Shown piece by piece: positions 1 to 64,000 of a stretch of 64,000 nt of DNA. Numbering within the stretch: position 1 is the stretch's first letter; every line of letters begins with the position of its first letter. A program made the translations under genes and the position numbers. The notes under the pieces are model-generated. The model was given only the letters and a program-made list of their open reading frames with translations. It was not told the origin of the DNA and did not search any database. The stretch lies in sequence record PZ445430.1, one strand, 5' to 3'. Origin of the DNA: a phage.

Positions 1-482
1 TTCAAGATCTGGACTAAACTCCAGCATATAGCTGATAGCATTTAAATCTTGAAGGTTTATTCCAGTCCTGCCATTTACAATAACAGTAGGGAATTGGTAC
101 ATCATAGCACCAGCATCATCTAGGACACACCAATGCTTGAGCTTATATTTTTCGACGAAACGTAAAACAGAATTACCCCGAGATAAACCACCTCCAGTAA
201 AATCTGTTGTACCAAGGAAACGATCGATCAAACCGAGCCCGGTCATAATCTGAACGTTCTCCATCTCATTTCGTACAGAAAACCATGAAGATACCCCAAC
301 AATCATTATTGGGGATGGCTTAAGAAAGTTCTGAAAAGCCTGGAGTAATGGCTTGTAAACCCAATCACCACCAAAGAATAGCTTCTCACTATCTGGAGCA
401 TGATGGTGAGAGATGCTCGAATTGAGCACCCCATCAATATCCAGGAAAATCACAGGAGTATTACTTATTTCCACCAGTAGCA
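1..482 (-). CDS. HAD-family hydrolase, truncated by window edge
   Basis: Minus-strand ORF from ATG at 482 runs off the window; translation has HAD motif I FLDIDGVLN. Confidence 0.5.
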
Positions 483-646
483 TCCCACGTCCAGACTTTA
501 ACTTCATCAGTAAAAGGAACTGGAACCTTCAATTCACCTTTACCCCACATAACAGATAGGAACAGAGAATAAATGGTAATCATACCGATTAGGTTGACAA
601 ACCATACTAGACCTTTCCAGATACCCTTAAAAATCTTCTTCACCAT
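461..646 (-). CDS. small membrane protein
   Basis: Internal Met of track ORF 461..769; AAGGAGGG RBS upstream; hydrophobic segment. Confidence 0.4.
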   Translation of the reverse strand: MVKKIFKGIWKGLVWFVNLIGMITIYSLFLSVMWGKGELKVPVPFTDEVKVWTWDATGGNK

Positions 647-809
647 ATTCTCCCTCCTTAATAAGGAACTCTTTCCATTCTGCTGTATCCTCATAGATAA
701 CGCAGAAATCATCACTCTTCCATGAGAAGTCATCAGTAGCAAATTCGAAACGGTAGCACCAACTACCATCTGGCCATACTAAAAGATCACACATGCTTTT
801 CTGGGACAT
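627..809 (-). CDS. hypothetical protein
   Basis: Start overlaps upstream stop (coupled); internal Met of track ORF 627..950. Confidence 0.4.
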   Translation of the reverse strand: MSQKSMCDLLVWPDGSWCYRFEFATDDFSWKSDDFCVIYEDTAEWKEFLIKEGEYGEEDF

Positions 810-1638
810 AAATATTTCCCTCCATAAAAGCTTCAACTTGATCAATAAAGTGTTTATTACCAAAAACTTCGGCAGCTCCAGCACGCCATACAGTAACACC
901 ACGTTTCTCATACTCAAGCTGTTCGTCATAACGAACTTGTGGGTTAACAACCATCATCTTAGTTCCACGACATACAGCAGGAAATAATTCCCAGTTGAAG
1001 TTGATAACTTGGTTACTACAACCCACCACAATAACCATGTCATTGCTAGTAAGAGTATCAAACAGGTTGATTTGACCCATGTACCACGGAGCTGTCTCAC
1101 CAAAGAACACCACGTTTGGTTTTACCCATTCGTAATCTTCAGGGGCAATCGCAGTATACCCAACATCTTCGATGATTTGATTGCGACCCTGATGATAGAT
1201 CACCTCTTTCAAGTACCCGTGAGCGTGAATGATTTCATCACGAGGGATACCAGCACGTTCCAGAAGGTCATCAACGTTAGTAGTGAAGTTCTTCACGCTA
1301 CCCGCATCATAACGCTGGAACCATTCTGCAATTCGCAGATGGGCAATGTTAGGCTCAACAGTCTGTAGTTCCTGACGACGCATGTTGTAGAACTCATGAG
1401 TCTTGAGATACAGATCGTTACCATCTTCATCAATGCCAGGGAAACGAGCGCTGAAGTAGTTAGGATCATCTTCACCACAGAAGCGACGGAAGCCAGCTTC
1501 AAAGTTAGGCAAGCTACATACTTCCTCTAGATCGTACTCATCCCACAAAGATTTTCCACTAGCAGTATCAGTACGGAAAGCACGAACACCACTATCTACA
1601 CTCAAACCTGCACCACTAACAACAATTAGTCTACGCAT
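787..1638 (-). CDS. Sir2-family NAD-dependent deacylase-like protein
   Basis: Sirtuin motifs in translation: GAGLSVDSGVRAFR, TTNVDDLLERAG, HAHG. Confidence 0.6.
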   Translation of the reverse strand: MRRLIVVSGAGLSVDSGVRAFRTDTASGKSLWDEYDLEEVCSLPNFEAGFRRFCGEDDPNYFSARFPGIDEDGNDLYLKTHEFYNMRRQELQTVEPNIAHLRIAEWFQRYDAGSVKNFTTNVDDLLERAGIPRDEIIHAHGYLKEVIYHQGRNQIIEDVGYTAIAPEDYEWVKPNVVFFGETAPWYMGQINLFDTLTSNDMVIVVGCSNQVINFNWELFPAVCRGTKMMVVNPQVRYDEQLEYEKRGVTVWRAGAAEVFGNKHFIDQVEAFMEGNIYVPEKHV

Positions 1639-1831
1639 TATACGATTCCTTGCTTGAATCCTTCGATGATATTTTGGAGCAGAATTGCTTCTTCTGGGCG
1701 AACCTTCTCTTGCTTAATAAGCATATCCAAACCAGCAATACAGGTAGCTACTCCAGCATTATACCCAGCATTCCACTGCTCCATAAGCATATTTTCTAAA
1801 TTACTTTTTAGATTCTGATTCAAGAAGTCCA
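1638..1831 (-). CDS. hypothetical protein
   Basis: Internal Met with GGAGG RBS within track ORF 1638..1916. Confidence 0.4.
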
Positions 1832-2004
1832 TAAAGTTTTTCCTCCAATTCCATAATACGATTTTCGTAAGAAGCACGCAGCTTCTCGATGGACAAAGCA
1901 CGAACTGTAACTTCATCTGAATTGATCGCTAGCTGAGCTAGATCTTCTGTTTCCATACGTCCGTTGTAAATTAAGCGATATTTAAGATGTTTTACGTTTT
2001 TCAT
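1801..2004 (-). CDS. hypothetical protein
   Basis: ORF with AAGGAA RBS. Confidence 0.4.
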   Translation of the reverse strand: MKNVKHLKYRLIYNGRMETEDLAQLAINSDEVTVRALSIEKLRASYENRIMELEEKLYGLLESESKK

Positions 2005-2013
2005 TCTTGTTCC

Positions 2014-2295
2014 TTAGTTCTGTACTGTAAATTCATTCTTATCACAGTGAGCATAATAATACCCATACATACGATAAATTTTCACAGCCTTAGTAGACCC
2101 CTTCGATTCTTCATAATCAATCCAGAGCCACTTGTCTTTACCTACATAATGTACCCGAAACTTCTTAACTTTCTTATCATTCCATGTTGCAACAACACGA
2201 CGATAATCAAATCCACCCAACCAATCTAGAGCCTTACGTTCTTCACTAGGCTCTCCAAGATAGGAAACATCTACTTTCGGAAGCAATTCGCTCAT
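2014..2295 (-). CDS. hypothetical protein
   Basis: ORF with GAGGAG RBS. Confidence 0.5.
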   Translation of the reverse strand: MSELLPKVDVSYLGEPSEERKALDWLGGFDYRRVVATWNDKKVKKFRVHYVGKDKWLWIDYEESKGSTKAVKIYRMYGYYYAHCDKNEFTVQN

Positions 2296-2393
2296 AGCTT
2301 TCTCCTCTCAAATTTATAAATCAATTATACATAAGTTTTAGCTCGAAAGCAAATAAAATAAAAGCCAGGTCGACTAGCAACCTGGCTGATTCA

Positions 2394-4268
2394 TTATTTA
2401 GCGCGAATGTCCTGATGTTTCACTCGACCCATAACCTCATGTTGTTTACCTGGGTTAAATGGACGAGCACCTGGATTTCCGAGATATCCACAAACTCGAC
2501 GAGTTACCTCAAGAGTCTCAGGATCATGGTTGCCACAAATTGGGCATTTGAAACCATCCTCAGAAGCTATAGTTTCACCCAAGAACCCACATTCCCCACA
2601 AGAGTCTACTGGAGTATTAATACCAAAGTAATGAACTTTACTTGCGGCATAGTTAATAACCCATTCCAGTGCATCTGGGAATCGTTTCATATCCGGCAAT
2701 TCCACATAGGAAATGCATCCACCAGAAGCAATTGGAGTAAAGTTAGACTCATAATCGAACTTCACGTTTGGAGCAACCTTACGTTCTACATCAAGGTGAT
2801 GGGAATTAGTGTAATATCCTTTAGCCAGAATATCTTCATGCTCTGGAAAATACTCACGGTCTAGGCGACAGAAGCGATCACATAGAGATTCAGATGGTGT
2901 AGCATATAGACTATACCCTAATTGAGTCTCTTCCTTCTTCTGATCAGCACGATCACGCATGTATTGTAGCACACGTTGAACGAACTTGACACAAGACTCA
3001 GACATTGTATCTACATCTTTACCAAACATGAACTGCAACATTTCGTGGCAGCCTATATATCCTAGAGATACAGAAGCACGCTTGTAGAAATGATCAAACA
3101 CATACTCATCTGGCCCCAGACGTAATCCAAAGGCTCCTGACATATAGAGGATGGGCGCAGCTTTAGCTTGGATGTATTTTAAGCGATCAACCCTCCACTC
3201 CAATGCTTTTAACGCGGTATCCACACGCAGCTCAAGTAGATCGAAGAATAGATCAATATTTCCTTCCGCTTCGATAGCGATTCGAGGAAGGTTTACGGAA
3301 ACAACGCCTAAGTTGTTACGACCAGAAGTTTCACCATCTTCCGCAGCAGCCAGGAATGAACGACAGCCCATAGAGACTTTGTAGTCTCCCGTAACTTCTA
3401 CAACCTTATCATAACTGATGTAGTCAGGATACATACGTTCAGCAGTACATTTCATAGCTAACTTCTTGATATCATAGTTAACATCACCAGGTTTCATGTT
3501 TACGCCATCACGCAAAACAAATACCAGTTTAGGGAAGATAGCTGTACGTTTATTGATACCCAAACCATCCATACGCACTTCTAGGATTGCTTTCTGTACA
3601 AGACGTGCTTCCCAAGAAGTTCCTAGACCAAACCCAAAGGTAATAAACGGACTTTGACCATTAGAGTTGAACATCGTATTGATTTCATACTCCAGGCCCT
3701 GACAGGCATCGTAAACTTCTTTCTCAGTCATTTCCGTAGCCATTACAGATGCTTTAGCTTCATCCTTAGTCCAACGCTTTGCAAACGCATGATTCTTATC
3801 ATAAGACTTACGAACATAAGGAGCCAATACTTCATCTAATCGGTCTACAGAAGTACCCCCATATTGATGTGAACTAACCTGAGTGATAATCTGAGCTGTG
3901 ATAGCAGCCGCAGTAGTAATAGAGTTTGGTGTACTGATTTCAGCATTACCAACCTTCATACCATTCTTCAACATATCTTCCAAAGCAACCAGGCAACAGT
4001 TAGTCATACCTAACGCAGCGTAATCAGCATCATGGAAGTGAATATCACCAATCATGTGAGCATTTCGAATCTGGATTGGCATTTCTTCCAGAATCAGATA
4101 TTTACTCAATTCCCCTGCAAGCATATCCCTTTGTGTAGGGAAACGTTCTGAGGGCTTATTGGCATTATTAAACAGCAGCTCTTCATCTGCTGAACCTTCG
4201 ATAATTTCTTTGCAGTTTCGAATCAAGGACTGCATTCCTTTATACTTTAGTTCTTCATTGTGATTCAT
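2394..4268 (-). CDS. nrdD: anaerobic ribonucleoside-triphosphate reductase (class III)
   Basis: 624 aa; C-terminal glycyl-radical motif RVCGYLG and Cys-rich zinc site. Confidence 0.9.
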   Translation of the reverse strand: MNHNEELKYKGMQSLIRNCKEIIEGSADEELLFNNANKPSERFPTQRDMLAGELSKYLILEEMPIQIRNAHMIGDIHFHDADYAALGMTNCCLVALEDMLKNGMKVGNAEISTPNSITTAAAITAQIITQVSSHQYGGTSVDRLDEVLAPYVRKSYDKNHAFAKRWTKDEAKASVMATEMTEKEVYDACQGLEYEINTMFNSNGQSPFITFGFGLGTSWEARLVQKAILEVRMDGLGINKRTAIFPKLVFVLRDGVNMKPGDVNYDIKKLAMKCTAERMYPDYISYDKVVEVTGDYKVSMGCRSFLAAAEDGETSGRNNLGVVSVNLPRIAIEAEGNIDLFFDLLELRVDTALKALEWRVDRLKYIQAKAAPILYMSGAFGLRLGPDEYVFDHFYKRASVSLGYIGCHEMLQFMFGKDVDTMSESCVKFVQRVLQYMRDRADQKKEETQLGYSLYATPSESLCDRFCRLDREYFPEHEDILAKGYYTNSHHLDVERKVAPNVKFDYESNFTPIASGGCISYVELPDMKRFPDALEWVINYAASKVHYFGINTPVDSCGECGFLGETIASEDGFKCPICGNHDPETLEVTRRVCGYLGNPGARPFNPGKQHEVMGRVKHQDIRAK

Positions 4269-4518
4269 TATACCCTCCTTCTCTAACTAAGACTACTATT
4301 ATAACTCATTCGAAGGCGGATGTCAACAATATTTTACTATAAAGTTCTGTAACATGATCTGAGTCAAAAAATTTTATTTGCCAACCTCTACTAAAAATAG
4401 TATAATCACGCACCCGTGCACGCGATATAAAATGATTATCTAGTACCATACATCTCCCAATAAAAGCAAGCAAATTTTTTATTTAAATGCAATATCATAG
4501 GCTTATTTAAAATTGTAG

Positions 4519-4547
4519 TTGCTTTCTCCCGTATATATTGGTATAAT
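4519..4547 (+). promoter_or_regulatory. sigma70-type early promoter (TTGCTT-17-TATAAT)
   Basis: -35 at 4519-4524, -10 at 4542-4547, A-rich upstream. Confidence 0.6.
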
Positions 4548-4620
4548 ATATTTGTAAGTTGATAAACAAGATCTTTTTGTTGATCCTCTGTTAGCGAAGT
4601 ACACTATAGGAGTGTTATTT

Positions 4621-5373
4621 ATGGGAAAAGCACGTCAAAAAAGAGAGAACCGCAATGGTTCAAGAAAGCGTGGCAACAAGTACGAGAGTAACGTAATTCA
4701 AGCAGATTTCTCTGGTGATTACGCCAATCCAGTTGCTAAACCCCTAGTTGGTAAAAACCGTGAGCAAAAATCATATATCAATATGATCAAGAACAACACA
4801 GTGACTGTGGGTATTGGTGAACCAGGTACTGGTAAAACCTTTATTCCATCCGTTCTTGCAGCTCAGGAACTCGTAGACATTCACTCAGATATTGAGCAAG
4901 TGATCCTCGTGCGTCCGAACGAACCTCTAGGTAAATCTCTTGGTATGCTCCCAGGTGATCTGGCAGAAAAGCTAGAGCCTTGGTTGGAACCAATAGCCGA
5001 TGGCATGAAATGGGCAATCGGTGATCACGCCTACAAAGGATATGTCGAACGTCAGAAAATTAAATTCCTGGCTATCGAACATGCCCGTGGCCGAACTTTC
5101 AACAACTCCTATGTAATTGTCGATGAAGCTCAGAATATCTCCGTTGAAGCAATGATCTGTCTCCTGACTCGTGTAGGACAAGATTGTCGTTTAATTATCT
5201 GTGGGGATATAGCGCAGAAAGACATCAAGGGTGATTCAGGTCTAGCACTTCTTATGGAAGTCTATGAGAAGTATGAAAACTCTCCTTTCTCTATGATCGA
5301 ACTGATCGACAACGTTCGCTCACCAGAGTCTAAAGCATTCTACGATATCTTTAAGGATATGGGGAAGGTGTAA
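4621..5373 (+). CDS. phoH: PhoH-like ATPase
   Basis: P-loop GEPGTGKTF; ATG 4621 sits 6 nt after AGGAG. Confidence 0.85.
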   Translation: MGKARQKRENRNGSRKRGNKYESNVIQADFSGDYANPVAKPLVGKNREQKSYINMIKNNTVTVGIGEPGTGKTFIPSVLAAQELVDIHSDIEQVILVRPNEPLGKSLGMLPGDLAEKLEPWLEPIADGMKWAIGDHAYKGYVERQKIKFLAIEHARGRTFNNSYVIVDEAQNISVEAMICLLTRVGQDCRLIICGDIAQKDIKGDSGLALLMEVYEKYENSPFSMIELIDNVRSPESKAFYDIFKDMGKV

Positions 5374-5374
5374 T

Positions 5375-5617
5375 ATGGGAAACGTCGTACATCTGCACCG
5401 CAAAACTAAGATCCACCGTACTTCATTGAGTGCTGCTAATATGATTACACGTAAGGAAGGGGAAGAAAGTCCTAAGACTACCCTAGCGTGGAAAATTGTA
5501 GCCTCTAATCCAAATCGGCCATTCAACTATAATGAACTGAGTACTTCTATAGACATTCTTATGGCTAAGGAAATACGACAGAAACTAACTGATATGACCG
5601 ATAAACTTAAATGGTAA
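5375..5617 (+). CDS. hypothetical protein
   Basis: ORF coupled to phoH stop; AAGGTG RBS. Confidence 0.4.
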   Translation: MGNVVHLHRKTKIHRTSLSAANMITRKEGEESPKTTLAWKIVASNPNRPFNYNELSTSIDILMAKEIRQKLTDMTDKLKW

Positions 5618-5624
5618 GACAGAC

Positions 5625-5660
5625 GAGCCTGGGTATGAAAATATCCGGGCTCTTTTTATC
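5625..5660 (+). terminator. rho-independent terminator
   Basis: Hairpin gagcctgg..ccgggctc followed by TTTTTAT. Confidence 0.6.
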
Positions 5661-5673
5661 TGTAAAATTGTAC

Positions 5674-5702
5674 TTGCAAAATGACCCAAAACAAAGTAGA
5701 AT
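5674..5702 (+). promoter_or_regulatory. sigma70-type promoter (TTGCAA-17-TAGAAT)
   Basis: Upstream of nrdA. Confidence 0.45.
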
Positions 5703-5740
5703 ATCTTCTAAATCCTGATAACTACAAAAAGGAAAGCCAA

Positions 5741-8071
5741 ATGAGCCATCGTATCGAAAAAGTAATTAAACGTGACGGTACTGTTCAGGACTTTGCTCCT
5801 GAAAAACTCAATGATTGGGCTGCATGGGCATGTAAAGATACTGACGTAAGTTGGTCTGCCGTAGTTATGGCTGCCCTGAAAAATCTACCCAAAGGTGTTG
5901 TAGACTCCGATACACTCCAAGATGTGTTAATTAAAGCCGCTGAAGGTCTTATCAAAGACAACCCAGCATATGATACTGTAGCAAAGGAATTACGTCTTGC
6001 GCAGATGCGTAAACGCCTATATGATTCCTTTGAACCTCCTTCTCTGCGTTTCTTCCACGATCATATGGTTCGTATTGGCGCCTGGGAAGACATGAGTGCA
6101 TGGATTAGCGATGATCATTTTGATGCTCTGAATCAAGTTATTGATCATGATCGCGATCGTTTATTCACCAGTGGTGGACTGAAACAGTTCTTCGACAAGT
6201 ATTCCCGTCGTAATATTGCAACTGGTGAAATTTATGAAACCCCGCAGTTTGCCTACATGGGTATGGCAATGGCGATGTTATCTCAACCTAACTGGACAAT
6301 CCTAGATGCAATCGACCTCTACAATGCAATGTCGCTCCACAAAATCAACGTTCCTACGCCGCCACTGGTTGGCCTGCGCTCTAGTGACCGTGGATTTGCT
6401 AGTTGCTGTCTCGTGGATTCCACTGACACGCTGGATTCAATCGACACAGCCGAGCACATCGTCTTCAAAATGGTCGCAGCCAGAGCGGGAATCGGGTATC
6501 ATCTTGAAAGCCGATCAATTGCTGATCCGGTGCGAAATGGGGCATTCCCGCATTCCGGAAAACTGCCATATTATCGACACATTGACCGATCAGTAAAAGC
6601 TAACACTCAGCAAACCCGTGGTGGTTCTGCTACTGTGTCTTACCCATACTTCGATCCTGAAATCATTCAATTGATGCAAGTTAAGCAGCAACGTGCTACA
6701 GACGAGAATAAAATCGATAAGATGGATTACTCTCTGAGCTTTAACAACCTCCTGCTAAAACGTTACCTGAAAAACGAAGATATTACGCTAATGTCCTACT
6801 TCTACGCACCAGAAGTTCATGAAGCGTTTTATGGCGAAGATGAGGCTAAGTTTGAAGAAATCTACGTGGCAGCGGAGAAACGTGTGGCATCTCTTACAAA
6901 GATCGACCACGAAGGAAAAACAATTCCAGCAGCTCCTAGAATCTCTGCAAAAGAAATCCTAGATACTTGGTTACGTATCCGTATGGAAACAGGGCGTATG
7001 TATGCTCATCACATTGGTGAATCTAACCGTCATGGTAACTTCCTTGACCCGATTCGTATGACCAACCTTTGTGTTGAAATTACTCAGCCAACCCGTCCAT
7101 TCCATCACATTACGGAGCTGTATAAGACCCAAGATCAGTTAGACGATATGCGTCCAGAAGATATTGGTGAAGTATCTCTGTGTAACTTAGGTGGTGTTGT
7201 ACTAGGTCGTATGGAATCTCTGGCTGAATGGGAGAAAACTTGCTACATTCTTCTGAAATTCGTTGATACAATCATCGAGATTCAGGATTACCCATTCCCA
7301 ACTATGGAGTACACGGCTAAGAAACGTCGTAACGTTGGTATTGGTCTGATGAACGCAGCAGGTGCAATGGCAGCAGAAGGTTTGGCTTACGAAGGTGTTG
7401 AAGCCCGTAACTGGATTCACCGTGAAGCTGAAAAGCTGTCCTACTTCCTACATAAAGCCTCTGTACGTCTGGCTAAAGAACAAGGTGCATGTGACTGGTT
7501 TAATCGTACTAAACCATCCAAAGGAACTCTGGTAATCGACACGTACAAGAAAACTGTTGATGAACTGGTAACTGTAGGTCTAGAAATGGATTGGGAATCT
7601 CTGCGTGCAGATATTCTGAAATATGGTATGCGCAACTCTGTTCTGACTGCTCAGATGCCGGGTGAAAGTTCCTCTGTACTGCTAGGTGTTACTAACTCTA
7701 TCGAGCCGCCTCGTAAGATTGTATCTATCAAGGGTAGTGCAGTTAATAAAGTAATTGCAATTGCTCCAGGTGCAACCGATTGGGATACATTAATGAGTTA
7801 TAAACTAGCTTATGATGTAGATCGTATCGAGTGGATAAAATGGGTAGCAACCATGCAGAAATTCTTCAGTCAGTCTATCAGTACGAATATGTACTATGAC
7901 TACACCAAGTTTGAGAATGAAATCATTCCTGGTCCAGTAGTAGTTCGTGATTTCATGACTGCTGTTAAGTACGGCTGGAAAACTTGGTACTACGCTAACT
8001 TCAACACTGAAAATGGTGGTGGAGCTGGTGAAGAAGCAGCAGGTTGTGCATCAGGTGGTTGTAACCTGTAA
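5741..8071 (+). CDS. nrdA: ribonucleotide reductase class Ia alpha subunit
   Basis: ATP-cone N-terminus (VIKRDGTVQDF); AAGGAAAG RBS before ATG 5741. Confidence 0.9.
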   Translation: MSHRIEKVIKRDGTVQDFAPEKLNDWAAWACKDTDVSWSAVVMAALKNLPKGVVDSDTLQDVLIKAAEGLIKDNPAYDTVAKELRLAQMRKRLYDSFEPPSLRFFHDHMVRIGAWEDMSAWISDDHFDALNQVIDHDRDRLFTSGGLKQFFDKYSRRNIATGEIYETPQFAYMGMAMAMLSQPNWTILDAIDLYNAMSLHKINVPTPPLVGLRSSDRGFASCCLVDSTDTLDSIDTAEHIVFKMVAARAGIGYHLESRSIADPVRNGAFPHSGKLPYYRHIDRSVKANTQQTRGGSATVSYPYFDPEIIQLMQVKQQRATDENKIDKMDYSLSFNNLLLKRYLKNEDITLMSYFYAPEVHEAFYGEDEAKFEEIYVAAEKRVASLTKIDHEGKTIPAAPRISAKEILDTWLRIRMETGRMYAHHIGESNRHGNFLDPIRMTNLCVEITQPTRPFHHITELYKTQDQLDDMRPEDIGEVSLCNLGGVVLGRMESLAEWEKTCYILLKFVDTIIEIQDYPFPTMEYTAKKRRNVGIGLMNAAGAMAAEGLAYEGVEARNWIHREAEKLSYFLHKASVRLAKEQGACDWFNRTKPSKGTLVIDTYKKTVDELVTVGLEMDWESLRADILKYGMRNSVLTAQMPGESSSVLLGVTNSIEPPRKIVSIKGSAVNKVIAIAPGATDWDTLMSYKLAYDVDRIEWIKWVATMQKFFSQSISTNMYYDYTKFENEIIPGPVVVRDFMTAVKYGWKTWYYANFNTENGGGAGEEAAGCASGGCNL

Positions 8072-8080
8072 TAAAAACAA

Positions 8081-8106
8081 GGAGATCTTCGGGTCTCCTT
8101 TTTCTT
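8081..8106 (+). terminator. rho-independent terminator
   Basis: Hairpin ggagatc-ttcg-ggtctcc plus T-run. Confidence 0.6.
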
Positions 8107-8117
8107 TGAAATTTTAC

Positions 8118-8146
8118 TTGCTAATCGCTACCAGATTTGCTATAAT
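8118..8146 (+). promoter_or_regulatory. early promoter (TTGCTA-17-TATAAT)
   Basis: -35 at 8118-8123, -10 at 8141-8146. Confidence 0.6.
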
Positions 8147-8187
8147 ATTCCTGAAATAGTGAGAAATAGTGAGAAAGAGGAAAATCA

Positions 8188-9333
8188 ATGACTACTTTAC
8201 TAAACCTGAATTGGGATCATACTAACGCTGACCTTTTCCTGGGCGATTCTCTTGGTATCGCAGATTACGTTCGTGTAGCACATCCTGAACTTGAGCGTCT
8301 AGCACTTTTGCAACGTTCTCAATTTTGGACTGAAACTGAAATCAGTCTGGAAGCCGATAAGAAACAATGGCCAAACCTCCCGCGTGATATTCAGGAAATT
8401 ACTCTCCTGAACTTAGCATGGCAGACCCAAACAGATTCTTTCATTAGCCGTGCTCCTGAAGCAGCTATTATGCCGCTTGTAAGCCGTCCTGAATTGGAGG
8501 GTATGCTCAAGCAGTGGAGCTACTTCGAAGATCTGCACAGCCGTGCATATAGTAACATTATTCGTAACGTTCTGACTGATCCAGCAGAATTTATTGATTC
8601 TGTAACTAAAAACCAAGAAGCATTTGCACGTATCGCAGATTCTGTTGAACTGTTTGATGAATTGTATCTGTTAGGCCAGTATTTCCTTGCAGTACGTGAT
8701 CATCGTGGTGATAATACTTATCCAGAAACTGAGTTCCCTGAAGTTAAACGTGAAACTCAGGCTAAACTGTTAGACGCTTACTTTGCAATCTATGGTCTGG
8801 AAGCAATGCAGTTCTACGCATCCTTTGCATGTACCTTTGCTCTAGCAGAGAACGATATTCTGCAAGGTATTGCTAAGAACCTGCAATTAATCGCTAAAGA
8901 TGAAGCTCTACATACTCAAATGTCTAAAGCTATCATCCAGATTATGTTCCAGCAGTTTGATAAAGATCTGGTAGATGAAGCATTAGCTAAAGCACCAGCA
9001 CAACTCCTAAAAACTCTGAAAACTGAGATTGAATGGGGCCACTTTATCTTTAAAGGCCGCAGTCTGATTGGTTTGAACGCAGAATTGCTTGAAGAATACC
9101 TTTACTTTGTAGGACGTAACGCATTTATGCACATTGGTGTAGAATGGCCAAGCCACTTACCTGTAATTACTAAGAACCCTATTCCGTGGATTATGAACTG
9201 GTTGGATACTACATCTTTACAACCTGCTCCACAAGAGATTCAGATTGGTGCAGCGTACCGTGTAGGTCAAGTAACTGAAACCTCTGCTGATACTCTGAAA
9301 GATCTTGGCAACGAATTTGAGGATATGTTCTAA
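8188..9333 (+). CDS. nrdB: ribonucleotide reductase class Ia beta subunit
   Basis: 381 aa directly after nrdA; di-iron/tyrosyl-radical family assigned by size, position and overall resemblance. Confidence 0.85.
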   Translation: MTTLLNLNWDHTNADLFLGDSLGIADYVRVAHPELERLALLQRSQFWTETEISLEADKKQWPNLPRDIQEITLLNLAWQTQTDSFISRAPEAAIMPLVSRPELEGMLKQWSYFEDLHSRAYSNIIRNVLTDPAEFIDSVTKNQEAFARIADSVELFDELYLLGQYFLAVRDHRGDNTYPETEFPEVKRETQAKLLDAYFAIYGLEAMQFYASFACTFALAENDILQGIAKNLQLIAKDEALHTQMSKAIIQIMFQQFDKDLVDEALAKAPAQLLKTLKTEIEWGHFIFKGRSLIGLNAELLEEYLYFVGRNAFMHIGVEWPSHLPVITKNPIPWIMNWLDTTSLQPAPQEIQIGAAYRVGQVTETSADTLKDLGNEFEDMF

Positions 9334-9863
9334 TGATAGCAGCAATCTATGCAACTGGGCCGAATGGGGAGTTCGGCCTCAATGGTAAGCTCCCCTGGGG
9401 TTCTTTCAAAGAAGAACTAGATATCTTCTATGCTACATTGGATTCTCTGGCACCTGACAATATTATTGTAGGAGCAGGAACTTGGTTAGCATTCCCTGAG
9501 ACTCTGCAAAAAAGAATACTAGGAGATTCTGACCTATTTATTTATGCAAATAGACCACTACCGAACTCTATAAGATCAGCTACACGCATAAGCAACATTG
9601 GATACCGTCTGCCTGATTTTCTCAAGGAAGAGGTAACTGTAGTATTAGGGGGAGCAACTCTGCTTCTTGAAATGTATGTCAAAAATCATCTAGATATGGC
9701 GTATATCTCTACTATTACTTCAGCCACACCATTATCTGCTGATGTACATCTGCATCATCATATTACTTTAACTAATTCAATGGCAACTAGAATGGACTAT
9801 GTGGCAGGACAGAATGCAGATAAAACGCTTTCATTCTTACAAGAATTGGTGATATTTAAATGA
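9333..9863 (+). CDS. frd: dihydrofolate reductase-like protein
   Basis: 176 aa; N-terminus [22 protein letters not shown] resembles DHFR; coupled to nrdB and thyA. Confidence 0.6.
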
Positions 9864-10714
9864 AGCAATATATTGAAACTGGAAAACGTATTCTTGAAGA
9901 GGGTGTATGGGTAACGAATCCTAGAACAGGGGTTCGTTGCCTAACCATTATTGATGCAGACTTTACCTTTAACGTAGGAGCAGGAGAACTGCCGCTAGTA
10001 ACTACTCGTAAAGCATTTGCTAAACAAGCAATAATGGAAATGATCGGATATCTCCGTGGGTACGACTCAGCAGCACAATTCCGCGCTATTGGTGTTAATA
10101 CATGGAATGCTAATGCAAATGAAAATATTGCCTGGCTAGGTAATCCATTCCGTAAAGGCGAGGATGATATGGGACGAGTCTATGGTGTTCAAGGACGTCA
10201 TTGGACTAATTCTGATGGTATGGTATTTGATCAGTTAGCCAAAGTCTATCATAATTTGAAAAGAGGGATTGACGATCGTGGAGAAATTTTAACTTTTTGG
10301 AACCCTGGGGAATTTCGTAGAGGATGCCTACGTCCGTGTATGCATACCCATCAATTCTCTATTTTAGGTGATACACTATACCTAAACTCTTTCCAGAGGT
10401 CTAATGATTTCTTGCTGGGCCAAGTATTTAATATGGTGCAATGCTATGCACTTCTAGCTATTATGGCACAGATTACAGGTCTTAAGCCAGGTATTGCTCG
10501 TCAAAAGATTATTAATCTTCATATCTATGAAGATCAGTATAATGTTCTGATGGAGCACAAGCAATTCGATCGTGAACCTTTTGCACCTCCTACTTTAGAA
10601 ATCAATCCAAATATTAGAACTTTGGATGATGTATTAACGTGGGTAAGTAAGGATGATTTTACTGTTCGTGGCTATGAACACCATCCTGCTATTGCATATC
10701 CATTTACGGTGTAA
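9860..10714 (+). CDS. thyA: thymidylate synthase
   Basis: Active-site region [11 protein letters not shown] and overall ThyA-like sequence. Confidence 0.85.
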
Positions 10715-10717
10715 CAT

Positions 10718-11071
10718 ATGTTAATTATACTATTATTTGTCATATTCTTTCTAAAACATTTTATGGCCGATTATACACTCCAAACTCCATATATGCTAAG
10801 AAAGACGAATAAAATAGGGTGGAAACTTCCATTATTAACCCATTCGCTAGTACATGCTGGATTAACATTTGCAATTCTAATCCTATTCACATCACCAGGA
10901 ATGTCTATAGCTTTAGCTATTATGGAATTAATTCTACACTTTATTATAGATTATTGGAAAGCACAACGCTGTAAATACGCTATAAGCGATGCTAAGTTTT
11001 GGATAGCTTTAGGATTTGATCAGTTACTGCATTATCTGACATACGCCCTAATAATCTTGATTATAATCTAA
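10718..11071 (+). CDS. membrane protein
   Basis: ORF with several hydrophobic helices. Confidence 0.45.
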   Translation: MLIILLFVIFFLKHFMADYTLQTPYMLRKTNKIGWKLPLLTHSLVHAGLTFAILILFTSPGMSIALAIMELILHFIIDYWKAQRCKYAISDAKFWIALGFDQLLHYLTYALIILIII

Positions 11072-11076
11072 TTCAA

Positions 11077-11102
11077 ATAGCCCTTCGGGGCTATTATATT
11101 TA
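11077..11102 (+). terminator. rho-independent terminator
   Basis: Hairpin atagccc-ttcg-gggctat followed by T-rich run. Confidence 0.55.
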
Positions 11103-11110
11103 AATTTCAT

Positions 11111-11139
11111 TTGCTTACTGAGTGAAATTCAAATATAAT
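11111..11139 (+). promoter_or_regulatory. early promoter (TTGCTT-17-TATAAT)
   Basis: -35 at 11111-11116, -10 at 11134-11139. Confidence 0.55.
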
Positions 11140-11169
11140 ATACTTCTAGTTTGACAGAAGGATTTAATA

Positions 11170-11748
11170 ATGACAGCCATAGTAGCATTTAAATATAAAG
11201 ATAAAGTATACTTAGCTGGTGATCGTATGGGTTCTAATGGCTATACGAAACTGCTGGTTAAAAATCCGAAAGTATTCAAAATCTCTGATGATTTGTACTT
11301 CGGATACACTAGTTCCTTCTACATGGGACAATTACTAGAGCATAGCTTTACTGTACCACCACGTTTAGCAGATATTTCCGATGATAAATATTTATATACG
11401 GAAATAGTACCTAAATTACGTGATATGTTTAACCAGAAAGATTTTGGCGAAAAGAAAAATGAAAAATATGCTGAACCTAATCTGGGACAATTTATTATGC
11501 TCTACAAAGGAAGAATCTTTATTTTCCAATCTAATGCTTCTATTCTAGAAGTTGAATATGCCGGTGTAGGCTGTGGAGGAGAAGATGTACTTTCCAGTAT
11601 TCGTACAGGTTTAGCTATTGCGGATTGTCGAGCCACAGATTTAGATGTAGATGATATATTTGAAATCATTGATCTGGCTTTTACGCATTGTGCAGATTAT
11701 ATGTGTGGTGTATCTTCTCAACATGATGTATTAGTAATTGGAGAATAA
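11170..11748 (+). CDS. hypothetical protein, possible Ntn-hydrolase (HslV/proteasome-like)
   Basis: N-terminus MTAIVAFKYKDKVYLAGDRMG resembles Thr-nucleophile start of HslV; weak. Confidence 0.35.
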   Translation: MTAIVAFKYKDKVYLAGDRMGSNGYTKLLVKNPKVFKISDDLYFGYTSSFYMGQLLEHSFTVPPRLADISDDKYLYTEIVPKLRDMFNQKDFGEKKNEKYAEPNLGQFIMLYKGRIFIFQSNASILEVEYAGVGCGGEDVLSSIRTGLAIADCRATDLDVDDIFEIIDLAFTHCADYMCGVSSQHDVLVIGE

Positions 11749-11750
11749 AT

Positions 11751-12020
11751 ATGTCTATTCTTTTATCTGCTTTAGAAGCAAAACAAAATACTATTGCTAG
11801 CATTAAAAAGGAAGTAATTGACCTAGAATCACTTATTGCCATAGAGATTGACAAAGCTATCAAAGATAAAGAATTTAACTGTCACATCCAGGGATTAACT
11901 GAATACTCAGAAAACGCTAGAAATAGCGTCATGCAAAAACTTAGCAAACTAGGTTATGTTGTAGAAGCTAAGTATGAACAGCGTGAAGGTTTTTGGCTTG
12001 AAATTGATTGGAGCAAATAA
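11751..12020 (+). CDS. hypothetical protein
   Basis: ORF coupled to upstream gene. Confidence 0.5.
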   Translation: MSILLSALEAKQNTIASIKKEVIDLESLIAIEIDKAIKDKEFNCHIQGLTEYSENARNSVMQKLSKLGYVVEAKYEQREGFWLEIDWSK

Positions 12021-12496
12021 TGTCGGTTTTCCACATATATACAGATGGTGCATGTAAAGGCAATCCTGGTTTAGGTGCGTGGGGATTCGTTGTCTATAAT
12101 GATAATGATGATCGTATTGGCTCTAAATCTGGCTTCAGCCCTAAAACTACTAATAACGAAATGGAACTTACTGCAATTGTAGAAGTTCTTCGTTGGTCTA
12201 CTAAGAAAGATAATCGTCCAGTAATTATCTACACTGATTCTGCTTACTGCAAAAATGGTATGGAAAGCTGGATGTGGTCTTGGCAGAAGAAAGGCTGGAA
12301 GAAGGGAGATGGTGAAACTCCTCTTAATCTAGAACTCTGGCAAGAAGCATTTAAACTAACTCAACAGTATATTAACTTCCATGATACCAATCCAACCTTT
12401 GTTAAGGTTAAAGGTCACTCAGGTATTCGTGGTAATGAAGAAGTTGATGCTCTATGCAATACTGTAATTACTGAGCAAGAACTTGCTGAGATGTAA
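12020..12496 (+). CDS. rnhA: ribonuclease H
   Basis: RNase HI-like motifs (IYTDGACKGNPG, TDSAY, HSGIRGNEEVD); GGAG RBS. Confidence 0.8.
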   Translation: MSVFHIYTDGACKGNPGLGAWGFVVYNDNDDRIGSKSGFSPKTTNNEMELTAIVEVLRWSTKKDNRPVIIYTDSAYCKNGMESWMWSWQKKGWKKGDGETPLNLELWQEAFKLTQQYINFHDTNPTFVKVKGHSGIRGNEEVDALCNTVITEQELAEM

Positions 12497-12516
12497 TAAA
12501 TAATTTAAAAATTCAC

Positions 12517-12545
12517 TTGCTTAAAGCCCTCGAATTTAGTATAAT
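12517..12545 (+). promoter_or_regulatory. early promoter (TTGCTT-17-TATAAT)
   Basis: -35 at 12517-12522, -10 at 12540-12545. Confidence 0.6.
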
Positions 12546-12572
12546 ATTCGTATTGAAAGTGAGGAGGGCTTT

Positions 12573-12851
12573 ATGCGAATTTACAACTCAAATTCATTAG
12601 GATTTAAACCTTTGAGAAAACGCGCACAATCTCCGCGTCAGATCAGAAAGGCAAATATTGGTGAGCCAGAAACTAGGCTTCCACCACCTCCGGAGCAGCG
12701 TCTAGTTTATCTAGATGAAGAATTAGCCGAAAGGGAACGCAAAGCTCAAGAAGAAATTGAGCGTAAGAAACTGTGTACTGCTCCTGCATATAACAAGGGT
12801 GGTTATCAGTACGTTTCCAGTGAGGAACAAGCTAAGATGATCGGCAGATAA
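12573..12851 (+). CDS. hypothetical protein
   Basis: ORF with GAGGAGGG RBS. Confidence 0.5.
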   Translation: MRIYNSNSLGFKPLRKRAQSPRQIRKANIGEPETRLPPPPEQRLVYLDEELAERERKAQEEIERKKLCTAPAYNKGGYQYVSSEEQAKMIGR

Positions 12852-12867
12852 TTTTTAAAAAATTCAT

Positions 12868-12896
12868 TTGCTAAACGCTTCAAAATTTCGTATAAT
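12868..12896 (+). promoter_or_regulatory. early promoter (TTGCTA-17-TATAAT)
   Basis: -35 at 12868-12873, -10 at 12891-12896. Confidence 0.6.
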
Positions 12897-12934
12897 ATAT
12901 CTCATAAATTGATCAACAAAAAGGAAAACAAATA

Positions 12935-13450
12935 ATGGCTAAGCAGAAAAACGCAAAAACTCAGGCAGCTCCGGCAGTTAAAACTTTCGCTCAGACCGAA
13001 GCCAATCGTAAGGCTCGTCTGGAACGTCATCTGCGTAAGCATCCTACTGATGCTCAGGCTCAGACTGCCCTGAAGTCTGCGGCTCCGGTTCGCCAGAAGC
13101 CGAAGGCCAAGAACTCTACTCGCGCAACTGCTAAGCAGGTTGTGTTCATCAAGGGTGAAGGTCATAAGTCTGTACCGGTAACTCTGAGCTTTAACGGCGG
13201 TGCTGAGATGTTCGCCCGCAACGGTATGGCTCTGAAAGACTACGAAAAAGCAGTCAATCAGAAGCGTAAGCCAATGGCTGACGTAATGCGTGAATCCCGT
13301 GGACAGTTTGGCTCCGTTAAACCGAATATTTTCGGTGTAGAGTATAGCCGTGACAACGTTCGCGCTCTGTGCTACGGTATCGGTATTAAGTTTACTGGTG
13401 CTTCTGATCGTAAATCCGCTAAACCTACTCGTAAGCGTAAAGCGAAGTAA
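12935..13450 (+). CDS. basic Ala/Lys-rich protein, possible DNA-binding
   Basis: 171 aa; Lys/Arg/Ala-rich N-terminus; CTG/CGT-rich codon usage unlike neighbours. Confidence 0.55.
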   Translation: MAKQKNAKTQAAPAVKTFAQTEANRKARLERHLRKHPTDAQAQTALKSAAPVRQKPKAKNSTRATAKQVVFIKGEGHKSVPVTLSFNGGAEMFARNGMALKDYEKAVNQKRKPMADVMRESRGQFGSVKPNIFGVEYSRDNVRALCYGIGIKFTGASDRKSAKPTRKRKAK

Positions 13451-13458
13451 TGATTGAT

Positions 13459-13472
13459 GGGGCGAAAGCCCC
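13459..13472 (+). terminator. stable GNRA-type hairpin GGGGCGAAAGCCCC
   Basis: Perfect 5-bp stem; no clear T-run. Confidence 0.35.
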
Positions 13473-13511
13473 ATATACTAACTCTTTCTCTGACTAATTA
13501 AGGATATTTTT

Positions 13512-13727
13512 ATGTTCTCTAAGAAACCACGTTCCGTTACTGAAATCGTTGCTTCCTTTACCACTATTACTGATGAACTTCAAGCTCGTATTGAAGCTGA
13601 CCAGAAAACTGCTGCTGATATTCAGAAACAGCAGGAAGAACTCGCTCTGAAACTGGCTGAAACCAATAAGAGTGAAAAATCTGCTCAAACTATTAAGGAA
13701 AATATCCTTAAACTGCTGGGCAAGTAA
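13512..13727 (+). CDS. hypothetical protein
   Basis: ORF with RBS. Confidence 0.5.
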   Translation: MFSKKPRSVTEIVASFTTITDELQARIEADQKTAADIQKQQEELALKLAETNKSEKSAQTIKENILKLLGK

Positions 13728-13736
13728 TTTAAATCA

Positions 13737-13758
13737 GGGGGCGAAAGCCCCTCTTATT
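13737..13758 (+). terminator. hairpin GGGGCGAAAGCCCC plus T-rich tail
   Basis: Second copy of the same hairpin. Confidence 0.45.
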
Positions 13759-13768
13759 TGGAGAAACT

Positions 13769-13981
13769 ATGCGTAACTTCGTTGCAAAGAATGATTTTAA
13801 CCGTGCTAGCACTCACAAGTCTGCTAGAGACTACACTCGTCTTTCTAAACATGAGCTTCTAGAAGAAATCATGGAAGAAAACTGGGATGTTAGTGAAAAT
13901 GGAACAGACCTGTTTGAAGAAGAGGAAGTTCCTCTGAAAGACCCCAAACAGTGGGAGTCTATTAAAGAGACAGCTCTTTAA
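13769..13981 (+). CDS. hypothetical acidic protein
   Basis: ORF with GGAG RBS. Confidence 0.5.
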   Translation: MRNFVAKNDFNRASTHKSARDYTRLSKHELLEEIMEENWDVSENGTDLFEEEEVPLKDPKQWESIKETAL

Positions 13982-14011
13982 TAGTTTTCTACAACAATAA
14001 AGGACATAATT

Positions 14012-14713
14012 ATGAAATTCAAGCCCTTTGGTATGCTGGACATTGAATCTCTAGGTACTCCAGGAAATTGCGGTACTACTCATATTGCAATGCCTTCTTT
14101 CGCTTTTGTAGCGATGCACGGAATTGATAAAGATCCTGATCTGGTATTCGTTACTCTAGACGTTCAAGATCAGCTTAATGCGGGTGCTAAGGTAACTGCC
14201 TCTACTATTGCATTCTGGATGGATCAAGCTAAAAACAGTCCATCTGCGCTCCATATTATGGAGGCTCTAAATGGTCGTAATCCTAAGCTGATTGCCTTCC
14301 GTGATGGTAAGCATCACTGCACTAATGACGTAGGCTCTAATTATGCTGCCTTCTCTATGGCTCAGAACATTATGGAATTGTCTCTAGGAGATAATGCTCT
14401 GTATTACGGCAATGGCCCAGAGTTTGATATGACAATCTACTCTGCAAATACGTTCCATGCCGGAACCCATGAAGAAATAGTTCCGTGGAAATTCTGGAAC
14501 TTAGGTAACGTTCGATCTTTCCGTAATCAGTGGATGCAAGCTGGTTATAGCTATAAAGATCTAGAAGCCGAAGGTGCTAGCTGGGCAAAAGCTAAAATGG
14601 AAAAGATGGACACCATTCGTTATGGAATCTATCCTGTGAAGCATGATCCAGCATTCGATGCTTTAGTTGAAAGTTATTGTGTAGCCGTCATGATCGAAAA
14701 AATCAAAATTTGA
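14012..14713 (+). CDS. DEDDh-type 3'-5' exonuclease-like protein
   Basis: Candidate Exo motifs MLDIESLGT, GNGPEFD, HDPAFDA. Confidence 0.55.
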   Translation: MKFKPFGMLDIESLGTPGNCGTTHIAMPSFAFVAMHGIDKDPDLVFVTLDVQDQLNAGAKVTASTIAFWMDQAKNSPSALHIMEALNGRNPKLIAFRDGKHHCTNDVGSNYAAFSMAQNIMELSLGDNALYYGNGPEFDMTIYSANTFHAGTHEEIVPWKFWNLGNVRSFRNQWMQAGYSYKDLEAEGASWAKAKMEKMDTIRYGIYPVKHDPAFDALVESYCVAVMIEKIKI

Positions 14714-14714
14714 T

Positions 14715-14743
14715 TTGCTTTCAGCTCCAAAATTCTGTATAAT
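14715..14743 (+). promoter_or_regulatory. early promoter (TTGCTT-17-TATAAT)
   Basis: -35 at 14715-14720, -10 at 14738-14743. Confidence 0.6.
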
Positions 14744-14783
14744 ATATTCATAAATTTGAGAGAACAACAAAAGGAAAATAATT

Positions 14784-14966
14784 ATGCCAGTATCTAAAAA
14801 CGTCCGTAAAAATGGTAAAGTAGCAAAACGTAACCTGGGTCTGCGTCGTATGGCTGAGTGTCAGTCCGGCATCCAGAAAATCTTTAATGTACTGAATCGC
14901 GCCAACCCGAATATTGATAACAGTTCTGATACTGTTCTGCGCACTCTGCTGGCAATCGGTCTGTAA
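14784..14966 (+). CDS. hypothetical basic protein
   Basis: ORF with AAGGAAA RBS. Confidence 0.45.
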   Translation: MPVSKNVRKNGKVAKRNLGLRRMAECQSGIQKIFNVLNRANPNIDNSSDTVLRTLLAIGL

Positions 14967-15020
14967 TAGGCCGTTTTTAAAACAAATTCAAATCTCAAAC
15001 TTCATATAAGGAAGCAAATA

Positions 15021-15659
15021 ATGACTACTCGTATCTCTAAAACTCGTGCTCTGGCAACTATCAAGTCTCTGGAAGCTAAAATCCGTAAAGCTACTGAACA
15101 ACAGCTTTTGATCGCTGTTGGTGAAGGTAAGGACAAGAACCAAGTTGTCGTTGGCGCTGCAATCGAAGTAGATGCTCTGTCTACTCGTATTAAGACTGAT
15201 TTCCAGTCTCTGCTGGATATGATGTCCCAGCGTGATCAGCTGAAAGCTGCGCTGATCAAGAGCAATGCTGAAACTGTTGTAGAGATCGGTTCTCGCTCTA
15301 TGACTGTTGCGGAAGCAATCGAAGCTAAGCGTTCTATGGAACTCAAAGCTCAGTTGCTGGCTAACATGCGTAAGCAGTTCCATGCTGCTACTGTTAAGTT
15401 TAACACTCAGAAGGCTCAGTTTGACGCCAAGTATGAGCGTCTGCAGGATACCATGGCTACCCGCGACAAGAAGACTTCCGAGGATGAAGTTAAGATGCAG
15501 CTTAACCTGCTGGAACTCAAGAACACTCCGTTCCTGATCGATCCGCTGGAGCTAGAAAAGCTGATCAAGCAACACGACGAAGAATACCAGGACTTTGCAA
15601 CTAACGTTGACTTTGTTCTGTCTGAGTCCAACGCCTCTACTTTCATCGAAGTAGAGTAA
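15021..15659 (+). CDS. hypothetical protein
   Basis: 212 aa; AAGGAAG RBS; codon usage like 12935..13450. Confidence 0.55.
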   Translation: MTTRISKTRALATIKSLEAKIRKATEQQLLIAVGEGKDKNQVVVGAAIEVDALSTRIKTDFQSLLDMMSQRDQLKAALIKSNAETVVEIGSRSMTVAEAIEAKRSMELKAQLLANMRKQFHAATVKFNTQKAQFDAKYERLQDTMATRDKKTSEDEVKMQLNLLELKNTPFLIDPLELEKLIKQHDEEYQDFATNVDFVLSESNASTFIEVE

Positions 15660-16039
15660 TAATTTAAAAGACTAGTAAATCGGTAGACGAAAGCCCAAGC
15701 ATCTTACCTCGCAGCAGCGGTTGAAATACGAGGTTAAATAAGACCGCTGACCATACTATAAAGTATAATCTATTGGAGATTATGTTTATTACACCAGCCT
15801 CTTAAGCTGAACTGTAAAAACGGTCGTTGGTAGTACCAACACAACTTCAAAGATCAACGCTCAAGTATGAAAGCTGAAAAGTTAAAAGAACTCAAACTTC
15901 TAACCTTCTAAAGCTAAAAGATGCAAAGTATTCGTTGATGATTCAAACCCTAGATCAAAGGTACATGGCTCATAAGATATGGCCTGTGGCGCCTCTAGGC
16001 TGTTTATCGGTTCACTAGTCTCTCAATTTAAAAATGTAT

Positions 16040-16068
16040 TTGCTAATTAGTTTAGTTTTCTATATAAT
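16040..16068 (+). promoter_or_regulatory. early promoter (TTGCTA-17-TATAAT)
   Basis: -35 at 16040-16045, -10 at 16063-16068. Confidence 0.6.
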
Positions 16069-16098
16069 ATATTTTTAAATTGATGAGACGAGGCTATT

Positions 16099-16416
16099 AT
16101 GATTTTTCATATTCTGATTGATGATGTTCGTGACCTGCATGGGATGGATATTATCATTCGAACCCCCGAAGCCGCTATTGAGTTTCTGAATACAACCGAT
16201 ACCACCGGACATTTCGTTTATATGGATAATGATCTGGCTGTAGATGGTATGGAAGGTTATCAAATTCTTCGTTTACTCCTAGAATTTGGACAGAGACCCA
16301 AGAAAGTGGTACTAGTAACCTCGAACCCTGTAGCTAAGCAGAACATGCGTAATGATTTGCTTGACGAAGGGTATCAAGAAAGCCCTAATCGTATTGAGTA
16401 CGATTGGCCGGAGTAA
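16099..16416 (+). CDS. hypothetical protein
   Basis: ORF with GAGG RBS. Confidence 0.5.
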   Translation: MIFHILIDDVRDLHGMDIIIRTPEAAIEFLNTTDTTGHFVYMDNDLAVDGMEGYQILRLLLEFGQRPKKVVLVTSNPVAKQNMRNDLLDEGYQESPNRIEYDWPE

Positions 16417-16421
16417 ATAAA

Positions 16422-16871
16422 ATGAAGGCAGCTTTGCTTCTAATAGCTGCCCTAACCTATAGCTTCAATAGTCATGCTACCTACGACTCAAAGCAGATTG
16501 ATTGCATTGCAAAAAATATCTACTTCGAAGCACGAGGTGAGGGCACAAAGGGAATGATTGCAGTTGCACAGGTTACTAAAAACCGTGTAAACTCCGGTAA
16601 ATTCCCTGATTCTTACTGTAAAGTAGTATATCAGTCTAACCAATTCAGCTGGACAGCTAAAAAACCTAGGGTTGATAAAACAGATGAGACTTGGCAAGTT
16701 GCTAAGAACTTAGCTAGAGTGATATACTACGTTGATTTACCACAAGATCCAACACAGGGGGCGTTATACTTCCATAGTGGTAAAGATAAACCGTACTGGA
16801 CAAAGAAGTTTAAGAAAACAACGAAGATTCAAGGCCATACGTTCTACAAGCCTGTGGTTAAGAAAACTTAA
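16422..16871 (+). CDS. secreted cell-wall hydrolase (SleB/Hydrolase_2-like)
   Basis: Signal peptide MKAALLLIAALTYSFNSHA; motif NIYFEARGEG..AVAQVTKNR. Confidence 0.55.
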   Translation: MKAALLLIAALTYSFNSHATYDSKQIDCIAKNIYFEARGEGTKGMIAVAQVTKNRVNSGKFPDSYCKVVYQSNQFSWTAKKPRVDKTDETWQVAKNLARVIYYVDLPQDPTQGALYFHSGKDKPYWTKKFKKTTKIQGHTFYKPVVKKT

Positions 16872-16878
16872 AAATTCG

Positions 16879-16907
16879 ATTGCTTAAAGACTTAAATTTC
16901 TGTATAA
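16879..16907 (+). promoter_or_regulatory. early promoter (TTGCTT-17-TATAAT)
   Basis: -35 at 16879-16884, -10 at 16902-16907. Confidence 0.6.
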
Positions 16908-16939
16908 TACTTTCATAAATTAATGAGAGGAAGCGAAAT

Positions 16940-17110
16940 ATGAAATCAGTTGTAATTATTGGTGTTAATACCCGTGGTATCCGTACTACGAAAACAGTTA
17001 AAACTACTAACGTTGCTGAAATTACTACAAACCCTAAGAAGTTTGATTTCGCCAAAGTCTCGGCAGTTATGACAGAACAATCTTTTAACCAAGTACTGGG
17101 AATTAAATAA
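16940..17110 (+). CDS. small hypothetical protein (56 aa)
   Basis: Short ORF with GAGAGGAAG RBS, coupled to next gene. Confidence 0.35.
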   Translation: MKSVVIIGVNTRGIRTTKTVKTTNVAEITTNPKKFDFAKVSAVMTEQSFNQVLGIK

Positions 17111-17553
17111 TGGAAGAAAATATTCTAAATGTTTTGCGTAGGGCTTTGCAGGAATCTAAGATTGATGGCTCTGATAAAGAGGTAGCTAAAAGCTACCAGA
17201 CCATAATCGAAGATCTTCAGCGTGTTGATAAAGACTTCATTACTTCTGAACAGTTTGTGTCTTATCTCAAAGCTCAGCTGAAAAGCATTAATCAGACGAA
17301 AGCTAAACTTCATGGTCAAGACCTTGATAATTATAGCTTGCAGTCTGCTCAGTATGAATATATACTGAACAAATGGCTACAACAGTATCTGCCGCCTCAG
17401 CTTTCTGATTCTGAGATTCGCAAATACTTTGCAGAATTAGTTACGTTGAACCCTGGGATTACGAAGAGTATGCTGATGAAAGCGATTAAGGAAGAATTCC
17501 CTGGTCGTTATGACGGTGGCATCGCTGCTCAGGTTGCTGGCGAATTTAACTAA
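17110..17553 (+). CDS. hypothetical protein
   Basis: ORF. Confidence 0.5.
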   Translation: MEENILNVLRRALQESKIDGSDKEVAKSYQTIIEDLQRVDKDFITSEQFVSYLKAQLKSINQTKAKLHGQDLDNYSLQSAQYEYILNKWLQQYLPPQLSDSEIRKYFAELVTLNPGITKSMLMKAIKEEFPGRYDGGIAAQVAGEFN

Positions 17554-17561
17554 AAATTGAT

Positions 17562-17590
17562 TTGCTAAACGCTTCAAAATTCTGTATAAT
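17562..17590 (+). promoter_or_regulatory. early promoter (TTGCTA-17-TATAAT) reading into an ORF-free region
   Basis: -35 at 17562-17567, -10 at 17585-17590. Confidence 0.6.
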
Positions 17591-17845
17591 AGATTCATAA
17601 ATTAGAGAACAGCGAGCCGATTACGCTGAGTGAGTTTAGTGATTCCTACTAGGATAGCTACTCCACTGAATAGAGTCGGTGAGTTGGAGACTAGTAAGTA
17701 CTCTGAGAGAGGCTACGAGCTAACGCTTATTGCTATTGATAGGGAACTGAAAATCTGCGGAAAACTCGGGAGCTGTCCCGAAATCTCGTAAACTCTTCTC
17801 TAGTTTATGTTAGTGGGGTGTCGAACTGACTTATGTGATAACACT

Positions 17846-17917
17846 GCCGTCCTAGTATAAACGGTAATATCAAACCGTAACTGGTGGAAGATGCAGGTTC
17901 GAATCCTGCGGTCGGAA
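17846..17917 (+). ncRNA. tRNA-like element
   Basis: Canonical T-arm GCAGGTTCGAATCCTGC; acceptor and anticodon stems do not pair; no CCA. Confidence 0.3.
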
Positions 17918-18449
17918 AGAATCAGATAACTCGGGCTTATACCGGATAAGCATTCGCTGCTGTAGTACATACTATGACGGTTCAGGAGGTACGCCTCCTG
18001 ATCAGTATTAGGTTAGAATCGAAACAGCTAAACCACGAGGAAACCTGACGGCCTCAACCAAACTCGGAACTCGGGATCACTGCCTAGTGTGTACCCCGTT
18101 TAACCTGAGACTAGGCATCCAGCTTCGCATCGAAAATCGGAGGTGCGATTCTAACAGACCGCGTGAATATGAGAGTGGGAAACGCTGACATGAGAGATGT
18201 CACTAATGGTGCCCAATAGTACAGGTAATTCGCGATAATTCCTGTTGAGCGGCAGCAGTAGGCTGGGAGTCATGACCTAAGCCTAACCGAGTTCTTCACA
18301 TACGGAGAACATAACCACAAAGTCACCCTGACTTAAACTGGAAGATATTGTCTGACGGAAGGGCTGCAGAGCTTAATCTGAGGGGGCTGACCCTACCTAC
18401 CGTCGGGTATCTTTAAGAGCTTTTATAAGAGTTCTTAAAAATACCTAAA

Positions 18450-18524
18450 CGGGGTGTAGTCTAAGGGATAGGCAGGAGTCTTCTAAATTCCTTTATGCAG
18501 GTTCGAATCCTGTCACCTCGGCCA
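18450..18524 (+). tRNA. tRNA-Arg(TCT)
   Basis: Manual cloverleaf; anticodon loop CTTCTAA; CCA encoded. Confidence 0.7.
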
Positions 18525-18550
18525 ATTTTATTAACTGCTAGGAAAATAAA

Positions 18551-18751
18551 GTGAAAACACGATATATAGTAAAAGTAGTAGGTGAACATTCACAAGTAAA
18601 TACCACCGATGTTACAGCGCTAGCATTTGAAGTAGTCTCCGGTATAGTCATATTTCATAACGGAGATATCAAAGCTCCTGAATTTGCTGTGGATGCTAGC
18701 CTGTTTATTTCTGCAACTAAAGTAACTGTAGTAGCTAACTCTTCTAAATAA
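18551..18751 (+). CDS. hypothetical protein
   Basis: ORF with GTG start after AGGAAA RBS. Confidence 0.4.
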   Translation: MKTRYIVKVVGEHSQVNTTDVTALAFEVVSGIVIFHNGDIKAPEFAVDASLFISATKVTVVANSSK

Positions 18752-18762
18752 TAAGGAAATAT

Positions 18763-19707
18763 ATGTTTACTAAAAACACTAAAGAACTGACTTCCGATCA
18801 AAAAGTAATTCGTACTATTAAACGTTGGGGCGTTGGTGCTGTAGTTGGTCTTGGCGCTCTTATTCTGGCTCTCAATTCCTATACAGTTGTTCAGGACGGT
18901 ACGGTTAAAACTCAGACTTTCCTGGGTAAAGTTAGTCCTAATCCTGTATTGCCGGGGTTCCATATTGTCAACCCATTCGCCTCTTTTGATACTTTTAGTA
19001 CGAAAGATATTTCTATGAAACTGGATAAACTTCAGGTTCCTAGCCAGGATAAGTTTAAGTCCACTGTTGACATTACCGTTATGTTGCAGTTTGATGGTGC
19101 TAAAGCTCCTATGAACCGTGTTAACGCAGGTACTCAGGATCAAGCTCTGAACAAGTACGTTGAAGAGAAGATGCTATCTACTATTCGTGAGTTTGGTAAG
19201 TCTGTACCAAAAGCACAAGATCTGTTCGACGCTAAGATTCAGGCTCAACTGCAAACTGCTATTCAGCAAGAAGTAGAAGAGTACGCGCGTCCTTATGGTT
19301 ACACGGTTAAGCAAGTATTCCTTCAGGATATTACTCTGCCACCTGTAATCATGGAACAGGTACAAAACACAAAAGTTCGTGAAGAACAAGTTAACGCCGC
19401 TAAAGCTGAATTGGCTCGTGTTGAACAAGAAGCACAGCAGAAAGTTAAGCAAGCTGAAGCTGATCGTTCTGCTCGTGAAAACATGGCAGTAGCTAACGAA
19501 CGTGACGCAGATGCTAAACTGTACGCAGCTAAGAAAGAAGCTGAAGCTAACGCCGCGCTGCAACGTACCATTACTCCTGAAATGATTCGTTGGAAGCAGC
19601 TGGAAGTTGAAATGCTTCGTGCTGAAAAATACCAAGGTGGTGTACCGCAGACTATTGTTGGTACTGGCTACGATGGTCAAATGATCATGGATATGCGTAA
19701 CAAGTAA
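18763..19707 (+). CDS. SPFH/band-7 (HflK/C, prohibitin-like) membrane protein
   Basis: N-terminal TM helix, SPFH-like core, long Ala/Glu/Lys coiled coil. Confidence 0.7.
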   Translation: MFTKNTKELTSDQKVIRTIKRWGVGAVVGLGALILALNSYTVVQDGTVKTQTFLGKVSPNPVLPGFHIVNPFASFDTFSTKDISMKLDKLQVPSQDKFKSTVDITVMLQFDGAKAPMNRVNAGTQDQALNKYVEEKMLSTIREFGKSVPKAQDLFDAKIQAQLQTAIQQEVEEYARPYGYTVKQVFLQDITLPPVIMEQVQNTKVREEQVNAAKAELARVEQEAQQKVKQAEADRSARENMAVANERDADAKLYAAKKEAEANAALQRTITPEMIRWKQLEVEMLRAEKYQGGVPQTIVGTGYDGQMIMDMRNK

Positions 19708-19730
19708 TAGTTACACGTAATCTTCGAACC

Positions 19731-19768
19731 AAGCCCGCGTTTCCTCCGAGAGCGCGGGCTTTTCTGTA
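19731..19768 (+). terminator. rho-independent terminator
   Basis: Hairpin aagcccgcg..cgcgggctt plus T-run. Confidence 0.6.
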
Positions 19769-19919
19769 TTTAAGGCAAAAGAAAAGCCCATAAGTTATTC
19801 AACTAAGGTCTTTAGTATTTAATTCTTTAATTCTTTAGAATCATATACTATTATTGTAGCAACAACGTGCTACCACTAAATGCCTTGAGATTTTTCCACT
19901 AAAAAGTTTAAAAATTCGA

Positions 19920-19948
19920 TTGCTTGAACGCTAAATTCTCTGTATAAT
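19920..19948 (+). promoter_or_regulatory. early promoter (TTGCTT-17-TATAAT)
   Basis: -35 at 19920-19925, -10 at 19943-19948. Confidence 0.6.
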
Positions 19949-19978
19949 ATATTTATAAATTTGAGAGAGGAATCAAAT

Positions 19979-21034
19979 ATGATTAAGACTGGTCTAGTAA
20001 TTGGTAAGTTCGCGCCATTAACGCGTGGTCATATTAACCTAATAAACACAGCAGCAACTATGTGTGAACGAGTTATTGTTGTAGTTAGTCATGATAATCG
20101 TTGGCTGGATAAGCAGAACACACGTGATCAGGAAGTATTACAGTTAAAGAATCGACTTCGTTGGTTAGAACAAACTTACGCGGATATTGAGCACATTTCG
20201 GTAGAGTACATTATTGAAGATGATATTCCTGAATATCCGAATGGTTGGCCGGAATATGCTAGAATCCTTAATGAAAATTACGGACATTTGCCTGAGATCA
20301 CCGTTTTCTCTAGCGAACTAGACTATGATGCAGAATATAAGAAATATCTGCCGAAGTTTGGTCATTATATTGTAGATTCTGATCGGACTCGTGTTCCAAT
20401 CTCAGCTACAATGATTCGTAATGATCTTATGAAGTATTGGGAGTTTCTTCCTAGCGTAGTTCGTAAAGATTACGTGCGTAAGGTTGTAATCATTGGGACT
20501 GAAAGCTCGGGAAAGACTACTTTAACAAAATACCTTGCGAAGCTATACAACACTTCGTGGGTAGAAGAATATGGCCGAACGTATTGTGAAGTTGATCTAG
20601 TTGGTAACGAAAATCTACTTACCAGTGAAGATTACAGTAAAATTGCGTTCAGACACAAAGAGCTAGAGTTTGAGGCAGAACGTACTGCAAATAAGATCAT
20701 GTTTGTAGACACAAATGCTTTTATTACTGAGTTCTACCACAGACTTTATGAACATCGTAAGAATCCTGTGGTTACAGCAATTGCAAAAGAAGAACATTAC
20801 GATTTAGTAATTGTTCTAGCGCCTACTGTTAAGTGGGTAGATGATGGTTTACGTATTAACTCCGATCGTTCAATTACTTCTGAACTGTTCGAGCAGATGA
20901 AGAAAGAATTTCCAAATCAGTTCCCTGAAGGGCGTACTGTTTACATCGACTCCCCGGACTACAAAGTTCGTATGGACGAAGCAGTAAACGCAGTAGACTG
21001 GCTGATTCATCACTTTAACGTTGGAGAGTTTTAA
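19979..21034 (+). CDS. nadR: NadR-like bifunctional NMN adenylyltransferase / ribosylnicotinamide kinase
   Basis: Nucleotidyltransferase motif GKFAPLTRGH at N-terminus; P-loop GTESSGKTT in C-terminal half. Confidence 0.7.
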   Translation: MIKTGLVIGKFAPLTRGHINLINTAATMCERVIVVVSHDNRWLDKQNTRDQEVLQLKNRLRWLEQTYADIEHISVEYIIEDDIPEYPNGWPEYARILNENYGHLPEITVFSSELDYDAEYKKYLPKFGHYIVDSDRTRVPISATMIRNDLMKYWEFLPSVVRKDYVRKVVIIGTESSGKTTLTKYLAKLYNTSWVEEYGRTYCEVDLVGNENLLTSEDYSKIAFRHKELEFEAERTANKIMFVDTNAFITEFYHRLYEHRKNPVVTAIAKEEHYDLVIVLAPTVKWVDDGLRINSDRSITSELFEQMKKEFPNQFPEGRTVYIDSPDYKVRMDEAVNAVDWLIHHFNVGEF

Positions 21035-21035
21035 T

Positions 21036-21713
21036 ATGACTAACTATCTTGTAAATGACTTTAAAAACTGGAAACCTTTGGAATATCTGTGGCTGTTTAT
21101 AGCAGTCGCCTTTATTAGTTTAGCAAACTATAATGGTACAGCTCTAGATTGGGCTACTGCAATAACCAATGTGGTTTGTGTTATTCTGGTTGCAAAAGGA
21201 CGTGTTTCCAACTATATTTGGGGCTTAGTGGGTGTTCTTACATATGGTATTACAGCTTTAAACGCAGATCTTTATGGTAACGCTGCACTAAACCTGCTAT
21301 ACTACGTTCCTATGCAGTTTTATGGAATGTACTTATGGCATAAAAATAAGCCAAGTAATCTGCCAGATGTTCCAACTAAGTTTCTGACTAAAGCCCAAGC
21401 TCTGCTGACTCTAGGGATTCTAGCAGTAGCCACGTTAGGGTATGGTAGTTTCTTAGCTACTACAGCTGATCCATTCCCAATGCTCGATGCATTTACTGCG
21501 GTTGGTAGTGTGATCGCTATGTGGCTTATGGTTAAGCAGTATGCCGAGCAGTGGCTGATCTGGATTGCTATTAACATTGGTACTGTGTACATTTGGCTTG
21601 TAACTGCTCAATCTACAGGTGCATCTTATGCAATCCTAGCAATGTGGCTAGTATTCTTAGGTAACTCTATTATGGGAGCCTATAAAGGATACTTTGTACG
21701 CGTTAACAAATAA
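21036..21713 (+). CDS. pnuC: PnuC-like nicotinamide riboside transporter
   Basis: About 226 aa polytopic membrane protein coupled to nadR-like gene. Confidence 0.65.
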   Translation: MTNYLVNDFKNWKPLEYLWLFIAVAFISLANYNGTALDWATAITNVVCVILVAKGRVSNYIWGLVGVLTYGITALNADLYGNAALNLLYYVPMQFYGMYLWHKNKPSNLPDVPTKFLTKAQALLTLGILAVATLGYGSFLATTADPFPMLDAFTAVGSVIAMWLMVKQYAEQWLIWIAINIGTVYIWLVTAQSTGASYAILAMWLVFLGNSIMGAYKGYFVRVNK

Positions 21714-21722
21714 AGTAGTTAT

Positions 21723-21745
21723 AGCCCTCGCTTAGAGGGCTATTA
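21723..21745 (+). terminator. rho-independent terminator
   Basis: Hairpin agccctc-gctta-gagggct then T-rich. Confidence 0.5.
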
Positions 21746-21760
21746 TACAGAAATTTTCAC

Positions 21761-21789
21761 TTGCTTAATATAGAAAATTTCTGTATAAT
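21761..21789 (+). promoter_or_regulatory. early promoter (TTGCTT-17-TATAAT)
   Basis: -35 at 21761-21766, -10 at 21784-21789. Confidence 0.6.
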
Positions 21790-21819
21790 ATATTTATAAA
21801 TTCGAGAGAGGAATCAAAC

Positions 21820-22116
21820 ATGAAACGCATTGTACTTGCATTGACTCTAGTATCTACTTCTGTATTTGCTGCTCCGCAACAGGAACTTTGTCAAGTTCAG
21901 GTTTGTAATAAGCTAGAACGATTTACTCTAAACATTTGGTCCCATATTAAAGATAATATGGGTGAACAGTGTTTTGATATTGTTCTGCCAAAAGAACAGG
22001 CTATTCCTGGTGCTGTTCTTAGCTCAGAATCACGTTGGTGGCAGGGTTCTTCTATCAATCCAACTAAGAAGTCAGTGACACGTATCAAACAAGTATATCA
22101 GTGCAAGGTTCAGTAA
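21820..22116 (+). CDS. secreted protein
   Basis: Signal peptide MKRIVLALTLVSTSVFAAP. Confidence 0.5.
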   Translation: MKRIVLALTLVSTSVFAAPQQELCQVQVCNKLERFTLNIWSHIKDNMGEQCFDIVLPKEQAIPGAVLSSESRWWQGSSINPTKKSVTRIKQVYQCKVQ

Positions 22117-22124
22117 AATTTCAC

Positions 22125-22153
22125 TTGCTTAATGTCGAAATTTTCTGTATAAT
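22125..22153 (+). promoter_or_regulatory. early promoter (TTGCTT-17-TATAAT) ahead of tRNA genes
   Basis: -35 at 22125-22130, -10 at 22148-22153. Confidence 0.6.
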
Positions 22154-22167
22154 ATATTCATAAATTC

Positions 22168-22261
22168 GGAAGATTAACCCTAATGGTAAGGGAGCTGTTT
22201 GCTAAACAGCCAGTAGCTGTGGAGACACGGTGTGCCAGTTCGAATCTGGCATCTTCCTCCA
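22168..22261 (+). tRNA. tRNA-Ser(GCT)
   Basis: Acceptor ggaagat/atcttcc; anticodon arm gctgt-TTGCTAA-acagc; long variable arm; CCA encoded. Confidence 0.75.
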
Positions 22262-22266
22262 GATTT

Positions 22267-22344
22267 GGTTCTCAAGCTCATTTGGTATGAGCCGTCGCCT
22301 CATAAGCGAAAGGTAGGTAGGTTCGAATCCTCCGGGAGCCACCA
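22267..22344 (+). tRNA. tRNA(CAT), Met or Ile-lysidine
   Basis: T-loop TTCGAAT; anticodon loop CTCATAA; CCA encoded. Confidence 0.65.
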
Positions 22345-22361
22345 ATTAATTAGGAGACTAT

Positions 22362-22547
22362 ATGTCACGCTTTCGAGAAATTGCTCAAGAGCTAGAAGAA
22401 TGTATGTGTACTGAATGTTGGGGTTCTGGCACTCAAAATGATGCTGAACCTGGGGACATTTTCTATAACGAATGGGAATGTCCTACCTGTAAAGGTTCTG
22501 GCATTAACCCTAATTATGCAATTTCTTTTGATATTGAGCGAGGCTAA
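22362..22547 (+). CDS. small Cys-rich (zinc-ribbon-like) protein
   Basis: AGGAG RBS; CxxC..CxxC pattern. Confidence 0.5.
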   Translation: MSRFREIAQELEECMCTECWGSGTQNDAEPGDIFYNEWECPTCKGSGINPNYAISFDIERG

Positions 22548-22548
22548 A

Positions 22549-22887
22549 ATGGATATTTTTACAACTCCGGCAGTCAACCTTTTAGGTGTAGGTCTGTTCC
22601 AAGCTACCATCTATCGTATTGATGATACCACAGATGTAGTAACGTTCATTGTACCAGAGTTCTTCCTAGAAAAGTTCTTTGAAGAGTTTGAGCAGTTTCG
22701 TGAAGAACACAATGCTCATTCCGATATGGAAGATCTAGCAGCTATGTTCCCTGCGGTTTACGGCTATATCTTTGAAGGTAATGGCCTAGATCTTAATAAA
22801 TCTGAACTCGTTGAACTTAACTGGGGCATCAATTTTGAAGTTGGCTCTCCATTCCCTCGATATTTCCAGGGTTTAGAGATTCGCTAA
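22549..22887 (+). CDS. hypothetical protein
   Basis: Internal ATG of track ORF 22438..22887 with GAGG RBS. Confidence 0.5.
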   Translation: MDIFTTPAVNLLGVGLFQATIYRIDDTTDVVTFIVPEFFLEKFFEEFEQFREEHNAHSDMEDLAAMFPAVYGYIFEGNGLDLNKSELVELNWGINFEVGSPFPRYFQGLEIR

Positions 22888-22895
22888 GATTACAT

Positions 22896-22972
22896 GGGGG
22901 TGTAATCGAATTGGCATAGGTACTGGACTTAAAATTCAGGTTTTGTGGGTTCGAATCCCACCACCCCTACCA
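22896..22972 (+). tRNA. tRNA-Leu(TAA), short type-I-like
   Basis: Acceptor gggggtg/cacccct; anticodon arm ctgga-CTTAAAA-ttcag; CCA encoded. Confidence 0.55.
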
Positions 22973-22987
22973 AATTAAGGAAATAAA

Positions 22988-23131
22988 ATGAAAGCTATTA
23001 AGAAAGCACTGCGTAAATTTATGTACTGTCGTTTTCATAGCATCAAGGCTTCAACTAATGGTACGACTTACGATCGCTATGATCCTAAGTTTGGCTTACA
23101 CTCTAAACAACTGGAGAAAACAAATGGCTAA
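22988..23131 (+). CDS. small hypothetical protein (47 aa)
   Basis: AAGGAAA RBS. Confidence 0.3.
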   Translation: MKAIKKALRKFMYCRFHSIKASTNGTTYDRYDPKFGLHSKQLEKTNG

Positions 23132-23330
23132 TCCTGAAATTACGGCACAACGCTTTATGCTGAAAGGAATTATTGCTGAAGCAGGCATGACAGAAGAAGT
23201 TGCAGATTTTCAAAAGCAATTCCTCAATATTCTCACTCAAGCCAAAGAGCTAGGAGAGAAAGAACATGGCGCGGCTATTATGGCAATCACATTGGTTGGG
23301 CTTGATCTGGCTGAAGAATCAGGAGTTTAA
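23124..23330 (+). CDS. hypothetical protein
   Basis: Internal ATG of track ORF 23058..23330 with GGAGAAAA RBS. Confidence 0.45.
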   Translation: MANPEITAQRFMLKGIIAEAGMTEEVADFQKQFLNILTQAKELGEKEHGAAIMAITLVGLDLAEESGV

Positions 23331-23360
23331 CTCCTCCAAGCAGAAATTTTAAAAATGTAC

Positions 23361-23390
23361 TTGCTTTTTACTTAAGATTTCTGCTATAAT
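23361..23390 (+). promoter_or_regulatory. early promoter (TTGCTT-18-TATAAT)
   Basis: -35 at 23361-23366, -10 at 23385-23390. Confidence 0.55.
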
Positions 23391-23419
23391 AGTTATATAA
23401 GTTGATGAGAGGAATCAGA

Positions 23420-23692
23420 ATGTTAAAACGTTTTGCAGCAACTGGTATTGAAAGCTCAGTATGTAAATCCTGGGGTGGTTGGGAAGGTGAGATCGAGTGG
23501 CTTTATTTCTACAATGTAGAACTTCTTCCAGAGATCAAAGCTCAATGTATTGAGGCTGGTATGGCTCCTGATGCTACGGCTGATGTTGAAATCAGCATGA
23601 ATAAGCTAGAGGGTCGAGTAGTCACTGTTACTGATGAAGGTGAAGAGGTATTCGAACTTCCATTCACTTTGAAAGTCACTCCTGGCTTCTAG
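23420..23692 (+). CDS. hypothetical protein
   Basis: ORF with GAGAGG RBS. Confidence 0.5.
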   Translation: MLKRFAATGIESSVCKSWGGWEGEIEWLYFYNVELLPEIKAQCIEAGMAPDATADVEISMNKLEGRVVTVTDEGEEVFELPFTLKVTPGF

Positions 23693-23731
23693 TAACTGAT
23701 ACAGCACTGAGCAAGTTCTTTAAAATCTTAC

Positions 23732-23760
23732 TTGCTCAGTCCTTCAAAACTTGATATAAT
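23732..23760 (+). promoter_or_regulatory. early promoter (TTGCTC-17-TATAAT) ahead of tRNA block
   Basis: -35 at 23732-23737, -10 at 23755-23760. Confidence 0.55.
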
Positions 23761-23885
23761 AGTTATCTAATTTGGAAAACATATCTGAATGAGAAGTAAC
23801 TAAGCGAGTTGCTTTTAGGGGTAAAGTCAGGATAGCCTGAAATATTCCACCTTGAGTTTAACCGACTTACTTTTCATTCAAATAT

Positions 23886-23966
23886 GGGGGATTGGCTCAG
23901 TGGCGACGGCGCCTGGCTGTAGACCGGGTATATCACGCGGAGGTTCGAGTCCTCCATCTCCCACCA
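23886..23966 (+). tRNA. tRNA-Tyr(GTA)
   Basis: Acceptor gggggat/atctccc; anticodon arm cctgg-CTGTAGA-ccggg; T-loop TTCGAGT; CCA encoded. Confidence 0.7.
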
Positions 23967-23974
23967 AAATTAAT

Positions 23975-24049
23975 GCACCTATCGTCTAATGGTTAGGACA
24001 TCAGGATTTCAATCTGAGAATCGGAGTTCAATTCTCCGTGGGTGTGCCA
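23975..24049 (+). tRNA. tRNA-Glu(TTC)
   Basis: Anticodon loop ATTTCAA; T-loop TTCAATT; CCA encoded. Confidence 0.65.
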
Positions 24050-24058
24050 ATTAATAAT

Positions 24059-24129
24059 TGGGGTACGCATAGGTTGCTAGTGGGCCTCCAAAACCCATGA
24101 AAAGGTTTCGAATACCTTTACCCCTGCCA
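24059..24129 (+). tRNA. tRNA-Trp(CCA)
   Basis: Anticodon loop CTCCAAA; short with mismatched first acceptor pair; CCA encoded. Confidence 0.5.
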
Positions 24130-24135
24130 ATATTT

Positions 24136-24210
24136 GCACCTTTAGCTGAGATGGATTAGCGCTTGCCTGAAGAGCTTGAGAGGTTCGTTCAATTCGAACA
24201 GGGTGCACCA
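24136..24210 (+). tRNA. tRNA-Phe(GAA)
   Basis: D-stem gctg/tagc; anticodon loop CTGAAGA with two U-U mismatches in stem; CCA encoded. Confidence 0.55.
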
Positions 24211-24227
24211 ATTTGAAGGAGATGCTG

Positions 24228-24500
24228 ATGCATCCTGAAAACTTCTTTATATACTGTACTAGTCTTTTGCTTAAACGCCGGATTAATAAAGTATATCACT
24301 ACAGAGCTAGTCAACAGCCTTATGTTTATGATTCTAGTGGAGATCATATTCCACTTGAGCAACTAGGGACTGATTATATGGTTTTGAAGCACTTTAATGA
24401 GGCGAAGATCTCTAGCGTTCATAACCGACAAAACTCTAAAACGTGGTGGCATAAGAAGCGTAAGAAAGGCATCAAATTTCTTAAAAATGTAGTTGCTTAA
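24228..24500 (+). CDS. hypothetical basic protein
   Basis: ATG 6 nt after AAGGAG; 3' end overlaps -35 of next promoter. Confidence 0.4.
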   Translation: MHPENFFIYCTSLLLKRRINKVYHYRASQQPYVYDSSGDHIPLEQLGTDYMVLKHFNEAKISSVHNRQNSKTWWHKKRKKGIKFLKNVVA

Positions 24501-24521
24501 ATCCTTAAAGTTCTGTATAAT
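24493..24521 (+). promoter_or_regulatory. early promoter (TTGCTT-17-TATAAT)
   Basis: -35 at 24493-24498, -10 at 24516-24521. Confidence 0.55.
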
Positions 24522-24549
24522 TATTACATAAATTGAACTGGAGAACTAG

Positions 24550-24738
24550 ATGAAAGCACCTAAACCGAAATTAGTTAAGTTCGACTGCTGTGATACTGAA
24601 ATCTTATTTACTAAGTTTGGTGAATTTAAGATGTGTGAATGTGGAACATGTGGTTACGATCATGGTGATGGATATTATTGCAGAACCCTAGGGCCTTCTG
24701 AACTAATCCACTTCTCATGGCCGGAAAGTAAAGAATAA
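24550..24738 (+). CDS. small Cys-rich protein
   Basis: GGAG RBS; multiple Cys pairs. Confidence 0.5.
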   Translation: MKAPKPKLVKFDCCDTEILFTKFGEFKMCECGTCGYDHGDGYYCRTLGPSELIHFSWPESKE

Positions 24739-24740
24739 TA

Positions 24741-24816
24741 CGACCGTTGGCTGAATGGCTTAGGCGGAGGCCTGCAAAACCTCCTTATGTGAGTTCGAAT
24801 CTCATGCGGTCGTCCA
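24741..24816 (+). tRNA. tRNA-Cys(GCA)
   Basis: Acceptor cgaccgt/gcggtcg; anticodon loop CTGCAAA; CCA encoded. Confidence 0.65.
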
Positions 24817-24968
24817 ATTTGCTGAAAGAATTGTTAAATCAATTCAGGCACGCGTAGGAACACTGCCTCAGTAATTGAAAGATGAGGCACGGTTTGGAGA
24901 GGTATGCCGCTACACGCTACGGTGCTAACTCCGTCTAGGTGAAAATCCTAGTCAGCAATATAAATTTA

Positions 24969-25054
24969 GGGTCGTTGGCTGAACGGTTTAAGCGCCGGAC
25001 TGTTAATCCGTATCCGCAAGGATAAAGTAGGTTCAACTCCTACACGGCCCGCCA
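24969..25054 (+). tRNA. tRNA-Asn(GTT) candidate with extra 15-nt arm
   Basis: Acceptor gggtcgt/acggccc; anticodon loop CTGTTAA; extra hairpin atcc-gcaa-ggat; CCA encoded. Confidence 0.5.
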
Positions 25055-25081
25055 ATTTCACTAACAACTGAGGAAATAGAT

Positions 25082-25267
25082 ATGACAACTCGTGCAATTG
25101 CTCTACTAGAAGCTGATCGTGATAATCTGATTAATAATATTAAGGTTCGTGGTAATATTATTAAGGCTCTGAAAGCTGAACTTCTTGAAGAACTTCAAGG
25201 TCAAGTAGAGCGTCGTGAAGCTCTAAAAGAGGTTGAGGAAGCTATCGAAAAACTCAAAACTGAGTAA
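25082..25267 (+). CDS. hypothetical coiled-coil protein
   Basis: ORF with GAGGAAA RBS. Confidence 0.5.
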   Translation: MTTRAIALLEADRDNLINNIKVRGNIIKALKAELLEELQGQVERREALKEVEEAIEKLKTE

Positions 25268-25275
25268 ACAAATTA

Positions 25276-25352
25276 TGCGATCGGGGCTGGCTTGGTAATG
25301 GTACTCCCCTGTCACGGGAGAGAATGTGGGTTCGAATCCCATCGGTCGCGCC
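25276..25352 (+). tRNA. tRNA-Asp(GTC)
   Basis: Acceptor gcgatcg/cggtcgc; anticodon arm ctccc-CTGTCAC-gggag; CCA encoded. Confidence 0.75.
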
Positions 25353-25429
25353 AATTTTTGCAGGACGCTGGTATAGATAACCACCGCGTGGGAAGTGTCT
25401 ATATTTAGAGCACTGCAAAACATAATAAT

Positions 25430-25505
25430 ACATCCATAGCTCAATGGTTAGAGCTACCGCCTCTTAAGCGGAGGGTTCTAGGTTCAAGTCCTAGTGGGTG
25501 TACCA
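25430..25505 (+). tRNA. tRNA-Lys(CTT)
   Basis: D-stem gctc/gagc; anticodon loop CTCTTAA; T-loop TTCAAGT; CCA encoded. Confidence 0.6.
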
Positions 25506-25587
25506 AACATCAGAGCAGCGTGATGTACTGCAAAGACCCAAAGTCCGGGGTGGACTTCTTGATTCAAAGGAGCAGGCATTAATTATC

Positions 25588-25709
25588 ATTCTAGCGTGGT
25601 GGAGAGGGGACACCAGCTTGCCGAGGGTAGAAGCTCGTTCGATTCGAGTGAAAGAATGGTTCTCGTAAATCCGCACAAGTGATAGCAGGTTCAAGTCCTG
25701 CCTAGATTG
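25588..25709 (+). ncRNA. degenerate tRNA-like element (about 120 nt)
   Basis: T-arm gcagg-TTCAAGT-cctgc and second T-loop-like ctcg-TTCGATT-cgag; pairable acceptor 122 nt apart; no CCA. Confidence 0.25.
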
Positions 25710-25718
25710 ACTTATTAT

Positions 25719-25792
25719 GCGTTCGTAGTTAAAAGGTATAATTTTTGGTTGCCAACCAGAAGTTGAGGGTTCGATTCCCTCCGACCGCACCA
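25719..25792 (+). tRNA. tRNA-Gly(GCC)
   Basis: Anticodon arm tttgg-TTGCCAA-ccaga; T-loop TTCGATT; CCA encoded. Confidence 0.65.
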
Positions 25793-26040
25793 AATTTAGG
25801 TTTCTGCTTCCTAGAGAACTGACTCCTAGATAAACAAGGCGATGAGTTTCCGGCCGGTTCTAGTCGCTGAAAATCCTCCCGACCAGGTAGGTGTAAGTAA
25901 ACGAAAGTTTACTTATTAAGTAAGTCCGACACATCGGCGGGTGTGTTCTAGTACTTAAAGAAGGTCTCGCAAACTTTCTCGCTAGCATGAGTTCATAGCT
26001 CGGTGACTTACCTAATAAGTAAATTTATTAAAAAATGTAG

Positions 26041-26069
26041 TTGCTATTTAGCTTAATTCTCTGTATAAT
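26041..26069 (+). promoter_or_regulatory. early promoter (TTGCTA-17-TATAAT)
   Basis: -35 at 26041-26046, -10 at 26064-26069. Confidence 0.6.
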
Positions 26070-26101
26070 ATATTTTATAAAGTGAGTTAACAAAGAATAT
26101 T

Positions 26102-26179
26102 CTCCGTGTAGCTCAGTTTGGCCAGAGCGTTTCGTTTGGGGCGATAGGGTCGGGGGTTCAAATCCTCCCACGGAGACCA
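26102..26179 (+). tRNA. tRNA-Pro(TGG)
   Basis: Acceptor ctccgtg/cacggag; anticodon loop TTTGGGG; CCA encoded. Confidence 0.65.
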
Positions 26180-26185
26180 AACAAT

Positions 26186-26263
26186 TGCGGGTTAGATCTC
26201 TGGTAGAGATCGCTAGTCTCATAAGCTAGAAAGAGGTAGGTTCGATTCCTACACCCGCTTCCA
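26186..26263 (+). tRNA. tRNA(CAT), Met or Ile-lysidine
   Basis: D-stem gatc/gatc; anticodon arm ctagt-CTCATAA-gctag; CCA encoded. Confidence 0.65.
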
Positions 26264-26284
26264 ATTTAATAGAAGGATTTCGAA

Positions 26285-26449
26285 ATGAAATTATTTCGTT
26301 TAAAAGTAAGTGATCTACGTTCTAGCAAAGATCGTAAGAAGTATCCACTAGCTCACTATGGTAAAGATGAAAACGAAGTGATGGCGGAATTTGGTATTAA
26401 TCATCCTTACTTGAAAGTCTACTCTATTAAAGAAGTATACATGTATTAA
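26285..26449 (+). CDS. small hypothetical protein (54 aa)
   Basis: AGAAGGA RBS; lies between tRNA genes. Confidence 0.35.
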   Translation: MKLFRLKVSDLRSSKDRKKYPLAHYGKDENEVMAEFGINHPYLKVYSIKEVYMY

Positions 26450-26451
26450 AT

Positions 26452-26529
26452 TGACCGTTAACTCAACTGGATAAGAGTACCGAGCTTTTACCTCGTAGGT
26501 TCTGGGTTCGAATCCCAGACGGTCAACCA
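26452..26529 (+). tRNA. tRNA-Lys(TTT)
   Basis: Acceptor tgaccgt/acggtca; D-stem actc/gagt; anticodon loop CTTTTAC; CCA encoded. Confidence 0.65.
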
Positions 26530-26546
26530 ATTTAAAGGAATTTGTT

Positions 26547-26864
26547 ATGAATATTAACAAAGTTCTAGAAACAATATCAGAAATGTCTGGTAGAGCTGGA
26601 AAACGCTTTACTGAACTATGCATTAAAAATCAAAAAGTACCAGAACATCAATGTCATTATTGTCGAGACTGTGAACAATACCATGAAATGTGTATGGTTG
26701 AAGATTGGGTCTGGGATCAGATAAGAAAAGAGCAACCCAAAGATATTGTTCTATGTTTTACTTGTATGGAACGACGTTTAGGACGTAAAATTACGCTCAA
26801 AGATCTTAAACATGTTCCCTGTAACGCTCCTTACTTCATTGGCTTTAGAATGGAGAGATTTTAA
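26547..26864 (+). CDS. Cys-rich hypothetical protein
   Basis: AAAGGAA RBS; CHYCRDC and CFTC motifs. Confidence 0.5.
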   Translation: MNINKVLETISEMSGRAGKRFTELCIKNQKVPEHQCHYCRDCEQYHEMCMVEDWVWDQIRKEQPKDIVLCFTCMERRLGRKITLKDLKHVPCNAPYFIGFRMERF

Positions 26865-26997
26865 TGACTATCTGGTTTTATTTAATGAAGCAGAAAATAA
26901 GAGATTCCTATGTATTCTCTGCTGACTTTACAATAGGTATGTTTATAGCAGGTTTCTGTGAATTTGTAGTTGAAGCCTACATCATAGGAAGTCTTTT

Positions 26998-27071
26998 GCT
27001 CGGTTAGTTTAATGGGAGAACCCCGTCTTTACACGGCGGTTGCGATAGTTCGATTCTATCACCGAGTACCA
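26998..27071 (+). tRNA. tRNA-Val(TAC)
   Basis: Anticodon arm ccgtc-TTTACAC-ggcgg; T-loop TTCGATT; CCA encoded. Confidence 0.7.
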
Positions 27072-27096
27072 ATTAACTCAAAATAAGGAATTGCAA

Positions 27097-27450
27097 ATGC
27101 AATTATCAAGCAAGGTTCAAGGCTATTTCGGGCATGTAACAATGGAGTTCGCTATCTCTAAAGGTTGGGACTTCGAACAAGATCTAGCTGAATTCTACAA
27201 AGATATTGATCTGAATGTACCGTACATAGGACTCTCTACTGGTCAAGAGATCACAGAAGGCGATGTGTTCAAGGCAAGTCAAGGTGAGGTAACACCTAGT
27301 TTTGCCGAGTTCTGGTTAGGAATTACTCTGAAAGATGATGCACCGGATGGTGGTGTGGTTATGCAGAGTATGCACTCTGGAAGCTCTGATTACCTTTTCG
27401 TTAGTGACGTTAAGGAAATACAAGAAATCTGCAAAAATGTACTTGCTTGA
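27097..27450 (+). CDS. hypothetical protein
   Basis: AAGGAA RBS; 3' end overlaps -35 of next promoter. Confidence 0.5.
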   Translation: MQLSSKVQGYFGHVTMEFAISKGWDFEQDLAEFYKDIDLNVPYIGLSTGQEITEGDVFKASQGEVTPSFAEFWLGITLKDDAPDGGVVMQSMHSGSSDYLFVSDVKEIQEICKNVLA

Positions 27451-27471
27451 TGCTTAATTTCTTGTTATAAT
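27443..27471 (+). promoter_or_regulatory. early promoter (TTGCTT-17-TATAAT)
   Basis: -35 at 27443-27448, -10 at 27466-27471. Confidence 0.55.
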
Positions 27472-27734
27472 ATTTATATAAATCGATGAGGAGAAATCCT
27501 CATCAAAGTTCACTAAGGTATTAGCTCGACCTAGGACTGGCTGCCAACAAGCACAGTTGCAATTAGACCCCTAATGGCGGGGGGATACTTTGCAATAAGT
27601 TCTAGATTAGTCCACTAGATTCAGCGGCAACTGAATAGTGTATCGGGTTTGTGAAGAGCGGTTATCCTCTACTGGCTAATGTCTGAGGGTAATACGCACA
27701 CCGAGCTAATAGCCTTAGTAAACTTAAAGATTTT

Positions 27735-27808
27735 GGGGATATAGTTTAATGGTAGAACATCTGCCTTGCACGCAGAAGACGAGGGTTCAACTCCCTCTTT
27801 CTCCACCA
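27735..27808 (+). tRNA. tRNA-Ala(TGC)
   Basis: Anticodon arm tctgc-CTTGCAC-gcaga; T-loop TTCAACT; CCA encoded. Confidence 0.7.
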
Positions 27809-27813
27809 AATTC

Positions 27814-27889
27814 GGGGTCATAGGTTATTTGGTTAAACTTACTGCCTTGCAAGCAGTGGAACTCAGTTCAATTCTGAGTGACTCCACCA
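27814..27889 (+). tRNA. tRNA-Ala(TGC), second copy
   Basis: Anticodon arm actgc-CTTGCAA-gcagt; T-loop TTCAATT; CCA encoded. Confidence 0.6.
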
Positions 27890-27908
27890 AACAAATTAAG
27901 GAAATAAT

Positions 27909-28127
27909 ATGGTATTCTTAGTAGCCTCTGTAGTTCTTGCAGCTTTAGCACTAGCTATCTATTTTAGAACTGTTAAAGATTTAGCTAAAGAAAAGAAAAC
28001 TTTCTTTACTGATTATTCTTGGGGCGCTCCATATACTGTCCGCTTTATCAGCTTAGAAGCTATGCTGATAATGGTATTCAGTGGCGTAGGTTCCATTGTT
28101 GCGGGATTATTATTTATTTCTAACTAA
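27909..28127 (+). CDS. small membrane protein
   Basis: AAGGAAA RBS; two hydrophobic helices. Confidence 0.5.
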   Translation: MVFLVASVVLAALALAIYFRTVKDLAKEKKTFFTDYSWGAPYTVRFISLEAMLIMVFSGVGSIVAGLLFISN

Positions 28128-28134
28128 ATAAAAT

Positions 28135-28215
28135 GGGGATGTGGCGAAATTGGCAGACGCGCTAGATTTAGGTTCTAGTCTCCGGGTGTGGGTTCGAGTC
28201 CCTCCATCCCTACCA
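28135..28215 (+). tRNA. tRNA-Leu(TAG)
   Basis: Anticodon arm ctaga-TTTAGGT-tctag; 9-nt variable region; CCA encoded. Confidence 0.65.
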
Positions 28216-28389
28216 AACATTGGATTAACTCATGATGAAAACTCCTATAACTGATATCTGGTTAGCTGTTAATACGTTAACTAAAGAGTATGTGTTTATA
28301 GAGTATGGTCAGAGGTATGACCAAAAGATGTATAATCTCATACTTCCAGTATCCGCTAATGAAGTTTATGATTTAATCCTGAGATCTAC

Positions 28390-28482
28390 GGAAGAGCAAA
28401 TCGACTTGGTGACGAAAACCACTTGGAAAGTGGCTGACTTGTGAAAGCAGGCTTGAGAGTTCGAATCTCTCTTCTTCCGCCA
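28390..28482 (+). tRNA. tRNA-Ser(GGA)
   Basis: Acceptor ggaagag/ttcttcc; anticodon loop TTGGAAA; long variable arm; T-loop TTCGAAT; CCA encoded. Confidence 0.55.
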
Positions 28483-28496
28483 AACAAAATTTATAG

Positions 28497-28591
28497 GGTA
28501 GGTCAATCCAACGGCTGGCGCTGGACTCCGACTTGAAATCGGTTGATCGTAGTGATACGGTGTAAGGGTTCGATCCCCTTACCTACCCCCA
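28497..28591 (+). tRNA. tRNA-Ser(TGA)
   Basis: Acceptor ggtaggt/acctacc; anticodon loop CTTGAAA; long variable arm; CCA encoded. Confidence 0.6.
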
Positions 28592-28596
28592 AATCT

Positions 28597-28728
28597 TGAA
28601 GTATGCCGGAATCGGTAGACGGGGCTTCCTAAAGGGCGTAAGAGGAACATCCACTCCTCATAAGATACCCGAAAACGAGGCTGAGATAAATGGTCTATCT
28701 CGTGAAGGTTCAAGTCCTTCTGCTTCTT
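28597..28728 (+). ncRNA. tRNA-like element with Leu-type D-arm (about 130 nt)
   Basis: D-arm ccgg-AATCGGTAGAC-gggg, T-arm gaagg-TTCAAGT-ccttc, pairable acceptor; extra 45 nt internally; no CCA. Confidence 0.25.
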
Positions 28729-28906
28729 GATATTCAATGGCTCAAAGAGTAACGGTGCACCTTTCTAGAGAATTTTCTGGGCGAGAATCCAGAAGTAATC
28801 AACTAGTTGTTAGTGTGATGAGTTTCGGAGAGCCGCCACAATTGAAGTCTTTAGAATGGGTATCGCCCTTTAGCCCCTCCGAAAGGGATAACTAGAGATT
28901 TCAATT

Positions 28907-28983
28907 GTGGCTATATCATAATTGGTTAATGATCCTGATTGTGAATCAGGCCTATGTGGATTCGAATTCCACTAGCCACCCCA
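28907..28983 (+). tRNA. tRNA-His(GTG)
   Basis: Acceptor gtggcta/tagccac; anticodon arm cctga-TTGTGAA-tcagg; CCA encoded. Confidence 0.75.
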
Positions 28984-28989
28984 AATATT

Positions 28990-29064
28990 GCGTCCTTATT
29001 TCAATGGAAAGAATGTAAAGCTACGAACTTTACGATCGGGGTTCGATTCCCTGAGGATGCACCA
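28990..29064 (+). tRNA. tRNA-Arg(ACG)
   Basis: Anticodon arm taaag-CTACGAA-cttta; T-loop TTCGATT; CCA encoded. Confidence 0.75.
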
Positions 29065-29088
29065 ATTAACTTATATAGGAAATAAAAT

Positions 29089-29289
29089 ATGGCTGATTTC
29101 TGCAAAGAATGCTCTATCGATATGTGGGGCAAAGATACTGGTGATCTTTCTGGTCTGATTACAGAAGCCGAAGTTAAAGAAGGCTATGGTGCTGTTGTAA
29201 TCTGTGAAGGTTGTGGTATTATTCGTGTTGATCATAATGGTAAACGTCTAGAAGAACCAGATCCAATTGCCACGGTTCCTGTAGAATAA
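29089..29289 (+). CDS. small Cys-rich protein
   Basis: AGGAAA RBS; CKEC..CEGC. Confidence 0.5.
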   Translation: MADFCKECSIDMWGKDTGDLSGLITEAEVKEGYGAVVICEGCGIIRVDHNGKRLEEPDPIATVPVE

Positions 29290-29296
29290 AAATTAT

Positions 29297-29372
29297 TGGG
29301 ATGTAGATCAATTGGCAGATCGTCGGCCTCTGACTCCGAAGGTTCCACGTTCGATCCGTGGCATCCCAGCCA
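29297..29372 (+). tRNA. tRNA-Gln(CTG)
   Basis: D-stem gatc/gatc; anticodon loop CTCTGAC with C-U mismatch closing the stem; CCA encoded. Confidence 0.65.
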
Positions 29373-29378
29373 AATACT

Positions 29379-29454
29379 TGGAGAGTAGTGTAACGGTTAG
29401 CACAACGGCCTTTGACTCCGTTAATGGTAGGTTCGATTCCTCCTTCTCCAGCCA
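29379..29454 (+). tRNA. tRNA-Gln(TTG)
   Basis: Anticodon loop CTTTGAC with same C-U mismatch; CCA encoded. Confidence 0.65.
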
Positions 29455-29460
29455 ATTTAT

Positions 29461-29535
29461 GCGTGATTAGTTCAGTGGCTAGAATAACTGGCTTCCAACC
29501 AGTAGACACGAGTTCGACTCTCGTATCCCGCACCA
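29461..29535 (+). tRNA. tRNA-Gly(TCC)
   Basis: Anticodon arm actgg-CTTCCAA-ccagt; T-loop TTCGACT; CCA encoded. Confidence 0.7.
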
Positions 29536-29550
29536 ATTTAAGGAAACGTT

Positions 29551-29757
29551 ATGGACGTTTTTGAGTTTCGTAATAAAAACCCTAATAGGCGAGTTTTAAT
29601 TATTGGTGAAACATACCGAGCTTATGAGCAGGAAGACGGTTCGGTTTTATTAAATGATGAAAAGCAAGGCTATAGCTTTCATCCGGAAGAAACATATGAA
29701 GAATTTCGTACTAAGTTTCTTTTACCAGACTGGCTAGCAATAGCTGAGCAAAGATAA
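29551..29757 (+). CDS. hypothetical protein
   Basis: AAGGAAA RBS. Confidence 0.5.
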   Translation: MDVFEFRNKNPNRRVLIIGETYRAYEQEDGSVLLNDEKQGYSFHPEETYEEFRTKFLLPDWLAIAEQR

Positions 29758-29764
29758 CCCGAAG

Positions 29765-29923
29765 ATGGCTGATAATCTAAAGGTAGATAAACGAATGAAG
29801 CACGTTGAGGTTGAGTTGGGTGAAGAACGTTTAAAACTCTCCTTCGAATTCTTACAACAGTTGGCTATGACAGTAATGTCTGATAAGTCTCCTGTATTTG
29901 AAAAAGAAATTCCGTTGAAATAA
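29765..29923 (+). CDS. small hypothetical protein (52 aa)
   Basis: Short ORF, weak RBS. Confidence 0.3.
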   Translation: MADNLKVDKRMKHVEVELGEERLKLSFEFLQQLAMTVMSDKSPVFEKEIPLK

Positions 29924-29933
29924 CGGGTTTATT

Positions 29934-30008
29934 GCTCCTAAAGCATTGCTGGCGATGCAGTTGCCTTGTAAGCATCTGAACCGGGTTCGATTCCTGGTGG
30001 GAGCACCA
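29934..30008 (+). tRNA. tRNA-Thr(TGT)
   Basis: D-stem gcat/atgc; anticodon loop CTTGTAA; T-loop TTCGATT; CCA encoded. Confidence 0.65.
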
Positions 30009-30023
30009 AATTTAAAAATTCAT

Positions 30024-30052
30024 TTGCCTTCTCTCTTATTTCTTGTTATAAT
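30024..30052 (+). promoter_or_regulatory. early promoter (TTGCCT-17-TATAAT)
   Basis: -35 at 30024-30029, -10 at 30047-30052. Confidence 0.55.
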
Positions 30053-30082
30053 ATTTATATAAATTAATGAGAGGGAAACCAA

Positions 30083-30376
30083 ATGAAACGTTATCTTTCT
30101 GTCGTGTTCCAAACGGGTGGTCAACGCTACACTTACGAATTTCCTGAGTCTTGGAAAATAAAAGAAGGTGATCAAGTTGTTGTGCTAACACCTCGTGAAG
30201 GCTTCAAAGTAGTAACGGTTAAACAAGTATTTCCAAAAGATCACGAACCATCTAAGTCTATTCAGTACAAGATGATTCACGGTCTGGTACGAAAAGTACC
30301 TAGAACAGAAGTCGAAGTAGATAAAACTGGTGAAGCTAAATACCAGTATACCTCTTACTTAGACGAGTTGTTATAA
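30083..30376 (+). CDS. hypothetical protein
   Basis: GAGAGGGAAA RBS. Confidence 0.5.
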   Translation: MKRYLSVVFQTGGQRYTYEFPESWKIKEGDQVVVLTPREGFKVVTVKQVFPKDHEPSKSIQYKMIHGLVRKVPRTEVEVDKTGEAKYQYTSYLDELL

Positions 30377-30582
30377 TGAGAATTACTTTCACAGAAAAGA
30401 TTATGGGCAATGGTGTTATGATCATTACCGCATGGGATGGTAATCAGTGGTGTAGTGTTTCAGGTATTAAGCCTGAAGAACAAACACTAGAAAATATCTC
30501 AAAGATTAAGCGAAGAATGGCAGAACGTGCACGACTTCCAGGTGCGCCTAGAAATGGTAAACGTTCTGCAATTAAATGTTAA
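30376..30582 (+). CDS. hypothetical protein
   Basis: Coupled to upstream gene (ATGA overlap). Confidence 0.45.
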   Translation: MRITFTEKIMGNGVMIITAWDGNQWCSVSGIKPEEQTLENISKIKRRMAERARLPGAPRNGKRSAIKC

Positions 30583-30583
30583 T

Positions 30584-30660
30584 GCTTCGGTAGCTTAGCG
30601 ATCTAAAGCACTCGGCTGATAACCGAGAGATCGGGGGTTTAAATCCCTCCCGGAGTACCA
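30584..30660 (+). tRNA. tRNA-Ile(GAT)
   Basis: D-stem gctt/aagc; anticodon arm ctcgg-CTGATAA-ccgag; CCA encoded. Confidence 0.75.
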
Positions 30661-30756
30661 AATTTAGGAAGTAAGACTATGCGTCCAGGAAAGTTTAAAA
30701 AAGCTAATTGGTCTAAAGAGTATAAAGAATACTTACTTAGTCTAGTAAAACATAAT

Positions 30757-30832
30757 AGTTAGTTGGCAGAGAGGTTATGCACCTCCTTCATACGGAGCGA
30801 CTACAGTGGTTCAAATCCACTACTAACTACCA
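30757..30832 (+). tRNA. tRNA(CAT), third copy
   Basis: Acceptor agttagt/actaact; anticodon loop TTCATAC; T-arm agtgg-TTCAAAT-ccact; CCA encoded. Confidence 0.65.
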
Positions 30833-31015
30833 AAGATAAGATCAGGCCTTTGTGCCAGATCTCTGTGTTTATTAAACTGAATGGGACTATCAATCCACAA
30901 GCCGGACTACGAGCGATTATCGGGTATTCACTTAATAAACAGCCTGCCTCCCAGTTTTTATCTTGCTTCTGGGTTAACAAAAAGCTGAGCCAAATTCTAA
31001 CATCATGGAGATCTA

Positions 31016-31384
31016 ATGAAAGCGTACCAAAACCTTAAATCCGGCGTAATTAACCTTGTTCATGACAATCAGATCATTCAATTATACTCTAAAGATGGTG
31101 AACTTAAACAAAAAGTTCTAGTTGAAGATCTAGAAGGTATCACACCTCACTTTGATACTGAAGCCTTTCGCATCGTAGATGTTGAAGTAGTTCCTCAGGT
31201 CGAGGGCGGTCAGCACCTAAATGTCAATGTGTTAAGTCGTGATCAGCTTTTGGATGCACAGAAACATCCTGAAAAATACCCTCAGTTGACCATTCGTGTC
31301 TCTGGCTATGCTGTTCGATTTAATGCACTGACGCGTGAACAACAGAACGACGTTATTAGTCGTACATTTACTCAGGCGATATAA
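31016..31384 (+). CDS. grcA: GrcA-like autonomous glycyl-radical cofactor
   Basis: Translation matches GrcA/PFL C-terminus: [43 protein letters not shown]. Confidence 0.8.
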
Positions 31385-31465
31385 TGGGGTTTGGATACGA
31401 TTTCTCCCAGCTACGCAAGGTAGTCGAGCAAACTCCATTTATCTCCCAAGTTTTAGGAGAAATGT

Positions 31466-31759
31466 GTGGATCGAGCATTAAGACGCCATCACCGGCAACG
31501 TGTGAAAAACAATCGCAAAAAGTATTGGACAGTCTTCCCACATGAAGAAAGTCCTAAGCGGTTAGGCATTATCACTACCACTCCTTGCATCTGTTCTTGT
31601 TGGATGTGTGGGAATCCTCGCAAATACTATAAGAATAGTAAAGCAGGTATGAAAATCTCGGAGATTAAAAAGATGGAATCGACTGAACTGATTATCGGAT
31701 ATGGCGAAGGTATTTCAAATGATGAATTTGATGGCTTCGTAGGTTTCGGTGAAGGTTAA
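31466..31759 (+). CDS. Cys-rich hypothetical protein
   Basis: GTG start 6 nt after AGGAG; CICSCWMC motif. Confidence 0.45.
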   Translation: MDRALRRHHRQRVKNNRKKYWTVFPHEESPKRLGIITTTPCICSCWMCGNPRKYYKNSKAGMKISEIKKMESTELIIGYGEGISNDEFDGFVGFGEG

Positions 31760-31768
31760 TTAATAATA

Positions 31769-31806
31769 AACCCCAGCTATTGAATAAGTAGTCTGGGGTT
31801 TTCTTG
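31769..31806 (+). terminator. rho-independent terminator
   Basis: Hairpin accccag..ctggggt plus TTTTCTT. Confidence 0.6.
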
Positions 31807-31823
31807 TATATAGGATTTTCGAA

Positions 31824-32009
31824 ATGAAAATTTTTAAAGTAAACTATAGCGGCCTGTGGTTAGGTGGTACAGCTATTGTTGTTGCGGAAACTGCGGAAGA
31901 AGCAATCGAACTGGCTAGAAACCATAGAAGTTCTATAGAATTCGAGAATGTGACAGTAGAAGAACTCCCTAGCAGTGGGGTAGTATACAACGACAACGGA
32001 GATTACTGA
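31824..32009 (+). CDS. hypothetical protein
   Basis: ORF, weak RBS. Confidence 0.4.
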   Translation: MKIFKVNYSGLWLGGTAIVVAETAEEAIELARNHRSSIEFENVTVEELPSSGVVYNDNGDY

Positions 32010-32067
32010 TGTTATATTTTGAAGTTCGCCCACATTAAGTTAATTTAAAAGACTTAATGGAGGTAAT

Positions 32068-32463
32068 ATGAGCCGTACATATCGTAAACAATCTGGAAAT
32101 CGTCACTGGCGTGATTCACATCGTTCTACTTATAACTTTCATAGCAATAATATCCGTATTCCGTATATCTACACGGATAGGGATGGTAAACAGTGGAAGT
32201 ATTATCAAGTTCGATCCAATGAAGCATGGGCTAAAACTTGGGATGAAATTGAGAAGGAGATTCAGGAAAATATCATCCGTAACGAGAAGAAAGATGGGCA
32301 CTGGTGGGATTCTGTTAGTAGGAACGTTAAGTGGCATTCTAACAAAATGGTTCGTCAGGGAAACCGTCGTGAACTTCATCATGTGATGAAAGATCCAGAA
32401 AATTACGACTATAATCGCGATCATGATCTGCGTAAGCGTGGATTATGGTGGTGCTACGACTAA
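32068..32463 (+). CDS. hypothetical basic His/Trp-rich protein
   Basis: GGAGG RBS. Confidence 0.5.
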   Translation: MSRTYRKQSGNRHWRDSHRSTYNFHSNNIRIPYIYTDRDGKQWKYYQVRSNEAWAKTWDEIEKEIQENIIRNEKKDGHWWDSVSRNVKWHSNKMVRQGNRRELHHVMKDPENYDYNRDHDLRKRGLWWCYD

Positions 32464-32480
32464 TTTCGTAAATAATTCAT

Positions 32481-32510
32481 TTGCTAAAACCCTCTTTTCT
32501 TGATATAATA
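32481..32510 (+). promoter_or_regulatory. early promoter (TTGCTA-18-TATAAT)
   Basis: -35 at 32481-32486, -10 at 32505-32510. Confidence 0.55.
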
Positions 32511-32539
32511 TTTATATAAATTGATGAGAGGGCTTTGAA

Positions 32540-32821
32540 ATGAAAACTCGCTTAGACTGCGCTGTCCATGTTCTTGAGCATGATGTTGTTGGGACTTGTA
32601 TGTCCTATCATGAAGCAGGCAGAATGATTGTTAAACGTATTGCTGATGTTTGTAGTTTGAAAATCACAGAAGATGAAGCAGACGAACTGCTTGGACAGGC
32701 AATAGAGAAAACAGAAATTTTCTTGTGCGATTCTTGTTCTTGGTGGTGTGAAGCTCACGAACATTCTTTCAATGATTATGATGTATGCCGTGACTGTAAG
32801 GAGGATGATGAAGATGAGTAA
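32540..32821 (+). CDS. Cys-rich acidic protein
   Basis: GAGAGGG RBS. Confidence 0.5.
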   Translation: MKTRLDCAVHVLEHDVVGTCMSYHEAGRMIVKRIADVCSLKITEDEADELLGQAIEKTEIFLCDSCSWWCEAHEHSFNDYDVCRDCKEDDEDE

Positions 32822-33029
32822 TTTCTGTTCTCCTTTCGTTACCTTTAGAACTTCTAATTATAAGGACTGTTCTATAAATATAACTACAGTGGCATTAATA
32901 ATTAGTGAAGGCCCTAATAGGTGTAAAGTGTATGTGACTGGAGACTCTATCGGTGTAACTATAGATACTAGTCGAGAAGGCGTACTACAGGCTATCACGA
33001 ATAAACTAAGAGAGTTGCATTATGCGTAA
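32814..33029 (+). CDS. hypothetical protein
   Basis: ATG overlapping upstream stop; AAGGAGG RBS. Confidence 0.4.
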   Translation: MSNFCSPFVTFRTSNYKDCSINITTVALIISEGPNRCKVYVTGDSIGVTIDTSREGVLQAITNKLRELHYA

Positions 33030-33321
33030 ACTTATTATTGCTCTAGTAATTTCAGCAGTTAGTTTCGGTTCTCTGGCATCCACCAAAGTTTCTATGAAAA
33101 ATGGTAATATTAAAGTTCAGCAGAACGGTATTACCACCGAATATGGTAAAGTGCGTGATATTAAAGAACGTAATGGCAAAGTAGAGATCTATACTAATAA
33201 AAACTTCTCTACTCCGGCTGTTACTGTTAGCAAACGTGGTGAAATCACTACTCAACGTTCTAACAATTCCGATTCGTTTACTTGTCGTTATGATTGCGAC
33301 TTTGAAGGTGAAGATGACTAA
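33022..33321 (+). CDS. secreted protein
   Basis: Signal peptide MRKLIIALVISAVSFGSLAS. Confidence 0.5.
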   Translation: MRKLIIALVISAVSFGSLASTKVSMKNGNIKVQQNGITTEYGKVRDIKERNGKVEIYTNKNFSTPAVTVSKRGEITTQRSNNSDSFTCRYDCDFEGEDD

Positions 33322-33733
33322 TTTAGATCCTAGAATTAAACTTGCGATTGAAGAAATCCAAGATCAAATCGATGAGGACTTCACTGTTTGGTCAAGATTT
33401 GGTAATGGTGAGGGTTGTCAGCTTTATAGTATGAAAATGGGTATCTCGATTGAACTTAGTATCAATCCCGAGGGCAACGTAGAAGCCCAACCCACGTTCA
33501 GTGTTCCAGGTTTCTCTGGATTTGTTATGGGCATGAAATTATGTTTGCCAAACAAACATCTTTACCGTGTTATCTGTCAGCTAGAAACGATTAAACATTT
33601 CTTACCTGAAGGTAACATTAACGATTACTATCATGAGGTTGTAGCAGCCCACATGATGAAGGAACGCAAACGTCGGAGAGAAGAACGTGAAAGAGCTAAA
33701 TCTCAACAGTCTAGTTCAGATTCCAGCAACTGA
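33314..33733 (+). CDS. hypothetical protein
   Basis: ATG overlapping upstream stop; Arg/Glu-rich C-terminus. Confidence 0.5.
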   Translation: MTNLDPRIKLAIEEIQDQIDEDFTVWSRFGNGEGCQLYSMKMGISIELSINPEGNVEAQPTFSVPGFSGFVMGMKLCLPNKHLYRVICQLETIKHFLPEGNINDYYHEVVAAHMMKERKRRREERERAKSQQSSSDSSN

Positions 33734-33980
33734 TGCTGTACTAGAGTATCTTAGAAATGATCACACTAAATTCTGGACTGATTATAGCTACGAGCATAAA
33801 TCAGATTTAGCTACTGATTTTGCAAATAAACGAATAGCTGAGTATACAGATCCTAGAGTTAAGAATGATATGATTACTTTACCACTTTGGGATGTGATGG
33901 AAAAGTTTGGCAAAGACTTATGCACAGGTTGTGTACCATTGTTTGTTACTATTTTAGTTGACGAAAAGGATCTTAAATGA
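33687..33980 (+). CDS. hypothetical protein
   Basis: GTG start; overlaps upstream gene by 47 nt. Confidence 0.4.
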   Translation: MKELNLNSLVQIPATDAVLEYLRNDHTKFWTDYSYEHKSDLATDFANKRIAEYTDPRVKNDMITLPLWDVMEKFGKDLCTGCVPLFVTILVDEKDLK

Positions 33981-34261
33981 TTATCTCTCCATTTGCTTTG
34001 TGGTTTGTTATTGGTGCAGTTGTCGCGATTTACAGTCTGATTGATGATCTGTATATCTCTAAAAATAAAGATGTTATTCTTTATGTTATAAACAAGTATC
34101 GTCCACCAGAATTAGCAGAATTTGACGATGAAAAGATGTTCAAATTCATTATGTCAGGTATGCTTATTATGGACACCTTGTTCGGACCAGTAGCCACTTA
34201 TTTCTTCTTCCGTAAGACTCGTAAGATGAAAAAGTTCCGTGCTGAAATGCAGAACAAGTAA
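33977..34261 (+). CDS. membrane protein
   Basis: Hydrophobic helices; coupled. Confidence 0.5.
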   Translation: MIISPFALWFVIGAVVAIYSLIDDLYISKNKDVILYVINKYRPPELAEFDDEKMFKFIMSGMLIMDTLFGPVATYFFFRKTRKMKKFRAEMQNK

Positions 34262-34377
34262 AGAACTAGCGTAGGACCGAGTTGCGTCACCTGCAACTGT
34301 TACGGATAAGGGAGTCGTGCCCCTTAGTGCGGTAAGTGGTGAGTTGGTCGCTGACCTCAACTTTAACTGGAGATATC

Positions 34378-34719
34378 ATGAGCTTTATTTTATTCATTGT
34401 AGCAGCATGGTTTATTATTGGTTTAGGCTATGCTATTGCAGTTATTCGTCATCTGGATGAATATTCTGCTGAATGGTTTATTAAGTACCTACGTTTAGAC
34501 GATCAAGAATACGAGTTCGACAGTGCTGAGGAAAGACAGGCTGTCCAGTCAATGACCCCCAGAGAATGCTTGCTTTACATGCGTGTAATTGGTTTCTTTG
34601 GACTGTTGGTAGCAGGACCGCTAGGTCTTACTATTGCGCCCTATAAAGAAGTTATTGACGACATTAAACTATGGAGAACCGCTGGATCGCTACGTCGTGC
34701 TAGAGAATTAAGTAAATAA
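34378..34719 (+). CDS. membrane protein
   Basis: Internal ATG of track ORF 34336..34719 with GGAG RBS. Confidence 0.5.
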   Translation: MSFILFIVAAWFIIGLGYAIAVIRHLDEYSAEWFIKYLRLDDQEYEFDSAEERQAVQSMTPRECLLYMRVIGFFGLLVAGPLGLTIAPYKEVIDDIKLWRTAGSLRRARELSK

Positions 34720-34760
34720 GAGTGATGATAATCACCTCCTAGCAAGAATAATAATGACAA

Positions 34761-34796
34761 AGCCCAGCCTGCAATTTTGCGACTGGGCTATTTTTG
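34761..34796 (+). terminator. rho-independent terminator
   Basis: Hairpin agcccag..ctgggct plus TATTTTTG. Confidence 0.6.
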
Positions 34797-34810
34797 TAAT
34801 AAAATTTCAG

Positions 34811-34839
34811 TTGCTCAGATGCCACAAGTATTGTATAAT
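34811..34839 (+). promoter_or_regulatory. early promoter (TTGCTC-17-TATAAT)
   Basis: -35 at 34811-34816, -10 at 34834-34839. Confidence 0.55.
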
Positions 34840-34870
34840 ATGTTTATAGATTGAGGCAAAAGGATAATTT

Positions 34871-35569
34871 ATGAGAATCATTTCAAAGTTCAATGATGTA
34901 TACGATTTGCAGAATAGTTTATTTGATCCAGATCGTGTCTGGGAGCGTAAAACTGAAGAGCTGCTGGTAAAAGTAACTGACGATGTAGAAAAGAATATCG
35001 TTCATAATCGTCAAGTGTTTCGTGAAGGTTCCTTATCCTTCCGTGGTGACTTCGAATACTCAGTAAATCCACTGTTTATTGCAGGTGAAGTTTATTGGTT
35101 ACATGAGCTGTCCTGCTGGCATCCAGCATTCAGTTTCAAAACGTTCAATATCGATGCTGTGTTCGATAAAATGGAAGAAATGGGATTACATGCCCGTTCT
35201 TATTTACTAGACAAGAATCGTGGTGATGTTCGTGAAACTATGCGAGATATGTTGGTTGAAGCAAAACCTAAAGCAGAACGTATCTTATCTGAACTGCGTG
35301 TACCAATTGCGTATGTGAAAGGTATTAAGAAGAACGATAACGATGATGTTCGTAACTTCGTAATTCAGACCAACATTCGTTTCCACCAGTCGGGTATTCC
35401 GTGGCAGGAAATTGAAAGTAACTTATACCGTTTACACCAAGTTCTCGAACAGTATATTTTCGGTGTACTAGGAACTGGTGAGCCTGATATGATTACCGTA
35501 TCAGATAAAGACAGGTTAGCAGCACATGGATTTGATACAAAAACTTCTTTCAGGAATATGGCAAGGTAA
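34871..35569 (+). CDS. hypothetical protein
   Basis: 232 aa; AAAGGA RBS. Confidence 0.55.
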   Translation: MRIISKFNDVYDLQNSLFDPDRVWERKTEELLVKVTDDVEKNIVHNRQVFREGSLSFRGDFEYSVNPLFIAGEVYWLHELSCWHPAFSFKTFNIDAVFDKMEEMGLHARSYLLDKNRGDVRETMRDMLVEAKPKAERILSELRVPIAYVKGIKKNDNDDVRNFVIQTNIRFHQSGIPWQEIESNLYRLHQVLEQYIFGVLGTGEPDMITVSDKDRLAAHGFDTKTSFRNMAR

Positions 35570-35975
35570 GTGGTATATACTGGGAGCTGGTCTTGCGATA
35601 GGTATCGGATTCGGTGCTTATCACTTAGTAAATAAGGTTGAAACTCTAGCTGGGGATCTTGCAGTTGCGACTAAAAAGATATCCACTCTAGAGACTTCCC
35701 TTAATAAGGTGAAAACTGAAAGTGAACTTCGGGAGACTCGAATGAATCAGTATTTCACAATGAATAATATTTCGCAAGCAGATCTAGACAAAAAGATTAA
35801 GCAGTTAGATAAAGCTCTTAGTCGTCAAGATGTTATCGCTGCAAAGCCTGGATTGGTAACATTAATTGCTAAAAAGCAGAATAAAGAGTTCGAGGAAAGA
35901 TTAGCGTGTTTAACTGGAAACTTGGAGTACTGCTCGCAGCCGCAATCACAATCACAGGCTGTGCAGAAGAAATAA
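35526..35975 (+). CDS. i-spanin-like protein (N-terminal TM helix plus coiled coil)
   Basis: TM segment WYILGAGLAIGIGFGAY then charged coiled-coil region. Confidence 0.4.
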   Translation: MDLIQKLLSGIWQGKWYILGAGLAIGIGFGAYHLVNKVETLAGDLAVATKKISTLETSLNKVKTESELRETRMNQYFTMNNISQADLDKKIKQLDKALSRQDVIAAKPGLVTLIAKKQNKEFEERLACLTGNLEYCSQPQSQSQAVQKK

Positions 35976-36259
35976 AACCAGAGCCATCCCATGAGTTAAA
36001 GCAAGCTCATGTCGATTGGCCTAAAGGACTTCAGCCTTGTAGTTTTGATTTCAAATTCGAAAAGAAATTAGCTACAAATGGTGAAGATGGCGTAGTAGTT
36101 GTTGTACCTTACAAAGATTGGAATGCAAAAGCAAAATGCGAGGAAGCAGTTTACTCTTACATTTCACGACTGACCGGTATGGTTTGCTTCTATCGTCAGG
36201 ATTTACAAGAAAAACGTTGCTTAGTTTATTATCCACCCATTACAAATAGGAAAGATTAA
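35906..36259 (+). CDS. lipoprotein, o-spanin-like
   Basis: GTG start after GAGGAAAG RBS; lipobox LLAAAITITGC; starts inside 3' end of preceding gene. Confidence 0.4.
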   Translation: MFNWKLGVLLAAAITITGCAEEIKPEPSHELKQAHVDWPKGLQPCSFDFKFEKKLATNGEDGVVVVVPYKDWNAKAKCEEAVYSYISRLTGMVCFYRQDLQEKRCLVYYPPITNRKD

Positions 36260-37011
36260 TGTCAGTATTAGTCGGTTTACATGGTGAGGCTGGTGCGGGA
36301 AAAGATACTGTTGCAAAATTAATGATTGACTGGTGTAACGACACGTTCCCAACGTGTTTATCCCGTCGGTACAGTTTTGCTAAACCCGTTTACGAACTTG
36401 CATCCGTAATCCTCGGGGTAACTCCAGAGTTTCTGGGAGAGCGCAGGGGAAAAGAGATTGACCAATGGTTTACGGTCACACAATCTCAATTGGAGCGAGC
36501 TAGAGACGTATGGTTTAAGTATGGTATCGATAAGTTTGAGGACTTCTCGTACGTTTGGCCGATTTTTGAAGGAAAATACCTTGATCCTCAGCAATTGATT
36601 GGGCAAGCTGATGATGCGCTATATAGCGTGTTTATCTCCCCAAGAAAAATGCTTCAGCTTGTAGGTACTGAGTTAGGAAGGCAGCTGGTGCATGAACGCA
36701 TTTGGCTCATAATTCTGGAGCAATCCATCGATAAAGACGATCCAGACGTCGCAATCGTTACCGATGTGCGTTTCCCCAATGAGGGAGAGCTAATCATGGA
36801 AACCAATACTCTAGATATGGATTCCATGCTTATTAAGGTTGAATCTGGTATTACTAATAAGTATCGCATCGAGACAGATCACCCGTCTGAAAGCGGTATT
36901 CCTGAAAAATACATTTCTCATAAATTTGAGAATACCTTCAACGGACTTGATGCACTTCGTACCGATGTGTACCACTTCTGTGACTTAGAGCTAGAACCAC
37001 TAGTTGGATAA
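36259..37011 (+). CDS. dnk: deoxynucleoside monophosphate kinase
   Basis: P-loop LHGEAGAGKDT similar to T4 gp1-type dNMP kinase. Confidence 0.7.
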   Translation: MSVLVGLHGEAGAGKDTVAKLMIDWCNDTFPTCLSRRYSFAKPVYELASVILGVTPEFLGERRGKEIDQWFTVTQSQLERARDVWFKYGIDKFEDFSYVWPIFEGKYLDPQQLIGQADDALYSVFISPRKMLQLVGTELGRQLVHERIWLIILEQSIDKDDPDVAIVTDVRFPNEGELIMETNTLDMDSMLIKVESGITNKYRIETDHPSESGIPEKYISHKFENTFNGLDALRTDVYHFCDLELEPLVG

Positions 37012-37023
37012 TTAAGGATCACT

Positions 37024-37623
37024 ATGACTAATAAGAAAGAAGAAAAGACTAACCTGTTTCACACTGTTCACCAATCTAACGAATATACCTTTTTCTTTGA
37101 TGAAGAATTAGGTTCACCAGATGAGTATCGTGACCTATCTATGATACTGATGCAGGCTGGTGAAGAAGATGAAATTAATCTGATGATTAATGGGCCAGGT
37201 GGTTACGTTGATACTGCTGCCCAGCTATCTAACTTAATCGCTAACTGTCGTGGAACGGTTATTGGACACCTGCTCGGTCCTAGTGCTTCTGCTTATTGCA
37301 CAATCTTCCTGTCTTGCCACGGTTGGGTTGTACATCCACATGCTACGCTTATGGGACATACGTTCTCTGGCGGATTCTGTGAGAAAGGTCAAGAAATCAA
37401 GAAAGCCTATGAATCCTACAACCAGTTTGTAGAAGATATGATGCTAGATATTTACTTTCCGTTCTTCTCTGTCGACGAAATCGAGGACATGGTAAAAGAG
37501 AATAAGAATATCTATCTTAACAGCAAAGAAATCAATAAGCGTATTAAAATTTTGGCGAATTATCGCAAAGAGCAATATAGTAAAGCTCAAGCCCCACATC
37601 CAGAAGAACATGGAGAAGTGTAA
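37024..37623 (+). CDS. ClpP-like (S14) serine peptidase
   Basis: INGPGGYVDTAAQ resembles ClpP INSPGG; candidate Ser (GPSASAY) and His (HPH). Confidence 0.45.
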   Translation: MTNKKEEKTNLFHTVHQSNEYTFFFDEELGSPDEYRDLSMILMQAGEEDEINLMINGPGGYVDTAAQLSNLIANCRGTVIGHLLGPSASAYCTIFLSCHGWVVHPHATLMGHTFSGGFCEKGQEIKKAYESYNQFVEDMMLDIYFPFFSVDEIEDMVKENKNIYLNSKEINKRIKILANYRKEQYSKAQAPHPEEHGEV

Positions 37624-37632
37624 GTAGTTTTA

Positions 37633-37664
37633 AGCCAGAGTTTAACGACTCTGGCTTTTCTTTT
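37633..37664 (+). terminator. rho-independent terminator
   Basis: Hairpin gccagagt..actctggc plus TTTTCTTTT. Confidence 0.6.
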
Positions 37665-37779
37665 GCCTAAAATTCTTCTTGACAACGACAAAAAATTGTG
37701 CTCCAGAAGTGATCTTAAAAAACACATTGTAATTTTACTCTAGAATTAGTATAATGGTAGTGGTTAGAGGAGGTTACAA

Positions 37780-38436
37780 GTGGAAAAGTTTATACAACTA
37801 TTAACGATACTGCTACAAGAAGCGAAAGATCCAGCTTCACTACTAAAACGTCTGCTAACTATCTTAGTTGCTGTCATTATTTTCTTGTTTGTAAGTAACA
37901 CTAGCGAGGTGATGTCATTTTTAAAGACTTTCTCCACGTCTTCGGTTTTACAGGATGTTCAAACCCAAAGGATAGATAACTTTCCTAATGTAGCACGAGA
38001 AAAAAGTATGGTTCTTTTCTCCCAGACTGGTGCGGATGCCGTTTTTGTAGTAAAGTATAAACCAGATGCTATAAATGATTATTCAAACATTATTGCATGG
38101 GAAAGCAATGCGCAATTGGATAGGGCTGACTTGGCCGATAAAGCAGTAAATAAGACGTCTGAACTTTATAGACGTCACCTGGAAGGCTTTAACTACGCTG
38201 CGGATTTAAGTGTAAAAGTAAATAAATATACAGGGTCAAATATACCAGCATTTAAGAACATTACTTTTAATTACGTCTACACTTGTCCATATTTCAACCT
38301 AAATAATATCTATGCTGGATACATAGGTATTGCATGGAAGGATAAACCCGTAGATACAGCTGATTCGGAACAATTTAATGAGTACTTAGCAAAGCTCTGT
38401 TCCCCACAACGGAGATCATTAGGTAGATCTATATGA
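37780..38436 (+). CDS. holin-like membrane protein
   Basis: GTG start after GGAGG RBS; N-terminal TM helix; coupled to endolysin. Confidence 0.5.
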   Translation: MEKFIQLLTILLQEAKDPASLLKRLLTILVAVIIFLFVSNTSEVMSFLKTFSTSSVLQDVQTQRIDNFPNVAREKSMVLFSQTGADAVFVVKYKPDAINDYSNIIAWESNAQLDRADLADKAVNKTSELYRRHLEGFNYAADLSVKVNKYTGSNIPAFKNITFNYVYTCPYFNLNNIYAGYIGIAWKDKPVDTADSEQFNEYLAKLCSPQRRSLGRSI

Positions 38437-38846
38437 GTTTTAAATTTGGTAAAAATAGCGAAAAACAATTAGCAACTGTTAAGCCCGAGCTACAAAAGGT
38501 AGCTCGTAGGGCTTTAGAACTATCCCCATACGATTTCACAATCGTACAAGGTATTCGTACAGTAGCACAAAGTGCCCAAAATATTGCTAATGGTACTTCA
38601 TTCTTGAAAGACCCTAGCAAAAGTAAGCATGTAACTGGAGACGCTATAGATTTTGCACCATATATTAATGGTAAGATTGACTGGAAAGATCTGGAAGCAT
38701 TTTGGGCTGTTAAGAAGGCTTTTGAACAAGCCGGTAAGGAACTTGGTATCAAACTTCGTTTTGGTGCCGACTGGAATAGTTCTGGTGATTATCATGATGA
38801 GATCGATCGTGGTACTTACGACGGTGGTCACGTAGAATTAGTCTGA
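38433..38846 (+). CDS. lys: endolysin, L-alanoyl-D-glutamate peptidase (M15)
   Basis: 137 aa; zinc-site motifs HVTGDAIDF and DxxH (DYHDEIDRGTYDGGHVE). Confidence 0.8.
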   Translation: MSFKFGKNSEKQLATVKPELQKVARRALELSPYDFTIVQGIRTVAQSAQNIANGTSFLKDPSKSKHVTGDAIDFAPYINGKIDWKDLEAFWAVKKAFEQAGKELGIKLRFGADWNSSGDYHDEIDRGTYDGGHVELV

Positions 38847-38856
38847 TAATAAATCA

Positions 38857-38881
38857 AGGCGGGGTAACTCCCGCCTTTTAA
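38857..38881 (+). terminator. rho-independent terminator
   Basis: Hairpin ggcgggg-taac-tcccgcc plus TTTTA. Confidence 0.6.
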
Positions 38882-38921
38882 AGCAAAGGGGGCTTTAAAA
38901 ACTTAATGATAGGAGAAAGCC

Positions 38922-39338
38922 ATGTTTGCAGAACTATTCACCATGATGTTACTAGGAATATGGAAGATAAGCCTAGTAGTTTTCATTTTAATGATAATTC
39001 TTACGGTTGTCGCACTAGTTACACAAAATGACACATTAAAGAAAGTCGTTCATGGGCTAGAGTATATAATTATGGGCACATTCGGCGTTTGCAAATGCAA
39101 CTGCCAGAGAAATACGAAATATTGTTGGCTTTGGATGGAGTTAGAAAACTGCATAACAGTAGCCCTAGCTGTCTCATTCGGTATGATTCTTATGGCCCTT
39201 ACTCTAGCATTGATACCACTGATGTTAGCTGGGGGAGTCACGGCTTATTTCACCCTTTTCTCCCCTATACTTATGTATTCAATATATCCAATAACAATGT
39301 ACCTAGTTAGGAAGAGATTCCCACATCAAGCACATTAA
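38922..39338 (+). CDS. membrane protein
   Basis: AGGAGAAAG RBS; multiple TM helices. Confidence 0.5.
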   Translation: MFAELFTMMLLGIWKISLVVFILMIILTVVALVTQNDTLKKVVHGLEYIIMGTFGVCKCNCQRNTKYCWLWMELENCITVALAVSFGMILMALTLALIPLMLAGGVTAYFTLFSPILMYSIYPITMYLVRKRFPHQAH

Positions 39339-39351
39339 TATAAAAAAGTAG

Positions 39352-39380
39352 TTGACTTTCCGCTGAAATTTTTATATAAT
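39352..39380 (+). promoter_or_regulatory. early promoter (TTGACT-17-TATAAT)
   Basis: -35 at 39352-39357, -10 at 39375-39380. Confidence 0.55.
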
Positions 39381-39413
39381 ATTTGTATAAATTGAATCAG
39401 AGGAGTTTCACAA

Positions 39414-39824
39414 ATGTCAGATCGTTACTACACTCAGATGGCTAACCATTACAATATGGCTCCGTATGAATTGAACATCGCATTACGTGACCTCGATTCA
39501 CCAGAGCGTGCAAAACTTGAGAAAAAGGCGGGAATTCGTATGTCTAGCAAGGGCAAGAAACTTACTCGTATTGACTTAAATACCATGCTAATGGAAGAGC
39601 TTGGCGTGAATATTGAAGGTCAGAAGTTGCCTCTCAATGTTCTTGAAACGATGCTGGATAAAGTCAAAAAGAAAACCTATAAGAAAGTACAAGTACCGGA
39701 AGGCAGGCTAAAAGCCCCTTATCAGGCTGCTGTATCTGAGTGCTTAGGTGCTACCTTAGATCTTAGCACTGCAACTGTTAAAGTTATGAAGGCATTTTTG
39801 GAGGCCATTAATAAACATGAGTAA
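39414..39824 (+). CDS. hypothetical protein
   Basis: GAGGAG RBS. Confidence 0.5.
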   Translation: MSDRYYTQMANHYNMAPYELNIALRDLDSPERAKLEKKAGIRMSSKGKKLTRIDLNTMLMEELGVNIEGQKLPLNVLETMLDKVKKKTYKKVQVPEGRLKAPYQAAVSECLGATLDLSTATVKVMKAFLEAINKHE

Positions 39825-40107
39825 ATTAGTATATCTGTTAAAGGGATCTACCTGCAATCCGTGCAAAATGTTCGAGCCTGTATTTGATAAAGTAGTACAG
39901 GACTACAGTCTAGAAGTTCATAAAGAGACTGATAACACAGAACTTATGCAGAAATTTGGCGTTCGTCAGGTTCCTGTAGTAGTTCTAGCAGATCGTCTCC
40001 CAAATGGTCGTGTGGAAGCCAACCACATTCTGATTGGTCGTCAGCTTCGTAAAGAAACTATGCACGATGCAATCAAAAACTTCCTGGAAGATAACCCAGA
40101 AGATTAA
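39817..40107 (+). CDS. thioredoxin/glutaredoxin-like protein
   Basis: CxxC motif STCNPCKMF near N-terminus; RQVPVVVL. Confidence 0.5.
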   Translation: MSKLVYLLKGSTCNPCKMFEPVFDKVVQDYSLEVHKETDNTELMQKFGVRQVPVVVLADRLPNGRVEANHILIGRQLRKETMHDAIKNFLEDNPED

Positions 40108-40116
40108 TAAATCCAA

Positions 40117-40147
40117 CCCAGATCTTAGCTGATCTGGGTTTTTTATT
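40117..40147 (+). terminator. rho-independent terminator
   Basis: Hairpin cccagatc-ttagct-gatctggg plus TTTTTTAT. Confidence 0.65.
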
Positions 40148-40149
40148 AC

Positions 40150-40178
40150 TTGCTTTCTGCTAAAAATTTTGATATAAT
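40150..40178 (+). promoter_or_regulatory. early promoter (TTGCTT-17-TATAAT)
   Basis: -35 at 40150-40155, -10 at 40173-40178. Confidence 0.55.
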
Positions 40179-40208
40179 ATTTATATAAATTTGAGAGAGG
40201 AATAACAA

Positions 40209-41069
40209 ATGGCTAAATTTAACCTGCACGAAATGTTAGTAGTACCAGACGATGTTAACCTGTTCTTCGTAGGAGATATTCACGGCTGTAATGATATGCT
40301 GGAAGATGCTCTTAAACTAGCAGGATATAAAGAAAAGCGGGATTATGTTGTCTGTGTTGGCGACCTAATTGACCGTGGCCCGCAGAACCTACAGGTTCTA
40401 GCTAAGTTCCTGTATAATCCACGCTACCGTAGCGTTCGTGGCAACCACGACCAATTTATGATTGGTGGTGATTACGCCAACTGGATGTACAACGGTGGCA
40501 TGTGGGCTATGAATGAGCTAGATACTGATACCATTAAGGCTATTGGTGCAGATATGGCTAAAAAGATGCCAGTATTTATGACTGTCCTGCATCGTGGTAA
40601 GAAATATGGTGTTGTTCATGGCGGAGTACCATTCCAGTATAAAGAAAATGGTAATGAAGTAAAAACACCAAACTGGGATGATATTATTGATCGCATCGCT
40701 GCTAGCGAAAATGATCCTCATGATCATCCAGCTTACTATATCGAGCCATATCTATGGGATCGTGATGTAATCCAGGAAATTAGTTTCCACTTGTCTAAGC
40801 AAGGTGCTGAGCATCCATATTTCCAGCGTTATGCAGGGTTTAAGGATGAATTAGTTGTAGAAGTGCCGCCAGTTGGGAGTGTGGATTTCGTATTCCACGG
40901 TCATACTGGTGTTCCTTACCCAATTCTATATAAGAACCGTGTTTATCTTGATACTGGCGGTGTTTTCAACGGGCAGTTGACGGTTGCGCAAGTTAATGAT
41001 GAAGCTGGTAAAATCATGACATTTACCACAGATAAAAATGATAGCTGTGGTGTACAGAGGATTCTATAA
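40209..41069 (+). CDS. Ser/Thr protein phosphatase (calcineurin-like metallophosphoesterase)
   Basis: Motifs GDIHGC, GDLIDRGP, GNHD. Confidence 0.75.
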   Translation: MAKFNLHEMLVVPDDVNLFFVGDIHGCNDMLEDALKLAGYKEKRDYVVCVGDLIDRGPQNLQVLAKFLYNPRYRSVRGNHDQFMIGGDYANWMYNGGMWAMNELDTDTIKAIGADMAKKMPVFMTVLHRGKKYGVVHGGVPFQYKENGNEVKTPNWDDIIDRIAASENDPHDHPAYYIEPYLWDRDVIQEISFHLSKQGAEHPYFQRYAGFKDELVVEVPPVGSVDFVFHGHTGVPYPILYKNRVYLDTGGVFNGQLTVAQVNDEAGKIMTFTTDKNDSCGVQRIL

Positions 41070-41437
41070 TGGAACGTGAAGAACGCTATGTTGTAATTAA
41101 GCTGAGCGACATTGAAGAAGGTTTAAAACTAGGGCATATCAGCCCTAGTACTGTTACCGCATTAGAGCATATCGTAACTACAGTATGGTTTAGTCGAGCA
41201 CAACGTGGTAAAGAAGATCTCAAAACTGTCGTGGTAGAACAAGATTGGCCGGAATACGAAGAAGTCTGGCGAATGATAGAGAATCGTGTAGCCTTTGAAC
41301 AGGCTCGTCAGGAGCAATTAGATAAAGGCTACGCCGATGCAAAGGAACATCATGAAATTCATGACGAGATATTCAAACTTCGTGGTATTAGTAGTTACTG
41401 TCAAGGCTGGAATAAATATGCGGAGGAAGTTCTGTAA
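41069..41437 (+). CDS. hypothetical protein
   Basis: Coupled ORF. Confidence 0.5.
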   Translation: MEREERYVVIKLSDIEEGLKLGHISPSTVTALEHIVTTVWFSRAQRGKEDLKTVVVEQDWPEYEEVWRMIENRVAFEQARQEQLDKGYADAKEHHEIHDEIFKLRGISSYCQGWNKYAEEVL

Positions 41438-41643
41438 TGAAGAGATTACTTCTATTATCAGTGCTAATACTAGCTGGATGTGATTCCTATGAGAATAATA
41501 TGAGATTTACTGCAGAAGATACAAAACACTTATGTGATGTAGCGGGAGGTGAGCTAGATTATTCCAGCATTCAAATTGGACTCACAAAAGGTATATTCTA
41601 CGATAGCTATACTATTACCTCTACTTGTGTAAGGAATAAATAA
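41437..41643 (+). CDS. small lipoprotein
   Basis: Lipobox LLSVLILAGC. Confidence 0.5.
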   Translation: MKRLLLLSVLILAGCDSYENNMRFTAEDTKHLCDVAGGELDYSSIQIGLTKGIFYDSYTITSTCVRNK

Positions 41644-41750
41644 TGAAAAAGACACGCCAAGAAATTGATGCCGAAGTTCTTTTTGGCATTGCAGTTTGTG
41701 TGGAGCTAGCTTTACTGCTAGCCTTACCATTTATTCTATAAGGATTAAAC

Positions 41751-42341
41751 ATGAAAGTTAAATTCTGGTCGGAGTTGCACTTAGACCACCCCGGAATTCT
41801 TCGCTTCCGTCCGTGGTTTAAGAATATGAAAGAGCATGACGAATATATTCTGGATACTTTGTCCAAGCACATTGGCAAGCGTACTAAGCTTGTCCTGCTA
41901 GGAGATACTGCTGTTGGCCGAGAGGGTCTGGCAAAATTAAAATCGGTTATCCATAATGTGCCTAACCAGTTAATCATGGGCAACCACGATGCTGAACGTC
42001 AGGGTATTCGCATTCGTGATCTAGTAGACGTTTATGATGATATTCAGGCTCTAGGTAAGCAAACAGGTGGTGGCAAGAAGTTCTGGCTGTCCCACTGTCC
42101 TTTACACCCAGAGGAACTTCGTGGTAAACTGAACATCCACGGACATGTGCACACCAATTCGGTGCGTGACCCACGTTATATCAACGTCTCTTTTGAGATG
42201 AGCAAGGCTCCTATTCCTCTAGAGGATATTGTGTCTGGCAAGTTCACAAGCTACGATAAAGTAGTTAACTGCACTACAGGTGAAGTACTCCAAATTGGTG
42301 AAGATGTGGCAGCAGTATTAAGGGGAGATATCAATGTTTGA
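41751..42341 (+). CDS. metallophosphoesterase
   Basis: Motifs LLGDTAVG, MGNHD, GHVH. Confidence 0.65.
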   Translation: MKVKFWSELHLDHPGILRFRPWFKNMKEHDEYILDTLSKHIGKRTKLVLLGDTAVGREGLAKLKSVIHNVPNQLIMGNHDAERQGIRIRDLVDVYDDIQALGKQTGGGKKFWLSHCPLHPEELRGKLNIHGHVHTNSVRDPRYINVSFEMSKAPIPLEDIVSGKFTSYDKVVNCTTGEVLQIGEDVAAVLRGDINV

Positions 42342-42443
42342 TTTTGATGGAATGACTCGTGATATAATTGTAGCAGCAGCAATAATTATCACTATTTCTT
42401 TCCTACTTGGCGTAGGAGTAGGTATTTTATTATAAAAATTCAG

Positions 42444-42472
42444 TTGCTAAAATGCTTAGTTTTCTGTATAAT
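42444..42472 (+). promoter_or_regulatory. early promoter (TTGCTA-17-TATAAT)
   Basis: -35 at 42444-42449, -10 at 42467-42472. Confidence 0.55.
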
Positions 42473-42502
42473 TACTTTATAAATTGATGAGAAGGAATCA
42501 AA

Positions 42503-42934
42503 ATGCAAAAGATTGATAAAGCACTTTTAATCGCAACAGCAGATAAGTTTGAGCAAGTTAAAGCTACTTTTAAGGCAGTCTTTCAGTCTTATGTTCAAGA
42601 CAAATCGAACCCGATTTCTGAGCGTTTGATGATGTGGGAATGTTTTGCTTGCAATGCTCTGCTAATTTCCGATTATAAAGGAGAAGTATCTGAGGAATTG
42701 CATGAGATCTTTATTAATGAGGATACTCCACGCTATCAGTTAGTGAACTTCCAAGATCTAGCTGAGCAAGTTATTCCTGATGATCTTTGGGACAAGTATT
42801 ACGGCGATCCTGAAGAAGATGGTATGGAACCTGAGAAGTGCATCGAACTGATCTGTAAAGATCACCCTGAAATTGCTGAGAAATTTGAGCTAGTATTTGC
42901 TTCTGAGTTCTCAGGTTTCGTTAACGATTGGTAA
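42503..42934 (+). CDS. hypothetical acidic protein
   Basis: GAAGGAA RBS. Confidence 0.5.
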   Translation: MQKIDKALLIATADKFEQVKATFKAVFQSYVQDKSNPISERLMMWECFACNALLISDYKGEVSEELHEIFINEDTPRYQLVNFQDLAEQVIPDDLWDKYYGDPEEDGMEPEKCIELICKDHPEIAEKFELVFASEFSGFVNDW

Positions 42935-42951
42935 GTAATTAAAAAATTCAG

Positions 42952-42980
42952 TTGCTTTTAGCTTTAAAATTCTGTATAAT
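42952..42980 (+). promoter_or_regulatory. early promoter (TTGCTT-17-TATAAT)
   Basis: -35 at 42952-42957, -10 at 42975-42980. Confidence 0.55.
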
Positions 42981-43012
42981 AAGTTCATAAATTAATGAGA
43001 GAGGAAATTCTA

Positions 43013-43264
43013 ATGGAAAACATGACTAAAACTGAAATGGCTAACGTTCTGGCAATTCTCCTCGATATGCAGGGTTTTGAAGGTCAGCTCATGAAGATGT
43101 CTATTCCGGCAATGAAAAAGATGTATGATTCTCTGAACAAAAATGCTATGGCATTCAACCTCGCTAAACAGGAAGCACGTTTTGCGAAAGAGCATCAGGC
43201 AACTGCGGAACGTCGTGCAGCATCTTTTGAGCGTGAAGTTAAGCAACTGAAAGGTAAGAAATAA
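43013..43264 (+). CDS. hypothetical protein
   Basis: Internal ATG of track ORF 42995..43264 after GAGAGAGG RBS. Confidence 0.45.
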   Translation: MENMTKTEMANVLAILLDMQGFEGQLMKMSIPAMKKMYDSLNKNAMAFNLAKQEARFAKEHQATAERRAASFEREVKQLKGKK

Positions 43265-43671
43265 TGACTAATGGAAAATTCTTACTTGTACTATGGCTGA
43301 ATGCCCTAGTCTCTCTAGCTATCACACTCGGTGTTACCGATTTCATGCTTAACCAGCGTGATAAAGTAGAAGTTAAGGAAGCCCCAACCCCGCATAAGGA
43401 TAAATGGGAAGAGGCAAAGAAAGCAGCCATGGAAATGGAGCAGAGACACCGTCAACAAGGTGAATATGCTGATGAACAATTCTCCAGATTTACAGGGGTT
43501 ACAGTAATAGATGTTTTAAGATCTGGTGACACAAATCAAGCAAAAATTATGGTAGAAGAAGGGAAGATTTTTTGCCAAAATAAAGGTAGTGTCTTATTTA
43601 AGATCAAATTTTATGGAAATGTAGAAGAAGTACCGCCATCCATGTGGTGTGCTAATGGAGTATTTAAATGA
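43264..43671 (+). CDS. membrane-anchored protein
   Basis: N-terminal TM helix; coupled. Confidence 0.5.
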   Translation: MTNGKFLLVLWLNALVSLAITLGVTDFMLNQRDKVEVKEAPTPHKDKWEEAKKAAMEMEQRHRQQGEYADEQFSRFTGVTVIDVLRSGDTNQAKIMVEEGKIFCQNKGSVLFKIKFYGNVEEVPPSMWCANGVFK

Positions 43672-43949
43672 TTACAGAAATTTTAATTGGATTGCTGGTT
43701 CTCACGACTTTGGCAGCAATTGGCGGAATCATTGGCATTCTTAATGCTAATAAAAATATGGAAGCAATGAAGGCCACCAACAATGCACTATGGGAAAAGT
43801 ATATAGCTGCTGAGAAAGATATTGAGGACACGCAAAGACGTTCAGATCTTCTTAAAGAAAAGCTAAAGAATGTTGAAGCTCTTGTTGGTAACACTAAACT
43901 TCCTATCAAAGTCCTGCGCGCTCAGGTAATCACGGAGATTAAGAAATGA
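43668..43949 (+). CDS. membrane-anchored coiled-coil protein
   Basis: N-terminal TM helix; coupled. Confidence 0.5.
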   Translation: MITEILIGLLVLTTLAAIGGIIGILNANKNMEAMKATNNALWEKYIAAEKDIEDTQRRSDLLKEKLKNVEALVGNTKLPIKVLRAQVITEIKK

Positions 43950-44191
43950 TGTTAATTATCTTAGCTTTTTATTTGGTTATTGTTGGTGTTTTGGTTACTA
44001 AGTATCATACCTGGACTCCGAAGAACGTTGGTAAAGTAGCACTATTTGTTCTGCCAGTTCCTGTTATCATCGTTGCTATGTTGTTCACAATGTTGGCTGG
44101 TAAAGTGACAAAAACTGACGTTAAACGCATTGTAGACGAACTACAACAATCTTCTGACATGATCGAGGATATCCTGAAAGATGAAGCTTAA
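43946..44191 (+). CDS. small membrane protein
   Basis: Two hydrophobic helices; coupled. Confidence 0.5.
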   Translation: MMLIILAFYLVIVGVLVTKYHTWTPKNVGKVALFVLPVPVIIVAMLFTMLAGKVTKTDVKRIVDELQQSSDMIEDILKDEA

Positions 44192-44513
44192 TTTTAGTGA
44201 ATTAACCCTGCTAGATGAGTTTCTAGGTTTTGTTACTGAGCGTGGGTTTATTAACGTAGATCCTCAGACACTAGAAGTCCTGCGATCTATCCAGAATAAA
44301 ACTAAAACAGATCTGGAAGACTTATGGCGACCGCTTTCTGAGCTAACTCCTCTTAACATGAAAGTGATTGTTAAAAATATTGAAACTGGTGAAGAACGTG
44401 AAATGGTTCGTAAAGAACTGGCTAATAGTTATTCTCCAGAGTCCTTAGTGATGCATCATGACGATGAACCAGAAACACTTTGGACAGCCCATTACGTTTG
44501 GCGTCTACCTTGA
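44181..44513 (+). CDS. hypothetical protein
   Basis: Coupled ORF. Confidence 0.5.
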   Translation: MKLNFSELTLLDEFLGFVTERGFINVDPQTLEVLRSIQNKTKTDLEDLWRPLSELTPLNMKVIVKNIETGEEREMVRKELANSYSPESLVMHHDDEPETLWTAHYVWRLP

Positions 44514-44613
44514 TTGATTTAACAACTGTTACGGCAATCCTAATCTTCGGTTTAGTGGTTGCCGTTTTCATAATCGTTGAGCAGGCCAAAGTAATACGGA
44601 GACTTAAAAATAG

Positions 44614-44814
44614 ATGATTAATTTTTATAACCCTAATTTGCAGAAAGCAACGTGGGATTACTTTATAATTCTACCCGCTTTTATGTTAAGTTGTGCAATC
44701 ATTAACATTATGTATCAAGAAGCGGGCTGGACAGTTCAAGATTTCCACGTTTCACAAGTTCTTCCTTTCATGTATGAAGGCGTTATCGCAGCAATAAATG
44801 GAGTTCGTAAATGA
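44614..44814 (+). CDS. hypothetical protein
   Basis: ORF. Confidence 0.45.
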   Translation: MINFYNPNLQKATWDYFIILPAFMLSCAIINIMYQEAGWTVQDFHVSQVLPFMYEGVIAAINGVRK

Positions 44815-45278
44815 CAGCACTGCAAAGATTACAGAATTACTGGTTTGATGGCCAATTTAATGATTTATTCATCCAGTTGTTTGTCGAAACGAACGGACGC
44901 TTTAACTACCGCTTCTTTAATACTTTCCATGAGACGAAGTTCTCACATACAGAAATTAATGCAGCTATCCAAGATCTCACCGGTTCTAAGGTAATTCCTT
45001 ATCGTGATGTAGATTTTGCACCTGACTGTTTTGGTTTTGAATTGTTTAAGAAAGCGTATAAATTCGGTAAGTTCGAAGATGCACGACATTGGGTTCACGA
45101 CTTCTGGTATAACACCGATATCGTTCCTAGCCGTGTACTGATCCTCAACTGGATTGCAAAACAACATCCACCTAAAGCACAATCCTCCTTCTTACCAACA
45201 GATACAGGAAACCTTTATTATGACATCAAAGAAAAATCCAGTACTCGAACAGATGAAGCTGTTGGAGAAGCAGATTGA
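44811..45278 (+). CDS. hypothetical protein
   Basis: Coupled ORF. Confidence 0.5.
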   Translation: MTALQRLQNYWFDGQFNDLFIQLFVETNGRFNYRFFNTFHETKFSHTEINAAIQDLTGSKVIPYRDVDFAPDCFGFELFKKAYKFGKFEDARHWVHDFWYNTDIVPSRVLILNWIAKQHPPKAQSSFLPTDTGNLYYDIKEKSSTRTDEAVGEAD

Positions 45279-45603
45279 GAAAGGAGAGGTGGACAGTCAA
45301 GATATCGTCCAACACGTCTTTGATACTACAGTGGAATGCGCTAATCCGCTGGTGGCAGGAGAAACCTCCGATATACTAGGGCTGTTAATGGCTGTTGGTC
45401 AGCTAATTGAGATTACCCAAGAAGAGCTGGATAATGATGAAGAAGTAACTGTTCATGATGTTCTCGGTGCTCTAGATCTGATTGTTAATGCTTATGCTTT
45501 TAAACGTCGCCACTCAATTGATGAATATCTAGTTTCTCGTGAGATTACTGAATCTCTTCTAGAAACCGCTGATATGGCCTTAAACGGCAAGAAACTTCAC
45601 TAA
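45220..45603 (+). CDS. hypothetical acidic protein
   Basis: Internal ATG of track ORF 45154..45603; overlaps upstream gene 3' end. Confidence 0.45.
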   Translation: MTSKKNPVLEQMKLLEKQIEKGEVDSQDIVQHVFDTTVECANPLVAGETSDILGLLMAVGQLIEITQEELDNDEEVTVHDVLGALDLIVNAYAFKRRHSIDEYLVSREITESLLETADMALNGKKLH

Positions 45604-45613
45604 GGAAATAATT

Positions 45614-46036
45614 ATGCAATTTAACGTTATATCTGCTTTTCCAGGGTGTGGTAAGACTTACTTTACTAAGTGTTTTCCACGTGTACTAGACTCAGATTCT
45701 TCTAAGTTCCCGAAGGATAACTTTCCAGCGAACTATATTGAGCACATTTCACAAGCTATAGAAGAAGGTAAACTGATCTTAGTTTCTAGCCATAAAGAAG
45801 TACGGGATGCCCTTCATGCTGCTGGAATAGATTTTATTCTGCTTTATCCAGAACGAGAGCTAAAAGAAGAATATTTAGCTAGGTATAAAGAAAGAGGAAG
45901 TCCTGATAGCTTTATCTCTTTACTTGATAGTAAATGGGATGAATGGATAACCTCCTGTGAATGTGACCCTGCGATCTCTATTCCTATGGAATCAGGTGAA
46001 TTTATAACGGATTTAGTGAGCATTGATGCTACCTAA
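45614..46036 (+). CDS. P-loop NTPase/kinase-like protein
   Basis: Walker A AFPGCGKTY at N-terminus. Confidence 0.5.
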   Translation: MQFNVISAFPGCGKTYFTKCFPRVLDSDSSKFPKDNFPANYIEHISQAIEEGKLILVSSHKEVRDALHAAGIDFILLYPERELKEEYLARYKERGSPDSFISLLDSKWDEWITSCECDPAISIPMESGEFITDLVSIDAT

Positions 46037-46044
46037 TTTCTAGA

Positions 46045-46074
46045 GGCCAGGACTTAATTGTTCTGGCCTTTCGT
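46045..46074 (+). terminator. rho-independent terminator
   Basis: Hairpin ggccag..ctggcc plus TTTCGTG. Confidence 0.5.
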
Positions 46075-46091
46075 GTATCAAGGAAATTCAA

Positions 46092-46295
46092 ATGCAAGTA
46101 TATGTTCTTACTAGAGATATAAATGAGTACAATCAAGAGGGAATGTACTTCGTAAAGGTATTCGCTGAAAAGCCTAATAAACAACAATTATTAGCTGCTG
46201 GAGTACCAGAAGATCAGGCTAACTATCTATTACAAGATAAAGAATATACGGAGTATGCTTACGAATGCTTCTATCTTAACTGTGAGACTATTTAG
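46092..46295 (+). CDS. hypothetical protein
   Basis: AAGGAAA RBS. Confidence 0.45.
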   Translation: MQVYVLTRDINEYNQEGMYFVKVFAEKPNKQQLLAAGVPEDQANYLLQDKEYTEYAYECFYLNCETI

Positions 46296-46296
46296 C

Positions 46297-46815
46297 ATGA
46301 GAGATAAAATAAACGAATTACTCTATGAGGAAGCACTACAATTCCCTATAAATAGATTCACTAAATCAGATGGATCTATTAATAGAACTAAACTCAAACA
46401 ACTTCATCCAGACTTCCAGCAAGATGCACTTAATCTAATCTTTATTAGAAGAGCTGTTGAAGCACATGGTAAGTTCTTTGGGTATGAAAGAGTTAAGTAT
46501 AGAACGATGCAACAGCAAGTTGAGATCTATTGTCCAGATCATGATGGTTACTTCTTGCAAACTGCACGCTCTCACTTAGAAGGTCATGGTTGCCGACTAT
46601 GTGCTCATAAAGTTGTGACACGCTTAACAGACTATGGAGTGTACACCGTACCGGCACCTTTCCACAAATTTGTAGTTGACGGCGAGCACATAATTTGGTA
46701 TAATAAAGATCAAAAGTTAAAACAGGAGTTAAAGAAAGATGGAGTACGTAGTCTGGTCAAACCCATTAGCTCTACTCTCCCACAAACTGTTCAAGACGAC
46801 GTGGGGGAGACATGA
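46297..46815 (+). CDS. Cys/His-rich protein, possibly nuclease-like
   Basis: Internal ATG of track ORF 46255..46815; CPDHDG..H..GHGCRLCAH cluster. Confidence 0.45.
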   Translation: MRDKINELLYEEALQFPINRFTKSDGSINRTKLKQLHPDFQQDALNLIFIRRAVEAHGKFFGYERVKYRTMQQQVEIYCPDHDGYFLQTARSHLEGHGCRLCAHKVVTRLTDYGVYTVPAPFHKFVVDGEHIIWYNKDQKLKQELKKDGVRSLVKPISSTLPQTVQDDVGET

Positions 46816-47026
46816 GATAACTGTTAATGAGAGTCCACTTAATCATCAACATCCTTTAGTCCCGACTCTCTACAAGATTATTATAAATGATACAGAATAT
46901 TTACTAGATGATTTTGGTAAAGAGTTTGTACAAAAAGCCATAGACAACAATAACATTTCTATGGGCGAATTAATTAATAGAGCATCTAACTTTGATAAGA
47001 GTTGGATGTTAATTTGGAGTAACTAA
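46739..47026 (+). CDS. hypothetical protein
   Basis: Overlaps upstream gene by 77 nt; start uncertain. Confidence 0.35.
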   Translation: MEYVVWSNPLALLSHKLFKTTWGRHEITVNESPLNHQHPLVPTLYKIIINDTEYLLDDFGKEFVQKAIDNNNISMGELINRASNFDKSWMLIWSN

Positions 47027-47259
47027 TGGAATATGTATTAATTATCTTAGCAATTGCATTAGTATTTGCTATTAACACTGCTGTGCATAAGACTCGTGAA
47101 GCCAATCAGGTTATTGACGATAACGTGAAGTTGCGTAGCAAAGTTACTAATCTCAAACAACAGCGTGAAGCTCTGAAGTTATTCGTGGCTCAAGGTAGCC
47201 TAGAGCATGCACCGGAAGACTTCATTGTTTATCTTAAACGTTACATGGGAATCAAATAA
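47026..47259 (+). CDS. membrane-anchored coiled-coil protein
   Basis: Coupled ORF. Confidence 0.45.
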   Translation: MEYVLIILAIALVFAINTAVHKTREANQVIDDNVKLRSKVTNLKQQREALKLFVAQGSLEHAPEDFIVYLKRYMGIK

Positions 47260-47444
47260 TGGAAACATTACTTCTTATATTACTGGGCGGTTCACTCTTA
47301 ACTATTCTAGGCTTGATACTGATTTGCAGTCGTCTTAATACTAAGAATCTAGAGTTAAACTGTGAGAACGAGATTCTTAACAGAGAAATTAAACAACACA
47401 ATATCGCAGCTCGTAAGCTGTTAGATAAACTGGAGAATAAATAA
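47259..47444 (+). CDS. small membrane protein
   Basis: Coupled ORF. Confidence 0.45.
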   Translation: METLLLILLGGSLLTILGLILICSRLNTKNLELNCENEILNREIKQHNIAARKLLDKLENK

Positions 47445-48055
47445 TGTTTACACAACAAACCATTAAAGTAGTAGCAGATCATGAACTCGACACATGGGAT
47501 TACAGCTTTAAAGATCTGACTGCTACAGTACAGTTTAAATCTATGCAACTGTCGTTTTTGCACACTGATCTTCAAGGTTGCAAGGAATTTCAGGCTAAGC
47601 TTATGAATGCTCGTGCTATCTTTGGCACGGCTCGTATCCCGGCTGATAATCTGATTAATGCACTAATCGATGCTGGATACAAACTCGTGAAGACTGAGGT
47701 GAATCGCCCTAGTACTCCAGTGACTATTCGGGATCCGTGGCAGTCGGGGCCAATCGCAATGCTGAATAATTCTGATAAAAGATTAATGTCGGATATGCAC
47801 AATGTTCCTTGTGGTGGCGTGGTAAGCAATACGCAAGCATATAAGTTTGGGGAAGCATCTAGCGTAGACGAGTGGAATAAAGCTGGCGTTGCAATGATGG
47901 GCTTTGCAAAAGATCGCGGAGCACAAGAAGACTCCGGAGTTTCTAGGAACTCATATACTATTCGTTTGAGCAATCCTAGCAAAGAAGGTGAGCTTGAAGA
48001 AATGTTAACGAAAGTATTCGAAGCTATTGATGCAGATAAGGCTAGAGGTCGTTAA
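47444..48055 (+). CDS. hypothetical protein
   Basis: Coupled ORF. Confidence 0.5.
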   Translation: MFTQQTIKVVADHELDTWDYSFKDLTATVQFKSMQLSFLHTDLQGCKEFQAKLMNARAIFGTARIPADNLINALIDAGYKLVKTEVNRPSTPVTIRDPWQSGPIAMLNNSDKRLMSDMHNVPCGGVVSNTQAYKFGEASSVDEWNKAGVAMMGFAKDRGAQEDSGVSRNSYTIRLSNPSKEGELEEMLTKVFEAIDADKARGR

Positions 48056-48363
48056 TGGATATAATTACTCAGTTTACTGTAGGCCGCTGTAAGGTGGCCA
48101 CACTCAATAAACATACAGTCGGAGTTAGTACATTATCTGAAAACGAATATGAACAAAAAGAAGATATGCAGTATATTCTCTTCATTGGTTCAGATGATAT
48201 GAAGTTACTTAAAGACCTAGTATTTAAGTTACCTCCAAATATAAAAATAACACCTAGAAATATATCTCACTTATCTGAGCAGCTAGGGTTTACGTGGATT
48301 AAGTTAGATCCTTCAGTGAAATCAGTAACAAAAACTAAACCAAAACCGGATGATTATATATGA
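48055..48363 (+). CDS. hypothetical protein
   Basis: Coupled ORF. Confidence 0.5.
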   Translation: MDIITQFTVGRCKVATLNKHTVGVSTLSENEYEQKEDMQYILFIGSDDMKLLKDLVFKLPPNIKITPRNISHLSEQLGFTWIKLDPSVKSVTKTKPKPDDYI

Positions 48364-49085
48364 GTATAAAAAAGAATTTAGCAGAGATTATTAAGTTAGC
48401 TAGAGCTTGTAATGGAAAGAATGTTTCCGAACTTAATGAGTTAGAAGCTCATGCAGTAGCATTTTGTGCAGAGTTTTATCCAGCATATATTAATGCTAGT
48501 GGGCAACCTAAATATAATAAAGATGCAGAAGAAGTTACTCTAGCACCTTCTTATATTAGTTTACGTCGTCTGATTCAAACTGTTGATCCTACTATTAAAG
48601 GATTTTCAGCAGATTCATTCCACGTCTTTGCAGATAAAGAACTCCCGCATTTTAAAGAAGGAAATGCAAAGTCATGTTTAGAATGTTATCCTAATATTCT
48701 GATGATTCCTCAAAAGCAATGTAAATACGATCATCTCCCTAGACTTACAAAGAAAGTAGAACCACCATATTCTTCTCTATCTGAATTAAAGCTAGGAATC
48801 GTATCTACACTTGCGCAGGTTCATCTAAGTATAGTTGACGAATCAACATCATCTAACCATATTCTAGATGCTGCTCACTTTGAAATCTTACGTGATCCTG
48901 AACAAGCTAGAAAAGTTGCAAGATCTGTTAAGTTTGATATCGAAACAATTCTTGACACTAAACAAGAAACTAGATCTAGGGGAAGTGTAGATTATTCTGC
49001 GCTAAATTCCGAGTCATCTTACCTAGCAACATTCCTTTTCATGGCATCGAAGGGAGTCATACTCAAAGTCAATCACGATCTATAA
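48360..49085 (+). CDS. hypothetical protein
   Basis: Last gene of the plus-strand early block. Confidence 0.5.
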   Translation: MSIKKNLAEIIKLARACNGKNVSELNELEAHAVAFCAEFYPAYINASGQPKYNKDAEEVTLAPSYISLRRLIQTVDPTIKGFSADSFHVFADKELPHFKEGNAKSCLECYPNILMIPQKQCKYDHLPRLTKKVEPPYSSLSELKLGIVSTLAQVHLSIVDESTSSNHILDAAHFEILRDPEQARKVARSVKFDIETILDTKQETRSRGSVDYSALNSESSYLATFLFMASKGVILKVNHDL

Positions 49086-49574
49086 ACGTTAGCAAAATCT
49101 TCTTGACATTATTTGAGCTGCATGTTATAATAATCTCATAGATTAAAAACATCAACTTGTTTTTACCTCTAGGCCGTAGATTTACATCATTCCTCGTAGG
49201 AAAACACTTGATGACGGTTCTGCTTGCAGGTTCTCGTCAATTGTTCTTCCTCCCCGAGACTCAGGAGGATGTATCAAATCGCACGCGCCTAGAGGGGCTA
49301 ACTCTCATGAAATGGGGGTATATTAACTTTTATTTACCTTATAATATTTAAAGGCAATATTTGTGTTCAAGATGATACACCGGTTGCCGCTCATCTGCTA
49401 GGACGGCACAACACTTTCTAGTAGACTCCTAAGTTTCTAGGAAAACTCACGCATTCTAGGGCAGTTTCTCTCCAACGTCACATATCCTAGGCCGGTTTTC
49501 CTATACAGGGCGGTTATAGGGAGGGCGGTTATTTCTAGACAACATTTTTCCAAAACACATTTCTGGATTTTACT

Positions 49575-50176
49575 GTCGGATTTGCACACTATGTTTCTAG
49601 AAATTTATGGTCGGATTTGCACATTGATAGGAGTCTCCAAAGTTTTTAGGAACACTGAAAATAGCAGCATTATTTCGGGCCGAAGGCCCATATTTGCCTG
49701 CGTTTTTAGAGCCACAGGAATTTTCACTTGTCAAGCGATTTTGCCCCATTTTGCTAATAAAATTTCGCTTTATCTCCACTAATCTCAATTCTAGCCAAAA
49801 CACCCCACATTATCCCCAAAAACGCAGCAAACCGGTGCTGAAGCACCACTACAGCTGCATCCTCCATAGTTCCTCCCAAAAACCTCGTCGGATTCGCACT
49901 TCTCCCCAAACCCACACAATCACACACCCTCTCATCGAAGTCACAAAAATATTCCTGAAACCATAAATCTGTCTCCTAGCAAACTCATGTCGTATTTGCA
50001 CATATACGGCTGGATTTGTGCGCAGCACGAGTCTGCCCGAGTTTTTAGGAAAATTCATTGTCGGATTCGCACACTATAAAAATATTTGCCATCGGATTTG
50101 CACACTACCAAAAATTGTCGGATTCGCACATATACGCTGGCACGTAATCCGTGGGGGCAAATGTCGGATTTGCACA
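49575..50176. repeat. iteron-like array, about 9 copies of GTCGGATT(T/C)GCACA
   Basis: Copies near 49575, 49610, 49887, 49989, 50060, 50092, 50117, 50163 plus a variant at 50010. Confidence 0.75.
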
Positions 50177-50228
50177 AAAGCGCAGGGCAAATAGAAAATG
50201 CCCTGCCTGCCGAAATGCAACTGATAAT

Positions 50229-50400
50229 GAGATTGATTCGCATTTGAGAAGTGGAATGCGAATGAGAATAGTTATCATTTGACTACCTGAATACGAATGA
50301 GAATGATTTGCATTTAGGAAGGGAAACGCGAATGATAATGAGAATGATTCGCATTTAGGAAGGGAAACGCGAATGATAATGAGAATGATTCGCATTTAGA
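50229..50400. repeat. tandem direct repeats, about 3.5 copies of a 41-bp unit
   Basis: Unit gagaatgattcgcatttaggaagggaaacgcgaatgataat; two perfect copies at 50299-50380. Confidence 0.8.
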
Positions 50401-50429
50401 AAGCGAAGTGAGAAACACTGTTATTTAAG

Positions 50430-50438
50430 TTATCCACA
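50430..50438 (+). promoter_or_regulatory. DnaA box TTATCCACA
   Basis: Exact 9-mer consensus; TTATCAACA-like variants at 50491-50513. Confidence 0.55.
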
Positions 50439-50521
50439 GGTTTATTAACAGCACGATTTGACTTGACAAAATCCTAGCGATTTTGAGGCGTTTTCAACAG
50501 ACTTATCAACAGGTTATTCTA

Positions 50522-50537
50522 CTGTATATTTATACAG
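50522..50537. promoter_or_regulatory. LexA (SOS) box CTGTATATTTATACAG
   Basis: Palindromic CTGT-N8-ACAG; extended TACTGTATATTTATACAGTA is one substitution from the E. coli consensus. Confidence 0.6.
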
Positions 50538-50570
50538 TATTTCTGTGTAGTGAATAACTCTAATATAGCT

Positions 50571-50603
50571 CTAAAACGCTCTGTAACGCATTCTAACGCG
50601 TTT
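50571..50603 (+). repeat. direct repeat copy 1 (ctaaaacgctctgtaacgc..gcgttt)
   Basis: Near-identical to 54700-54731; both preceded by ttatcaacagg. Confidence 0.7.
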
Positions 50604-50686
50604 ATTTTTGGAGGAGGTATTTTAATAAGGGGAAATTTGTTTGCAGGCAGAAAAGGCGGGGCGCAACTATCTGGCCCCCGTTATTA

Positions 50687-50881
50687 TTAGTCTGGTAGTC
50701 GATGTGTGATCTTTTCGCTTTCGCCGTAGGAGTCTACCAAATGTTGATAGTAACCATCGTTATCATAAATCACTTTATCATAATCGCCACGCTCCACCGC
50801 TTGCCGATTTTCCCGCGTATCAGGCACAAAGAAAGTATCAACGGTAACAGTAGTTTTAGTTACAACAATTTTATCACTCAT
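50687..50881 (-). CDS. hypothetical protein
   Basis: Last gene of minus-strand operon. Confidence 0.45.
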   Translation of the reverse strand: MSDKIVVTKTTVTVDTFFVPDTRENRQAVERGDYDKVIYDNDGYYQHLVDSYGESEKITHRLPD

Positions 50882-51011
50882 AACGCCATCGCTCCTAGAA
50901 TGAGAATGATTATCAATATCATTGTAAAGCCATTACCAAATCGTAAACGCTGGGAATGTTTCCCAGCGGTATTATTAGATTTATGGCTTTGTGTTTTTCG
51001 CCACCAGCTAT

Positions 51012-51224
51012 TCACGGTTTTAAATTCTCTATAGTTAATTTTGCGCGGATAGTAATTCCGTATAATTCGCCTCCCTTGTTTCTTACATCAGGTAGCCAGT
51101 CCCACAATTCAGGGTATCCGCTTAAAATTCCTAGCGATGCAAGATTAGCAATAAAACCGGCTATAGTAACCGCTTCCAGTGAAATAGTTACACGATTATT
51201 AATAACTAAAGTAAACTTTTTCAT
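51012..51224 (-). CDS. hypothetical protein
   Basis: Minus-strand operon member; coupled. Confidence 0.45.
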   Translation of the reverse strand: MKKFTLVINNRVTISLEAVTIAGFIANLASLGILSGYPELWDWLPDVRNKGGELYGITIRAKLTIENLKP

Positions 51225-51565
51225 TGCGCCACCTTTCGAAACGCTGTTTCGATACTTTCAGCGGTTGATTGAATATACGCGCCTTTCATAATCAGGCGCT
51301 CCGTACATACTTTGCGGAAAATGTCAATAAATTCATTTTCATTTTCCGCTATTAACGCTTCCCCCATAACCTGAATATCGCATGAGTTAAAAGTAAGAAA
51401 CTGAAAGGCAAGCTCGCGAGCGACAACGGCAGAAATTTTATAATGTGCTTTGCCTTCATAGATATTAACCACGCCTTTATAAACTGGTGAAAGCTGATTT
51501 AAATAGTTTGCTAATAATGCCGAACGGCAATTAGCAACAAAACGATTGCCCTCGTAAATAACCAT
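51221..51565 (-). CDS. hypothetical protein
   Basis: Minus-strand operon member. Confidence 0.5.
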   Translation of the reverse strand: MVIYEGNRFVANCRSALLANYLNQLSPVYKGVVNIYEGKAHYKISAVVARELAFQFLTFNSCDIQVMGEALIAENENEFIDIFRKVCTERLIMKGAYIQSTAESIETAFRKVAQ

Positions 51566-51674
51566 TTGTCAAGCTCCTAAAGCTGGGAAAATATCATGTA
51601 CATTTTTAAAACAAATGCGGCGACGGAACATACAACGCCAACGGTAGCAAACGCTAGAGCAATATATAAGGATC

Positions 51675-51887
51675 TCATAATACCCCACGAAACGCAGCGT
51701 AAAAAGTAGCAAAGTGTTTAACCGTTTCGGCTATCAAATTGCCACGCTTGTCAAATTTCTTTTCTGTAACACGGAAAGCGTTTTTGTTGCGTGCTACATA
51801 TTCGATTTTACAATCTGGACGCTCGAACGTGTTAACATCCACCAGCTTAAAACCTTTGGAACGGGCAAGGGAAACATTCTTTAACAT
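51675..51887 (-). CDS. hypothetical basic protein
   Basis: AGGGG RBS. Confidence 0.45.
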   Translation of the reverse strand: MLKNVSLARSKGFKLVDVNTFERPDCKIEYVARNKNAFRVTEKKFDKRGNLIAETVKHFATFYAAFRGVL

Positions 51888-51889
51888 TT

Positions 51890-52039
51890 TTATTCCCCTT
51901 TACCAGTCATACAGCCTAACAAGTAAGAAAACCCCGCGATACCTGCTCCAATAATAACCACGTTAACGCCGAAAGCTATTACAAACAGTGATAAAATAGC
52001 GCCCAAGATACTAGCTAGAATAGATCGAAAAATAACCAT
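51890..52039 (-). CDS. small membrane protein (49 aa)
   Basis: AGGAG RBS; two hydrophobic helices; below track size cutoff. Confidence 0.35.
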   Translation of the reverse strand: MVIFRSILASILGAILSLFVIAFGVNVVIIGAGIAGFSYLLGCMTGKGE

Positions 52040-52085
52040 TTTATTAGCTCCTAGAAATTAGGGGATAATATACCCCCTTTATTAA

Positions 52086-52313
52086 TTACATTAAAACAAT
52101 TTTTGCCGCTTGCTTTTTAGTGCAATGGTTAGCTTTCAATTCATCCAGCAAAAATCCGGCGGTTTGCTGGTCAATCTTGTCATTGTCGTAAAGCCCCTGA
52201 ATGGTAACATAAGTTTTACCTATGCCGAACTCAGAAACCATAACGCTGACAATAGCGGGAACGGATACCCATTCCATACCGTTAAAAATTGCAGAAGATG
52301 ATGAATGTACCAT
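52086..52313 (-). CDS. hypothetical protein
   Basis: Minus-strand operon member. Confidence 0.45.
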   Translation of the reverse strand: MVHSSSSAIFNGMEWVSVPAIVSVMVSEFGIGKTYVTIQGLYDNDKIDQQTAGFLLDELKANHCTKKQAAKIVLM

Positions 52314-52420
52314 TTTAACGCCTCCTAGAAATCAGGGAAAATTTTCAATCCACCGTTTCGGTGTAAAGGCATTATAACAAAAAAGGTCGCCATAATAGGC
52401 GACCTTTACAAAACTTTACA

Positions 52421-52915
52421 TTAGACTATTTCTAATGCTTCAACATTAAAACAGCGTTTTAGTTCTTTCTGTAAAACGGCATATTCATCCCAACGGGAAT
52501 TATCAGGAATATAAACAAGCTGTTTTAATCGGTTTGCGTATAATAACGCCTTGTTACCAATTATTTCCGCGCCACCGTGTTTAATAATTAGTTTCATAAC
52601 GGTATTAATAGGATCGCCGCCATTTACATAAGTACCGGACTTACTCAATTGATAATGATAAAGACTCGCATATACATTATCATTTTCAATCCATTCCCCT
52701 GTTTCTTCATCTTCTTCCCCATCGCTACCGAAACGAGAAGCATTATCATATGCGTGTTCGTTTGCGAAAGCATCCAGATCACAGCCAGCGGGAACAAAAT
52801 GTTCCTCCGTCCAGCCCTCCCCGCAATAGCCAGTATGACAATCAACTAAAACGATCATATCGTGTTTAGCTTCACTCACACTTTCTAGCGAAAAGCCATA
52901 TTTTTCTTCTGACAT
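52421..52915 (-). CDS. acidic hypothetical protein
   Basis: 164 aa with Asp/Glu-rich stretch (SDGEEDEETGEWIEND). Confidence 0.5.
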   Translation of the reverse strand: MSEEKYGFSLESVSEAKHDMIVLVDCHTGYCGEGWTEEHFVPAGCDLDAFANEHAYDNASRFGSDGEEDEETGEWIENDNVYASLYHYQLSKSGTYVNGGDPINTVMKLIIKHGGAEIIGNKALLYANRLKQLVYIPDNSRWDEYAVLQKELKRCFNVEALEIV

Positions 52916-52979
52916 AACTAGACTCCTAACAATTAACAGGGAAATAGTAAAGCGGGGAAATAATCCCCGCTAGTAATTA

Positions 52980-53981
52980 TTATTCGCTTTCGGTGTTAGT
53001 GGCAAAGGTAGAAATATCGATACCTTTTACCATTTCGTCGATCATTTCAGCAATATTGAAACTCTGTACCATTTCCAACATTGCCGCTTCCATTGCCGCG
53101 CCTGCTACCGCTTTAGCTTTTGCGTTAGTCGGGGCGTACTGGTCAACCGCTACGCTTAACAGGTTAGCGATCACTACGCGACCAATCGGAGTATCAATAT
53201 AACCTTTAATCATAAACGGCGCTTTTTTAGCCGCTACTTTTGTGATTTGAGTCAATGCAATTTTACCCGCTTCCAGTTTAGCAGCGTTTACAACGGCAGA
53301 TTTGTTAGCAGCAACGATAGAAGATACTTTAGACATAATATTTCCTTTATTTTCAGTAGTTTGCGCATTTGCGCTTGAAGTTTGAGAGTTTACAGCCTGT
53401 TTTGCTACGTTGTCAACTGGTTTTAGTGTAAATCCAGCATTTGCAATGTTTGATTCATTCCCATACTCTAAATAATCGTTAGGGATCAACATGTTACCGC
53501 TAGCGCGTTCAAAACACAATACGCCAGTTGTTTCGATTGCGTCACTATCAGCACCTTTATAACTGGATGATAATTCACGCCAGATACTATTTAATAACGA
53601 TCCGACACTATCCAATCTGATATTATTTACTTTTGTTGCTGTTACCTGCTCTTTTTCTTGCACGTTATATAATCGCGCAATGTAACCACTATGGGACTCA
53701 CTATAACCAACAATGATAAAATCAATATCAGTTCCCCGACTATTACGGAAAATGTGATAATCACGGTTGAAAATTACTAGCGCCCTTGTCTGGTCTAGTA
53801 ATAGCGTGAAATCATCGACTGAATAATGAGTATCATTATTGTCTAAAATTTCATCGTGAATCTTTTCAACCATTGCCGCCTTATGTTGTAGGCTTGCTGG
53901 ACTTGATCCGTCTAGCAGGTTGCGCAAACTACCCTTAATAATAGTGGCGTTTGCTGGTACTGCAATTCTTACAGTAGACAT
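52980..53981 (-). CDS. hypothetical protein (333 aa), first gene of minus-strand operon
   Basis: Long ORF with Ala/Lys-rich C-terminal half; no recognisable motif. Confidence 0.55.
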   Translation of the reverse strand: MSTVRIAVPANATIIKGSLRNLLDGSSPASLQHKAAMVEKIHDEILDNNDTHYSVDDFTLLLDQTRALVIFNRDYHIFRNSRGTDIDFIIVGYSESHSGYIARLYNVQEKEQVTATKVNNIRLDSVGSLLNSIWRELSSSYKGADSDAIETTGVLCFERASGNMLIPNDYLEYGNESNIANAGFTLKPVDNVAKQAVNSQTSSANAQTTENKGNIMSKVSSIVAANKSAVVNAAKLEAGKIALTQITKVAAKKAPFMIKGYIDTPIGRVVIANLLSVAVDQYAPTNAKAKAVAGAAMEAAMLEMVQSFNIAEMIDEMVKGIDISTFATNTESE

Positions 53982-54230
53982 TTCTTTGTCTCCATCGTTA
54001 ATCGGTGAGTGAATGATATAGATATTTGTTTGTTAGGGGCAAGAAAAAAGAAAAGGTTTTTTATTCCTTGCCTAACGCTTGTTTTTATGCTAATCGCGCG
54101 TTTTCTATTTCTAGCTATCTGTAAGCGTACACAAGGCTTTATTATAATAAGGGTAGCAGTGAGAAAACGCCGTGTAGCGTGTTCTAGGCCGCTTAAATTT
54201 GATTGCGGTTGTTACTGCTACCATTCTACC

Positions 54231-54246
54231 CTGTATATTTATACAG
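54231..54246. promoter_or_regulatory. LexA (SOS) box CTGTATATTTATACAG
   Basis: Identical 16-mer to 50522-50537; about 250 bp upstream of operon start; half-site CTGTATATA at 54255. Confidence 0.6.
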
Positions 54247-54266
54247 TAGGATAACCTGTATATAAG

Positions 54267-54324
54267 TCTGTGGATAAGTCGCCAAATCGTCGCCTATTGC
54301 GTCAAGTTATTTTGTGCTGTGGAT
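54267..54324. promoter_or_regulatory. two DnaA boxes (TGTGGATAA) in reverse orientation
   Basis: Exact boxes at 54267-54275 and 54316-54324. Confidence 0.55.
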
Positions 54325-54339
54325 AACTTTGTGAATAAC

Positions 54340-54440
54340 CTAAATGATAGTGGTTCTCACTTAGCTGATAGTTTCTTATAGTTATTATTTCTCTTTAATT
54401 TATATGTATATTATATAATATGAAATAGTTAGTTGGCTAA
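54340..54440. other. AT-rich tract, possible DNA-unwinding element
   Basis: About 85 percent A+T next to DnaA boxes. Confidence 0.35.
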
Positions 54441-54699
54441 TAGGTTTTTAGATTATTAATAGTCTGCTAACTGTTTCGGCTGCTACAATCCACCAGCGTG
54501 ACTATCCTTCTAGTGATTGTTAGTCTGCTACTATTTTCTAGCGTTACCAATTCTTAAATGATAATCATTTGCATTGTAGGAAACTTACGAAAACAGTAAG
54601 AAAATAACATGTCAATAGCTAACGCTGCAATGCACAAAAATAAATTTTGTCAATACCCGAAAGTTATTAAATGTGATGCGGATAAGTTATCAACAGGGT

Positions 54700-54731
54700 C
54701 TAAAACGCTCTGTAACGCTCTCTAAGCGTTT
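54700..54731 (+). repeat. direct repeat copy 2
   Basis: Matches 50571-50603; preceded by ttatcaacagg at 54687-54697. Confidence 0.7.
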
Positions 54732-55116
54732 TTAGTCAAAAGCTAGGCAAGTGCATTGCCACTATGCCGATCTCCTCACCACGAGGATTTTAGATTTTGT
54801 CAAGTACCCTAGAGCAGATATAAATGAAAAAATTACTTGCTAAAATGGTTGTTTTGGTGTTATTCGCACGCCTGTTTCATTAAATTTAGTGCGCCGCTTG
54901 CCGTGGTGCGGGTAGTGGTTTTCTTTACGTTTCTTTACAAAAATAAGGTTGCGCCATTTTCGGGAATCCCCTATTATTTATCTCGTAGGACGGCAAGACG
55001 GAAACGAAAGGCCAGAATACAACGGCGGGGAAGTTTACCGCCACGCTCTTTAAAAATTAGGGAACATCTTAAAGCCTATCGGCGGTAAACTTATACATTA
55101 TAAGGAACTGACGATA

Positions 55117-55335
55117 ATGATCAAATCAAAAAACGCTTTAGTGATTAGTGCAAAACCTGCTAGCGCATTAGATAGCAGAACAAAAAATTTGTTGACAGTA
55201 GCGCAACGATCTGTAAAATACAGATTCAAGCAATACAAGAAAGGTAAGCAGCAAGGTCTGGAAATGGTGTGGCGTAATATAATGATTGATTTATATAACT
55301 CACATCAAATCGAAAAAAGTTTAAAAAACGCTTGA
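55117..55335 (+). CDS. hypothetical basic protein
   Basis: AAGGAA RBS. Confidence 0.4.
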   Translation: MIKSKNALVISAKPASALDSRTKNLLTVAQRSVKYRFKQYKKGKQQGLEMVWRNIMIDLYNSHQIEKSLKNA

Positions 55336-55501
55336 CACGCTAGCCGATAGGTTTTAAGATGTTCCCCGTAGTAACTGCTCTTTAACAATTTGGAAAAACG
55401 GTAATGTTTAGGCTAACTCCTAGCGGATTATAATCTAATAGCGTTTCAAAGTATCGAGGCGCTATTGTGGAATAATCCCCCAATAAACCGGAGTATTAAA
55501 A

Positions 55502-55753
55502 ATGCAAAACGTTATTACCGCGCCGAAAGTAGGTCAATCTGTATTTATTCCTTTCGTTACTAAAACGGATGAATTAACTGGAAAAGCCGAACGTATTAAA
55601 GGTGCGGCGCTTGATCCTTTCGATAAAATTGAAGCGGTCTATGCGGAAACGGAACGCAGTAACCACGGCAAGCCAATTTATAATGTTCGCGTTAAATCCG
55701 GCGACGTTGTAAAGGTCATTCAGAAAGATGATAAATGGCAAGCTATCGCCTAG
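55502..55753 (+). CDS. hypothetical protein
   Basis: GGAG RBS. Confidence 0.45.
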   Translation: MQNVITAPKVGQSVFIPFVTKTDELTGKAERIKGAALDPFDKIEAVYAETERSNHGKPIYNVRVKSGDVVKVIQKDDKWQAIA

Positions 55754-55977
55754 TAGCTTATTACTAACCCGCGCCTTTAATCGGCGTAAATAAATAAGGC
55801 TAGCGCCTCATGTTAGATTTTCGATATATTAACCATGTAGTGTGAACAATGTTATGGCACACAATTTAAACTTATATGATTAGTGTTACTTTTATATTGC
55901 CCTGAAATATGGGCAATATAACGATTAACATTAGTTAATCATAATCCCTTAATTAATAATTGAATGGAGTATTTATT

Positions 55978-56394
55978 ATGTCTAACGTTAAAACCGAAAA
56001 AACCGCAAAATTCTCTTGGAACGAAGAAAACACCGAAAAAGCTGTTTCTATGTATTCTGAAATGGTCGCTAAAAGCGGAATTGAATTTGCTAACACTGAC
56101 GGCTTAAAAGAAATTGCCGCCGCCGTTGGCGCCGCTAGTCCGGTGTCTGTACGTTCTAAACTGACAAGCGCGAAAGCGTACCAGAAAAGCGATAAACCGC
56201 GTAAAGTTGGCGGCGGGTCTAGTGTCCGTAAAGCTCACTATGTGCGCGTTATGGCTAAACATGCCATTGATGCTGGCGTTATCAAAGACGCTGACGATCT
56301 GGCAAGTCTGGAAAGTGCAAAACTGGAAACGCTGGAAGCCGTAGCGCAATTGTTAGGCGTAGCGGAGGAAGTAAAACAGGCCGCAGGTGAATAA
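55978..56394 (+). CDS. hypothetical protein
   Basis: Internal ATG of track ORF 55960..56394 after TGGAG RBS. Confidence 0.5.
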   Translation: MSNVKTEKTAKFSWNEENTEKAVSMYSEMVAKSGIEFANTDGLKEIAAAVGAASPVSVRSKLTSAKAYQKSDKPRKVGGGSSVRKAHYVRVMAKHAIDAGVIKDADDLASLESAKLETLEAVAQLLGVAEEVKQAAGE

Positions 56395-56443
56395 ATTTTA
56401 ATCAGCGGGGAATATTCCCCGCTATCCCTTAAAGGAGAATAAA

Positions 56444-56668
56444 GTGATTTTCTACCCTAGCGAAGCGTTTATTTTAGGTTTATTTATTATTGCCGCCGCT
56501 TTTATTCTGAATTATACGCGGTCAATTCTGGCAATAATCGGAATTAATAACGTTTACGCCGCAAATAATTTCCGCAAAAACGCGAACATTCAAAAATATA
56601 TGTCAATTATATTTCTTACAGTTGGCATTGTATTTGGCTTTTGTTCTAGTTTAATGCCGATTAATTAA
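56444..56668 (+). CDS. small membrane protein
   Basis: GTG start after AAAGGAG; two TM helices. Confidence 0.4.
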   Translation: MIFYPSEAFILGLFIIAAAFILNYTRSILAIIGINNVYAANNFRKNANIQKYMSIIFLTVGIVFGFCSSLMPIN

Positions 56669-56777
56669 ATGTTGCAAATTATAACGCCTTTTAAATTGTC
56701 CTCACTTCAGGCAAGGCGTTATATTTGGCAATATTGCCAGTATTAATATTTATCCCTTTATAGGAGTTGATTTAGTT

Positions 56778-58445
56778 ATGAATATTTCCGCAGAAAAACA
56801 AGCCCAGATCGTTAAACTTGCCGCTGATTTCAATTTCTACGGTAAGCGTTTACGCGCTACTAAACTGGAAGTTTGTGACGATATTTCAAAAGCTGTTTAC
56901 GATACAACGAAACATTCAACCGCAATTTGTGACTGGCTGGAAGCAAATAAGCCAGCTAAACCGAAAGCGGCAAAAGCTGAAAAGGCGATTAAAAATGATG
57001 ATCGCCCCGAAGCGGCGGGAATTGTTTCTAGTACCGTGGAACAATGGGAAGTTAAATCCGGTCGCCGTTTTATTCTAACGTCGATTCAAAATAATACTTT
57101 CCCGCATAAAAACTTTTTAGCAAGTCTGGAAAAATTCGCTGAATATATCGGCGCTGAATTGCTCGTTTCTAAATTCATTTACAATAAAAATGGATTCCAG
57201 AACGGCGACGGCAGCAAAGAAAAAATTAAATACGATCCCGCATTTGATAAATATATCTGTGATAAAAATGTTTTCTTGAATAATCGCCGCTTTGCTTTCA
57301 TGTCTGAAATTAACGTATTACCAACGGCAGATTATCCGCTTACAGGATTTGCAGAAACCGCCACGGCTTTAAATATTGACGGGCTGGCAATTGGTGCGGC
57401 AAAAATTACCGCTGAAAGTGTACCAGCGTTAAAAGGTGAAGTAGTGCGCCGTATGTATTCAACCGGAACGGCTACGCTTAAAAACTACATTCAGCAGAAA
57501 GCAGGTCAAAAAGCTGAGGCTCTGCATAATTTCGGCGCTTTGCTGGTGGAGTTCGACGACGATGGCGAATTTTTTGTGCGCCAGCTTGAAACAATGGACG
57601 AAAGCGGAATGTTCTATGATTTGAATATTTGCGCTATGCCTACCGGATGTTTTGAAACGTCCGATCATGTTTTAGGCTTGCAGTATGGCGATATTCACGC
57701 CGAAAAATTAGATGATGAATGCGCCGTTGCGTCATGGGCTAGTGAAAACAGCTTGCTTGATATTCTCAAGCCTAAATATCAGTTTATTCATGATGTGCAT
57801 GATTTTACATCGCGCAATCATCATAACCGCGCAAGTGGTGTATTCCTTGCTAAACAGTACGCCGCCGGACGTGACAAAGTTATTGACGATCTCATTGATA
57901 CCGGTCGCGTGTTGGAGTCAATGGAGCGTGATTTCTCTCAAACAATCATTGTTGAGTCTAACCATGATTTGGCGCTTTCCCGCTGGCTGGATGATCGTAA
58001 CGCAAACATTAAGGACGATCCCGCAAACGCCGAACTATATCACCGTTTAAACGCTGCAATTTACGCCGCAATCGGTGAACGTGACGAAACGTTTAACGTT
58101 CTAGATTACGCCTTGCGTAGTGTCGCAGGTTGTGAATTTAACGCTATTTTCCTGACGACAGACCAATCATTTAAAATCGCTGGCATTGAGTGCGGCGTAC
58201 ATGGTCACAATGGCATTAACGGCAGTCGGGGCAATCCTAAGCAGTTTAAAAAGTTGGGACGCCTTAACACTGGTCATACTCATACGGCTAGCATTTATGG
58301 CGGTGTTTATACCGCTGGCGTTGCTGGTAGTCTCGATATGGGTTACAACGTGGGCGCGTCAAGCTGGACGCAAACGCATTTAATTACCTATGCAAACGGT
58401 CAAAGAACATTGATCGACTTTAAGAATGGTAAATTCTTTGCATAA
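56778..58445 (+). CDS. A1: A1-like pre-early protein with metallophosphatase-type domain
   Basis: 555 aa; motifs GDIHAE, ESNHD, GHNG, GHTHT; size and position fit T5 A1 from memory. Confidence 0.55.
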   Translation: MNISAEKQAQIVKLAADFNFYGKRLRATKLEVCDDISKAVYDTTKHSTAICDWLEANKPAKPKAAKAEKAIKNDDRPEAAGIVSSTVEQWEVKSGRRFILTSIQNNTFPHKNFLASLEKFAEYIGAELLVSKFIYNKNGFQNGDGSKEKIKYDPAFDKYICDKNVFLNNRRFAFMSEINVLPTADYPLTGFAETATALNIDGLAIGAAKITAESVPALKGEVVRRMYSTGTATLKNYIQQKAGQKAEALHNFGALLVEFDDDGEFFVRQLETMDESGMFYDLNICAMPTGCFETSDHVLGLQYGDIHAEKLDDECAVASWASENSLLDILKPKYQFIHDVHDFTSRNHHNRASGVFLAKQYAAGRDKVIDDLIDTGRVLESMERDFSQTIIVESNHDLALSRWLDDRNANIKDDPANAELYHRLNAAIYAAIGERDETFNVLDYALRSVAGCEFNAIFLTTDQSFKIAGIECGVHGHNGINGSRGNPKQFKKLGRLNTGHTHTASIYGGVYTAGVAGSLDMGYNVGASSWTQTHLITYANGQRTLIDFKNGKFFA

Positions 58446-58497
58446 TTAAATTTAATCGGCGGTTGAAATATACCGCCATTAATAAAAGGTTTATTAA

Positions 58498-58755
58498 ATG
58501 AATATTGTATTACCTAAAACACTGGATAAAAAGCAGTATATAACGCCGGATGATATGGAATACGGCAAGGTATACCAATTCGATTATATGTTGGCTAGTC
58601 CGACGAATACAGGTTGTATTATTGCAGTTGATACCCGCGATAATGACGTGTTAACGTTTAATGATTATTCTGACTTTATGGAATGGTTAGATGATCAAAG
58701 TATCACTAATAATGGCGAATTAACGCCCTATCAATTAACGCTCACAATTAAATAA
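58498..58755 (+). CDS. hypothetical protein
   Basis: ORF, weak RBS. Confidence 0.45.
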   Translation: MNIVLPKTLDKKQYITPDDMEYGKVYQFDYMLASPTNTGCIIAVDTRDNDVLTFNDYSDFMEWLDDQSITNNGELTPYQLTLTIK

Positions 58756-58793
58756 TTTAATCCCGTAAATATAAATAATCTGGAGTTATAAAC

Positions 58794-59186
58794 ATGAAAC
58801 AACAAAATATTCCTTTCGACGCTGCAAAATCTTCCATCGTTCTAGTTTATTCTAATGGCGAGCGTTATCACGTCGAAGCGGGGCAAGTTAATTTTGATTT
58901 GCTGAATTATAACGACGCTTTGCAGGTTACTACCTTTGCTTATGATACCGGCAAAGTGGCAAGCCATACGAAAGCAAAAGGCGTTTACGCTGATACTTTG
59001 ACAGTGCAAACAATTATTATTGATGCGCTTAAATCCGGTCTAGCGTTTGCAGTTGTTAAGCCATGTCCGGTCTGCAATCCCGAAGCTAGCGCGATGGTTT
59101 ACACTTGCGTGGGGATTCGTTCTAGCGTACATGGTGAAGATCTTAGCTTTATTGGTGACGCGCTAGCGTATGGCCTCACTAATTAA
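58794..59186 (+). CDS. hypothetical protein, possible A2-like
   Basis: 130 aa downstream of A1-like gene; GGAG RBS; assignment by position only. Confidence 0.4.
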   Translation: MKQQNIPFDAAKSSIVLVYSNGERYHVEAGQVNFDLLNYNDALQVTTFAYDTGKVASHTKAKGVYADTLTVQTIIIDALKSGLAFAVVKPCPVCNPEASAMVYTCVGIRSSVHGEDLSFIGDALAYGLTN

Positions 59187-59273
59187 TAGTTAATTGAACA
59201 TTGCCAGCTAATCTAATATAATTAGCTGGCAAGATTGAATTAACCTAAATCCCTTAAATGGAGAATGTAACAA

Positions 59274-60008
59274 ATGAATCAAGTTAAAATGAATATTACC
59301 CGCACTTTCCCGCATATTTCCCGCGTTATGATTTGGGATTTAGACGGGACAATCATTAATTCATTCCATCGTGTAGCGCCTTGCTTTGATGATAACGGGA
59401 ATTTAAATTTAGTTAAGTATTCCCGCGAAGCCTGCAAACACGATTTAATTATGCAGGATTCTTTATTGCCATTGGTTGAATATATGCGCCAATGTATGAA
59501 TGATGCAAATACATTAAATATTATTTGTACCGCGCGCCTAATGTCTAAAAGCGATTATTTTTATTTGCGCAAACAAGGCTTGCGAGGGCGCGGAAATAGT
59601 AATATTCGCGTATTTTCCCGCGATACATTACATAAATACTTTGATGCAAATAAGGTTAGCGAAATATATCACAGCAAAGACGCAGTATATAAAAGCTATT
59701 ACTTTGAACTGTTTAAACAGCTATATCCAAACGCTGATTTTACAATGATTGATGATCATAAAGGTGTATTATCAGCGGCGGCAAGTGCTGGATTTAAAAC
59801 GCTGGATGCTCAAGCCGTTAACGATATCCTATCAATCGGCGTAACATTGATCGGTGAAACCTTTATTGATGAATCGCTTGATGATGATAACGATTATCAA
59901 TTCCTAGCCGATAGATTAAAAATGTGTTGGGAAGGTATGACCGAGGAAGAACGCGCAGAATATAGTTGCAGCCCGCAACAATTCATTGATAAATTAAAAG
60001 TCGCCTAA
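59274..60008 (+). CDS. dmp: HAD-family 5'-deoxyribonucleotidase-like protein
   Basis: 244 aa; HAD motif I MIWDLDGTII. Confidence 0.6.
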   Translation: MNQVKMNITRTFPHISRVMIWDLDGTIINSFHRVAPCFDDNGNLNLVKYSREACKHDLIMQDSLLPLVEYMRQCMNDANTLNIICTARLMSKSDYFYLRKQGLRGRGNSNIRVFSRDTLHKYFDANKVSEIYHSKDAVYKSYYFELFKQLYPNADFTMIDDHKGVLSAAASAGFKTLDAQAVNDILSIGVTLIGETFIDESLDDDNDYQFLADRLKMCWEGMTEEERAEYSCSPQQFIDKLKVA

Positions 60009-60024
60009 CAATTAAAAATAAAAT

Positions 60025-60057
60025 AGTCACACTGTGTAATGATAACATGGTGTGACT
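60025..60057. terminator. hairpin between convergent genes
   Basis: Stem agtcacac..gtgtgact with 17-nt loop. Confidence 0.4.
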
Positions 60058-60166
60058 ATTAGCTTGCTAATTACCGGGGCGGTAATGAGACTCATTCTCA
60101 TCTAGGGAACCTCTGGGCACACCTTCATGTGTAATCTTATGAGATTTGGCAAAAGTCAAATTAGCG

Positions 60167-60382
60167 CTATTTACGGACTGACTGCTTGAGAATGGACTGC
60201 CATAGAAGGTCAGTCTTAACAAGATTATTGATGTACTCAATAGCTTCATCAAATCTCATAAATCCTTCTGGAATTTCTGAAGACTTAGGAAAAACTTGTA
60301 GCATTTCCTGGGTGATGCCCATCTTTTCGAGTTCTTCTTGGGTTATCTCAAACTCCCCGAAAAACTTCCCGAATTCTTTCAT
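60167..60382 (-). CDS. hypothetical protein
   Basis: AGGAGAAG RBS. Confidence 0.45.
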   Translation of the reverse strand: MKEFGKFFGEFEITQEELEKMGITQEMLQVFPKSSEIPEGFMRFDEAIEYINNLVKTDLLWQSILKQSVRK

Positions 60383-60624
60383 GAGCTTCTCCTATCTACA
60401 GGCTTGTCTCCCGATTCTGACATACGAAATCTCCTCCGCGACGCCCGAGATCCATCCGACCACTCCCGCTCAAACTCCGCACGTTTCTCCGCAAACCTCC
60501 GCTCCCTTTCCGAAAGCTCCCGCGATATTCCCGCAACGTATTCACGATGCTTGTTAATCGCCCCGAGTGTTCCGAAGATCCCCGCAAGCACTCCGATAAT
60601 GAAGATAGCTACAAAGCTAAACAT
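60379..60624 (-). CDS. small membrane protein
   Basis: GAGAGGG RBS; N-terminal TM helix; Arg-rich tail. Confidence 0.45.
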   Translation of the reverse strand: MFSFVAIFIIGVLAGIFGTLGAINKHREYVAGISRELSERERRFAEKRAEFEREWSDGSRASRRRFRMSESGDKPVDRRSS

Positions 60625-60811
60625 CTAATTCCCTCTCAAGTTGGTGAATACGTGCCCGGTCATTACGTTGGGAGTCCAGTAACTTATCCATATTAATGTT
60701 TAGTTGGGTGACTTTATCCTCTAGCTTCTGTATACGATTACGATGTGACGTCATGTATCCAACAATCCAGACAATCCATACTACAAGTGTAATAAGTCCT
60801 AACCAATCCAT
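60617..60811 (-). CDS. small membrane protein with coiled coil
   Basis: GGGGAGA RBS; TM helix LITLVVWIVWIVGY. Confidence 0.45.
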   Translation of the reverse strand: MDWLGLITLVVWIVWIVGYMTSHRNRIQKLEDKVTQLNINMDKLLDSQRNDRARIHQLERELDV

Positions 60812-60915
60812 TATTTATCTCCCCGCAGCTTACGTTCAATACGAGCTAAGTGGTTATCTAGAATGCACTGTCCGATAATTACCACAACTAGTAAAGCAAT
60901 AATCACTACTTCCAT
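60811..60915 (-). CDS. small membrane peptide (34 aa)
   Basis: Short hydrophobic ORF coupled on both sides. Confidence 0.3.
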   Translation of the reverse strand: MEVVIIALLVVVIIGQCILDNHLARIERKLRGDK

Positions 60916-60987
60916 TATAACCACCCCGCCATAGCTGCTAACCAAAAGAGTACAAAGATAAAGAATAACACAGTCCCGAATCCGAAA

Positions 60988-61302
60988 CTATTTATCCAAC
61001 TTTCGTACACTTCCCCGCGTCTGTTCTTTCCTCTGTTGTCGTCTGACATCTCTTTGCTTCTCCTGTAGTCCTGGTATTTGGAATATCCTAGCAATTGCAC
61101 GAACCATTATGACCGTCCCGATAAGATCCATTACTTCATCGAAGCCGGATTCTTCTAGTAAGAAGGATGTTCCCATCACGTCTTCCATTGTATCTTCTAT
61201 GACGTCTTGAATGATTTCGTTAATCGCATCATGTATTGCTTTAGTCCTGAGATCTATTTCAAAGTTAACAGGTTCCTGAAAGGACTTTTCTTCATCTTGC
61301 AT
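60988..61302 (-). CDS. acidic hypothetical protein
   Basis: 104 aa ORF. Confidence 0.4.
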   Translation of the reverse strand: MQDEEKSFQEPVNFEIDLRTKAIHDAINEIIQDVIEDTMEDVMGTSFLLEESGFDEVMDLIGTVIMVRAIARIFQIPGLQEKQRDVRRQQRKEQTRGSVRKLDK

Positions 61303-61376
61303 TGTGTTTGCTACCTGTACCTCATCCCAGAAATAAAAATTTTTGTTTACTTCGAGATCTTTTTACTTTATACTAA

Positions 61377-61643
61377 TTACAAGTGACCAGATTGTTCTAG
61401 TTTAAATTTGCAATCGCCATATTTGAGATCAAACTGTGACAAATCCCACCACCCAAACTTAGTGCGTAACTGAGTTTTAGGGAATCGGTAGCCCACAGTA
61501 CGTGCTTCTCGAATATCTAAAGCATAGTGTTCTTCACCAACATGACCATAAGACTTCACGTATGCCTTACAGAATGGCTCGGGAGCCGGTACACAACCTG
61601 TCAACACTACTGCTGCAACTACGATGGCTAATAACTTTTTCAT
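61377..61643 (-). CDS. llp: lipoprotein, Llp-like receptor-blocking candidate
   Basis: Signal peptide with lipobox AAVVLTGC; divergent from adjacent tail-protein gene. Confidence 0.55.
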   Translation of the reverse strand: MKKLLAIVVAAVVLTGCVPAPEPFCKAYVKSYGHVGEEHYALDIREARTVGYRFPKTQLRTKFGWWDLSQFDLKYGDCKFKLEQSGHL

Positions 61644-61726
61644 AATCGTTCCTCTGTTTAATTTATAAATATATTATAGCAAAATAGAGGGATCTAAGCA
61701 AATACATTTTTAAAGAAGGAGATTGT

Positions 61727-63508
61727 ATGAGTTTTTTCGCAGGAAAATTTAGTGATGGTAAAACTGTATTATCTCTAAACGCTGCTAATGGTGGTGATAT
61801 AAATCAGCACTACTCTCCAAATACTAATAGTATCTTCCACTCAGATATGCCCTTCGTCCTAGTTGATGGGACTTATGAGGCTGCCCTAGGTGATGCAGGC
61901 AATGGGTATTTTGTTACTCAGATGCCTTGGGATATTATAAACATTAAATCCAATGATCCTGGTAGAGTTATACTAACTGCTATTGAGATAAACGGTACTC
62001 ATCGTGGCTTTCTGAATGGTACACAATCTCAGGTTGGCCAATTCTTAACATTCTTCGAAGATCAACCACGTGCTGGTGCTGAACTGGCTATAACATCTGC
62101 TTTTGCAATCGGTGATAGTTTAGCTCACGGTACTTATATATATAATGGTGGTCTTGGTCATGAGGAATCTATTGCTAGGCAAGGAACTGGTGGTACTTTA
62201 CTACAATCTTCCGGTTTCCAGATCTTTAGACCTGGTGGTGTTTCCGCAGGTGAAGCTATTTCCAGAGCCTGGGGATTAATGGGCTTTCCAACGGGTGTAT
62301 CTACAGTTCCTATAGAGGGTGGTAATGCAGACTATTGGGAGCCTAACTGGCAAGCGCCTATCGGGTCTGCTGGTAGAGGTCATGATTGGTTTTACGTTTG
62401 TAGTTCCAATATTCGTGGCTTTGCCGGTAAAAAAGGTGTACTACCAGATAACGTAAACGTTCTTTACCAATCTCCTGCATATCCAGAAAAAATATATGTT
62501 TGTAGAGGTTCTACTTCTAATATGGCTGCTCAGTCAGCTAGAAAGGTATATGTGCAAGACTGGTATAATGTTACACCTACTAAAGTTATTTGGTACGTGT
62601 TAAATCTACGTTATTCTAACGGTAGTATGGGGATCTCTGGTAACCCATTTACTGGTTCAGATATCTTGATATCTCCCTCTAACTTTACTATTAAAGGTGT
62701 TAGCTTACCAAATACAGGCTATAAATTTATTAACCAGAATGCTTTCGGAAACTTAGGCTATCGCCCTGATATGGAGTATGTTGGTAATAACGCTGCGTAT
62801 ACCGGAGTTTTTGGTGATAATACTGCACGATGTGAATTTATCGGCTCTAGTAATGGCGGGTTGTGGTCTCCTGTTAACTATGGAGGTGCTGCTTCTCAAA
62901 TTAGCCTTTATAAATTTGGGGTGGGTAAACAATGGTACGTAGATACTAATACCAATTCAATTGGTAATGAACATGGCCCTGTGTGGAGTCCTAGTACTGT
63001 ACCTCTCAGGCTATTCCCAGGCAACGTTGCAAGTACTTACGTAGGGGACGATATAACTCCATCCTACCCTGGTGCTGGTGACTTCTACACACCTTTGGCT
63101 ACAGTTTGGTTGGGATTACCAAATGCTCACTCTACTGTTATATTAACCACTGAAGTTATTATGGGTAACCTTAATACTGCTGGTATGCCTGTACGTACTT
63201 ATGGGGGTAGTGCTTGGCAGGTACAAGGTAGACGTCAACAAAGTTATACAGCTGGTGATGGTGTATTTCATCAGATTCTTACTCTGCCACCTGGCTATCT
63301 AGTACCATATCACAGTACAACTTCATATAGCTATACCCAAACGTGGGCTAGTAGACCTGATGAGATGGCTTTTCGTAGAAATGGGTATATTTATACAGTA
63401 AAAAACCTTGGTAATGGTAACGTTGAGTTAGGCGTTATTATCCATGCTGCCGAAGCAGCTGCTATCTTCTTACCAAGACTACGTGTAACAGTTCAACGCC
63501 TAACCTAA
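61727..63508 (+). CDS. receptor-binding tail protein candidate
   Basis: 593 aa, Gly/Asn/Ser/Thr/Tyr-rich; AAGGAG RBS; divergent from lipoprotein gene. Confidence 0.5.
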
Positions 63509-63518
63509 AGGAGGATAT

Positions 63519-64000
63519 ATGGCAAATGATGTATTAGTTCCTGATCTCATGTCTCCCGAAGGCATGGATGTTATTGAAGCCTATTTACAGTGTGGTAGTG
63601 ATGTTCCTGCCGCTGCTCGTAGTCTTGGGATGTCCGAGATTGCATTCCGTGATATAATGAATCGTGGGGAAGTTAAAAACTATCTTAACGATATCTTTAT
63701 GGAAAGCGGCTTCCGTAATCGCGACCGTTTGTTTGGGGTTCTTGATGAAGTTATCAAGCGCAAGTTGGAAGAACTCGAAGAAACTGGCATGGGTTCTGAC
63801 CAGGATATCATGGATATTCTCTGGAAGGCGCACAAGATGAAGATGGAAGAAATGAAAATGATGGTAGAACTGGAGAAAGTGAAGGCAGCAGCCCGTACTC
63901 CAGCTAATCAGACTAACATTCAGAATAATATTATTGCTGGAAGTGGTGACGAAAACTATATGAATCTTATTACCGCTCTAGCAGGAGGAGGTAAGAGATA
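63519..64000 (+). CDS. partial CDS, terminase small subunit-like (HTH plus coiled coil)
   Basis: AAGGAGG RBS; ORF open to window end; HTH-like [16 protein letters not shown]; assignment tentative. Confidence 0.35.

What the first reader, a model, noticed from the sequence alone, without database searches (positions are those of the whole stretch)
17591..18449. About 860 nt ORF-free transcript region behind a strong promoter, ending in tRNA-Arg
A consensus early promoter at 17562-17590 fires into about 860 nt with no ORF of 60 aa or more, above-average GC, and a tRNA-like T-arm at 17893-17909 whose other stems do not pair. A real tRNA-Arg(TCT) follows at 18450. This may be a long structured non-coding RNA or a tRNA precursor with decoy elements.
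Basis: seen in the sequence. Interest (0 to 1): 0.6.

Follow-up and report, generated by a model that had tools for sequence, protein, structure and literature searches.

The report
Phage T5 "RNAX": large structured non-coding RNA
The gene-free stretch is this phage's copy of "RNAX", a large folded non-coding RNA with a built-in tRNA look-alike that T5 genome records have listed since about 2004 as "stable RNA with unknown functions", and whose job nobody knows.

Summary
The window is Escherichia phage SuperGirl, a T5-like phage. A TTGCTA-17-TATAAT promoter (17562-17590) leads into the longest stretch of the window without an ORF of 60 aa or more. Its GC is 46% against 40% for the window, and it ends 5 nt before a real tRNA-Arg(UCU).

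The region is orthologous to "rnaX / RNAX, stable RNA with unknown functions" in the GenBank records of T5, BF23, phage 5 and DT571/2. SuperGirl's own record instead places two small, apparently spurious CDS there.

Comparison of 21 non-redundant homologues (645-1479 nt) shows a modular folded RNA with strong compensatory base-pair changes. A 5' helix closes a swappable 5' domain. A 12-bp arm carries a tRNA-like element at its tip. Many covarying hairpins carry invariant loops, and a near-invariant 3' hairpin lies just before the tRNA.

The tRNA-like element has acceptor, D and T arms but no usable anticodon arm. No small ORF is conserved, and no Rfam family other than tRNA matches.

The T5 st(0) deletion mutant lacks it, so it is dispensable in the laboratory. 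It resembles the GOLLD and ROOL RNAs in genomic context but is not a member of either. Its existence is known; its fold, spread and function are uncharacterised.

The parts
17562..17590 (+). Sigma-70 promoter (TTGCTA, 17 nt, TATAAT), homologous to T5 'promoter P 16-17'. Inferred transcription start at A17597.
   Evidence: Promoter scan. The block is conserved in all relatives. It is annotated as a promoter in T5 and BF23. The start site is inferred from spacing, not mapped.
17597..18449 (+). RNAX orthologue: about 853 nt of structured non-coding RNA, from the inferred start to the RNase P site of tRNA-Arg.
   Evidence: Homology to annotated rnaX. Covariation. MFE z-score -3.5. No Rfam family except tRNA.
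17597..17609 (+). P1 helix, 5' strand (AUAAAUUAGAGAA). It pairs with 17796-17808.
   Evidence: 13 bp. Formed in 18 of 21 homologues. There are matched 2-nt insertions on both strands in TrudiGerster, L024 and the Klebsiella phages, and compensatory versions in L028 and DU_PP_V.
17610..17795 (+). Variable 5' domain enclosed by P1. Contains hairpin 17610-14/17624-28, a candidate pseudoknot (17616-20 GCCGA with 17675-79 UCGGU), and hairpin CUCGGGA-GCUG-UCCCGAA.
   Evidence: Absent in T5 and DT571/2, where P1 is a plain hairpin; present in BF23, Epseptimavirus, Klebsiella and Pectobacterium phages. DU_PP_V has CAGCA/UGCUG, GCAGA/UCUGU and CUCAGU/ACUGAG in place of the SuperGirl pairs (read from the alignment).
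17796..17808 (+). P1 helix, 3' strand (UUCUCUAGUUUAU).
17812..17825 (+). Near-invariant motif AGUGGGGUGUCGAA. GUGG (17813-17816) is a candidate long-range partner of CCAC (18031-18034), closing the middle domain.
   Evidence: GGGGUG is invariant in 21 of 21 sequences. The 4 pairs are kept in all 18 distinct sequences, with two pairs changed on both sides in DU_PP_V. Support comes from a single lineage, so this remains a candidate.
17826..17839 (+). Long arm helix, 5' strand. It pairs with 17921-17934.
   Evidence: 12 bp, 7 of them with changes on both sides, 99.6% of cells paired.
17840..17845 (+). Invariant internal-loop strand AACACU, opposite AAGA at 17917-17920.
   Evidence: AACACUGCC is invariant in 21 of 21 sequences. 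It is kept even where the tRNA-like element is replaced (L037).
17846..17917 (+). tRNA-like element (TLS) at the tip of the arm. It has acceptor, D and T arms. The anticodon arm is reduced to 3 bp plus a 6-nt loop (GUAACU). No CCA is encoded.
   Evidence: Rfam tRNA model 29.3 bits (gathering score 29); ARAGORN makes no call. Compensatory changes occur in the acceptor and T stems. Orthologues are called Ser(ACU), Leu(UAG), SeC(UCA) or nothing.
17921..17934 (+). Long arm helix, 3' strand.
17935..17951 (+). Hairpin GCUUA-UACCGGA-UAAGC.
   Evidence: 5 bp, 100% paired. The closing pair is UA, CG or AU in 8, 7 and 6 sequences.
17952..18259 (+). Middle domain with nested helices: 17959-62/18025-28, 17969-73/18004-08, 18034-40/18159-65, 18045-48/18064-67, 18072-75/18095-98, 18125-31/18142-48, 18187-89/18199-201 and 18221-24/18242-45.
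   Evidence: RNAalifold plus pair counts on 10 sequences: 94.3% paired against 81.5% in shuffles, 21 of 44 pairs with changes on both sides, slid controls 26-41%. Modules are swapped between phage lineages.
18260..18284 (+). Hairpin with a covarying stem (AGGCU/AGCCU) and an invariant loop, GGAGUCAUGACC (18266-18277), that contains the 8-nt palindrome GUCAUGAC.
   Evidence: The stem differs between lineages (AGACU/AGUCU, GUGAC/GUCAC, CCUAGAC/GUCUAGG, UACUAAAC/GUUUAGUA) while the loop is constant. The self-duplex is -12.4 kcal/mol.
18291..18310 (+). Hairpin 18291-95/18306-10.
   Evidence: Changes on both sides in 3 of 5 pairs.
18321..18343 (+). Conserved AGUCA-CCC-UGACU hairpin followed by UAAACUGGAA.
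   Evidence: Near-invariant. Its two halves are complementary to the palindromic loop.
18407..18444 (+). 3' terminal hairpin, 16 bp with one A.C mismatch. It is the most conserved block of the RNA.
   Evidence: 13 of 16 pairs never vary across 20 distinct sequences. It is more than 92% identical even in Pectobacterium phage DU_PP_V.
18445..18449 (+). 5-nt spacer CUAAA.
   Evidence: Sequence.
18450..18524 (+). tRNA-Arg(UCU) with encoded CCA. Its RNase P site would create the 3' end of RNAX.
   Evidence: ARAGORN and Rfam at 49.3 bits. The role of RNase P is inferred.
18551..19761 (+). Rest of the transcription unit: a 66-aa ORF, an SPFH/Band-7 protein (18763-19707) and a terminator-like hairpin (19731-19761).
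   Evidence: ORF list. Pfam Band_7, E = 2.9e-19. Terminator scan. The equivalent site is annotated as bidirectional terminator ter1 in BF23.

Best explanation
**What it is.** The region is SuperGirl's copy of RNAX, a large non-coding RNA family of enterobacterial T5-like phages that is folded, modular and conserved.

**How it is made.**
- It is transcribed by host RNA polymerase from a strong sigma-70 promoter.
- It is the first element of a transcript that continues into tRNA-Arg(UCU), a small ORF and an SPFH protein gene.
- RNase P cleavage at the 5' end of tRNA-Arg most likely releases it.
- Its two ends are buried in helices, which would explain why it is a 'stable RNA'. These are the 13-bp P1 helix, beginning at the inferred start site, and the 16-bp terminal hairpin 5 nt before the tRNA.

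**How it is built.**
- Between the ends lies a core of short covarying helices. They display invariant loops and junction strands: GGGGUG, AACACUG/AAGA, GGAGUCAUGACC, AGUCACCYUGACU and UAAACUGGAA.
- The core is decorated with lineage-specific, swappable domains.
- One decoration is a 12-bp arm that presents a tRNA-shaped module with acceptor, T and D arms but no decoding anticodon loop.

**What it probably does.** It most likely acts in trans as an RNA in its own right, like the phage tRNA-island RNAs GOLLD and ROOL. The tRNA-like module would serve as a handle for something that recognises tRNA shape, such as RNase P, the CCA-adding enzyme, a tRNA-binding phage or host protein, or a tRNA-cutting defence nuclease. 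It is an accessory function, not needed for growth on laboratory E. coli.

**Shown:** orthology, the absence of coding signal, the fold and its covariation, the tRNA-like fold, the distribution, and the absence from the syntenic 30.5-44 kb stretch of the st(0) mutant record that was examined.

**Inferred:** the start site, the RNase P release, the cause of stability, the action in trans and the ligand.
For: **Orthology**
- The window is 100% identical to phage SuperGirl.
- The equivalent interval is annotated misc_RNA rnaX, 'stable RNA with unknown functions', in T5 (719 nt), BF23 (784 nt) and DT571/2 (636 nt). In each it lies between promoter P16-17 and tRNA-Arg. Phage 5 carries the same annotation.
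- T5 rnaX and the window share three blocks at 80-88% identity.
- 527 phage records match.

**Structure**
- Central domain: 96.5% of cells paired against 85.2% in shuffles (0 of 500 shuffles as high). 18 of 34 pairs change on both sides. Slid controls give 28-43%.
- Middle domain: 94.3% against 81.5%, 21 of 44 pairs with double changes.
- 3' domain: 96.5% against 90.8%.
- P1 forms in 18 of 21 homologues, with matched insertions on both strands.
- Hairpin stems covary around invariant loops.
- MFE z-score is -3.5.

**Not coding**
- The 53-aa + strand ORF is unique to this phage type.
- For the 56-aa - strand ORF, variable sites fall 39/38/37 over the three codon positions. Relatives have stops and frame shifts there.
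- Neither ORF has a Pfam hit.

**tRNA-like module**
- It scores 29.3 to 39.6 bits on the Rfam tRNA model in five phages, including the window, and 26.6 bits in Klebsiella phage K7_rec1.
- Its 'anticodon' differs between orthologues: Ser-ACU, Leu-UAG, SeC-UCA or none.
- In SH9-type phages it is replaced by an unrelated hairpin while the arm and the internal loop stay.

**Dispensability**
- The T5 st(0) record has no rnaX or tRNA-Arg in the syntenic stretch.

**Context parallel**
- GOLLD and ROOL are large phage or prophage RNAs near tRNA islands. GOLLD has a conserved 3' part and a variable 5' part, and sometimes has tRNAs in its linker (PMC5737381; PMC12286853).
Against: - No transcript data were available here. 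'Stable RNA' rests only on the wording of GenBank annotations, and I found no paper describing RNAX in the searchable library.
- The annotated start of rnaX in T5 and BF23 is 8 nt downstream of my inferred start, which would shorten P1.
- In Klebsiella phages and in STWB21 and S126, ORFs lie between RNAX and tRNA-Arg. There RNase P cannot define the 3' end.
- All homologues come from one phage group of Enterobacterales. Part of the covariation signal therefore reflects a few deep lineages (Tequintavirus, Epseptimavirus, Klebsiella phages and one Pectobacterium phage).
- The shuffle control does not correct for relatedness.
- The most conserved elements are invariant and so cannot be tested by covariation.
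- Conservation of the 3' hairpin could partly be at the DNA level.
- Nothing found here points to a specific ligand or activity.
Confidence: 0.8

Rival explanations
1. It is only a long 5' leader of the tRNA-Arg precursor. On this view it is built from a decayed tRNA pseudogene and debris of mobile elements, is degraded after RNase P processing, and has no function of its own.
For: - It is physically upstream of, and co-transcribed with, tRNA-Arg.
- The region is a hot spot for insertions. ORFs of 147-170 aa are inserted in or next to it in phages 1586, STWB21, S126 and L065, and blocks are swapped between lineages.
- The T5 st(0) mutant lacks it.
Against: - Junk leaders do not keep dozens of base pairs through compensatory changes, or invariant loops, across phages whose RNAX is otherwise only about 68-76% identical or unalignable.
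- The unit is retained where ORFs separate it from tRNA-Arg.
- GenBank curators of T5, BF23 and DT571/2 label it a stable RNA.
Confidence: 0.07
2. It is a cis-acting leader. Its fold controls processing, stability or expression of the downstream tRNA-Arg, the small ORF and the SPFH gene, for example by providing an entry or blocking site for RNase E, RNase III or RNase P.
For: - One promoter and one terminator-like site bracket RNAX, tRNA-Arg, orf66 and the SPFH gene.
- The order RNAX then tRNA-Arg(UCU) is conserved in every lineage examined, even with ORFs in between.
- The 3' hairpin next to the tRNA is the best-conserved block.
Against: - A length of 650-1480 nt with many independent domains is far more than known leaders need.
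- In Klebsiella phages the downstream genes differ.
- 90-kb relatives with the SPFH gene and tRNA-Arg(UCU) have no RNAX motifs.
Confidence: 0.1
3. The region encodes one or two small proteins, as in the SuperGirl GenBank record (bas29_0079 at 17630-17791 on the + strand and bas29_0080 at 17800-17970 on the - strand).
For: Both ORFs exist. The - strand ORF has look-alikes in 19 of 21 homologues.
Against: - The + strand ORF is a singleton among the 21 non-redundant homologues, and the domain that holds it is absent from T5 and DT571/2.
- The - strand ORF overlaps the tRNA-like element. Its variable sites fall evenly over codon positions (39/38/37), its start codon is not conserved, and it is broken by stops or frame shifts in the Klebsiella phages, DU_PP_V and L019.
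- Neither has a Pfam hit.
- The substitutions are the ones that preserve RNA helices.
Confidence: 0.02
4. The conservation is at the DNA level: a replication, recombination, nicking or homing-endonuclease target region rather than an RNA.
For: - The 3' hairpin and the GTCATGAC palindrome are invariant DNA inverted repeats.
- Endonuclease-like ORFs insert next to the hairpin in some phages.
Against: - G-U pairs and strand-specific compensatory changes (for example UG/UA/CG series) fit RNA pairing on the + strand.
- The unit starts exactly at a promoter and ends at a tRNA.
- DNA targets do not explain about 850 nt of covarying helices.
Confidence: 0.02

Closest known systems
RNAX (gene rnaX) of phages T5, BF23, phage 5, DT571/2 (GenBank AY543070, AJ604530, AJ604531, NC_047749): 'stable RNA with unknown functions'
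   Same: - Same locus: after the YqeY-like gene and promoter P16-17, directly before tRNA-Arg(UCU) and the SPFH gene.
- Shared blocks at 80-88% identity.
- Same P1 helix, arm with tRNA-like element, invariant motifs and 3' hairpin.
   Different: - SuperGirl's copy is 853 nt against 719 (T5), 784 (BF23) and 636 (DT571/2).
- It has the roughly 190-nt 5' domain that T5 lacks.
- It has a different middle-domain module set.
- Its acceptor stem has two mismatches where T5 has none.
- It is not annotated in the SuperGirl record.
GOLLD RNA (Rfam family; large phage/prophage RNA near tRNA islands)
   Same: - Several hundred nt to more than 1 kb, ornate, with many helices.
- Encoded by phages next to tRNA clusters and probably co-transcribed with them.
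- Better conserved 3' part and variable 5' part.
- tRNAs or tRNA-like units can sit inside.
- Function unknown (PMC5737381, PMC12286853).
   Different: - No match to the Rfam GOLLD model, even at E <= 10 on 1 kb and E <= 5 on five homologues.
- Different hosts: virulent T5-like phages of Enterobacterales.
- Oligomer formation was not tested.
ROOL RNA (Rfam family)
   Same: A large structured RNA of phages and prophages, often near tRNAs, non-essential and of unknown function.
   Different: No Rfam match. Its motifs and secondary structure are unrelated.
Genuine tRNAs, and tRNA-like modules embedded in larger RNAs (tmRNA tRNA-like domain, viral 3' TLS, mascRNA; named from my own knowledge)
   Same: A cloverleaf-like top half. 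It has a 7-bp acceptor stem (fully paired in T5), a D stem, a T arm with a UUCGAAU loop and U at position -1.
   Different: - The anticodon arm is 3-4 bp with a 6-nt loop, or an elongated arm in Klebsiella phages.
- No CCA is encoded.
- Both ends continue into a conserved 12-bp helix.
- ARAGORN finds no tRNA or tmRNA here.
Other small 'stable RNAs' annotated in the T5 tRNA region (RNA1, RNA2, RNA2H, RNAIV, RNAI)
   Same: The same annotators, the same tRNA island and unknown function. Homologues are present in this window.
   Different: They are 100-170 nt, not about 850 nt, and show no sequence relation to RNAX apart from an 18-nt T-arm match.

Membership tests
T5 RNAX (rnaX) | Lies between the P16-17-type promoter and tRNA-Arg(UCU), downstream of the YqeY-like gene and upstream of the SPFH gene | tested here: met
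   Synteny in the T5, BF23 and DT571/2 records against the window. Pfam gives Band_7 (E = 2.9e-19) and a weak YqeY hit at 23.3 bits, below the cutoff of 27.
T5 RNAX (rnaX) | Sequence homology to an annotated rnaX | tested here: met
   Three blocks at 80-88% identity to T5 rnaX. 82-84% over 160-390 nt to DT571/2 and BF23.
T5 RNAX (rnaX) | Shared secondary structure | tested here: met
   Covarying helices common to 21 homologues.
T5 RNAX (rnaX) | Accumulates as a stable RNA in infected cells | not testable with these tools
   Only the wording of the GenBank notes is available. No paper or expression data were found.
tRNA (RF00005) | Cloverleaf scoring above the curated threshold | tested here: inconclusive
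   29.3 bits against a gathering score of 29, with the anticodon arm left unaligned. ARAGORN makes no call in the window.
tRNA (RF00005) | 5-bp anticodon stem, 7-nt loop, and an anticodon conserved among orthologues | tested here: not met
   3 bp plus the 6-nt loop GUAACU. Orthologues are read as Ser-ACU, Leu-UAG, SeC-UCA or nothing.
tRNA (RF00005) | Free 5' and 3' ends, with the 3' end carrying CCA | tested here: not met
   The sequence after the acceptor stem is AAAGA, with no encoded CCA. Both flanks pair in a conserved 12-bp helix. Post-transcriptional processing could not be tested.
GOLLD RNA | Match to the Rfam covariance model | tested here: not met
   No hit at E <= 10 on window 17540-18560 or at E <= 5 on five homologous loci.
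GOLLD RNA | Large phage RNA adjacent to a tRNA island | tested here: met
   It sits at the head of the 27-tRNA region of the window. Context described in PMC12286853.
GOLLD / ROOL RNA | Homo-oligomeric cage assembly | not testable with these tools
   The only hint is an invariant palindromic loop.
ROOL RNA | Match to the Rfam covariance model | tested here: not met
tmRNA | tRNA-like domain formed by the two ends, plus a tag reading frame | tested here: not met
   ARAGORN reports no tmRNA. There is no Rfam tmRNA hit in the region. The element has C3-G70, not G3.U70.
Protein-coding gene | ORF conserved in frame with a codon-position bias of substitutions | tested here: not met

The most novel reading that the evidence does not exclude
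RNAX may be a third, independent class of ornate phage RNA associated with tRNA islands, alongside GOLLD and ROOL. Two mechanisms remain open.

(a) Self-assembly. The RNA forms dimers or higher oligomers through the invariant hairpin loop GGAGUCAUGACC. Its 8-nt palindrome GUCAUGAC could form a kissing duplex between two molecules.

(b) Decoy. The arm presents a non-decoding tRNA mimic as bait or shield against host factors that recognise tRNA shape. One example is defence nucleases that nick tRNA acceptor stems, such as retron Eco2, which protects against Demerecviridae (PMC12916289).

Either would be a new RNA-based function in the classical model phage T5.
Probability: 0.2. Interest if true: 0.8.

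Novelty: new member of a known kind. Interest (0 to 1): 0.55.

Why it matters
Large, intricately folded non-coding RNAs are rare in bacteria and phages, and those known (rRNA, RNase P, group I and II introns, OLE, GOLLD, ROOL, raiA) have repeatedly revealed new biochemistry.

RNAX is 0.65-1.5 kb and is found in more than 500 sequenced T5-like phages. These include T5 itself and many therapy or biocontrol candidates against Salmonella, E. coli and Klebsiella.

It has been a one-line database note for about twenty years. It is absent from Rfam, and I found no paper describing it in the searchable library. Annotation pipelines keep covering it with spurious 'hypothetical proteins' and mislabelled tRNAs (tRNA-Sec, tRNA-OTHER, tRNA-Ser).

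T5 and the BASEL phages are easy to manipulate, and deletion mutants already exist. The question of what phage tRNA-island RNAs are for could therefore be tested directly here. At the least, a covariance model for RNAX would clean up annotation of this phage family.

Tried and rejected
- **Rfam.** Searched at permissive thresholds on the window and on five homologous loci. Only tRNA hits and chance-level matches appeared.
- **Literature.** Seven full-text searches and five papers read. None describes RNAX.
- **Wider homologues.**
  - Relatives of the SPFH neighbour in viral contigs gave only T5-like phages, plus two 90-kb phages without RNAX motifs.
  - The 3' hairpin pattern gave 29 viral contigs, almost all carrying RNAX of the known size classes.
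  - The GGGGTG...AACACTGCC pattern gave 11 metagenome contigs. Those with both RNAX ends recoverable were 94-99% identical to known types. It gave no hit in 185,579 species genomes.
  - The pattern GGAGTCATGACC N{35,65} TGACTTNAA added three contigs that are chance hits without any other RNAX motif, two of them apparently in coding sequence.
- **Long-range helix CUGCU(17957-61)/AGCAG(18251-55).** RNAalifold proposed it. I rejected it in favour of the local GCUG/CAGC helix (17959-62/18025-28). The local helix has two compensatory changes and 100% pairing, and the long-range partner is missing in T5-type RNAs.
- **Small ORFs.** Rejected as genes.
- **YqeY-like upstream gene.** I considered it as a partner that binds the tRNA-like element. 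The Pfam hit is below threshold (23.3 against 27 bits), and the gene was not seen immediately upstream of RNAX in the Klebsiella or Pectobacterium loci examined. It remains only a lead.
- **Not attempted.** I did not build a covariance model or run a phylogeny-aware covariation test such as R-scape.
Full report
**Identity of the window and check of the observation**

The 1-kb stretch around the finding is 100% identical to Escherichia phage SuperGirl. This is Bas29 (MZ501105), genus Epseptimavirus, a T5-like phage of the Demerecviridae.

- The promoter is there: TTGCTA, 17 nt, TATAAT at 17562-17590, with 10 of 12 consensus matches.
- The interval 17554-18550 is the longest stretch of the 64-kb window with no ORF of 60 aa or more on either strand. 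It is 997 nt; the next longest are 644 and 582 nt.
- GC is 46.2% against a window mean of 39.9%. Only 0.4% of equal-sized windows reach that.
- ARAGORN and Rfam both confirm tRNA-Arg(UCU) at 18450-18524.
- The T arm at 17893-17909 is real. Rfam's tRNA model aligns 17846-17917 at 29.3 bits against a gathering score of 29, with acceptor, D and T stems. Only the anticodon arm fails.

**It is a known, annotated but uncharacterised RNA**

The same interval carries a misc_RNA feature reading 'rnaX, RNAX, stable RNA with unknown functions' in four records:

- T5 (AY543070), 719 nt, between 'promoter P 16-17' and tRNA-Arg.
- BF23 (AJ604530), 784 nt.
- Salmonella phage 5 (AJ604531).
- DT571/2 (NC_047749), 636 nt.

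T5 rnaX and the window share three blocks at 80-88% identity.

SuperGirl's own record has no such feature. It places two 'hypothetical protein' CDS inside the region instead: 17630-17791 on the + strand and 17800-17970 on the - strand. Other records label the embedded tRNA-like element tRNA-Sec, tRNA-Ser or tRNA-OTHER.

I found no paper on RNAX in the searchable library.

The T5 st(0) deletion mutant (AY692264) joins the remnant of the YqeY-like gene directly to the tRNA-Asp region. It has no rnaX in the syntenic 30.5-44 kb. The RNA is therefore dispensable for growth in the laboratory.

**Distribution**

- blastn finds the region in 527 phage records. These are Salmonella, Escherichia, Klebsiella, Shigella, Citrobacter, Yersinia and Pectobacterium phages, all T5-like where I looked.
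- A stringent motif scan found 11 metagenome contigs. All those that could be compared were of known types. It found none in one genome each of 185,579 bacterial and archaeal species.
- Two 90-kb phages that share the SPFH neighbour at 75% identity, and that also have tRNA-Arg(UCU), lack all RNAX motifs.

The family is thus confined, as far as these searches see, to virulent T5-like phages of Enterobacterales.

**It is not coding**

- Among 21 non-redundant homologues (97% identity or less, 645-1479 nt), the 53-aa + strand ORF is a singleton.
- The 56-aa - strand ORF overlaps the tRNA-like element. Its variable sites are spread 39/38/37 over the three codon positions. Its start is not conserved. 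It is interrupted by stops or frame shifts in the Klebsiella phages, the Pectobacterium phage and L019.
- Neither ORF has a Pfam match.

**It is a folded RNA**

The minimum free energy is 3.5 SD below that of dinucleotide shuffles. The comparative evidence is much stronger.

*(a) P1 helix.* It spans 17597-17609 with 17796-17808, 13 bp, and starts at the inferred transcription start.
- It forms in 18 of 21 homologues.
- It shows a matched AG/CU insertion in TrudiGerster, L024 and the Klebsiella phages, and compensatory versions in L028 and DU_PP_V.
- It encloses a 5' domain of about 190 nt. That domain is absent in T5 and DT571/2, and is replaced by a 160-aa ORF in phage 1586.

*(b) The arm.* A 12-bp arm, 17826-17839 with 17921-17934, has seven pairs changed on both sides. 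At its tip it carries the tRNA-like element, beyond an invariant internal loop (AACACU / AAGA).

*(c) The tRNA-like element.*
- The acceptor stem shows compensatory changes: GCCGACC/GGUCGGU in T5, GCCGAUC/GAUCGGU in DT571/2, GCCGUCC/GGACGGU in BF23 and GCCCUCU/AGUGGGA in DU_PP_V.
- The T stem alternates between GCAGG, GUAGG and GUGGG, each with the matching partner strand.
- For this central domain, 96.5% of cells are paired against 85.2% in column shuffles (0 of 500 shuffles as high). 18 of 34 pairs change on both sides. Sliding the partner by 1-3 columns drops pairing to 28-43%.

*(d) Middle domain, 17952-18259.* 94.3% of cells are paired against 81.5% in shuffles, and 21 of 44 pairs have double changes.

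*(e) 3' domain.* 96.5% of cells are paired against 90.8% in shuffles. It ends in a 16-bp hairpin, 18407-18444, that hardly varies.

*(f) Invariant loops.* Several hairpins have freely covarying stems around invariant loops. The clearest is 18260-18284. Its stem is AGGCU/AGCCU here, AGACU/AGUCU in STWB21, GUGAC/GUCAC in the Klebsiella phages, CCUAGAC/GUCUAGG in DU_PP_V and UACUAAAC/GUUUAGUA in S126. The loop GGAGUCAUGACC stays constant.

*(g) Candidates resting on one divergent lineage.*
- The long-range helix GUGG(17813-16)/CCAC(18031-34) would close the middle domain. It is ACGG/CCGU in DU_PP_V.
- A pseudoknot in the 5' domain would pair GCCGA with UCGGU. It is GCAGA/UCUGU in DU_PP_V.

*Caveats.* The sequences come from a few lineages. 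The shuffle control ignores relatedness. I could not run a phylogeny-aware test.

**The tRNA-like element**

- It keeps the tRNA top half. The anticodon arm is a 3-4-bp stem with a 6-nt loop (GUAACU or UUCACC), or a long extended arm in Klebsiella phages.
- ARAGORN reads the orthologous element as Ser(ACU) in T5, BF23 and TrudiGerster. It reads Leu(UAG) in DU_PP_V and SeC(UCA) in S126, and makes no call in SuperGirl or the Klebsiella phages. It therefore does not decode.
- No CCA is encoded.
- In SH9-type phages the whole element is replaced by an unrelated hairpin. The arm, the internal loop and the first pairs of the stem remain.
- It is therefore a peripheral, exchangeable module on a conserved core. 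This resembles the tRNAs sometimes found in the GOLLD linker.

**How it most likely works**

*Shown:* the promoter, the fold, the module architecture, the adjacency to tRNA-Arg, and the absence from the T5 st(0) mutant.

*Inferred:*
- Transcription starts at A17597, seven nt after the -10 hexamer. From memory, this matches the well-studied T5 early promoters, which share this downstream sequence.
- RNase P cutting at 18449/18450 releases the RNA.
- P1 and the terminal hairpin protect the ends, giving the 'stable RNA'.
- The RNA then acts in trans.

The tRNA-shaped tip could recruit, or distract, anything that recognises the tRNA elbow and acceptor stem. RNase P might even excise it, leaving the two halves held together by the arm.

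Host defences that cut tRNAs are active against T5-like phages, and T5 tRNAs counter some of them (PMC11464382). Retron Eco2 nicks tRNA acceptor stems and protects against Demerecviridae (PMC12916289). That makes a decoy role conceivable but untested.

The invariant loop GGAGUCAUGACC contains the palindrome GUCAUGAC, whose self-duplex is -12.4 kcal/mol. It could mediate kissing-loop dimerisation. It could equally pair within the molecule with the split complement AGUCA-CCC-UGACU at 18321-18333. The data cannot distinguish these.

**Comparison with what is known**

- It is an orthologue of T5 RNAX, so its existence is not new.
- In what it resembles, the closest are GOLLD and ROOL. These are large ornate RNAs of phages and prophages beside tRNA islands. 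They are non-essential and of unknown function. GOLLD has a conserved 3' part and a variable 5' part.
- It is not a member of either. Neither Rfam model matches the window or five homologues at permissive thresholds.
- It is not a tRNA, not a tmRNA and not a protein-coding gene.

**Verdict**

This is a real feature, correctly spotted and essentially correctly interpreted. It is a new, unannotated member of an already listed but neglected RNA family. Interest is moderate. The family's fold, modularity and restriction to T5-like phages are, as far as I could find, undescribed. The system is experimentally easy, but no function can be assigned from sequence.

Noticed in passing
window 25587-25711, 25925-25976, 27519-27654, 28595-28738: Homologues of four other T5 'stable RNAs' annotated without function: rna2 (90% identity), rnaIV (partial), rna2H and rna1. 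They lie between the tRNA genes of this window (T5 features).
   Followed up: partly
window 28390-28478 and 28497-28587 (+): Two sub-threshold Rfam tRNA-Sec-like matches (26.5 and 38.3 bits, gathering score 47) that ARAGORN does not call. They may be degenerate long-arm tRNAs or further tRNA-like RNAs, and sit just upstream of the rna1 homologue.
   Followed up: no
window 54255-54836: A 582-nt stretch with no ORF of 60 aa or more on either strand, the third longest in the window. It was not examined.
   Followed up: no
window 17630-17791 (+) and 17800-17970 (-): The SuperGirl GenBank record annotates two hypothetical proteins here (bas29_0079 and bas29_0080). Both lie inside RNAX and show no coding signature, so they are probably mis-annotations.
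   Followed up: yes
L009 415-897; L007 1729-2238; L010 1627-2136; L065 (147-aa ORF): In related phages, ORFs of 147-170 aa are inserted into or next to RNAX. In phage 1586 one replaces the 5' domain. In STWB21 and S126 one lies between the 3' hairpin and tRNA-Arg. Some records call such neighbours homing endonucleases. RNAX borders appear to be insertion hot spots.
   Followed up: partly
L037 7437-7647; L048: In SH9-type Salmonella phages the tRNA-like element is replaced by an unrelated hairpin of about 40 nt. The flanking arm, the internal loop and the base of the stem are kept.
   Followed up: partly
window 17110-17553: The gene just upstream of the RNAX promoter gives a weak YqeY-domain hit (23.3 bits, cutoff 27). 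Other records name it 'tRNA amidotransferase' or 'recombination-related exonuclease'. From my own knowledge, YqeY/GatB-type domains bind tRNA, so it is a possible partner. It was not seen immediately upstream of RNAX in the Klebsiella or Pectobacterium loci examined.
   Followed up: partly
window 17813-17816 with 18031-18034; 18175-18178 with 18315-18318: The motif pair AGUGGG ... AACCAC occurs twice in the RNA. In both cases the divergent DU_PP_V RNA changes both partners compatibly (ACGG/CCGU and AUGG/CCGU). This hints at two similar long-range helices and perhaps an internal duplication (the second pair was read from the sequences only).
   Followed up: partly
window 17551-17604; also window about 16870-16923 and 19910-19967: The promoter together with its first transcribed bases (...TATAATAGATTCATAAATTAGAG) recurs at 79-85% identity upstream of other early genes, here and in DT571/2. 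The 5' strand of P1 is therefore also part of a shared promoter-proximal sequence.
   Followed up: no

What the first reader, a model, noticed from the sequence alone, without database searches (positions are those of the whole stretch)
22168..30832. About 30 tRNA genes covering all 20 amino acids, several non-canonical
Manual folding gives anticodons for every amino acid, with three CAT species and two each for Ser(+1), Leu, Lys, Gly, Ala, Arg and Gln. All encode CCA. Oddities: an Asn(GTT) candidate with an extra 15-nt hairpin arm, a type-I-length Leu(TAA), Phe(GAA) with two U-U mismatches in the anticodon stem, both Gln tRNAs sharing a C-U mismatch, and duplicated Ala(TGC). These could reflect adaptation or tRNA-targeting defence evasion.
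Basis: seen in the sequence. Interest (0 to 1): 0.5.

Follow-up and report, generated by a model that had tools for sequence, protein, structure and literature searches.

The report
T5-like phage tRNA gene cluster
This is the well-known tRNA-rich region of a T5-like coliphage (the window is the published phage SuperGirl/Bas29): 30 tRNA genes for all 20 amino acids that keep phage translation running when host tRNAs are scarce or destroyed, so the cluster is ordinary, although one member (an Asn tRNA with an extra arm) belongs to an apparently undescribed virus-enriched tRNA shape.

Summary
The window is 100% identical to Escherichia phage SuperGirl (Bas29, Demerecviridae, Epseptimavirus).

- **Count.** There are 29 tRNA genes in 22168-30832, plus Arg(TCT) at 18450-18524. 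That makes 30 genes covering all 20 amino acids, all on the + strand and all ending in an encoded CCA.
- **Automated calls.** Ser(GGA), Ser(TGA) and Trp(CCA) fall below default thresholds. Both Ser genes fold into clean cloverleaves. Trp matches T5's curated tRNA-Trp at 68 of 71 bases.
- **What it is.** This is the tRNA-rich region of T5-like phages, which has been studied for a long time. In T5 and close relatives, its tRNAs have been shown to rescue infection from tRNA-cleaving defences (PARIS, retron-Eco7, PrrC, P2 OLD). Codon usage also fits a supply role. As a finding it is already known.
- **Worth a second look.**
  - The Asn tRNA has a class-II-like variable arm capped by a GNRA loop. 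That shape turned up in 12 of 99 distinct viral Asn tRNAs and in 0 of 78 cellular ones. I found no paper describing it.
  - The short-armed Leu(UAA) raises a charging question, because E. coli LeuRS failed to charge the one foreign type I tRNA-Leu tested.

The parts
18450..18524 (+). tRNA-Arg(TCT).
   Evidence: ARAGORN; Rfam 49.3 bits; annotated in the record
22168..22261 (+). tRNA-Ser(GCT), class II, with a 23-nt variable region
   Evidence: (50.2 bits)
22267..22344 (+). tRNA(CAT). It sits in the slot of T5 tRNA-Ile2(CAU), the lysidine type; the assignment rests on synteny only.
   Evidence: (40.0 bits)
22896..22972 (+). tRNA-Leu(TAA), 77 nt, with a 5-nt variable loop, a Leu-type 3-bp D stem and A73
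   Evidence: (57.4 bits)
23886..23966 (+). tRNA-Tyr(GTA), 81 nt, with a shortened 10-nt variable region (88-91 nt in T5 and Eps7)
23975..24049 (+). tRNA-Glu(TTC)
   Evidence: 55.6 bits
24059..24129 (+). tRNA-Trp(CCA) of the T5 type, 71 nt. It has a 3-bp D stem with a 5-nt loop and U1.U72 and C31.A39 mismatches. It is not annotated in the SuperGirl record.
   Evidence: ARAGORN only at the 90% threshold; no Rfam hit even at E<=10; 68/71 identical to T5 tRNAW
24136..24210 (+). tRNA-Phe(GAA) with two U.U mismatches in the anticodon stem
   Evidence: (45.8 bits)
24741..24816 (+). tRNA-Cys(GCA), with C31.A39
   Evidence: (40.7 bits)
24969..25054 (+). tRNA-Asn(GTT), 86 nt, with a class-II-like variable arm (4-bp stem, GCAA loop), a 3-bp D stem and G73
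   Evidence: (54.7 bits)
25277..25353 (+). tRNA-Asp(GTC)
   Evidence: 46.8 bits
25430..25505 (+). tRNA-Lys(CTT)
   Evidence: 64.8 bits
25719..25792 (+). tRNA-Gly(GCC), with A73
   Evidence: (61.1 bits)
26102..26179 (+). tRNA-Pro(TGG)
   Evidence: 54.4 bits
26186..26263 (+). tRNA(CAT) in the slot of T5 initiator tRNA-fMet, with a U1.U72 mismatch and U73
   Evidence: (46.2 bits)
26452..26529 (+). tRNA-Lys(TTT). Its anticodon arm, CCGAG CT[TTT]AC CTCGT, differs from the host's at positions 38-41.
   Evidence: (60.6 bits)
26998..27071 (+). tRNA-Val(TAC)
   Evidence: 57.8 bits
27735..27808 (+). tRNA-Ala(TGC) copy 1. Among the 7 phages compared this allele is unique to SuperGirl; it has G3.U70.
   Evidence: (72.9 bits)
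27814..27889 (+). tRNA-Ala(TGC) copy 2, identical to the Eps7 and bobsandoy allele, with G3.U70
   Evidence: (59.6 bits)
28135..28215 (+). tRNA-Leu(TAG), 81 nt, with a 9-nt variable region
   Evidence: (53.5 bits)
28390..28482 (+). tRNA-Ser(GGA), 93 nt, class II
   Evidence: annotated in the record; ARAGORN at the 90% threshold in the wrong register; clean cloverleaf at -25.2 kcal/mol; Rfam only tRNA-Sec at 26.5 bits, below threshold
28497..28591 (+). tRNA-Ser(TGA), 95 nt, class II. The allele differs from those of the relatives compared.
   Evidence: record; clean cloverleaf at -28.9 kcal/mol; Rfam tRNA-Sec 38.3 bits, below threshold
28907..28983 (+). tRNA-His(GTG). The base at position -1 is T, so no G-1 is encoded.
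   Evidence: (59.9 bits)
28990..29064 (+). tRNA-Arg(ACG)
   Evidence: 55.0 bits
29297..29372 (+). tRNA-Gln(CTG), with C31.U39 and C38
   Evidence: (56.4 bits)
29379..29454 (+). tRNA-Gln(TTG), with C31.U39 and C38
   Evidence: (50.0 bits)
29461..29535 (+). tRNA-Gly(TCC), with A73
   Evidence: (65.5 bits)
29934..30008 (+). tRNA-Thr(TGT). Its anticodon arm is identical to that of T5 tRNA-Thr(UGU).
   Evidence: (47.4 bits)
30584..30660 (+). tRNA-Ile(GAT)
   Evidence: 64.7 bits
30757..30832 (+). tRNA(CAT) in the slot of T5 elongator tRNA-Met
   Evidence: (49.6 bits)
25587..25711 (+). Homologue of T5 RNA2, which the T5 record calls a tRNA-like stable RNA. It contains ARAGORN's sub-threshold 'Ala(TGC)' fold, which lacks CCA.
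   Evidence: blastn 89.6% over 125 nt
28595..28738 (+). Homologue of T5 RNA1, a tRNA-like stable RNA
   Evidence: blastn 82% over 145 nt; T-arm-like hairpin at 28704-28720
17791..18449 (+). Homologue of T5 RNAX, a stable RNA upstream of tRNA-Arg. It contains a marginal tRNA-like fold at 17846-17917.
   Evidence: blastn in three pieces, 79-88%; Rfam 29.3 bits
27519..27654 (+). Homologue of the T5 stable RNA RNA2H
   Evidence: blastn 77%
17550..17608 (+). Homologue of T5 early promoter P16-17
   Evidence: 91.5%; TTGCTA-17-TATAAT
23714..23789 (+). Homologue of T5 promoter P14a, about 100 nt upstream of tRNA-Tyr
   Evidence: 89.5% over 76 nt
24483..24545 (+). Homologue of T5 promoter P14b
   Evidence: 88.9%
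26031..26085 (+). Homologue of T5 promoter P13a, upstream of Pro and fMet
   Evidence: 94.5%; TTGCTA-17-TATAAT
27443..27497 (+). Homologue of T5 promoter P13b, upstream of RNA2H and the Ala genes
   Evidence: 96.4%
30004..30078 (+). Homologue of T5 promoter P11, downstream of Thr
   Evidence: 93.3% over 75 nt; TTGCCT-17-TATAAT with a TG extension

Best explanation
The region is the tRNA-rich region of a T5-like phage (Escherichia phage SuperGirl/Bas29).

**Layout.** Thirty co-oriented tRNA genes are interspersed with about 20 small conserved ORFs of unknown function and several tRNA-like stable-RNA genes.

**Expression (inferred).** The genes are transcribed early from a series of T5-type sigma-70 promoters as short polycistronic precursors, with spacers of only 5-9 nt inside sub-clusters. 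Host RNase P and 3' exonucleases process them, and because CCA is encoded no CCA addition is needed. Host synthetases charge them.

**Function.** They give the phage its own decoder for every amino acid. This does two things:
1. It tops up tRNAs for the A/U-ending codons that this 40% G+C genome uses more than the 51% G+C E. coli region compared.
2. It replaces host tRNAs that are cut by tRNA-targeting defence nucleases, or that stop being made once a T5-type phage degrades host DNA. The phage copies differ from the host's in the anticodon stem-loop, so such nucleases are expected to cut them poorly or not at all; this resistance has been shown for T5/Bas32 tRNAs only.

**What is shown and what is inferred.**
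- Shown here: the genes, their folds, their conservation, synteny with T5, promoter homology, divergence of the anticodon stems, and the codon bias.
- Shown in the literature for T5, SP15 and Bas32/33, but not for SuperGirl: rescue from PARIS, retron-Eco7, PrrC and OLD.
- Inferred: that SuperGirl's own alleles behave the same way.
For: **Identity and synteny.**
- 100% identity to SuperGirl over the 9 kb searched, with 29 tRNAs annotated in that record.
- The gene order is the same as in the curated T5 record: Ser-Ile2 ... Tyr-Glu-Trp-Phe ... Cys-Asn-Asp ... Pro-fMet-Lys-Val ... Ala-Leu-Ser-Ser ... His ... Gln-Gln-Gly-Thr-Ile-Met. That record notes that many of these T5 tRNAs work as amber suppressors after an anticodon change.
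- 573 phage records share the region.
- T5 promoters P16-17, P15a, P15c, P14a, P14b, P13a, P13b and P11 are conserved at 88-96% at syntenic positions.

**Divergence from the host.**
- Anticodon arms differ from E. coli's in most tRNAs compared.
- Lys(UUU) shows five distinct, fully compensated anticodon stems among 7 phages.
- Thr(UGU) is identical to T5's.

**Literature.**
- T5 Lys/Thr/Asn tRNAs neutralise PARIS.
- T5/SP15 Tyr neutralises retron-Eco7; a T5-like tRNA-rich region (TRR) is defined from 250 genomes.
- T5-like Thr(UGU) resists OLD, which also targets Gly(UCC), fMet, Val(UAC) and Pro(UGG); SuperGirl encodes all of these.

**Codon usage.** Codons cognate to the phage tRNAs are enriched relative to E. 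coli: CTA 5.8x, AGA 3.6x, GTA 2.5x, CCA 1.95x. The mean log2 ratio is +0.23 for cognate codons against -0.25 (wobble-read) and -0.29 (not read) for the rest.
Against: - No experiment has been done on SuperGirl itself.
- SuperGirl's Asn keeps the host's 3' anticodon-stem strand (U36AAUC|C41), so by sequence alone it is not an AriB escape variant.
- Phage tRNAs can themselves be targets: T5 Ala(UGC) is cut by a bacterial Schlafen.
- The codon effect is modest, and the set also covers codons with no bias.
- T5 deletion mutants lacking 16 of 23 tRNAs are viable in the laboratory, so the region is conditionally dispensable.
- Charging is uncertain for several members:
  - Trp fails all default detectors.
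  - His lacks an encoded G-1.
  - Both Gly have A73 where E. coli has U73.
  - Leu(UAA) lacks the long arm, and E. coli LeuRS failed to charge the one foreign type I tRNA-Leu tested, that of S. coelicolor.
Confidence: 0.8

Rival explanations
1. Codon-usage compensation alone. On this view the tRNAs exist only to match an AT-rich phage genome to a host tRNA pool tuned for GC-richer codons, and defence plays no part.
For: - The window is 39.9% G+C against 51.3% for the E. coli region compared.
- Codons cognate to the phage tRNAs are enriched (mean log2 ratio +0.23, against -0.25 and -0.29).
- The strongest cases are rare host codons: CTA, AGA and GTA.
- Most four-codon boxes are served by a U34 tRNA.
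Against: - The set covers all 20 amino acids, including codons with no bias (AAC, TAC, CAC and TTC have ratios of 0.86-1.14).
- Direct experiments show defence rescue by single T5 tRNAs.
- The PARIS paper notes that T5 tRNA and codon data do not directly support compensation.
- The hypervariable, fully compensated anticodon stems of Lys(UUU) are not explained by codon supply.
Confidence: 0.2
2. Self-sufficiency during host shut-off. T5-type phages degrade host DNA early, so host tRNA genes can no longer be transcribed. On this view the phage set simply maintains tRNA levels through the infection, whatever nucleases are present.
For: - A complete set for all 20 amino acids, driven by early promoters.
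- Host DNA degradation by T5 is described in the abstract listed.
- The eLife paper cites tRNA depletion on infection as a driver.
Against: - Mature tRNAs are stable over a roughly 40-minute cycle (general knowledge, not tested here).
- Deletion mutants of the region are viable.
- This view does not explain allele diversification concentrated in anticodon stems.
Confidence: 0.3
3. The odd members (Trp, Phe, both Gln, Asn, Leu(UAA)) are decaying or non-functional copies.
For: - Trp has no Rfam hit even at E<=10 and appears in ARAGORN only at a lowered threshold.
- The T5 record lists one Gln(CUG) as a pseudogene and several tRNA-like RNAs of unknown function.
- Other Epseptimaviruses carry a canonical 77-nt Trp in the same slot.
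Against: - Asn, Leu(UAA), Phe, both Gln and both Ala score 46-73 bits on RF00005, and all keep CCA.
- Leu(UAA) is identical in four phages. In KpGranit it is a fully compensated variant of the same short architecture.
- The Asn arm covaries between alleles and across 26 viral variants.
- The Phe and Gln mismatches are conserved across genera.
- Trp is 96% conserved with T5, and the one acceptor-stem change is G-C to G.U.
Confidence: 0.1
4. The long-armed 'Asn' tRNA has switched identity. With G1-C72, G2-C71, C11-G24, G73 and a long variable arm, SerRS charges it, so it reads AAY codons as Ser or acts as a decoy.
For: - SuperGirl's Asn has a 3-bp class-II-type D stem with C11-G24, G73, a GGG/CCC acceptor top and a 15-nt arm.
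- SerRS recognises the long arm and G73 and ignores the anticodon.
Against: - The AsnRS determinants are intact: the GUU anticodon and G73 (textbook identity set, recalled rather than tested here).
- Many other long-armed viral Asn tRNAs keep the Asn-type UCC...GGA acceptor stem of E. coli tRNA-Asn, which does not fit Ser identity.
- The arm stem is 3-5 bp, shorter than those of the phage's own Ser tRNAs (20-23 nt variable regions).
- Missense at every Asn codon would harm the phage.
Confidence: 0.05

Closest known systems
tRNA gene region of bacteriophage T5 (AY543070, about 28.0-40.9 kb), also called the 'tRNA-rich region' (TRR) of T5-like phages (Azam et al. 2024)
   Same: - Same virus family.
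- Same gene order and orientation.
- Same early promoters (88-96% identity).
- Same flanking genes.
- Homologues of the T5 stable RNAs RNA1, RNA2, RNA2H, RNAIV and RNAX.
- Identical His tRNA, identical Thr and Phe anticodon arms, and a Trp that is 96% identical.

   Different: - SuperGirl has 30 tRNAs, against 24 tRNA features in the T5 stretch examined (one of them marked a pseudogene).
- It adds Leu(TAA), Lys(CTT), Gly(GCC), Arg(ACG) and a second Ala.
- It has no HNH homing-endonuclease ORFs in the region.
- It carries different alleles of Asn (86 vs 78 nt), Tyr (81 vs 88), Leu(TAG) (81 vs 85), Lys(TTT), Ser(TGA), Gly(TCC) and Ile2.
Nuclease-resistant T5 tRNA-Lys(UUU), Thr(UGU) and Asn(GUU), which neutralise PARIS AriB (Burman et al. 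2024; PMC12409363)
   Same: - SuperGirl's Thr(UGU) anticodon arm is identical to T5's.
- SuperGirl's Lys(UUU) differs from the host's at positions 38-41, around the 40|41 cut site.
   Different: - The Lys allele is not the T5 allele (CUCGU vs ACCAU on the 3' strand).
- The Asn allele keeps the host sequence at the cut site and instead carries a long variable arm.
- Resistance has not been tested for any SuperGirl allele.
Class II bacterial tRNAs (Leu, Ser, Tyr, Sec) with a long variable arm
   Same: SuperGirl Asn has a 15-nt variable region forming a 4-bp hairpin, together with a 3-bp D stem, as class II tRNAs do.
   Different: - The anticodon (GUU) and discriminator (G73) are those of Asn, a class I family.
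- No cellular Asn tRNA in the sample had such an arm (0 of 78 distinct).
- Conversely, Leu(TAA) in this phage has lost the class II arm.
Type I tRNA-Leu of Streptomyces coelicolor and of human mitochondria (PMC6614811)
   Same: A tRNA-Leu with a short variable loop.
   Different: - The phage tRNA must be charged by E. coli LeuRS. That enzyme failed to charge the S. coelicolor type I tRNA-Leu and is described in the paper as charging only type II.
- The phage tRNA keeps an E. coli-like Leu D arm and A73.
tRNA clusters of other large virulent phages (T4, mycobacteriophage cluster C1, vibriophages)
   Same: The same idea: phage-encoded tRNAs whose anticodon-loop changes are predicted to evade anticodon nucleases (PMC10264068).
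   Different: Unrelated genomes and gene orders. T4 has only 8 tRNAs (from memory, not checked here).

Membership tests
T5-like (Markadamsvirinae) tRNA-rich region | The genome belongs to a T5-like phage. | tested here: met
   100% identity to Escherichia phage SuperGirl, Demerecviridae, Epseptimavirus
T5-like (Markadamsvirinae) tRNA-rich region | More than 20 co-oriented tRNA genes interspersed with small ORFs, in the same order and between the same flanking genes as in T5 | tested here: met
   30 tRNAs, all on the + strand. The order matches AY543070. The flanks are the conserved T5.080-like ORF next to tRNA-Arg(TCT) and the pyruvate-formate-lyase-like gene after tRNA-Met.
T5-like (Markadamsvirinae) tRNA-rich region | Driven by T5 early sigma-70 promoters | tested here: met
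   Eight annotated T5 promoters have homologues of 88-96% identity at syntenic positions. A generic promoter scan alone is not above chance: 26 found against 31.5 expected.
T5-like (Markadamsvirinae) tRNA-rich region | Conditionally dispensable, and protects against tRNA-targeting defences | not testable with these tools
   Shown for T5, SP15 and Bas32/33 in the literature, not for SuperGirl
Canonical tRNA (Rfam RF00005) | Score at or above the gathering threshold of 29 bits | tested here: met
   27 of the 30 pass at 40-73 bits. Ser(GGA), Ser(TGA) and Trp(CCA) do not. The two Ser genes fold as class II cloverleaves.
Canonical tRNA (Rfam RF00005) | Cloverleaf with a 7-bp acceptor stem, a 5-bp T stem, a 7-nt anticodon loop and a 3' CCA | tested here: met
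   All 30 end in CCA. The folds show isolated mismatches in Phe, the two Gln, Cys, Trp, fMet and Lys(TTT).
Class II (long-variable-arm) tRNA | A variable region of 10 nt or more that forms a stem-loop | tested here: met
   - Met by the three Ser (20-23 nt) and by Asn (15 nt, 4-bp stem, -3.7 kcal/mol, 0 of 200 shuffles as stable).
- Tyr (10 nt) and Leu(TAG) (9 nt) are borderline.
- Leu(TAA) (5 nt) does not meet it.
Class II (long-variable-arm) tRNA | Amino-acid family is Leu, Ser, Tyr or Sec | tested here: not met
   Not met for Asn: the anticodon is GTT and the discriminator is G73. So Asn has the class II shape but is not a member of a class II family.
AriB (PARIS)-resistant phage tRNA variants | Substitutions relative to the host at or next to the 40|41 cleavage site | tested here: inconclusive
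   - Lys(UUU): met. The sequence downstream of U36 is ACCUC, against AAUCA in the host.
- Thr(UGU): met (G39, against U39 in the host), and identical to T5.
- Asn(GUU): not met. It reads UAAUCC, as the host does.

AriB (PARIS)-resistant phage tRNA variants | Not cleaved by AriB, and rescues infection | not testable with these tools
   Needs cleavage and plating assays
tRNA-Sec (RF01852) | Gathering score of 47 bits and a TCA anticodon | tested here: not met
   The two Ser genes hit this model at 38.3 and 26.5 bits, and their anticodons are TGA and GGA.

The most novel reading that the evidence does not exclude
T5-like and many other virulent phages alter the architecture of their tRNAs, not only the anticodon-loop sequence.

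**The pattern.**
- They add a GNRA-capped, class-II-like variable arm to tRNAs of class I families. SuperGirl's Asn(GUU) is one case. In the viral contigs sampled it also occurs in Thr(UGU), Ile(UAU), Glu, Cys and Met.
- They remove or shorten the arm in class II families: Leu(UAA), Leu(UAG) and Tyr.

**The reading.** If these changes keep synthetase recognition while blocking defence nucleases that dock on the anticodon stem, variable region or D loop, they would be a structural route of tRNA immune evasion that has not been described. AriB, for example, cuts at 40|41, three to four nucleotides from where the arm emerges.

**Support.**
- 12 of 99 distinct viral Asn tRNAs carry the arm, against 0 of 78 cellular ones with the same anticodon arm (Fisher p = 0.0013).
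- The arm covaries.
- SuperGirl's Asn keeps the host sequence at the cut site.

**Status.** Untested. I found no paper describing it, but the searchable library is incomplete.
Probability: 0.25. Interest if true: 0.6.

Novelty: already known. Interest (0 to 1): 0.25.

Why it matters
**As a finding it confirms textbook and recent knowledge.** T5-like phages carry a near-complete tRNA set. This exact genome is public and annotated. The defence-evasion role of such tRNAs has been shown experimentally since 2023-24.

**Practical corrections.**
- The SuperGirl record lacks the T5-type tRNA-Trp at 24059-24129.
- The record probably annotates a spurious CDS (25498-25668) over a tRNA-like RNA.

**What could matter.**
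- Class-II-shaped Asn tRNAs look virus-enriched, and short-armed Leu tRNAs were common in the viral contigs sampled (no cellular comparison was made for Leu). If these shapes are evasion devices, they widen the known ways in which phage tRNAs escape immunity.
- They also pose concrete identity questions: how E. coli LeuRS charges a tRNA-Leu without the long arm, and how AsnRS tolerates an extra arm.

Tried and rejected
1. **ARAGORN at an 80% threshold** gave 44 calls. These included reverse-strand images of real tRNAs and folds with odd anticodons, and I rejected them as noise.
2. **Two sub-threshold tRNA-like folds** are not counted as tRNAs: 17845-17918 'Ser(ACT)' and 25585-25657 'Ala(TGC)'. 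They lack CCA and have acceptor-stem mismatches. They lie inside homologues of the T5 stable RNAs RNAX and RNA2.
3. **The tRNA-Sec hits for the two Ser genes** are rejected: they are below threshold and the anticodons are wrong.
4. **ARAGORN's register for Ser(GGA) and Ser(TGA)** is rejected in favour of the record's coordinates, which give perfect acceptor stems.
5. **The generic promoter and terminator scan** was not above chance, so I used homology to annotated T5 promoters instead.
6. **RNAalifold on a MAFFT alignment of 20 long-armed Asn tRNAs** did not recover the variable arm, because indels misalign it. I replaced it with per-sequence folding against shuffles and with counts of pair types anchored on the loop.
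7. **A second Arg gene inside the stated range** was looked for and not found.
8. **Homing endonucleases in SuperGirl's region** were looked for and not found. Of the 20 ORFs scanned, 18 match PHROG families of unknown function, one matches a family labelled 'anti-termination protein Q-like', and one matches none.
9. **Literature searches** for a long variable arm in phage tRNAs returned nothing relevant. No paper ties Bas29 to tRNA biology.

Full report
**What the window is.** A megablast of 22000-31000 against public phage genomes gives a 100% match over all 9001 bases to Escherichia phage SuperGirl (Bas29; MZ501105 / NC_105116; Demerecviridae, Markadamsvirinae, Epseptimavirus). A further 571 records, mostly T5-like phages of Salmonella, Escherichia and Klebsiella, share the region. 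Window coordinates equal record coordinates minus 47303. The record annotates 29 tRNAs in and near the region. Its tRNAs were predicted with tRNAscan-SE (BASEL paper, PMC8594841).

**Checking the observation.**
- ARAGORN at default settings reports 27 tRNAs in the whole window, all on the + strand. Of these, 26 lie in 22168-30832 and Arg(TCT) lies at 18450-18524.
- Rfam's tRNA model finds the same 27 at 40-73 bits, plus one marginal hit.
- The record adds Ser(GGA) 28390-28482 and Ser(TGA) 28497-28591.
  - Both fall below ARAGORN's default. In Rfam they reach only the tRNA-Sec model, below its threshold.
  - With the record's coordinates they fold into clean class II cloverleaves with perfect 7-bp acceptor stems, at -25.2 and -28.9 kcal/mol. 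ARAGORN's low-threshold calls were in the wrong register.
- Trp(CCA) at 24059-24129 appears only at a 90% ARAGORN threshold and has no Rfam hit at all.
  - It is nonetheless 68/71 identical to the tRNA-Trp curated in the T5 record AY543070.
  - It sits in the same slot, between Glu and Phe.
The one correction is that the second Arg gene lies outside the stated coordinates.
- All 30 end in an encoded CCA.

**The named oddities.** All are present.
- Phe has two U.U pairs (28.42 and 29.41) in its anticodon stem. The same allele is in T5, Spc35, bobsandoy and chee24, while Eps7 has a perfectly paired allele.
- Both Gln tRNAs have C31.U39 together with C32 and C38. This is conserved in five phages and, for Gln(UUG), in the Klebsiella phage KpGranit of another genus.
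- Leu(TAA) is 77 nt with a 5-nt variable loop.
  - It keeps a Leu-type 3-bp D stem with an 11-nt loop, and A73.
  - It is identical in four phages.
  - In KpGranit the same short architecture has every acceptor, anticodon-stem and T-stem pair changed in a compensated way. That argues for function.
- The two Ala(TGC) genes are divergent isodecoders, not a recent duplication: 52/76 identical, both with G3.U70. Copy 1 is unique to SuperGirl among the seven phages compared.
- Asn is 86 nt. Its 15-nt variable region folds as ATCC-GCAA-GGAT followed by AAA.

**What it is.** The gene order matches the T5 tRNA region gene for gene.
- That record was curated from decades of work. It names the three CAT genes by position as Ile2 (next to Ser GCU), fMet (next to Pro) and elongator Met (next to Ile GAU). 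I carry these assignments over by synteny only.
- The T5 record also annotates stable RNAs in the region, some of them tRNA-like. SuperGirl has homologues of five:
  - RNA2 at 25587-25711 (89.6%)
  - RNA1 at 28595-28738
  - RNA2H at 27519-27654
  - RNAIV at 25925-25976
  - RNAX at 17791-18449
- These homologues account for the sub-threshold tRNA-like folds at 25585-25657 and 17845-17918.
- Eight T5 early promoters are conserved at 88-96% at syntenic positions. One is P14a, about 100 nt upstream of tRNA-Tyr. A generic promoter scan on its own is not above chance.
- Of the 20 interspersed small ORFs scanned against PHROGs, 18 match families of unknown function and one matches a family labelled 'anti-termination protein Q-like'. 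ORF 25498-25668 matches none and overlaps the RNA2-like element. There are no homing endonucleases here, unlike in T5.

**How it most likely works.**
- Spacers of 5-9 nt within sub-clusters, together with the promoter pattern, indicate short polycistronic precursors processed by host enzymes.
- The literature gives direct evidence for function in close relatives:
  - T5 tRNA-Lys(UUU) is not cut by the PARIS nuclease AriB and rescues infection (PMC11464382).
  - Lys, Thr(UGU) and Asn(GUU) together are necessary and sufficient to suppress PARIS toxicity; AriB cuts between nt 40 and 41 (PMC12409363).
  - tRNA-Tyr of T5 and SP15, expressed from a strong promoter, rescues infection from retron-Eco7 PtuAB. 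The authors define a 'tRNA-rich region' across 250 T5-like genomes (PMC11555353).
  - P2 OLD cuts Thr(UGU), Gly(UCC), fMet, Val(UAC) and Pro(UGG), and Thr(UGU) from T5-like phages resists it.
  - In the other direction, a bacterial Schlafen cuts T5's own Ala(UGC).
- I fetched the E. coli K-12 tRNA genes and compared anticodon arms.
  - SuperGirl Lys(UUU) reads CCGAG CU[UUU]AC CUCGU, against the host's GUUGA CU[UUU]AA UCAAU.
  - The seven phages carry five distinct Lys stems, all fully compensated.
  - Thr(UGU) is identical to T5's and differs from the host's at position 39.
- Codon usage of long ORFs in the window, compared with a 49-kb E. coli region, shows enrichment of codons cognate to the phage tRNAs: CTA 5.8x, AGA 3.6x, GTA 2.5x, CCA 1.95x. 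The mean log2 ratio is +0.23, against -0.25 (wobble-read) and -0.29 (not read) for the rest.
- Both roles fit, and they are not exclusive: supply for an AT-rich genome, and replacement of host tRNAs lost to defence.

**Mosaicism.**
- tRNA alleles are shuffled among relatives:
  - Asn is 86 nt (SuperGirl, bobsandoy), 83 (Eps7, Spc35), 78 (T5, chee24) or 76 (KpGranit).
  - Tyr is 81, 87, 88 or 91 nt.
  - Leu(TAG) is 77, 81, 85 or 87 nt.
  - Trp is 71 or 77 nt.
- Against bobsandoy, its nearest relative among the phages compared in detail (about 97.7% identity in the initial search), the breaks in similarity fall at Asp, Lys(TTT) and Ser(TGA).

**The Asn arm, followed further.**
- SuperGirl's Asn keeps the host's 3' anticodon-stem strand (U36AAUC|C41, the AriB site), unlike T5's Asn. 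So if it evades anything, it does so through shape.
- Between the 86-nt and 83-nt alleles the arm changes from AUCC/GGAU to GUC/GAC, and anticodon-stem pair 28-42 changes from C-G to U-A.
- A pattern scan of IMG/VR that required 10-24 nt between the anticodon arm and the T stem returned 62 loci, holding 25 distinct long-armed Asn(GUU) tRNAs with varied acceptor stems.
- An unbiased scan for the anticodon arm alone (CGGACTGTTAATCCG, first 120 loci) gave 99 distinct viral Asn tRNAs, of which 12 are 78-86 nt without CCA.
- The same pattern in cellular genomes gave 136 genes and 78 distinct sequences, all 72-75 nt. Fisher p = 0.0013.
- Of 34 distinct long variable regions, 26 fold into hairpins of 3 bp or more.
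  - 19 of the 26 loops are GNRA.
  - The three pairs nearest the loop show 3, 6 and 4 pair types.
  - The layout is constant: 0-1 unpaired nt on the 5' side and 3-4 on the 3' side.
- In INPHARED, 587 records hold a full-length homologue. They include T4-like Klebsiella and Enterobacter phages.
- In the same viral loci, long arms also occur in Ile(UAU), Thr(UGU), Glu, Cys and Met, and 44 of 91 distinct Leu tRNAs are under 79 nt. This sample is biased, because about a third of the loci were selected for long-armed Asn.
- I found no paper that mentions this. The library is incomplete, so I claim only that I could not find it.

**Charging questions.**
- A paper on S. coelicolor reports that E. coli LeuRS could not leucylate that organism's type I tRNA-Leu, and describes it as charging only type II (PMC6614811). 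How the phage's short Leu(UAA) is charged is therefore open.
- From memory, not checked here: minimal-substrate work on E. coli LeuRS found the variable arm dispensable.
- tRNA-His has T at position -1 in six T5-like phages, so no G-1 is encoded.
- Both Gly tRNAs have A73 where E. coli has U73.
- The T5 record notes that several of the T5 homologues act as amber suppressors after an anticodon change, so at least those are charged in vivo.

**Verdict.** I score it low for novelty. I flag the class-II-shaped Asn and the short-armed Leu as the parts a specialist might want to test.

Noticed in passing
window 24969-25054; IMG/VR loci L011-L189: A class-II-like variable arm capped by a GNRA loop on tRNA-Asn(GUU) recurs in viral contigs: 12 of 99 distinct sequences, against 0 of 78 in cellular genomes with the same anticodon arm. 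587 phage records, including T4-like Klebsiella and Enterobacter phages, hold a full-length homologue. I found no literature on it.
   Followed up: partly
IMG/VR loci L011-L189 (for example L077, L095, L171 for Ile; L017, L093 for Thr): Other class I families also carry long variable arms in viral contigs: Ile(UAU) 10 of 56 (with a conserved CCAGAUUAGGG-type arm), Thr(UGU) 5 of 57, Glu 4 of 55, Cys 3 of 41 and Met 3 of 72. In addition, 44 of 91 distinct viral Leu tRNAs are shorter than 79 nt. The sample is biased towards contigs chosen for their Asn tRNAs.
   Followed up: no
window 28906-28983: tRNA-His has T, not G, at position -1, so the G-1:C73 pair that E. coli HisRS relies on is not encoded. 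The gene and its upstream base are identical in T5, Eps7, Spc35, bobsandoy and chee24.
   Followed up: partly
window 25719-25792 and 29461-29535: Both Gly tRNAs have discriminator A73, whereas E. coli Gly tRNAs and T5 Gly(UCC) have U73.
   Followed up: no
window 26186-26263: The tRNA in the fMet slot has a U1.U72 mismatch and U73. It lacks the three consecutive G-C pairs in the anticodon stem that are typical of bacterial initiators.
   Followed up: no
window 24059-24129: The public SuperGirl record has no tRNA-Trp, although this locus is 96% identical to T5's curated tRNA-Trp. Other Epseptimaviruses (Eps7, fuchur, TrudiGerster) carry a different, canonical 77-nt Trp allele in the same slot.
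   Followed up: yes
window 25498-25668: The annotated CDS bas29_0105 matches no PHROG family. It overlaps the 3' end of tRNA-Lys(CTT) and the homologue of T5's tRNA-like RNA2, so it is probably not a real gene.
   Followed up: partly
window 17791-18449, 25587-25711, 25925-25976, 27519-27654, 28595-28738: These are homologues of the T5 'stable RNAs of unknown function' (RNAX, RNA2, RNAIV, RNA2H, RNA1). None is annotated in the SuperGirl record, and two contain degenerate tRNA-like folds.
   Followed up: partly
window 25268-25424, 26439-26996, 28487-28549 compared with L008 (bobsandoy): Similarity to bobsandoy, the nearest relative among the phages compared in detail, breaks exactly at the tRNA genes Asp, Lys(TTT) and Ser(TGA). 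This suggests allele replacement at tRNA genes. From memory, T5 homing endonucleases cut within tRNA genes; I did not check this.
   Followed up: partly
window 19961-21713: Just upstream of the cluster the record annotates a nicotinamide-nucleotide adenylyltransferase and a PnuC-like NMN transporter, that is, phage-encoded NAD salvage genes.
   Followed up: no
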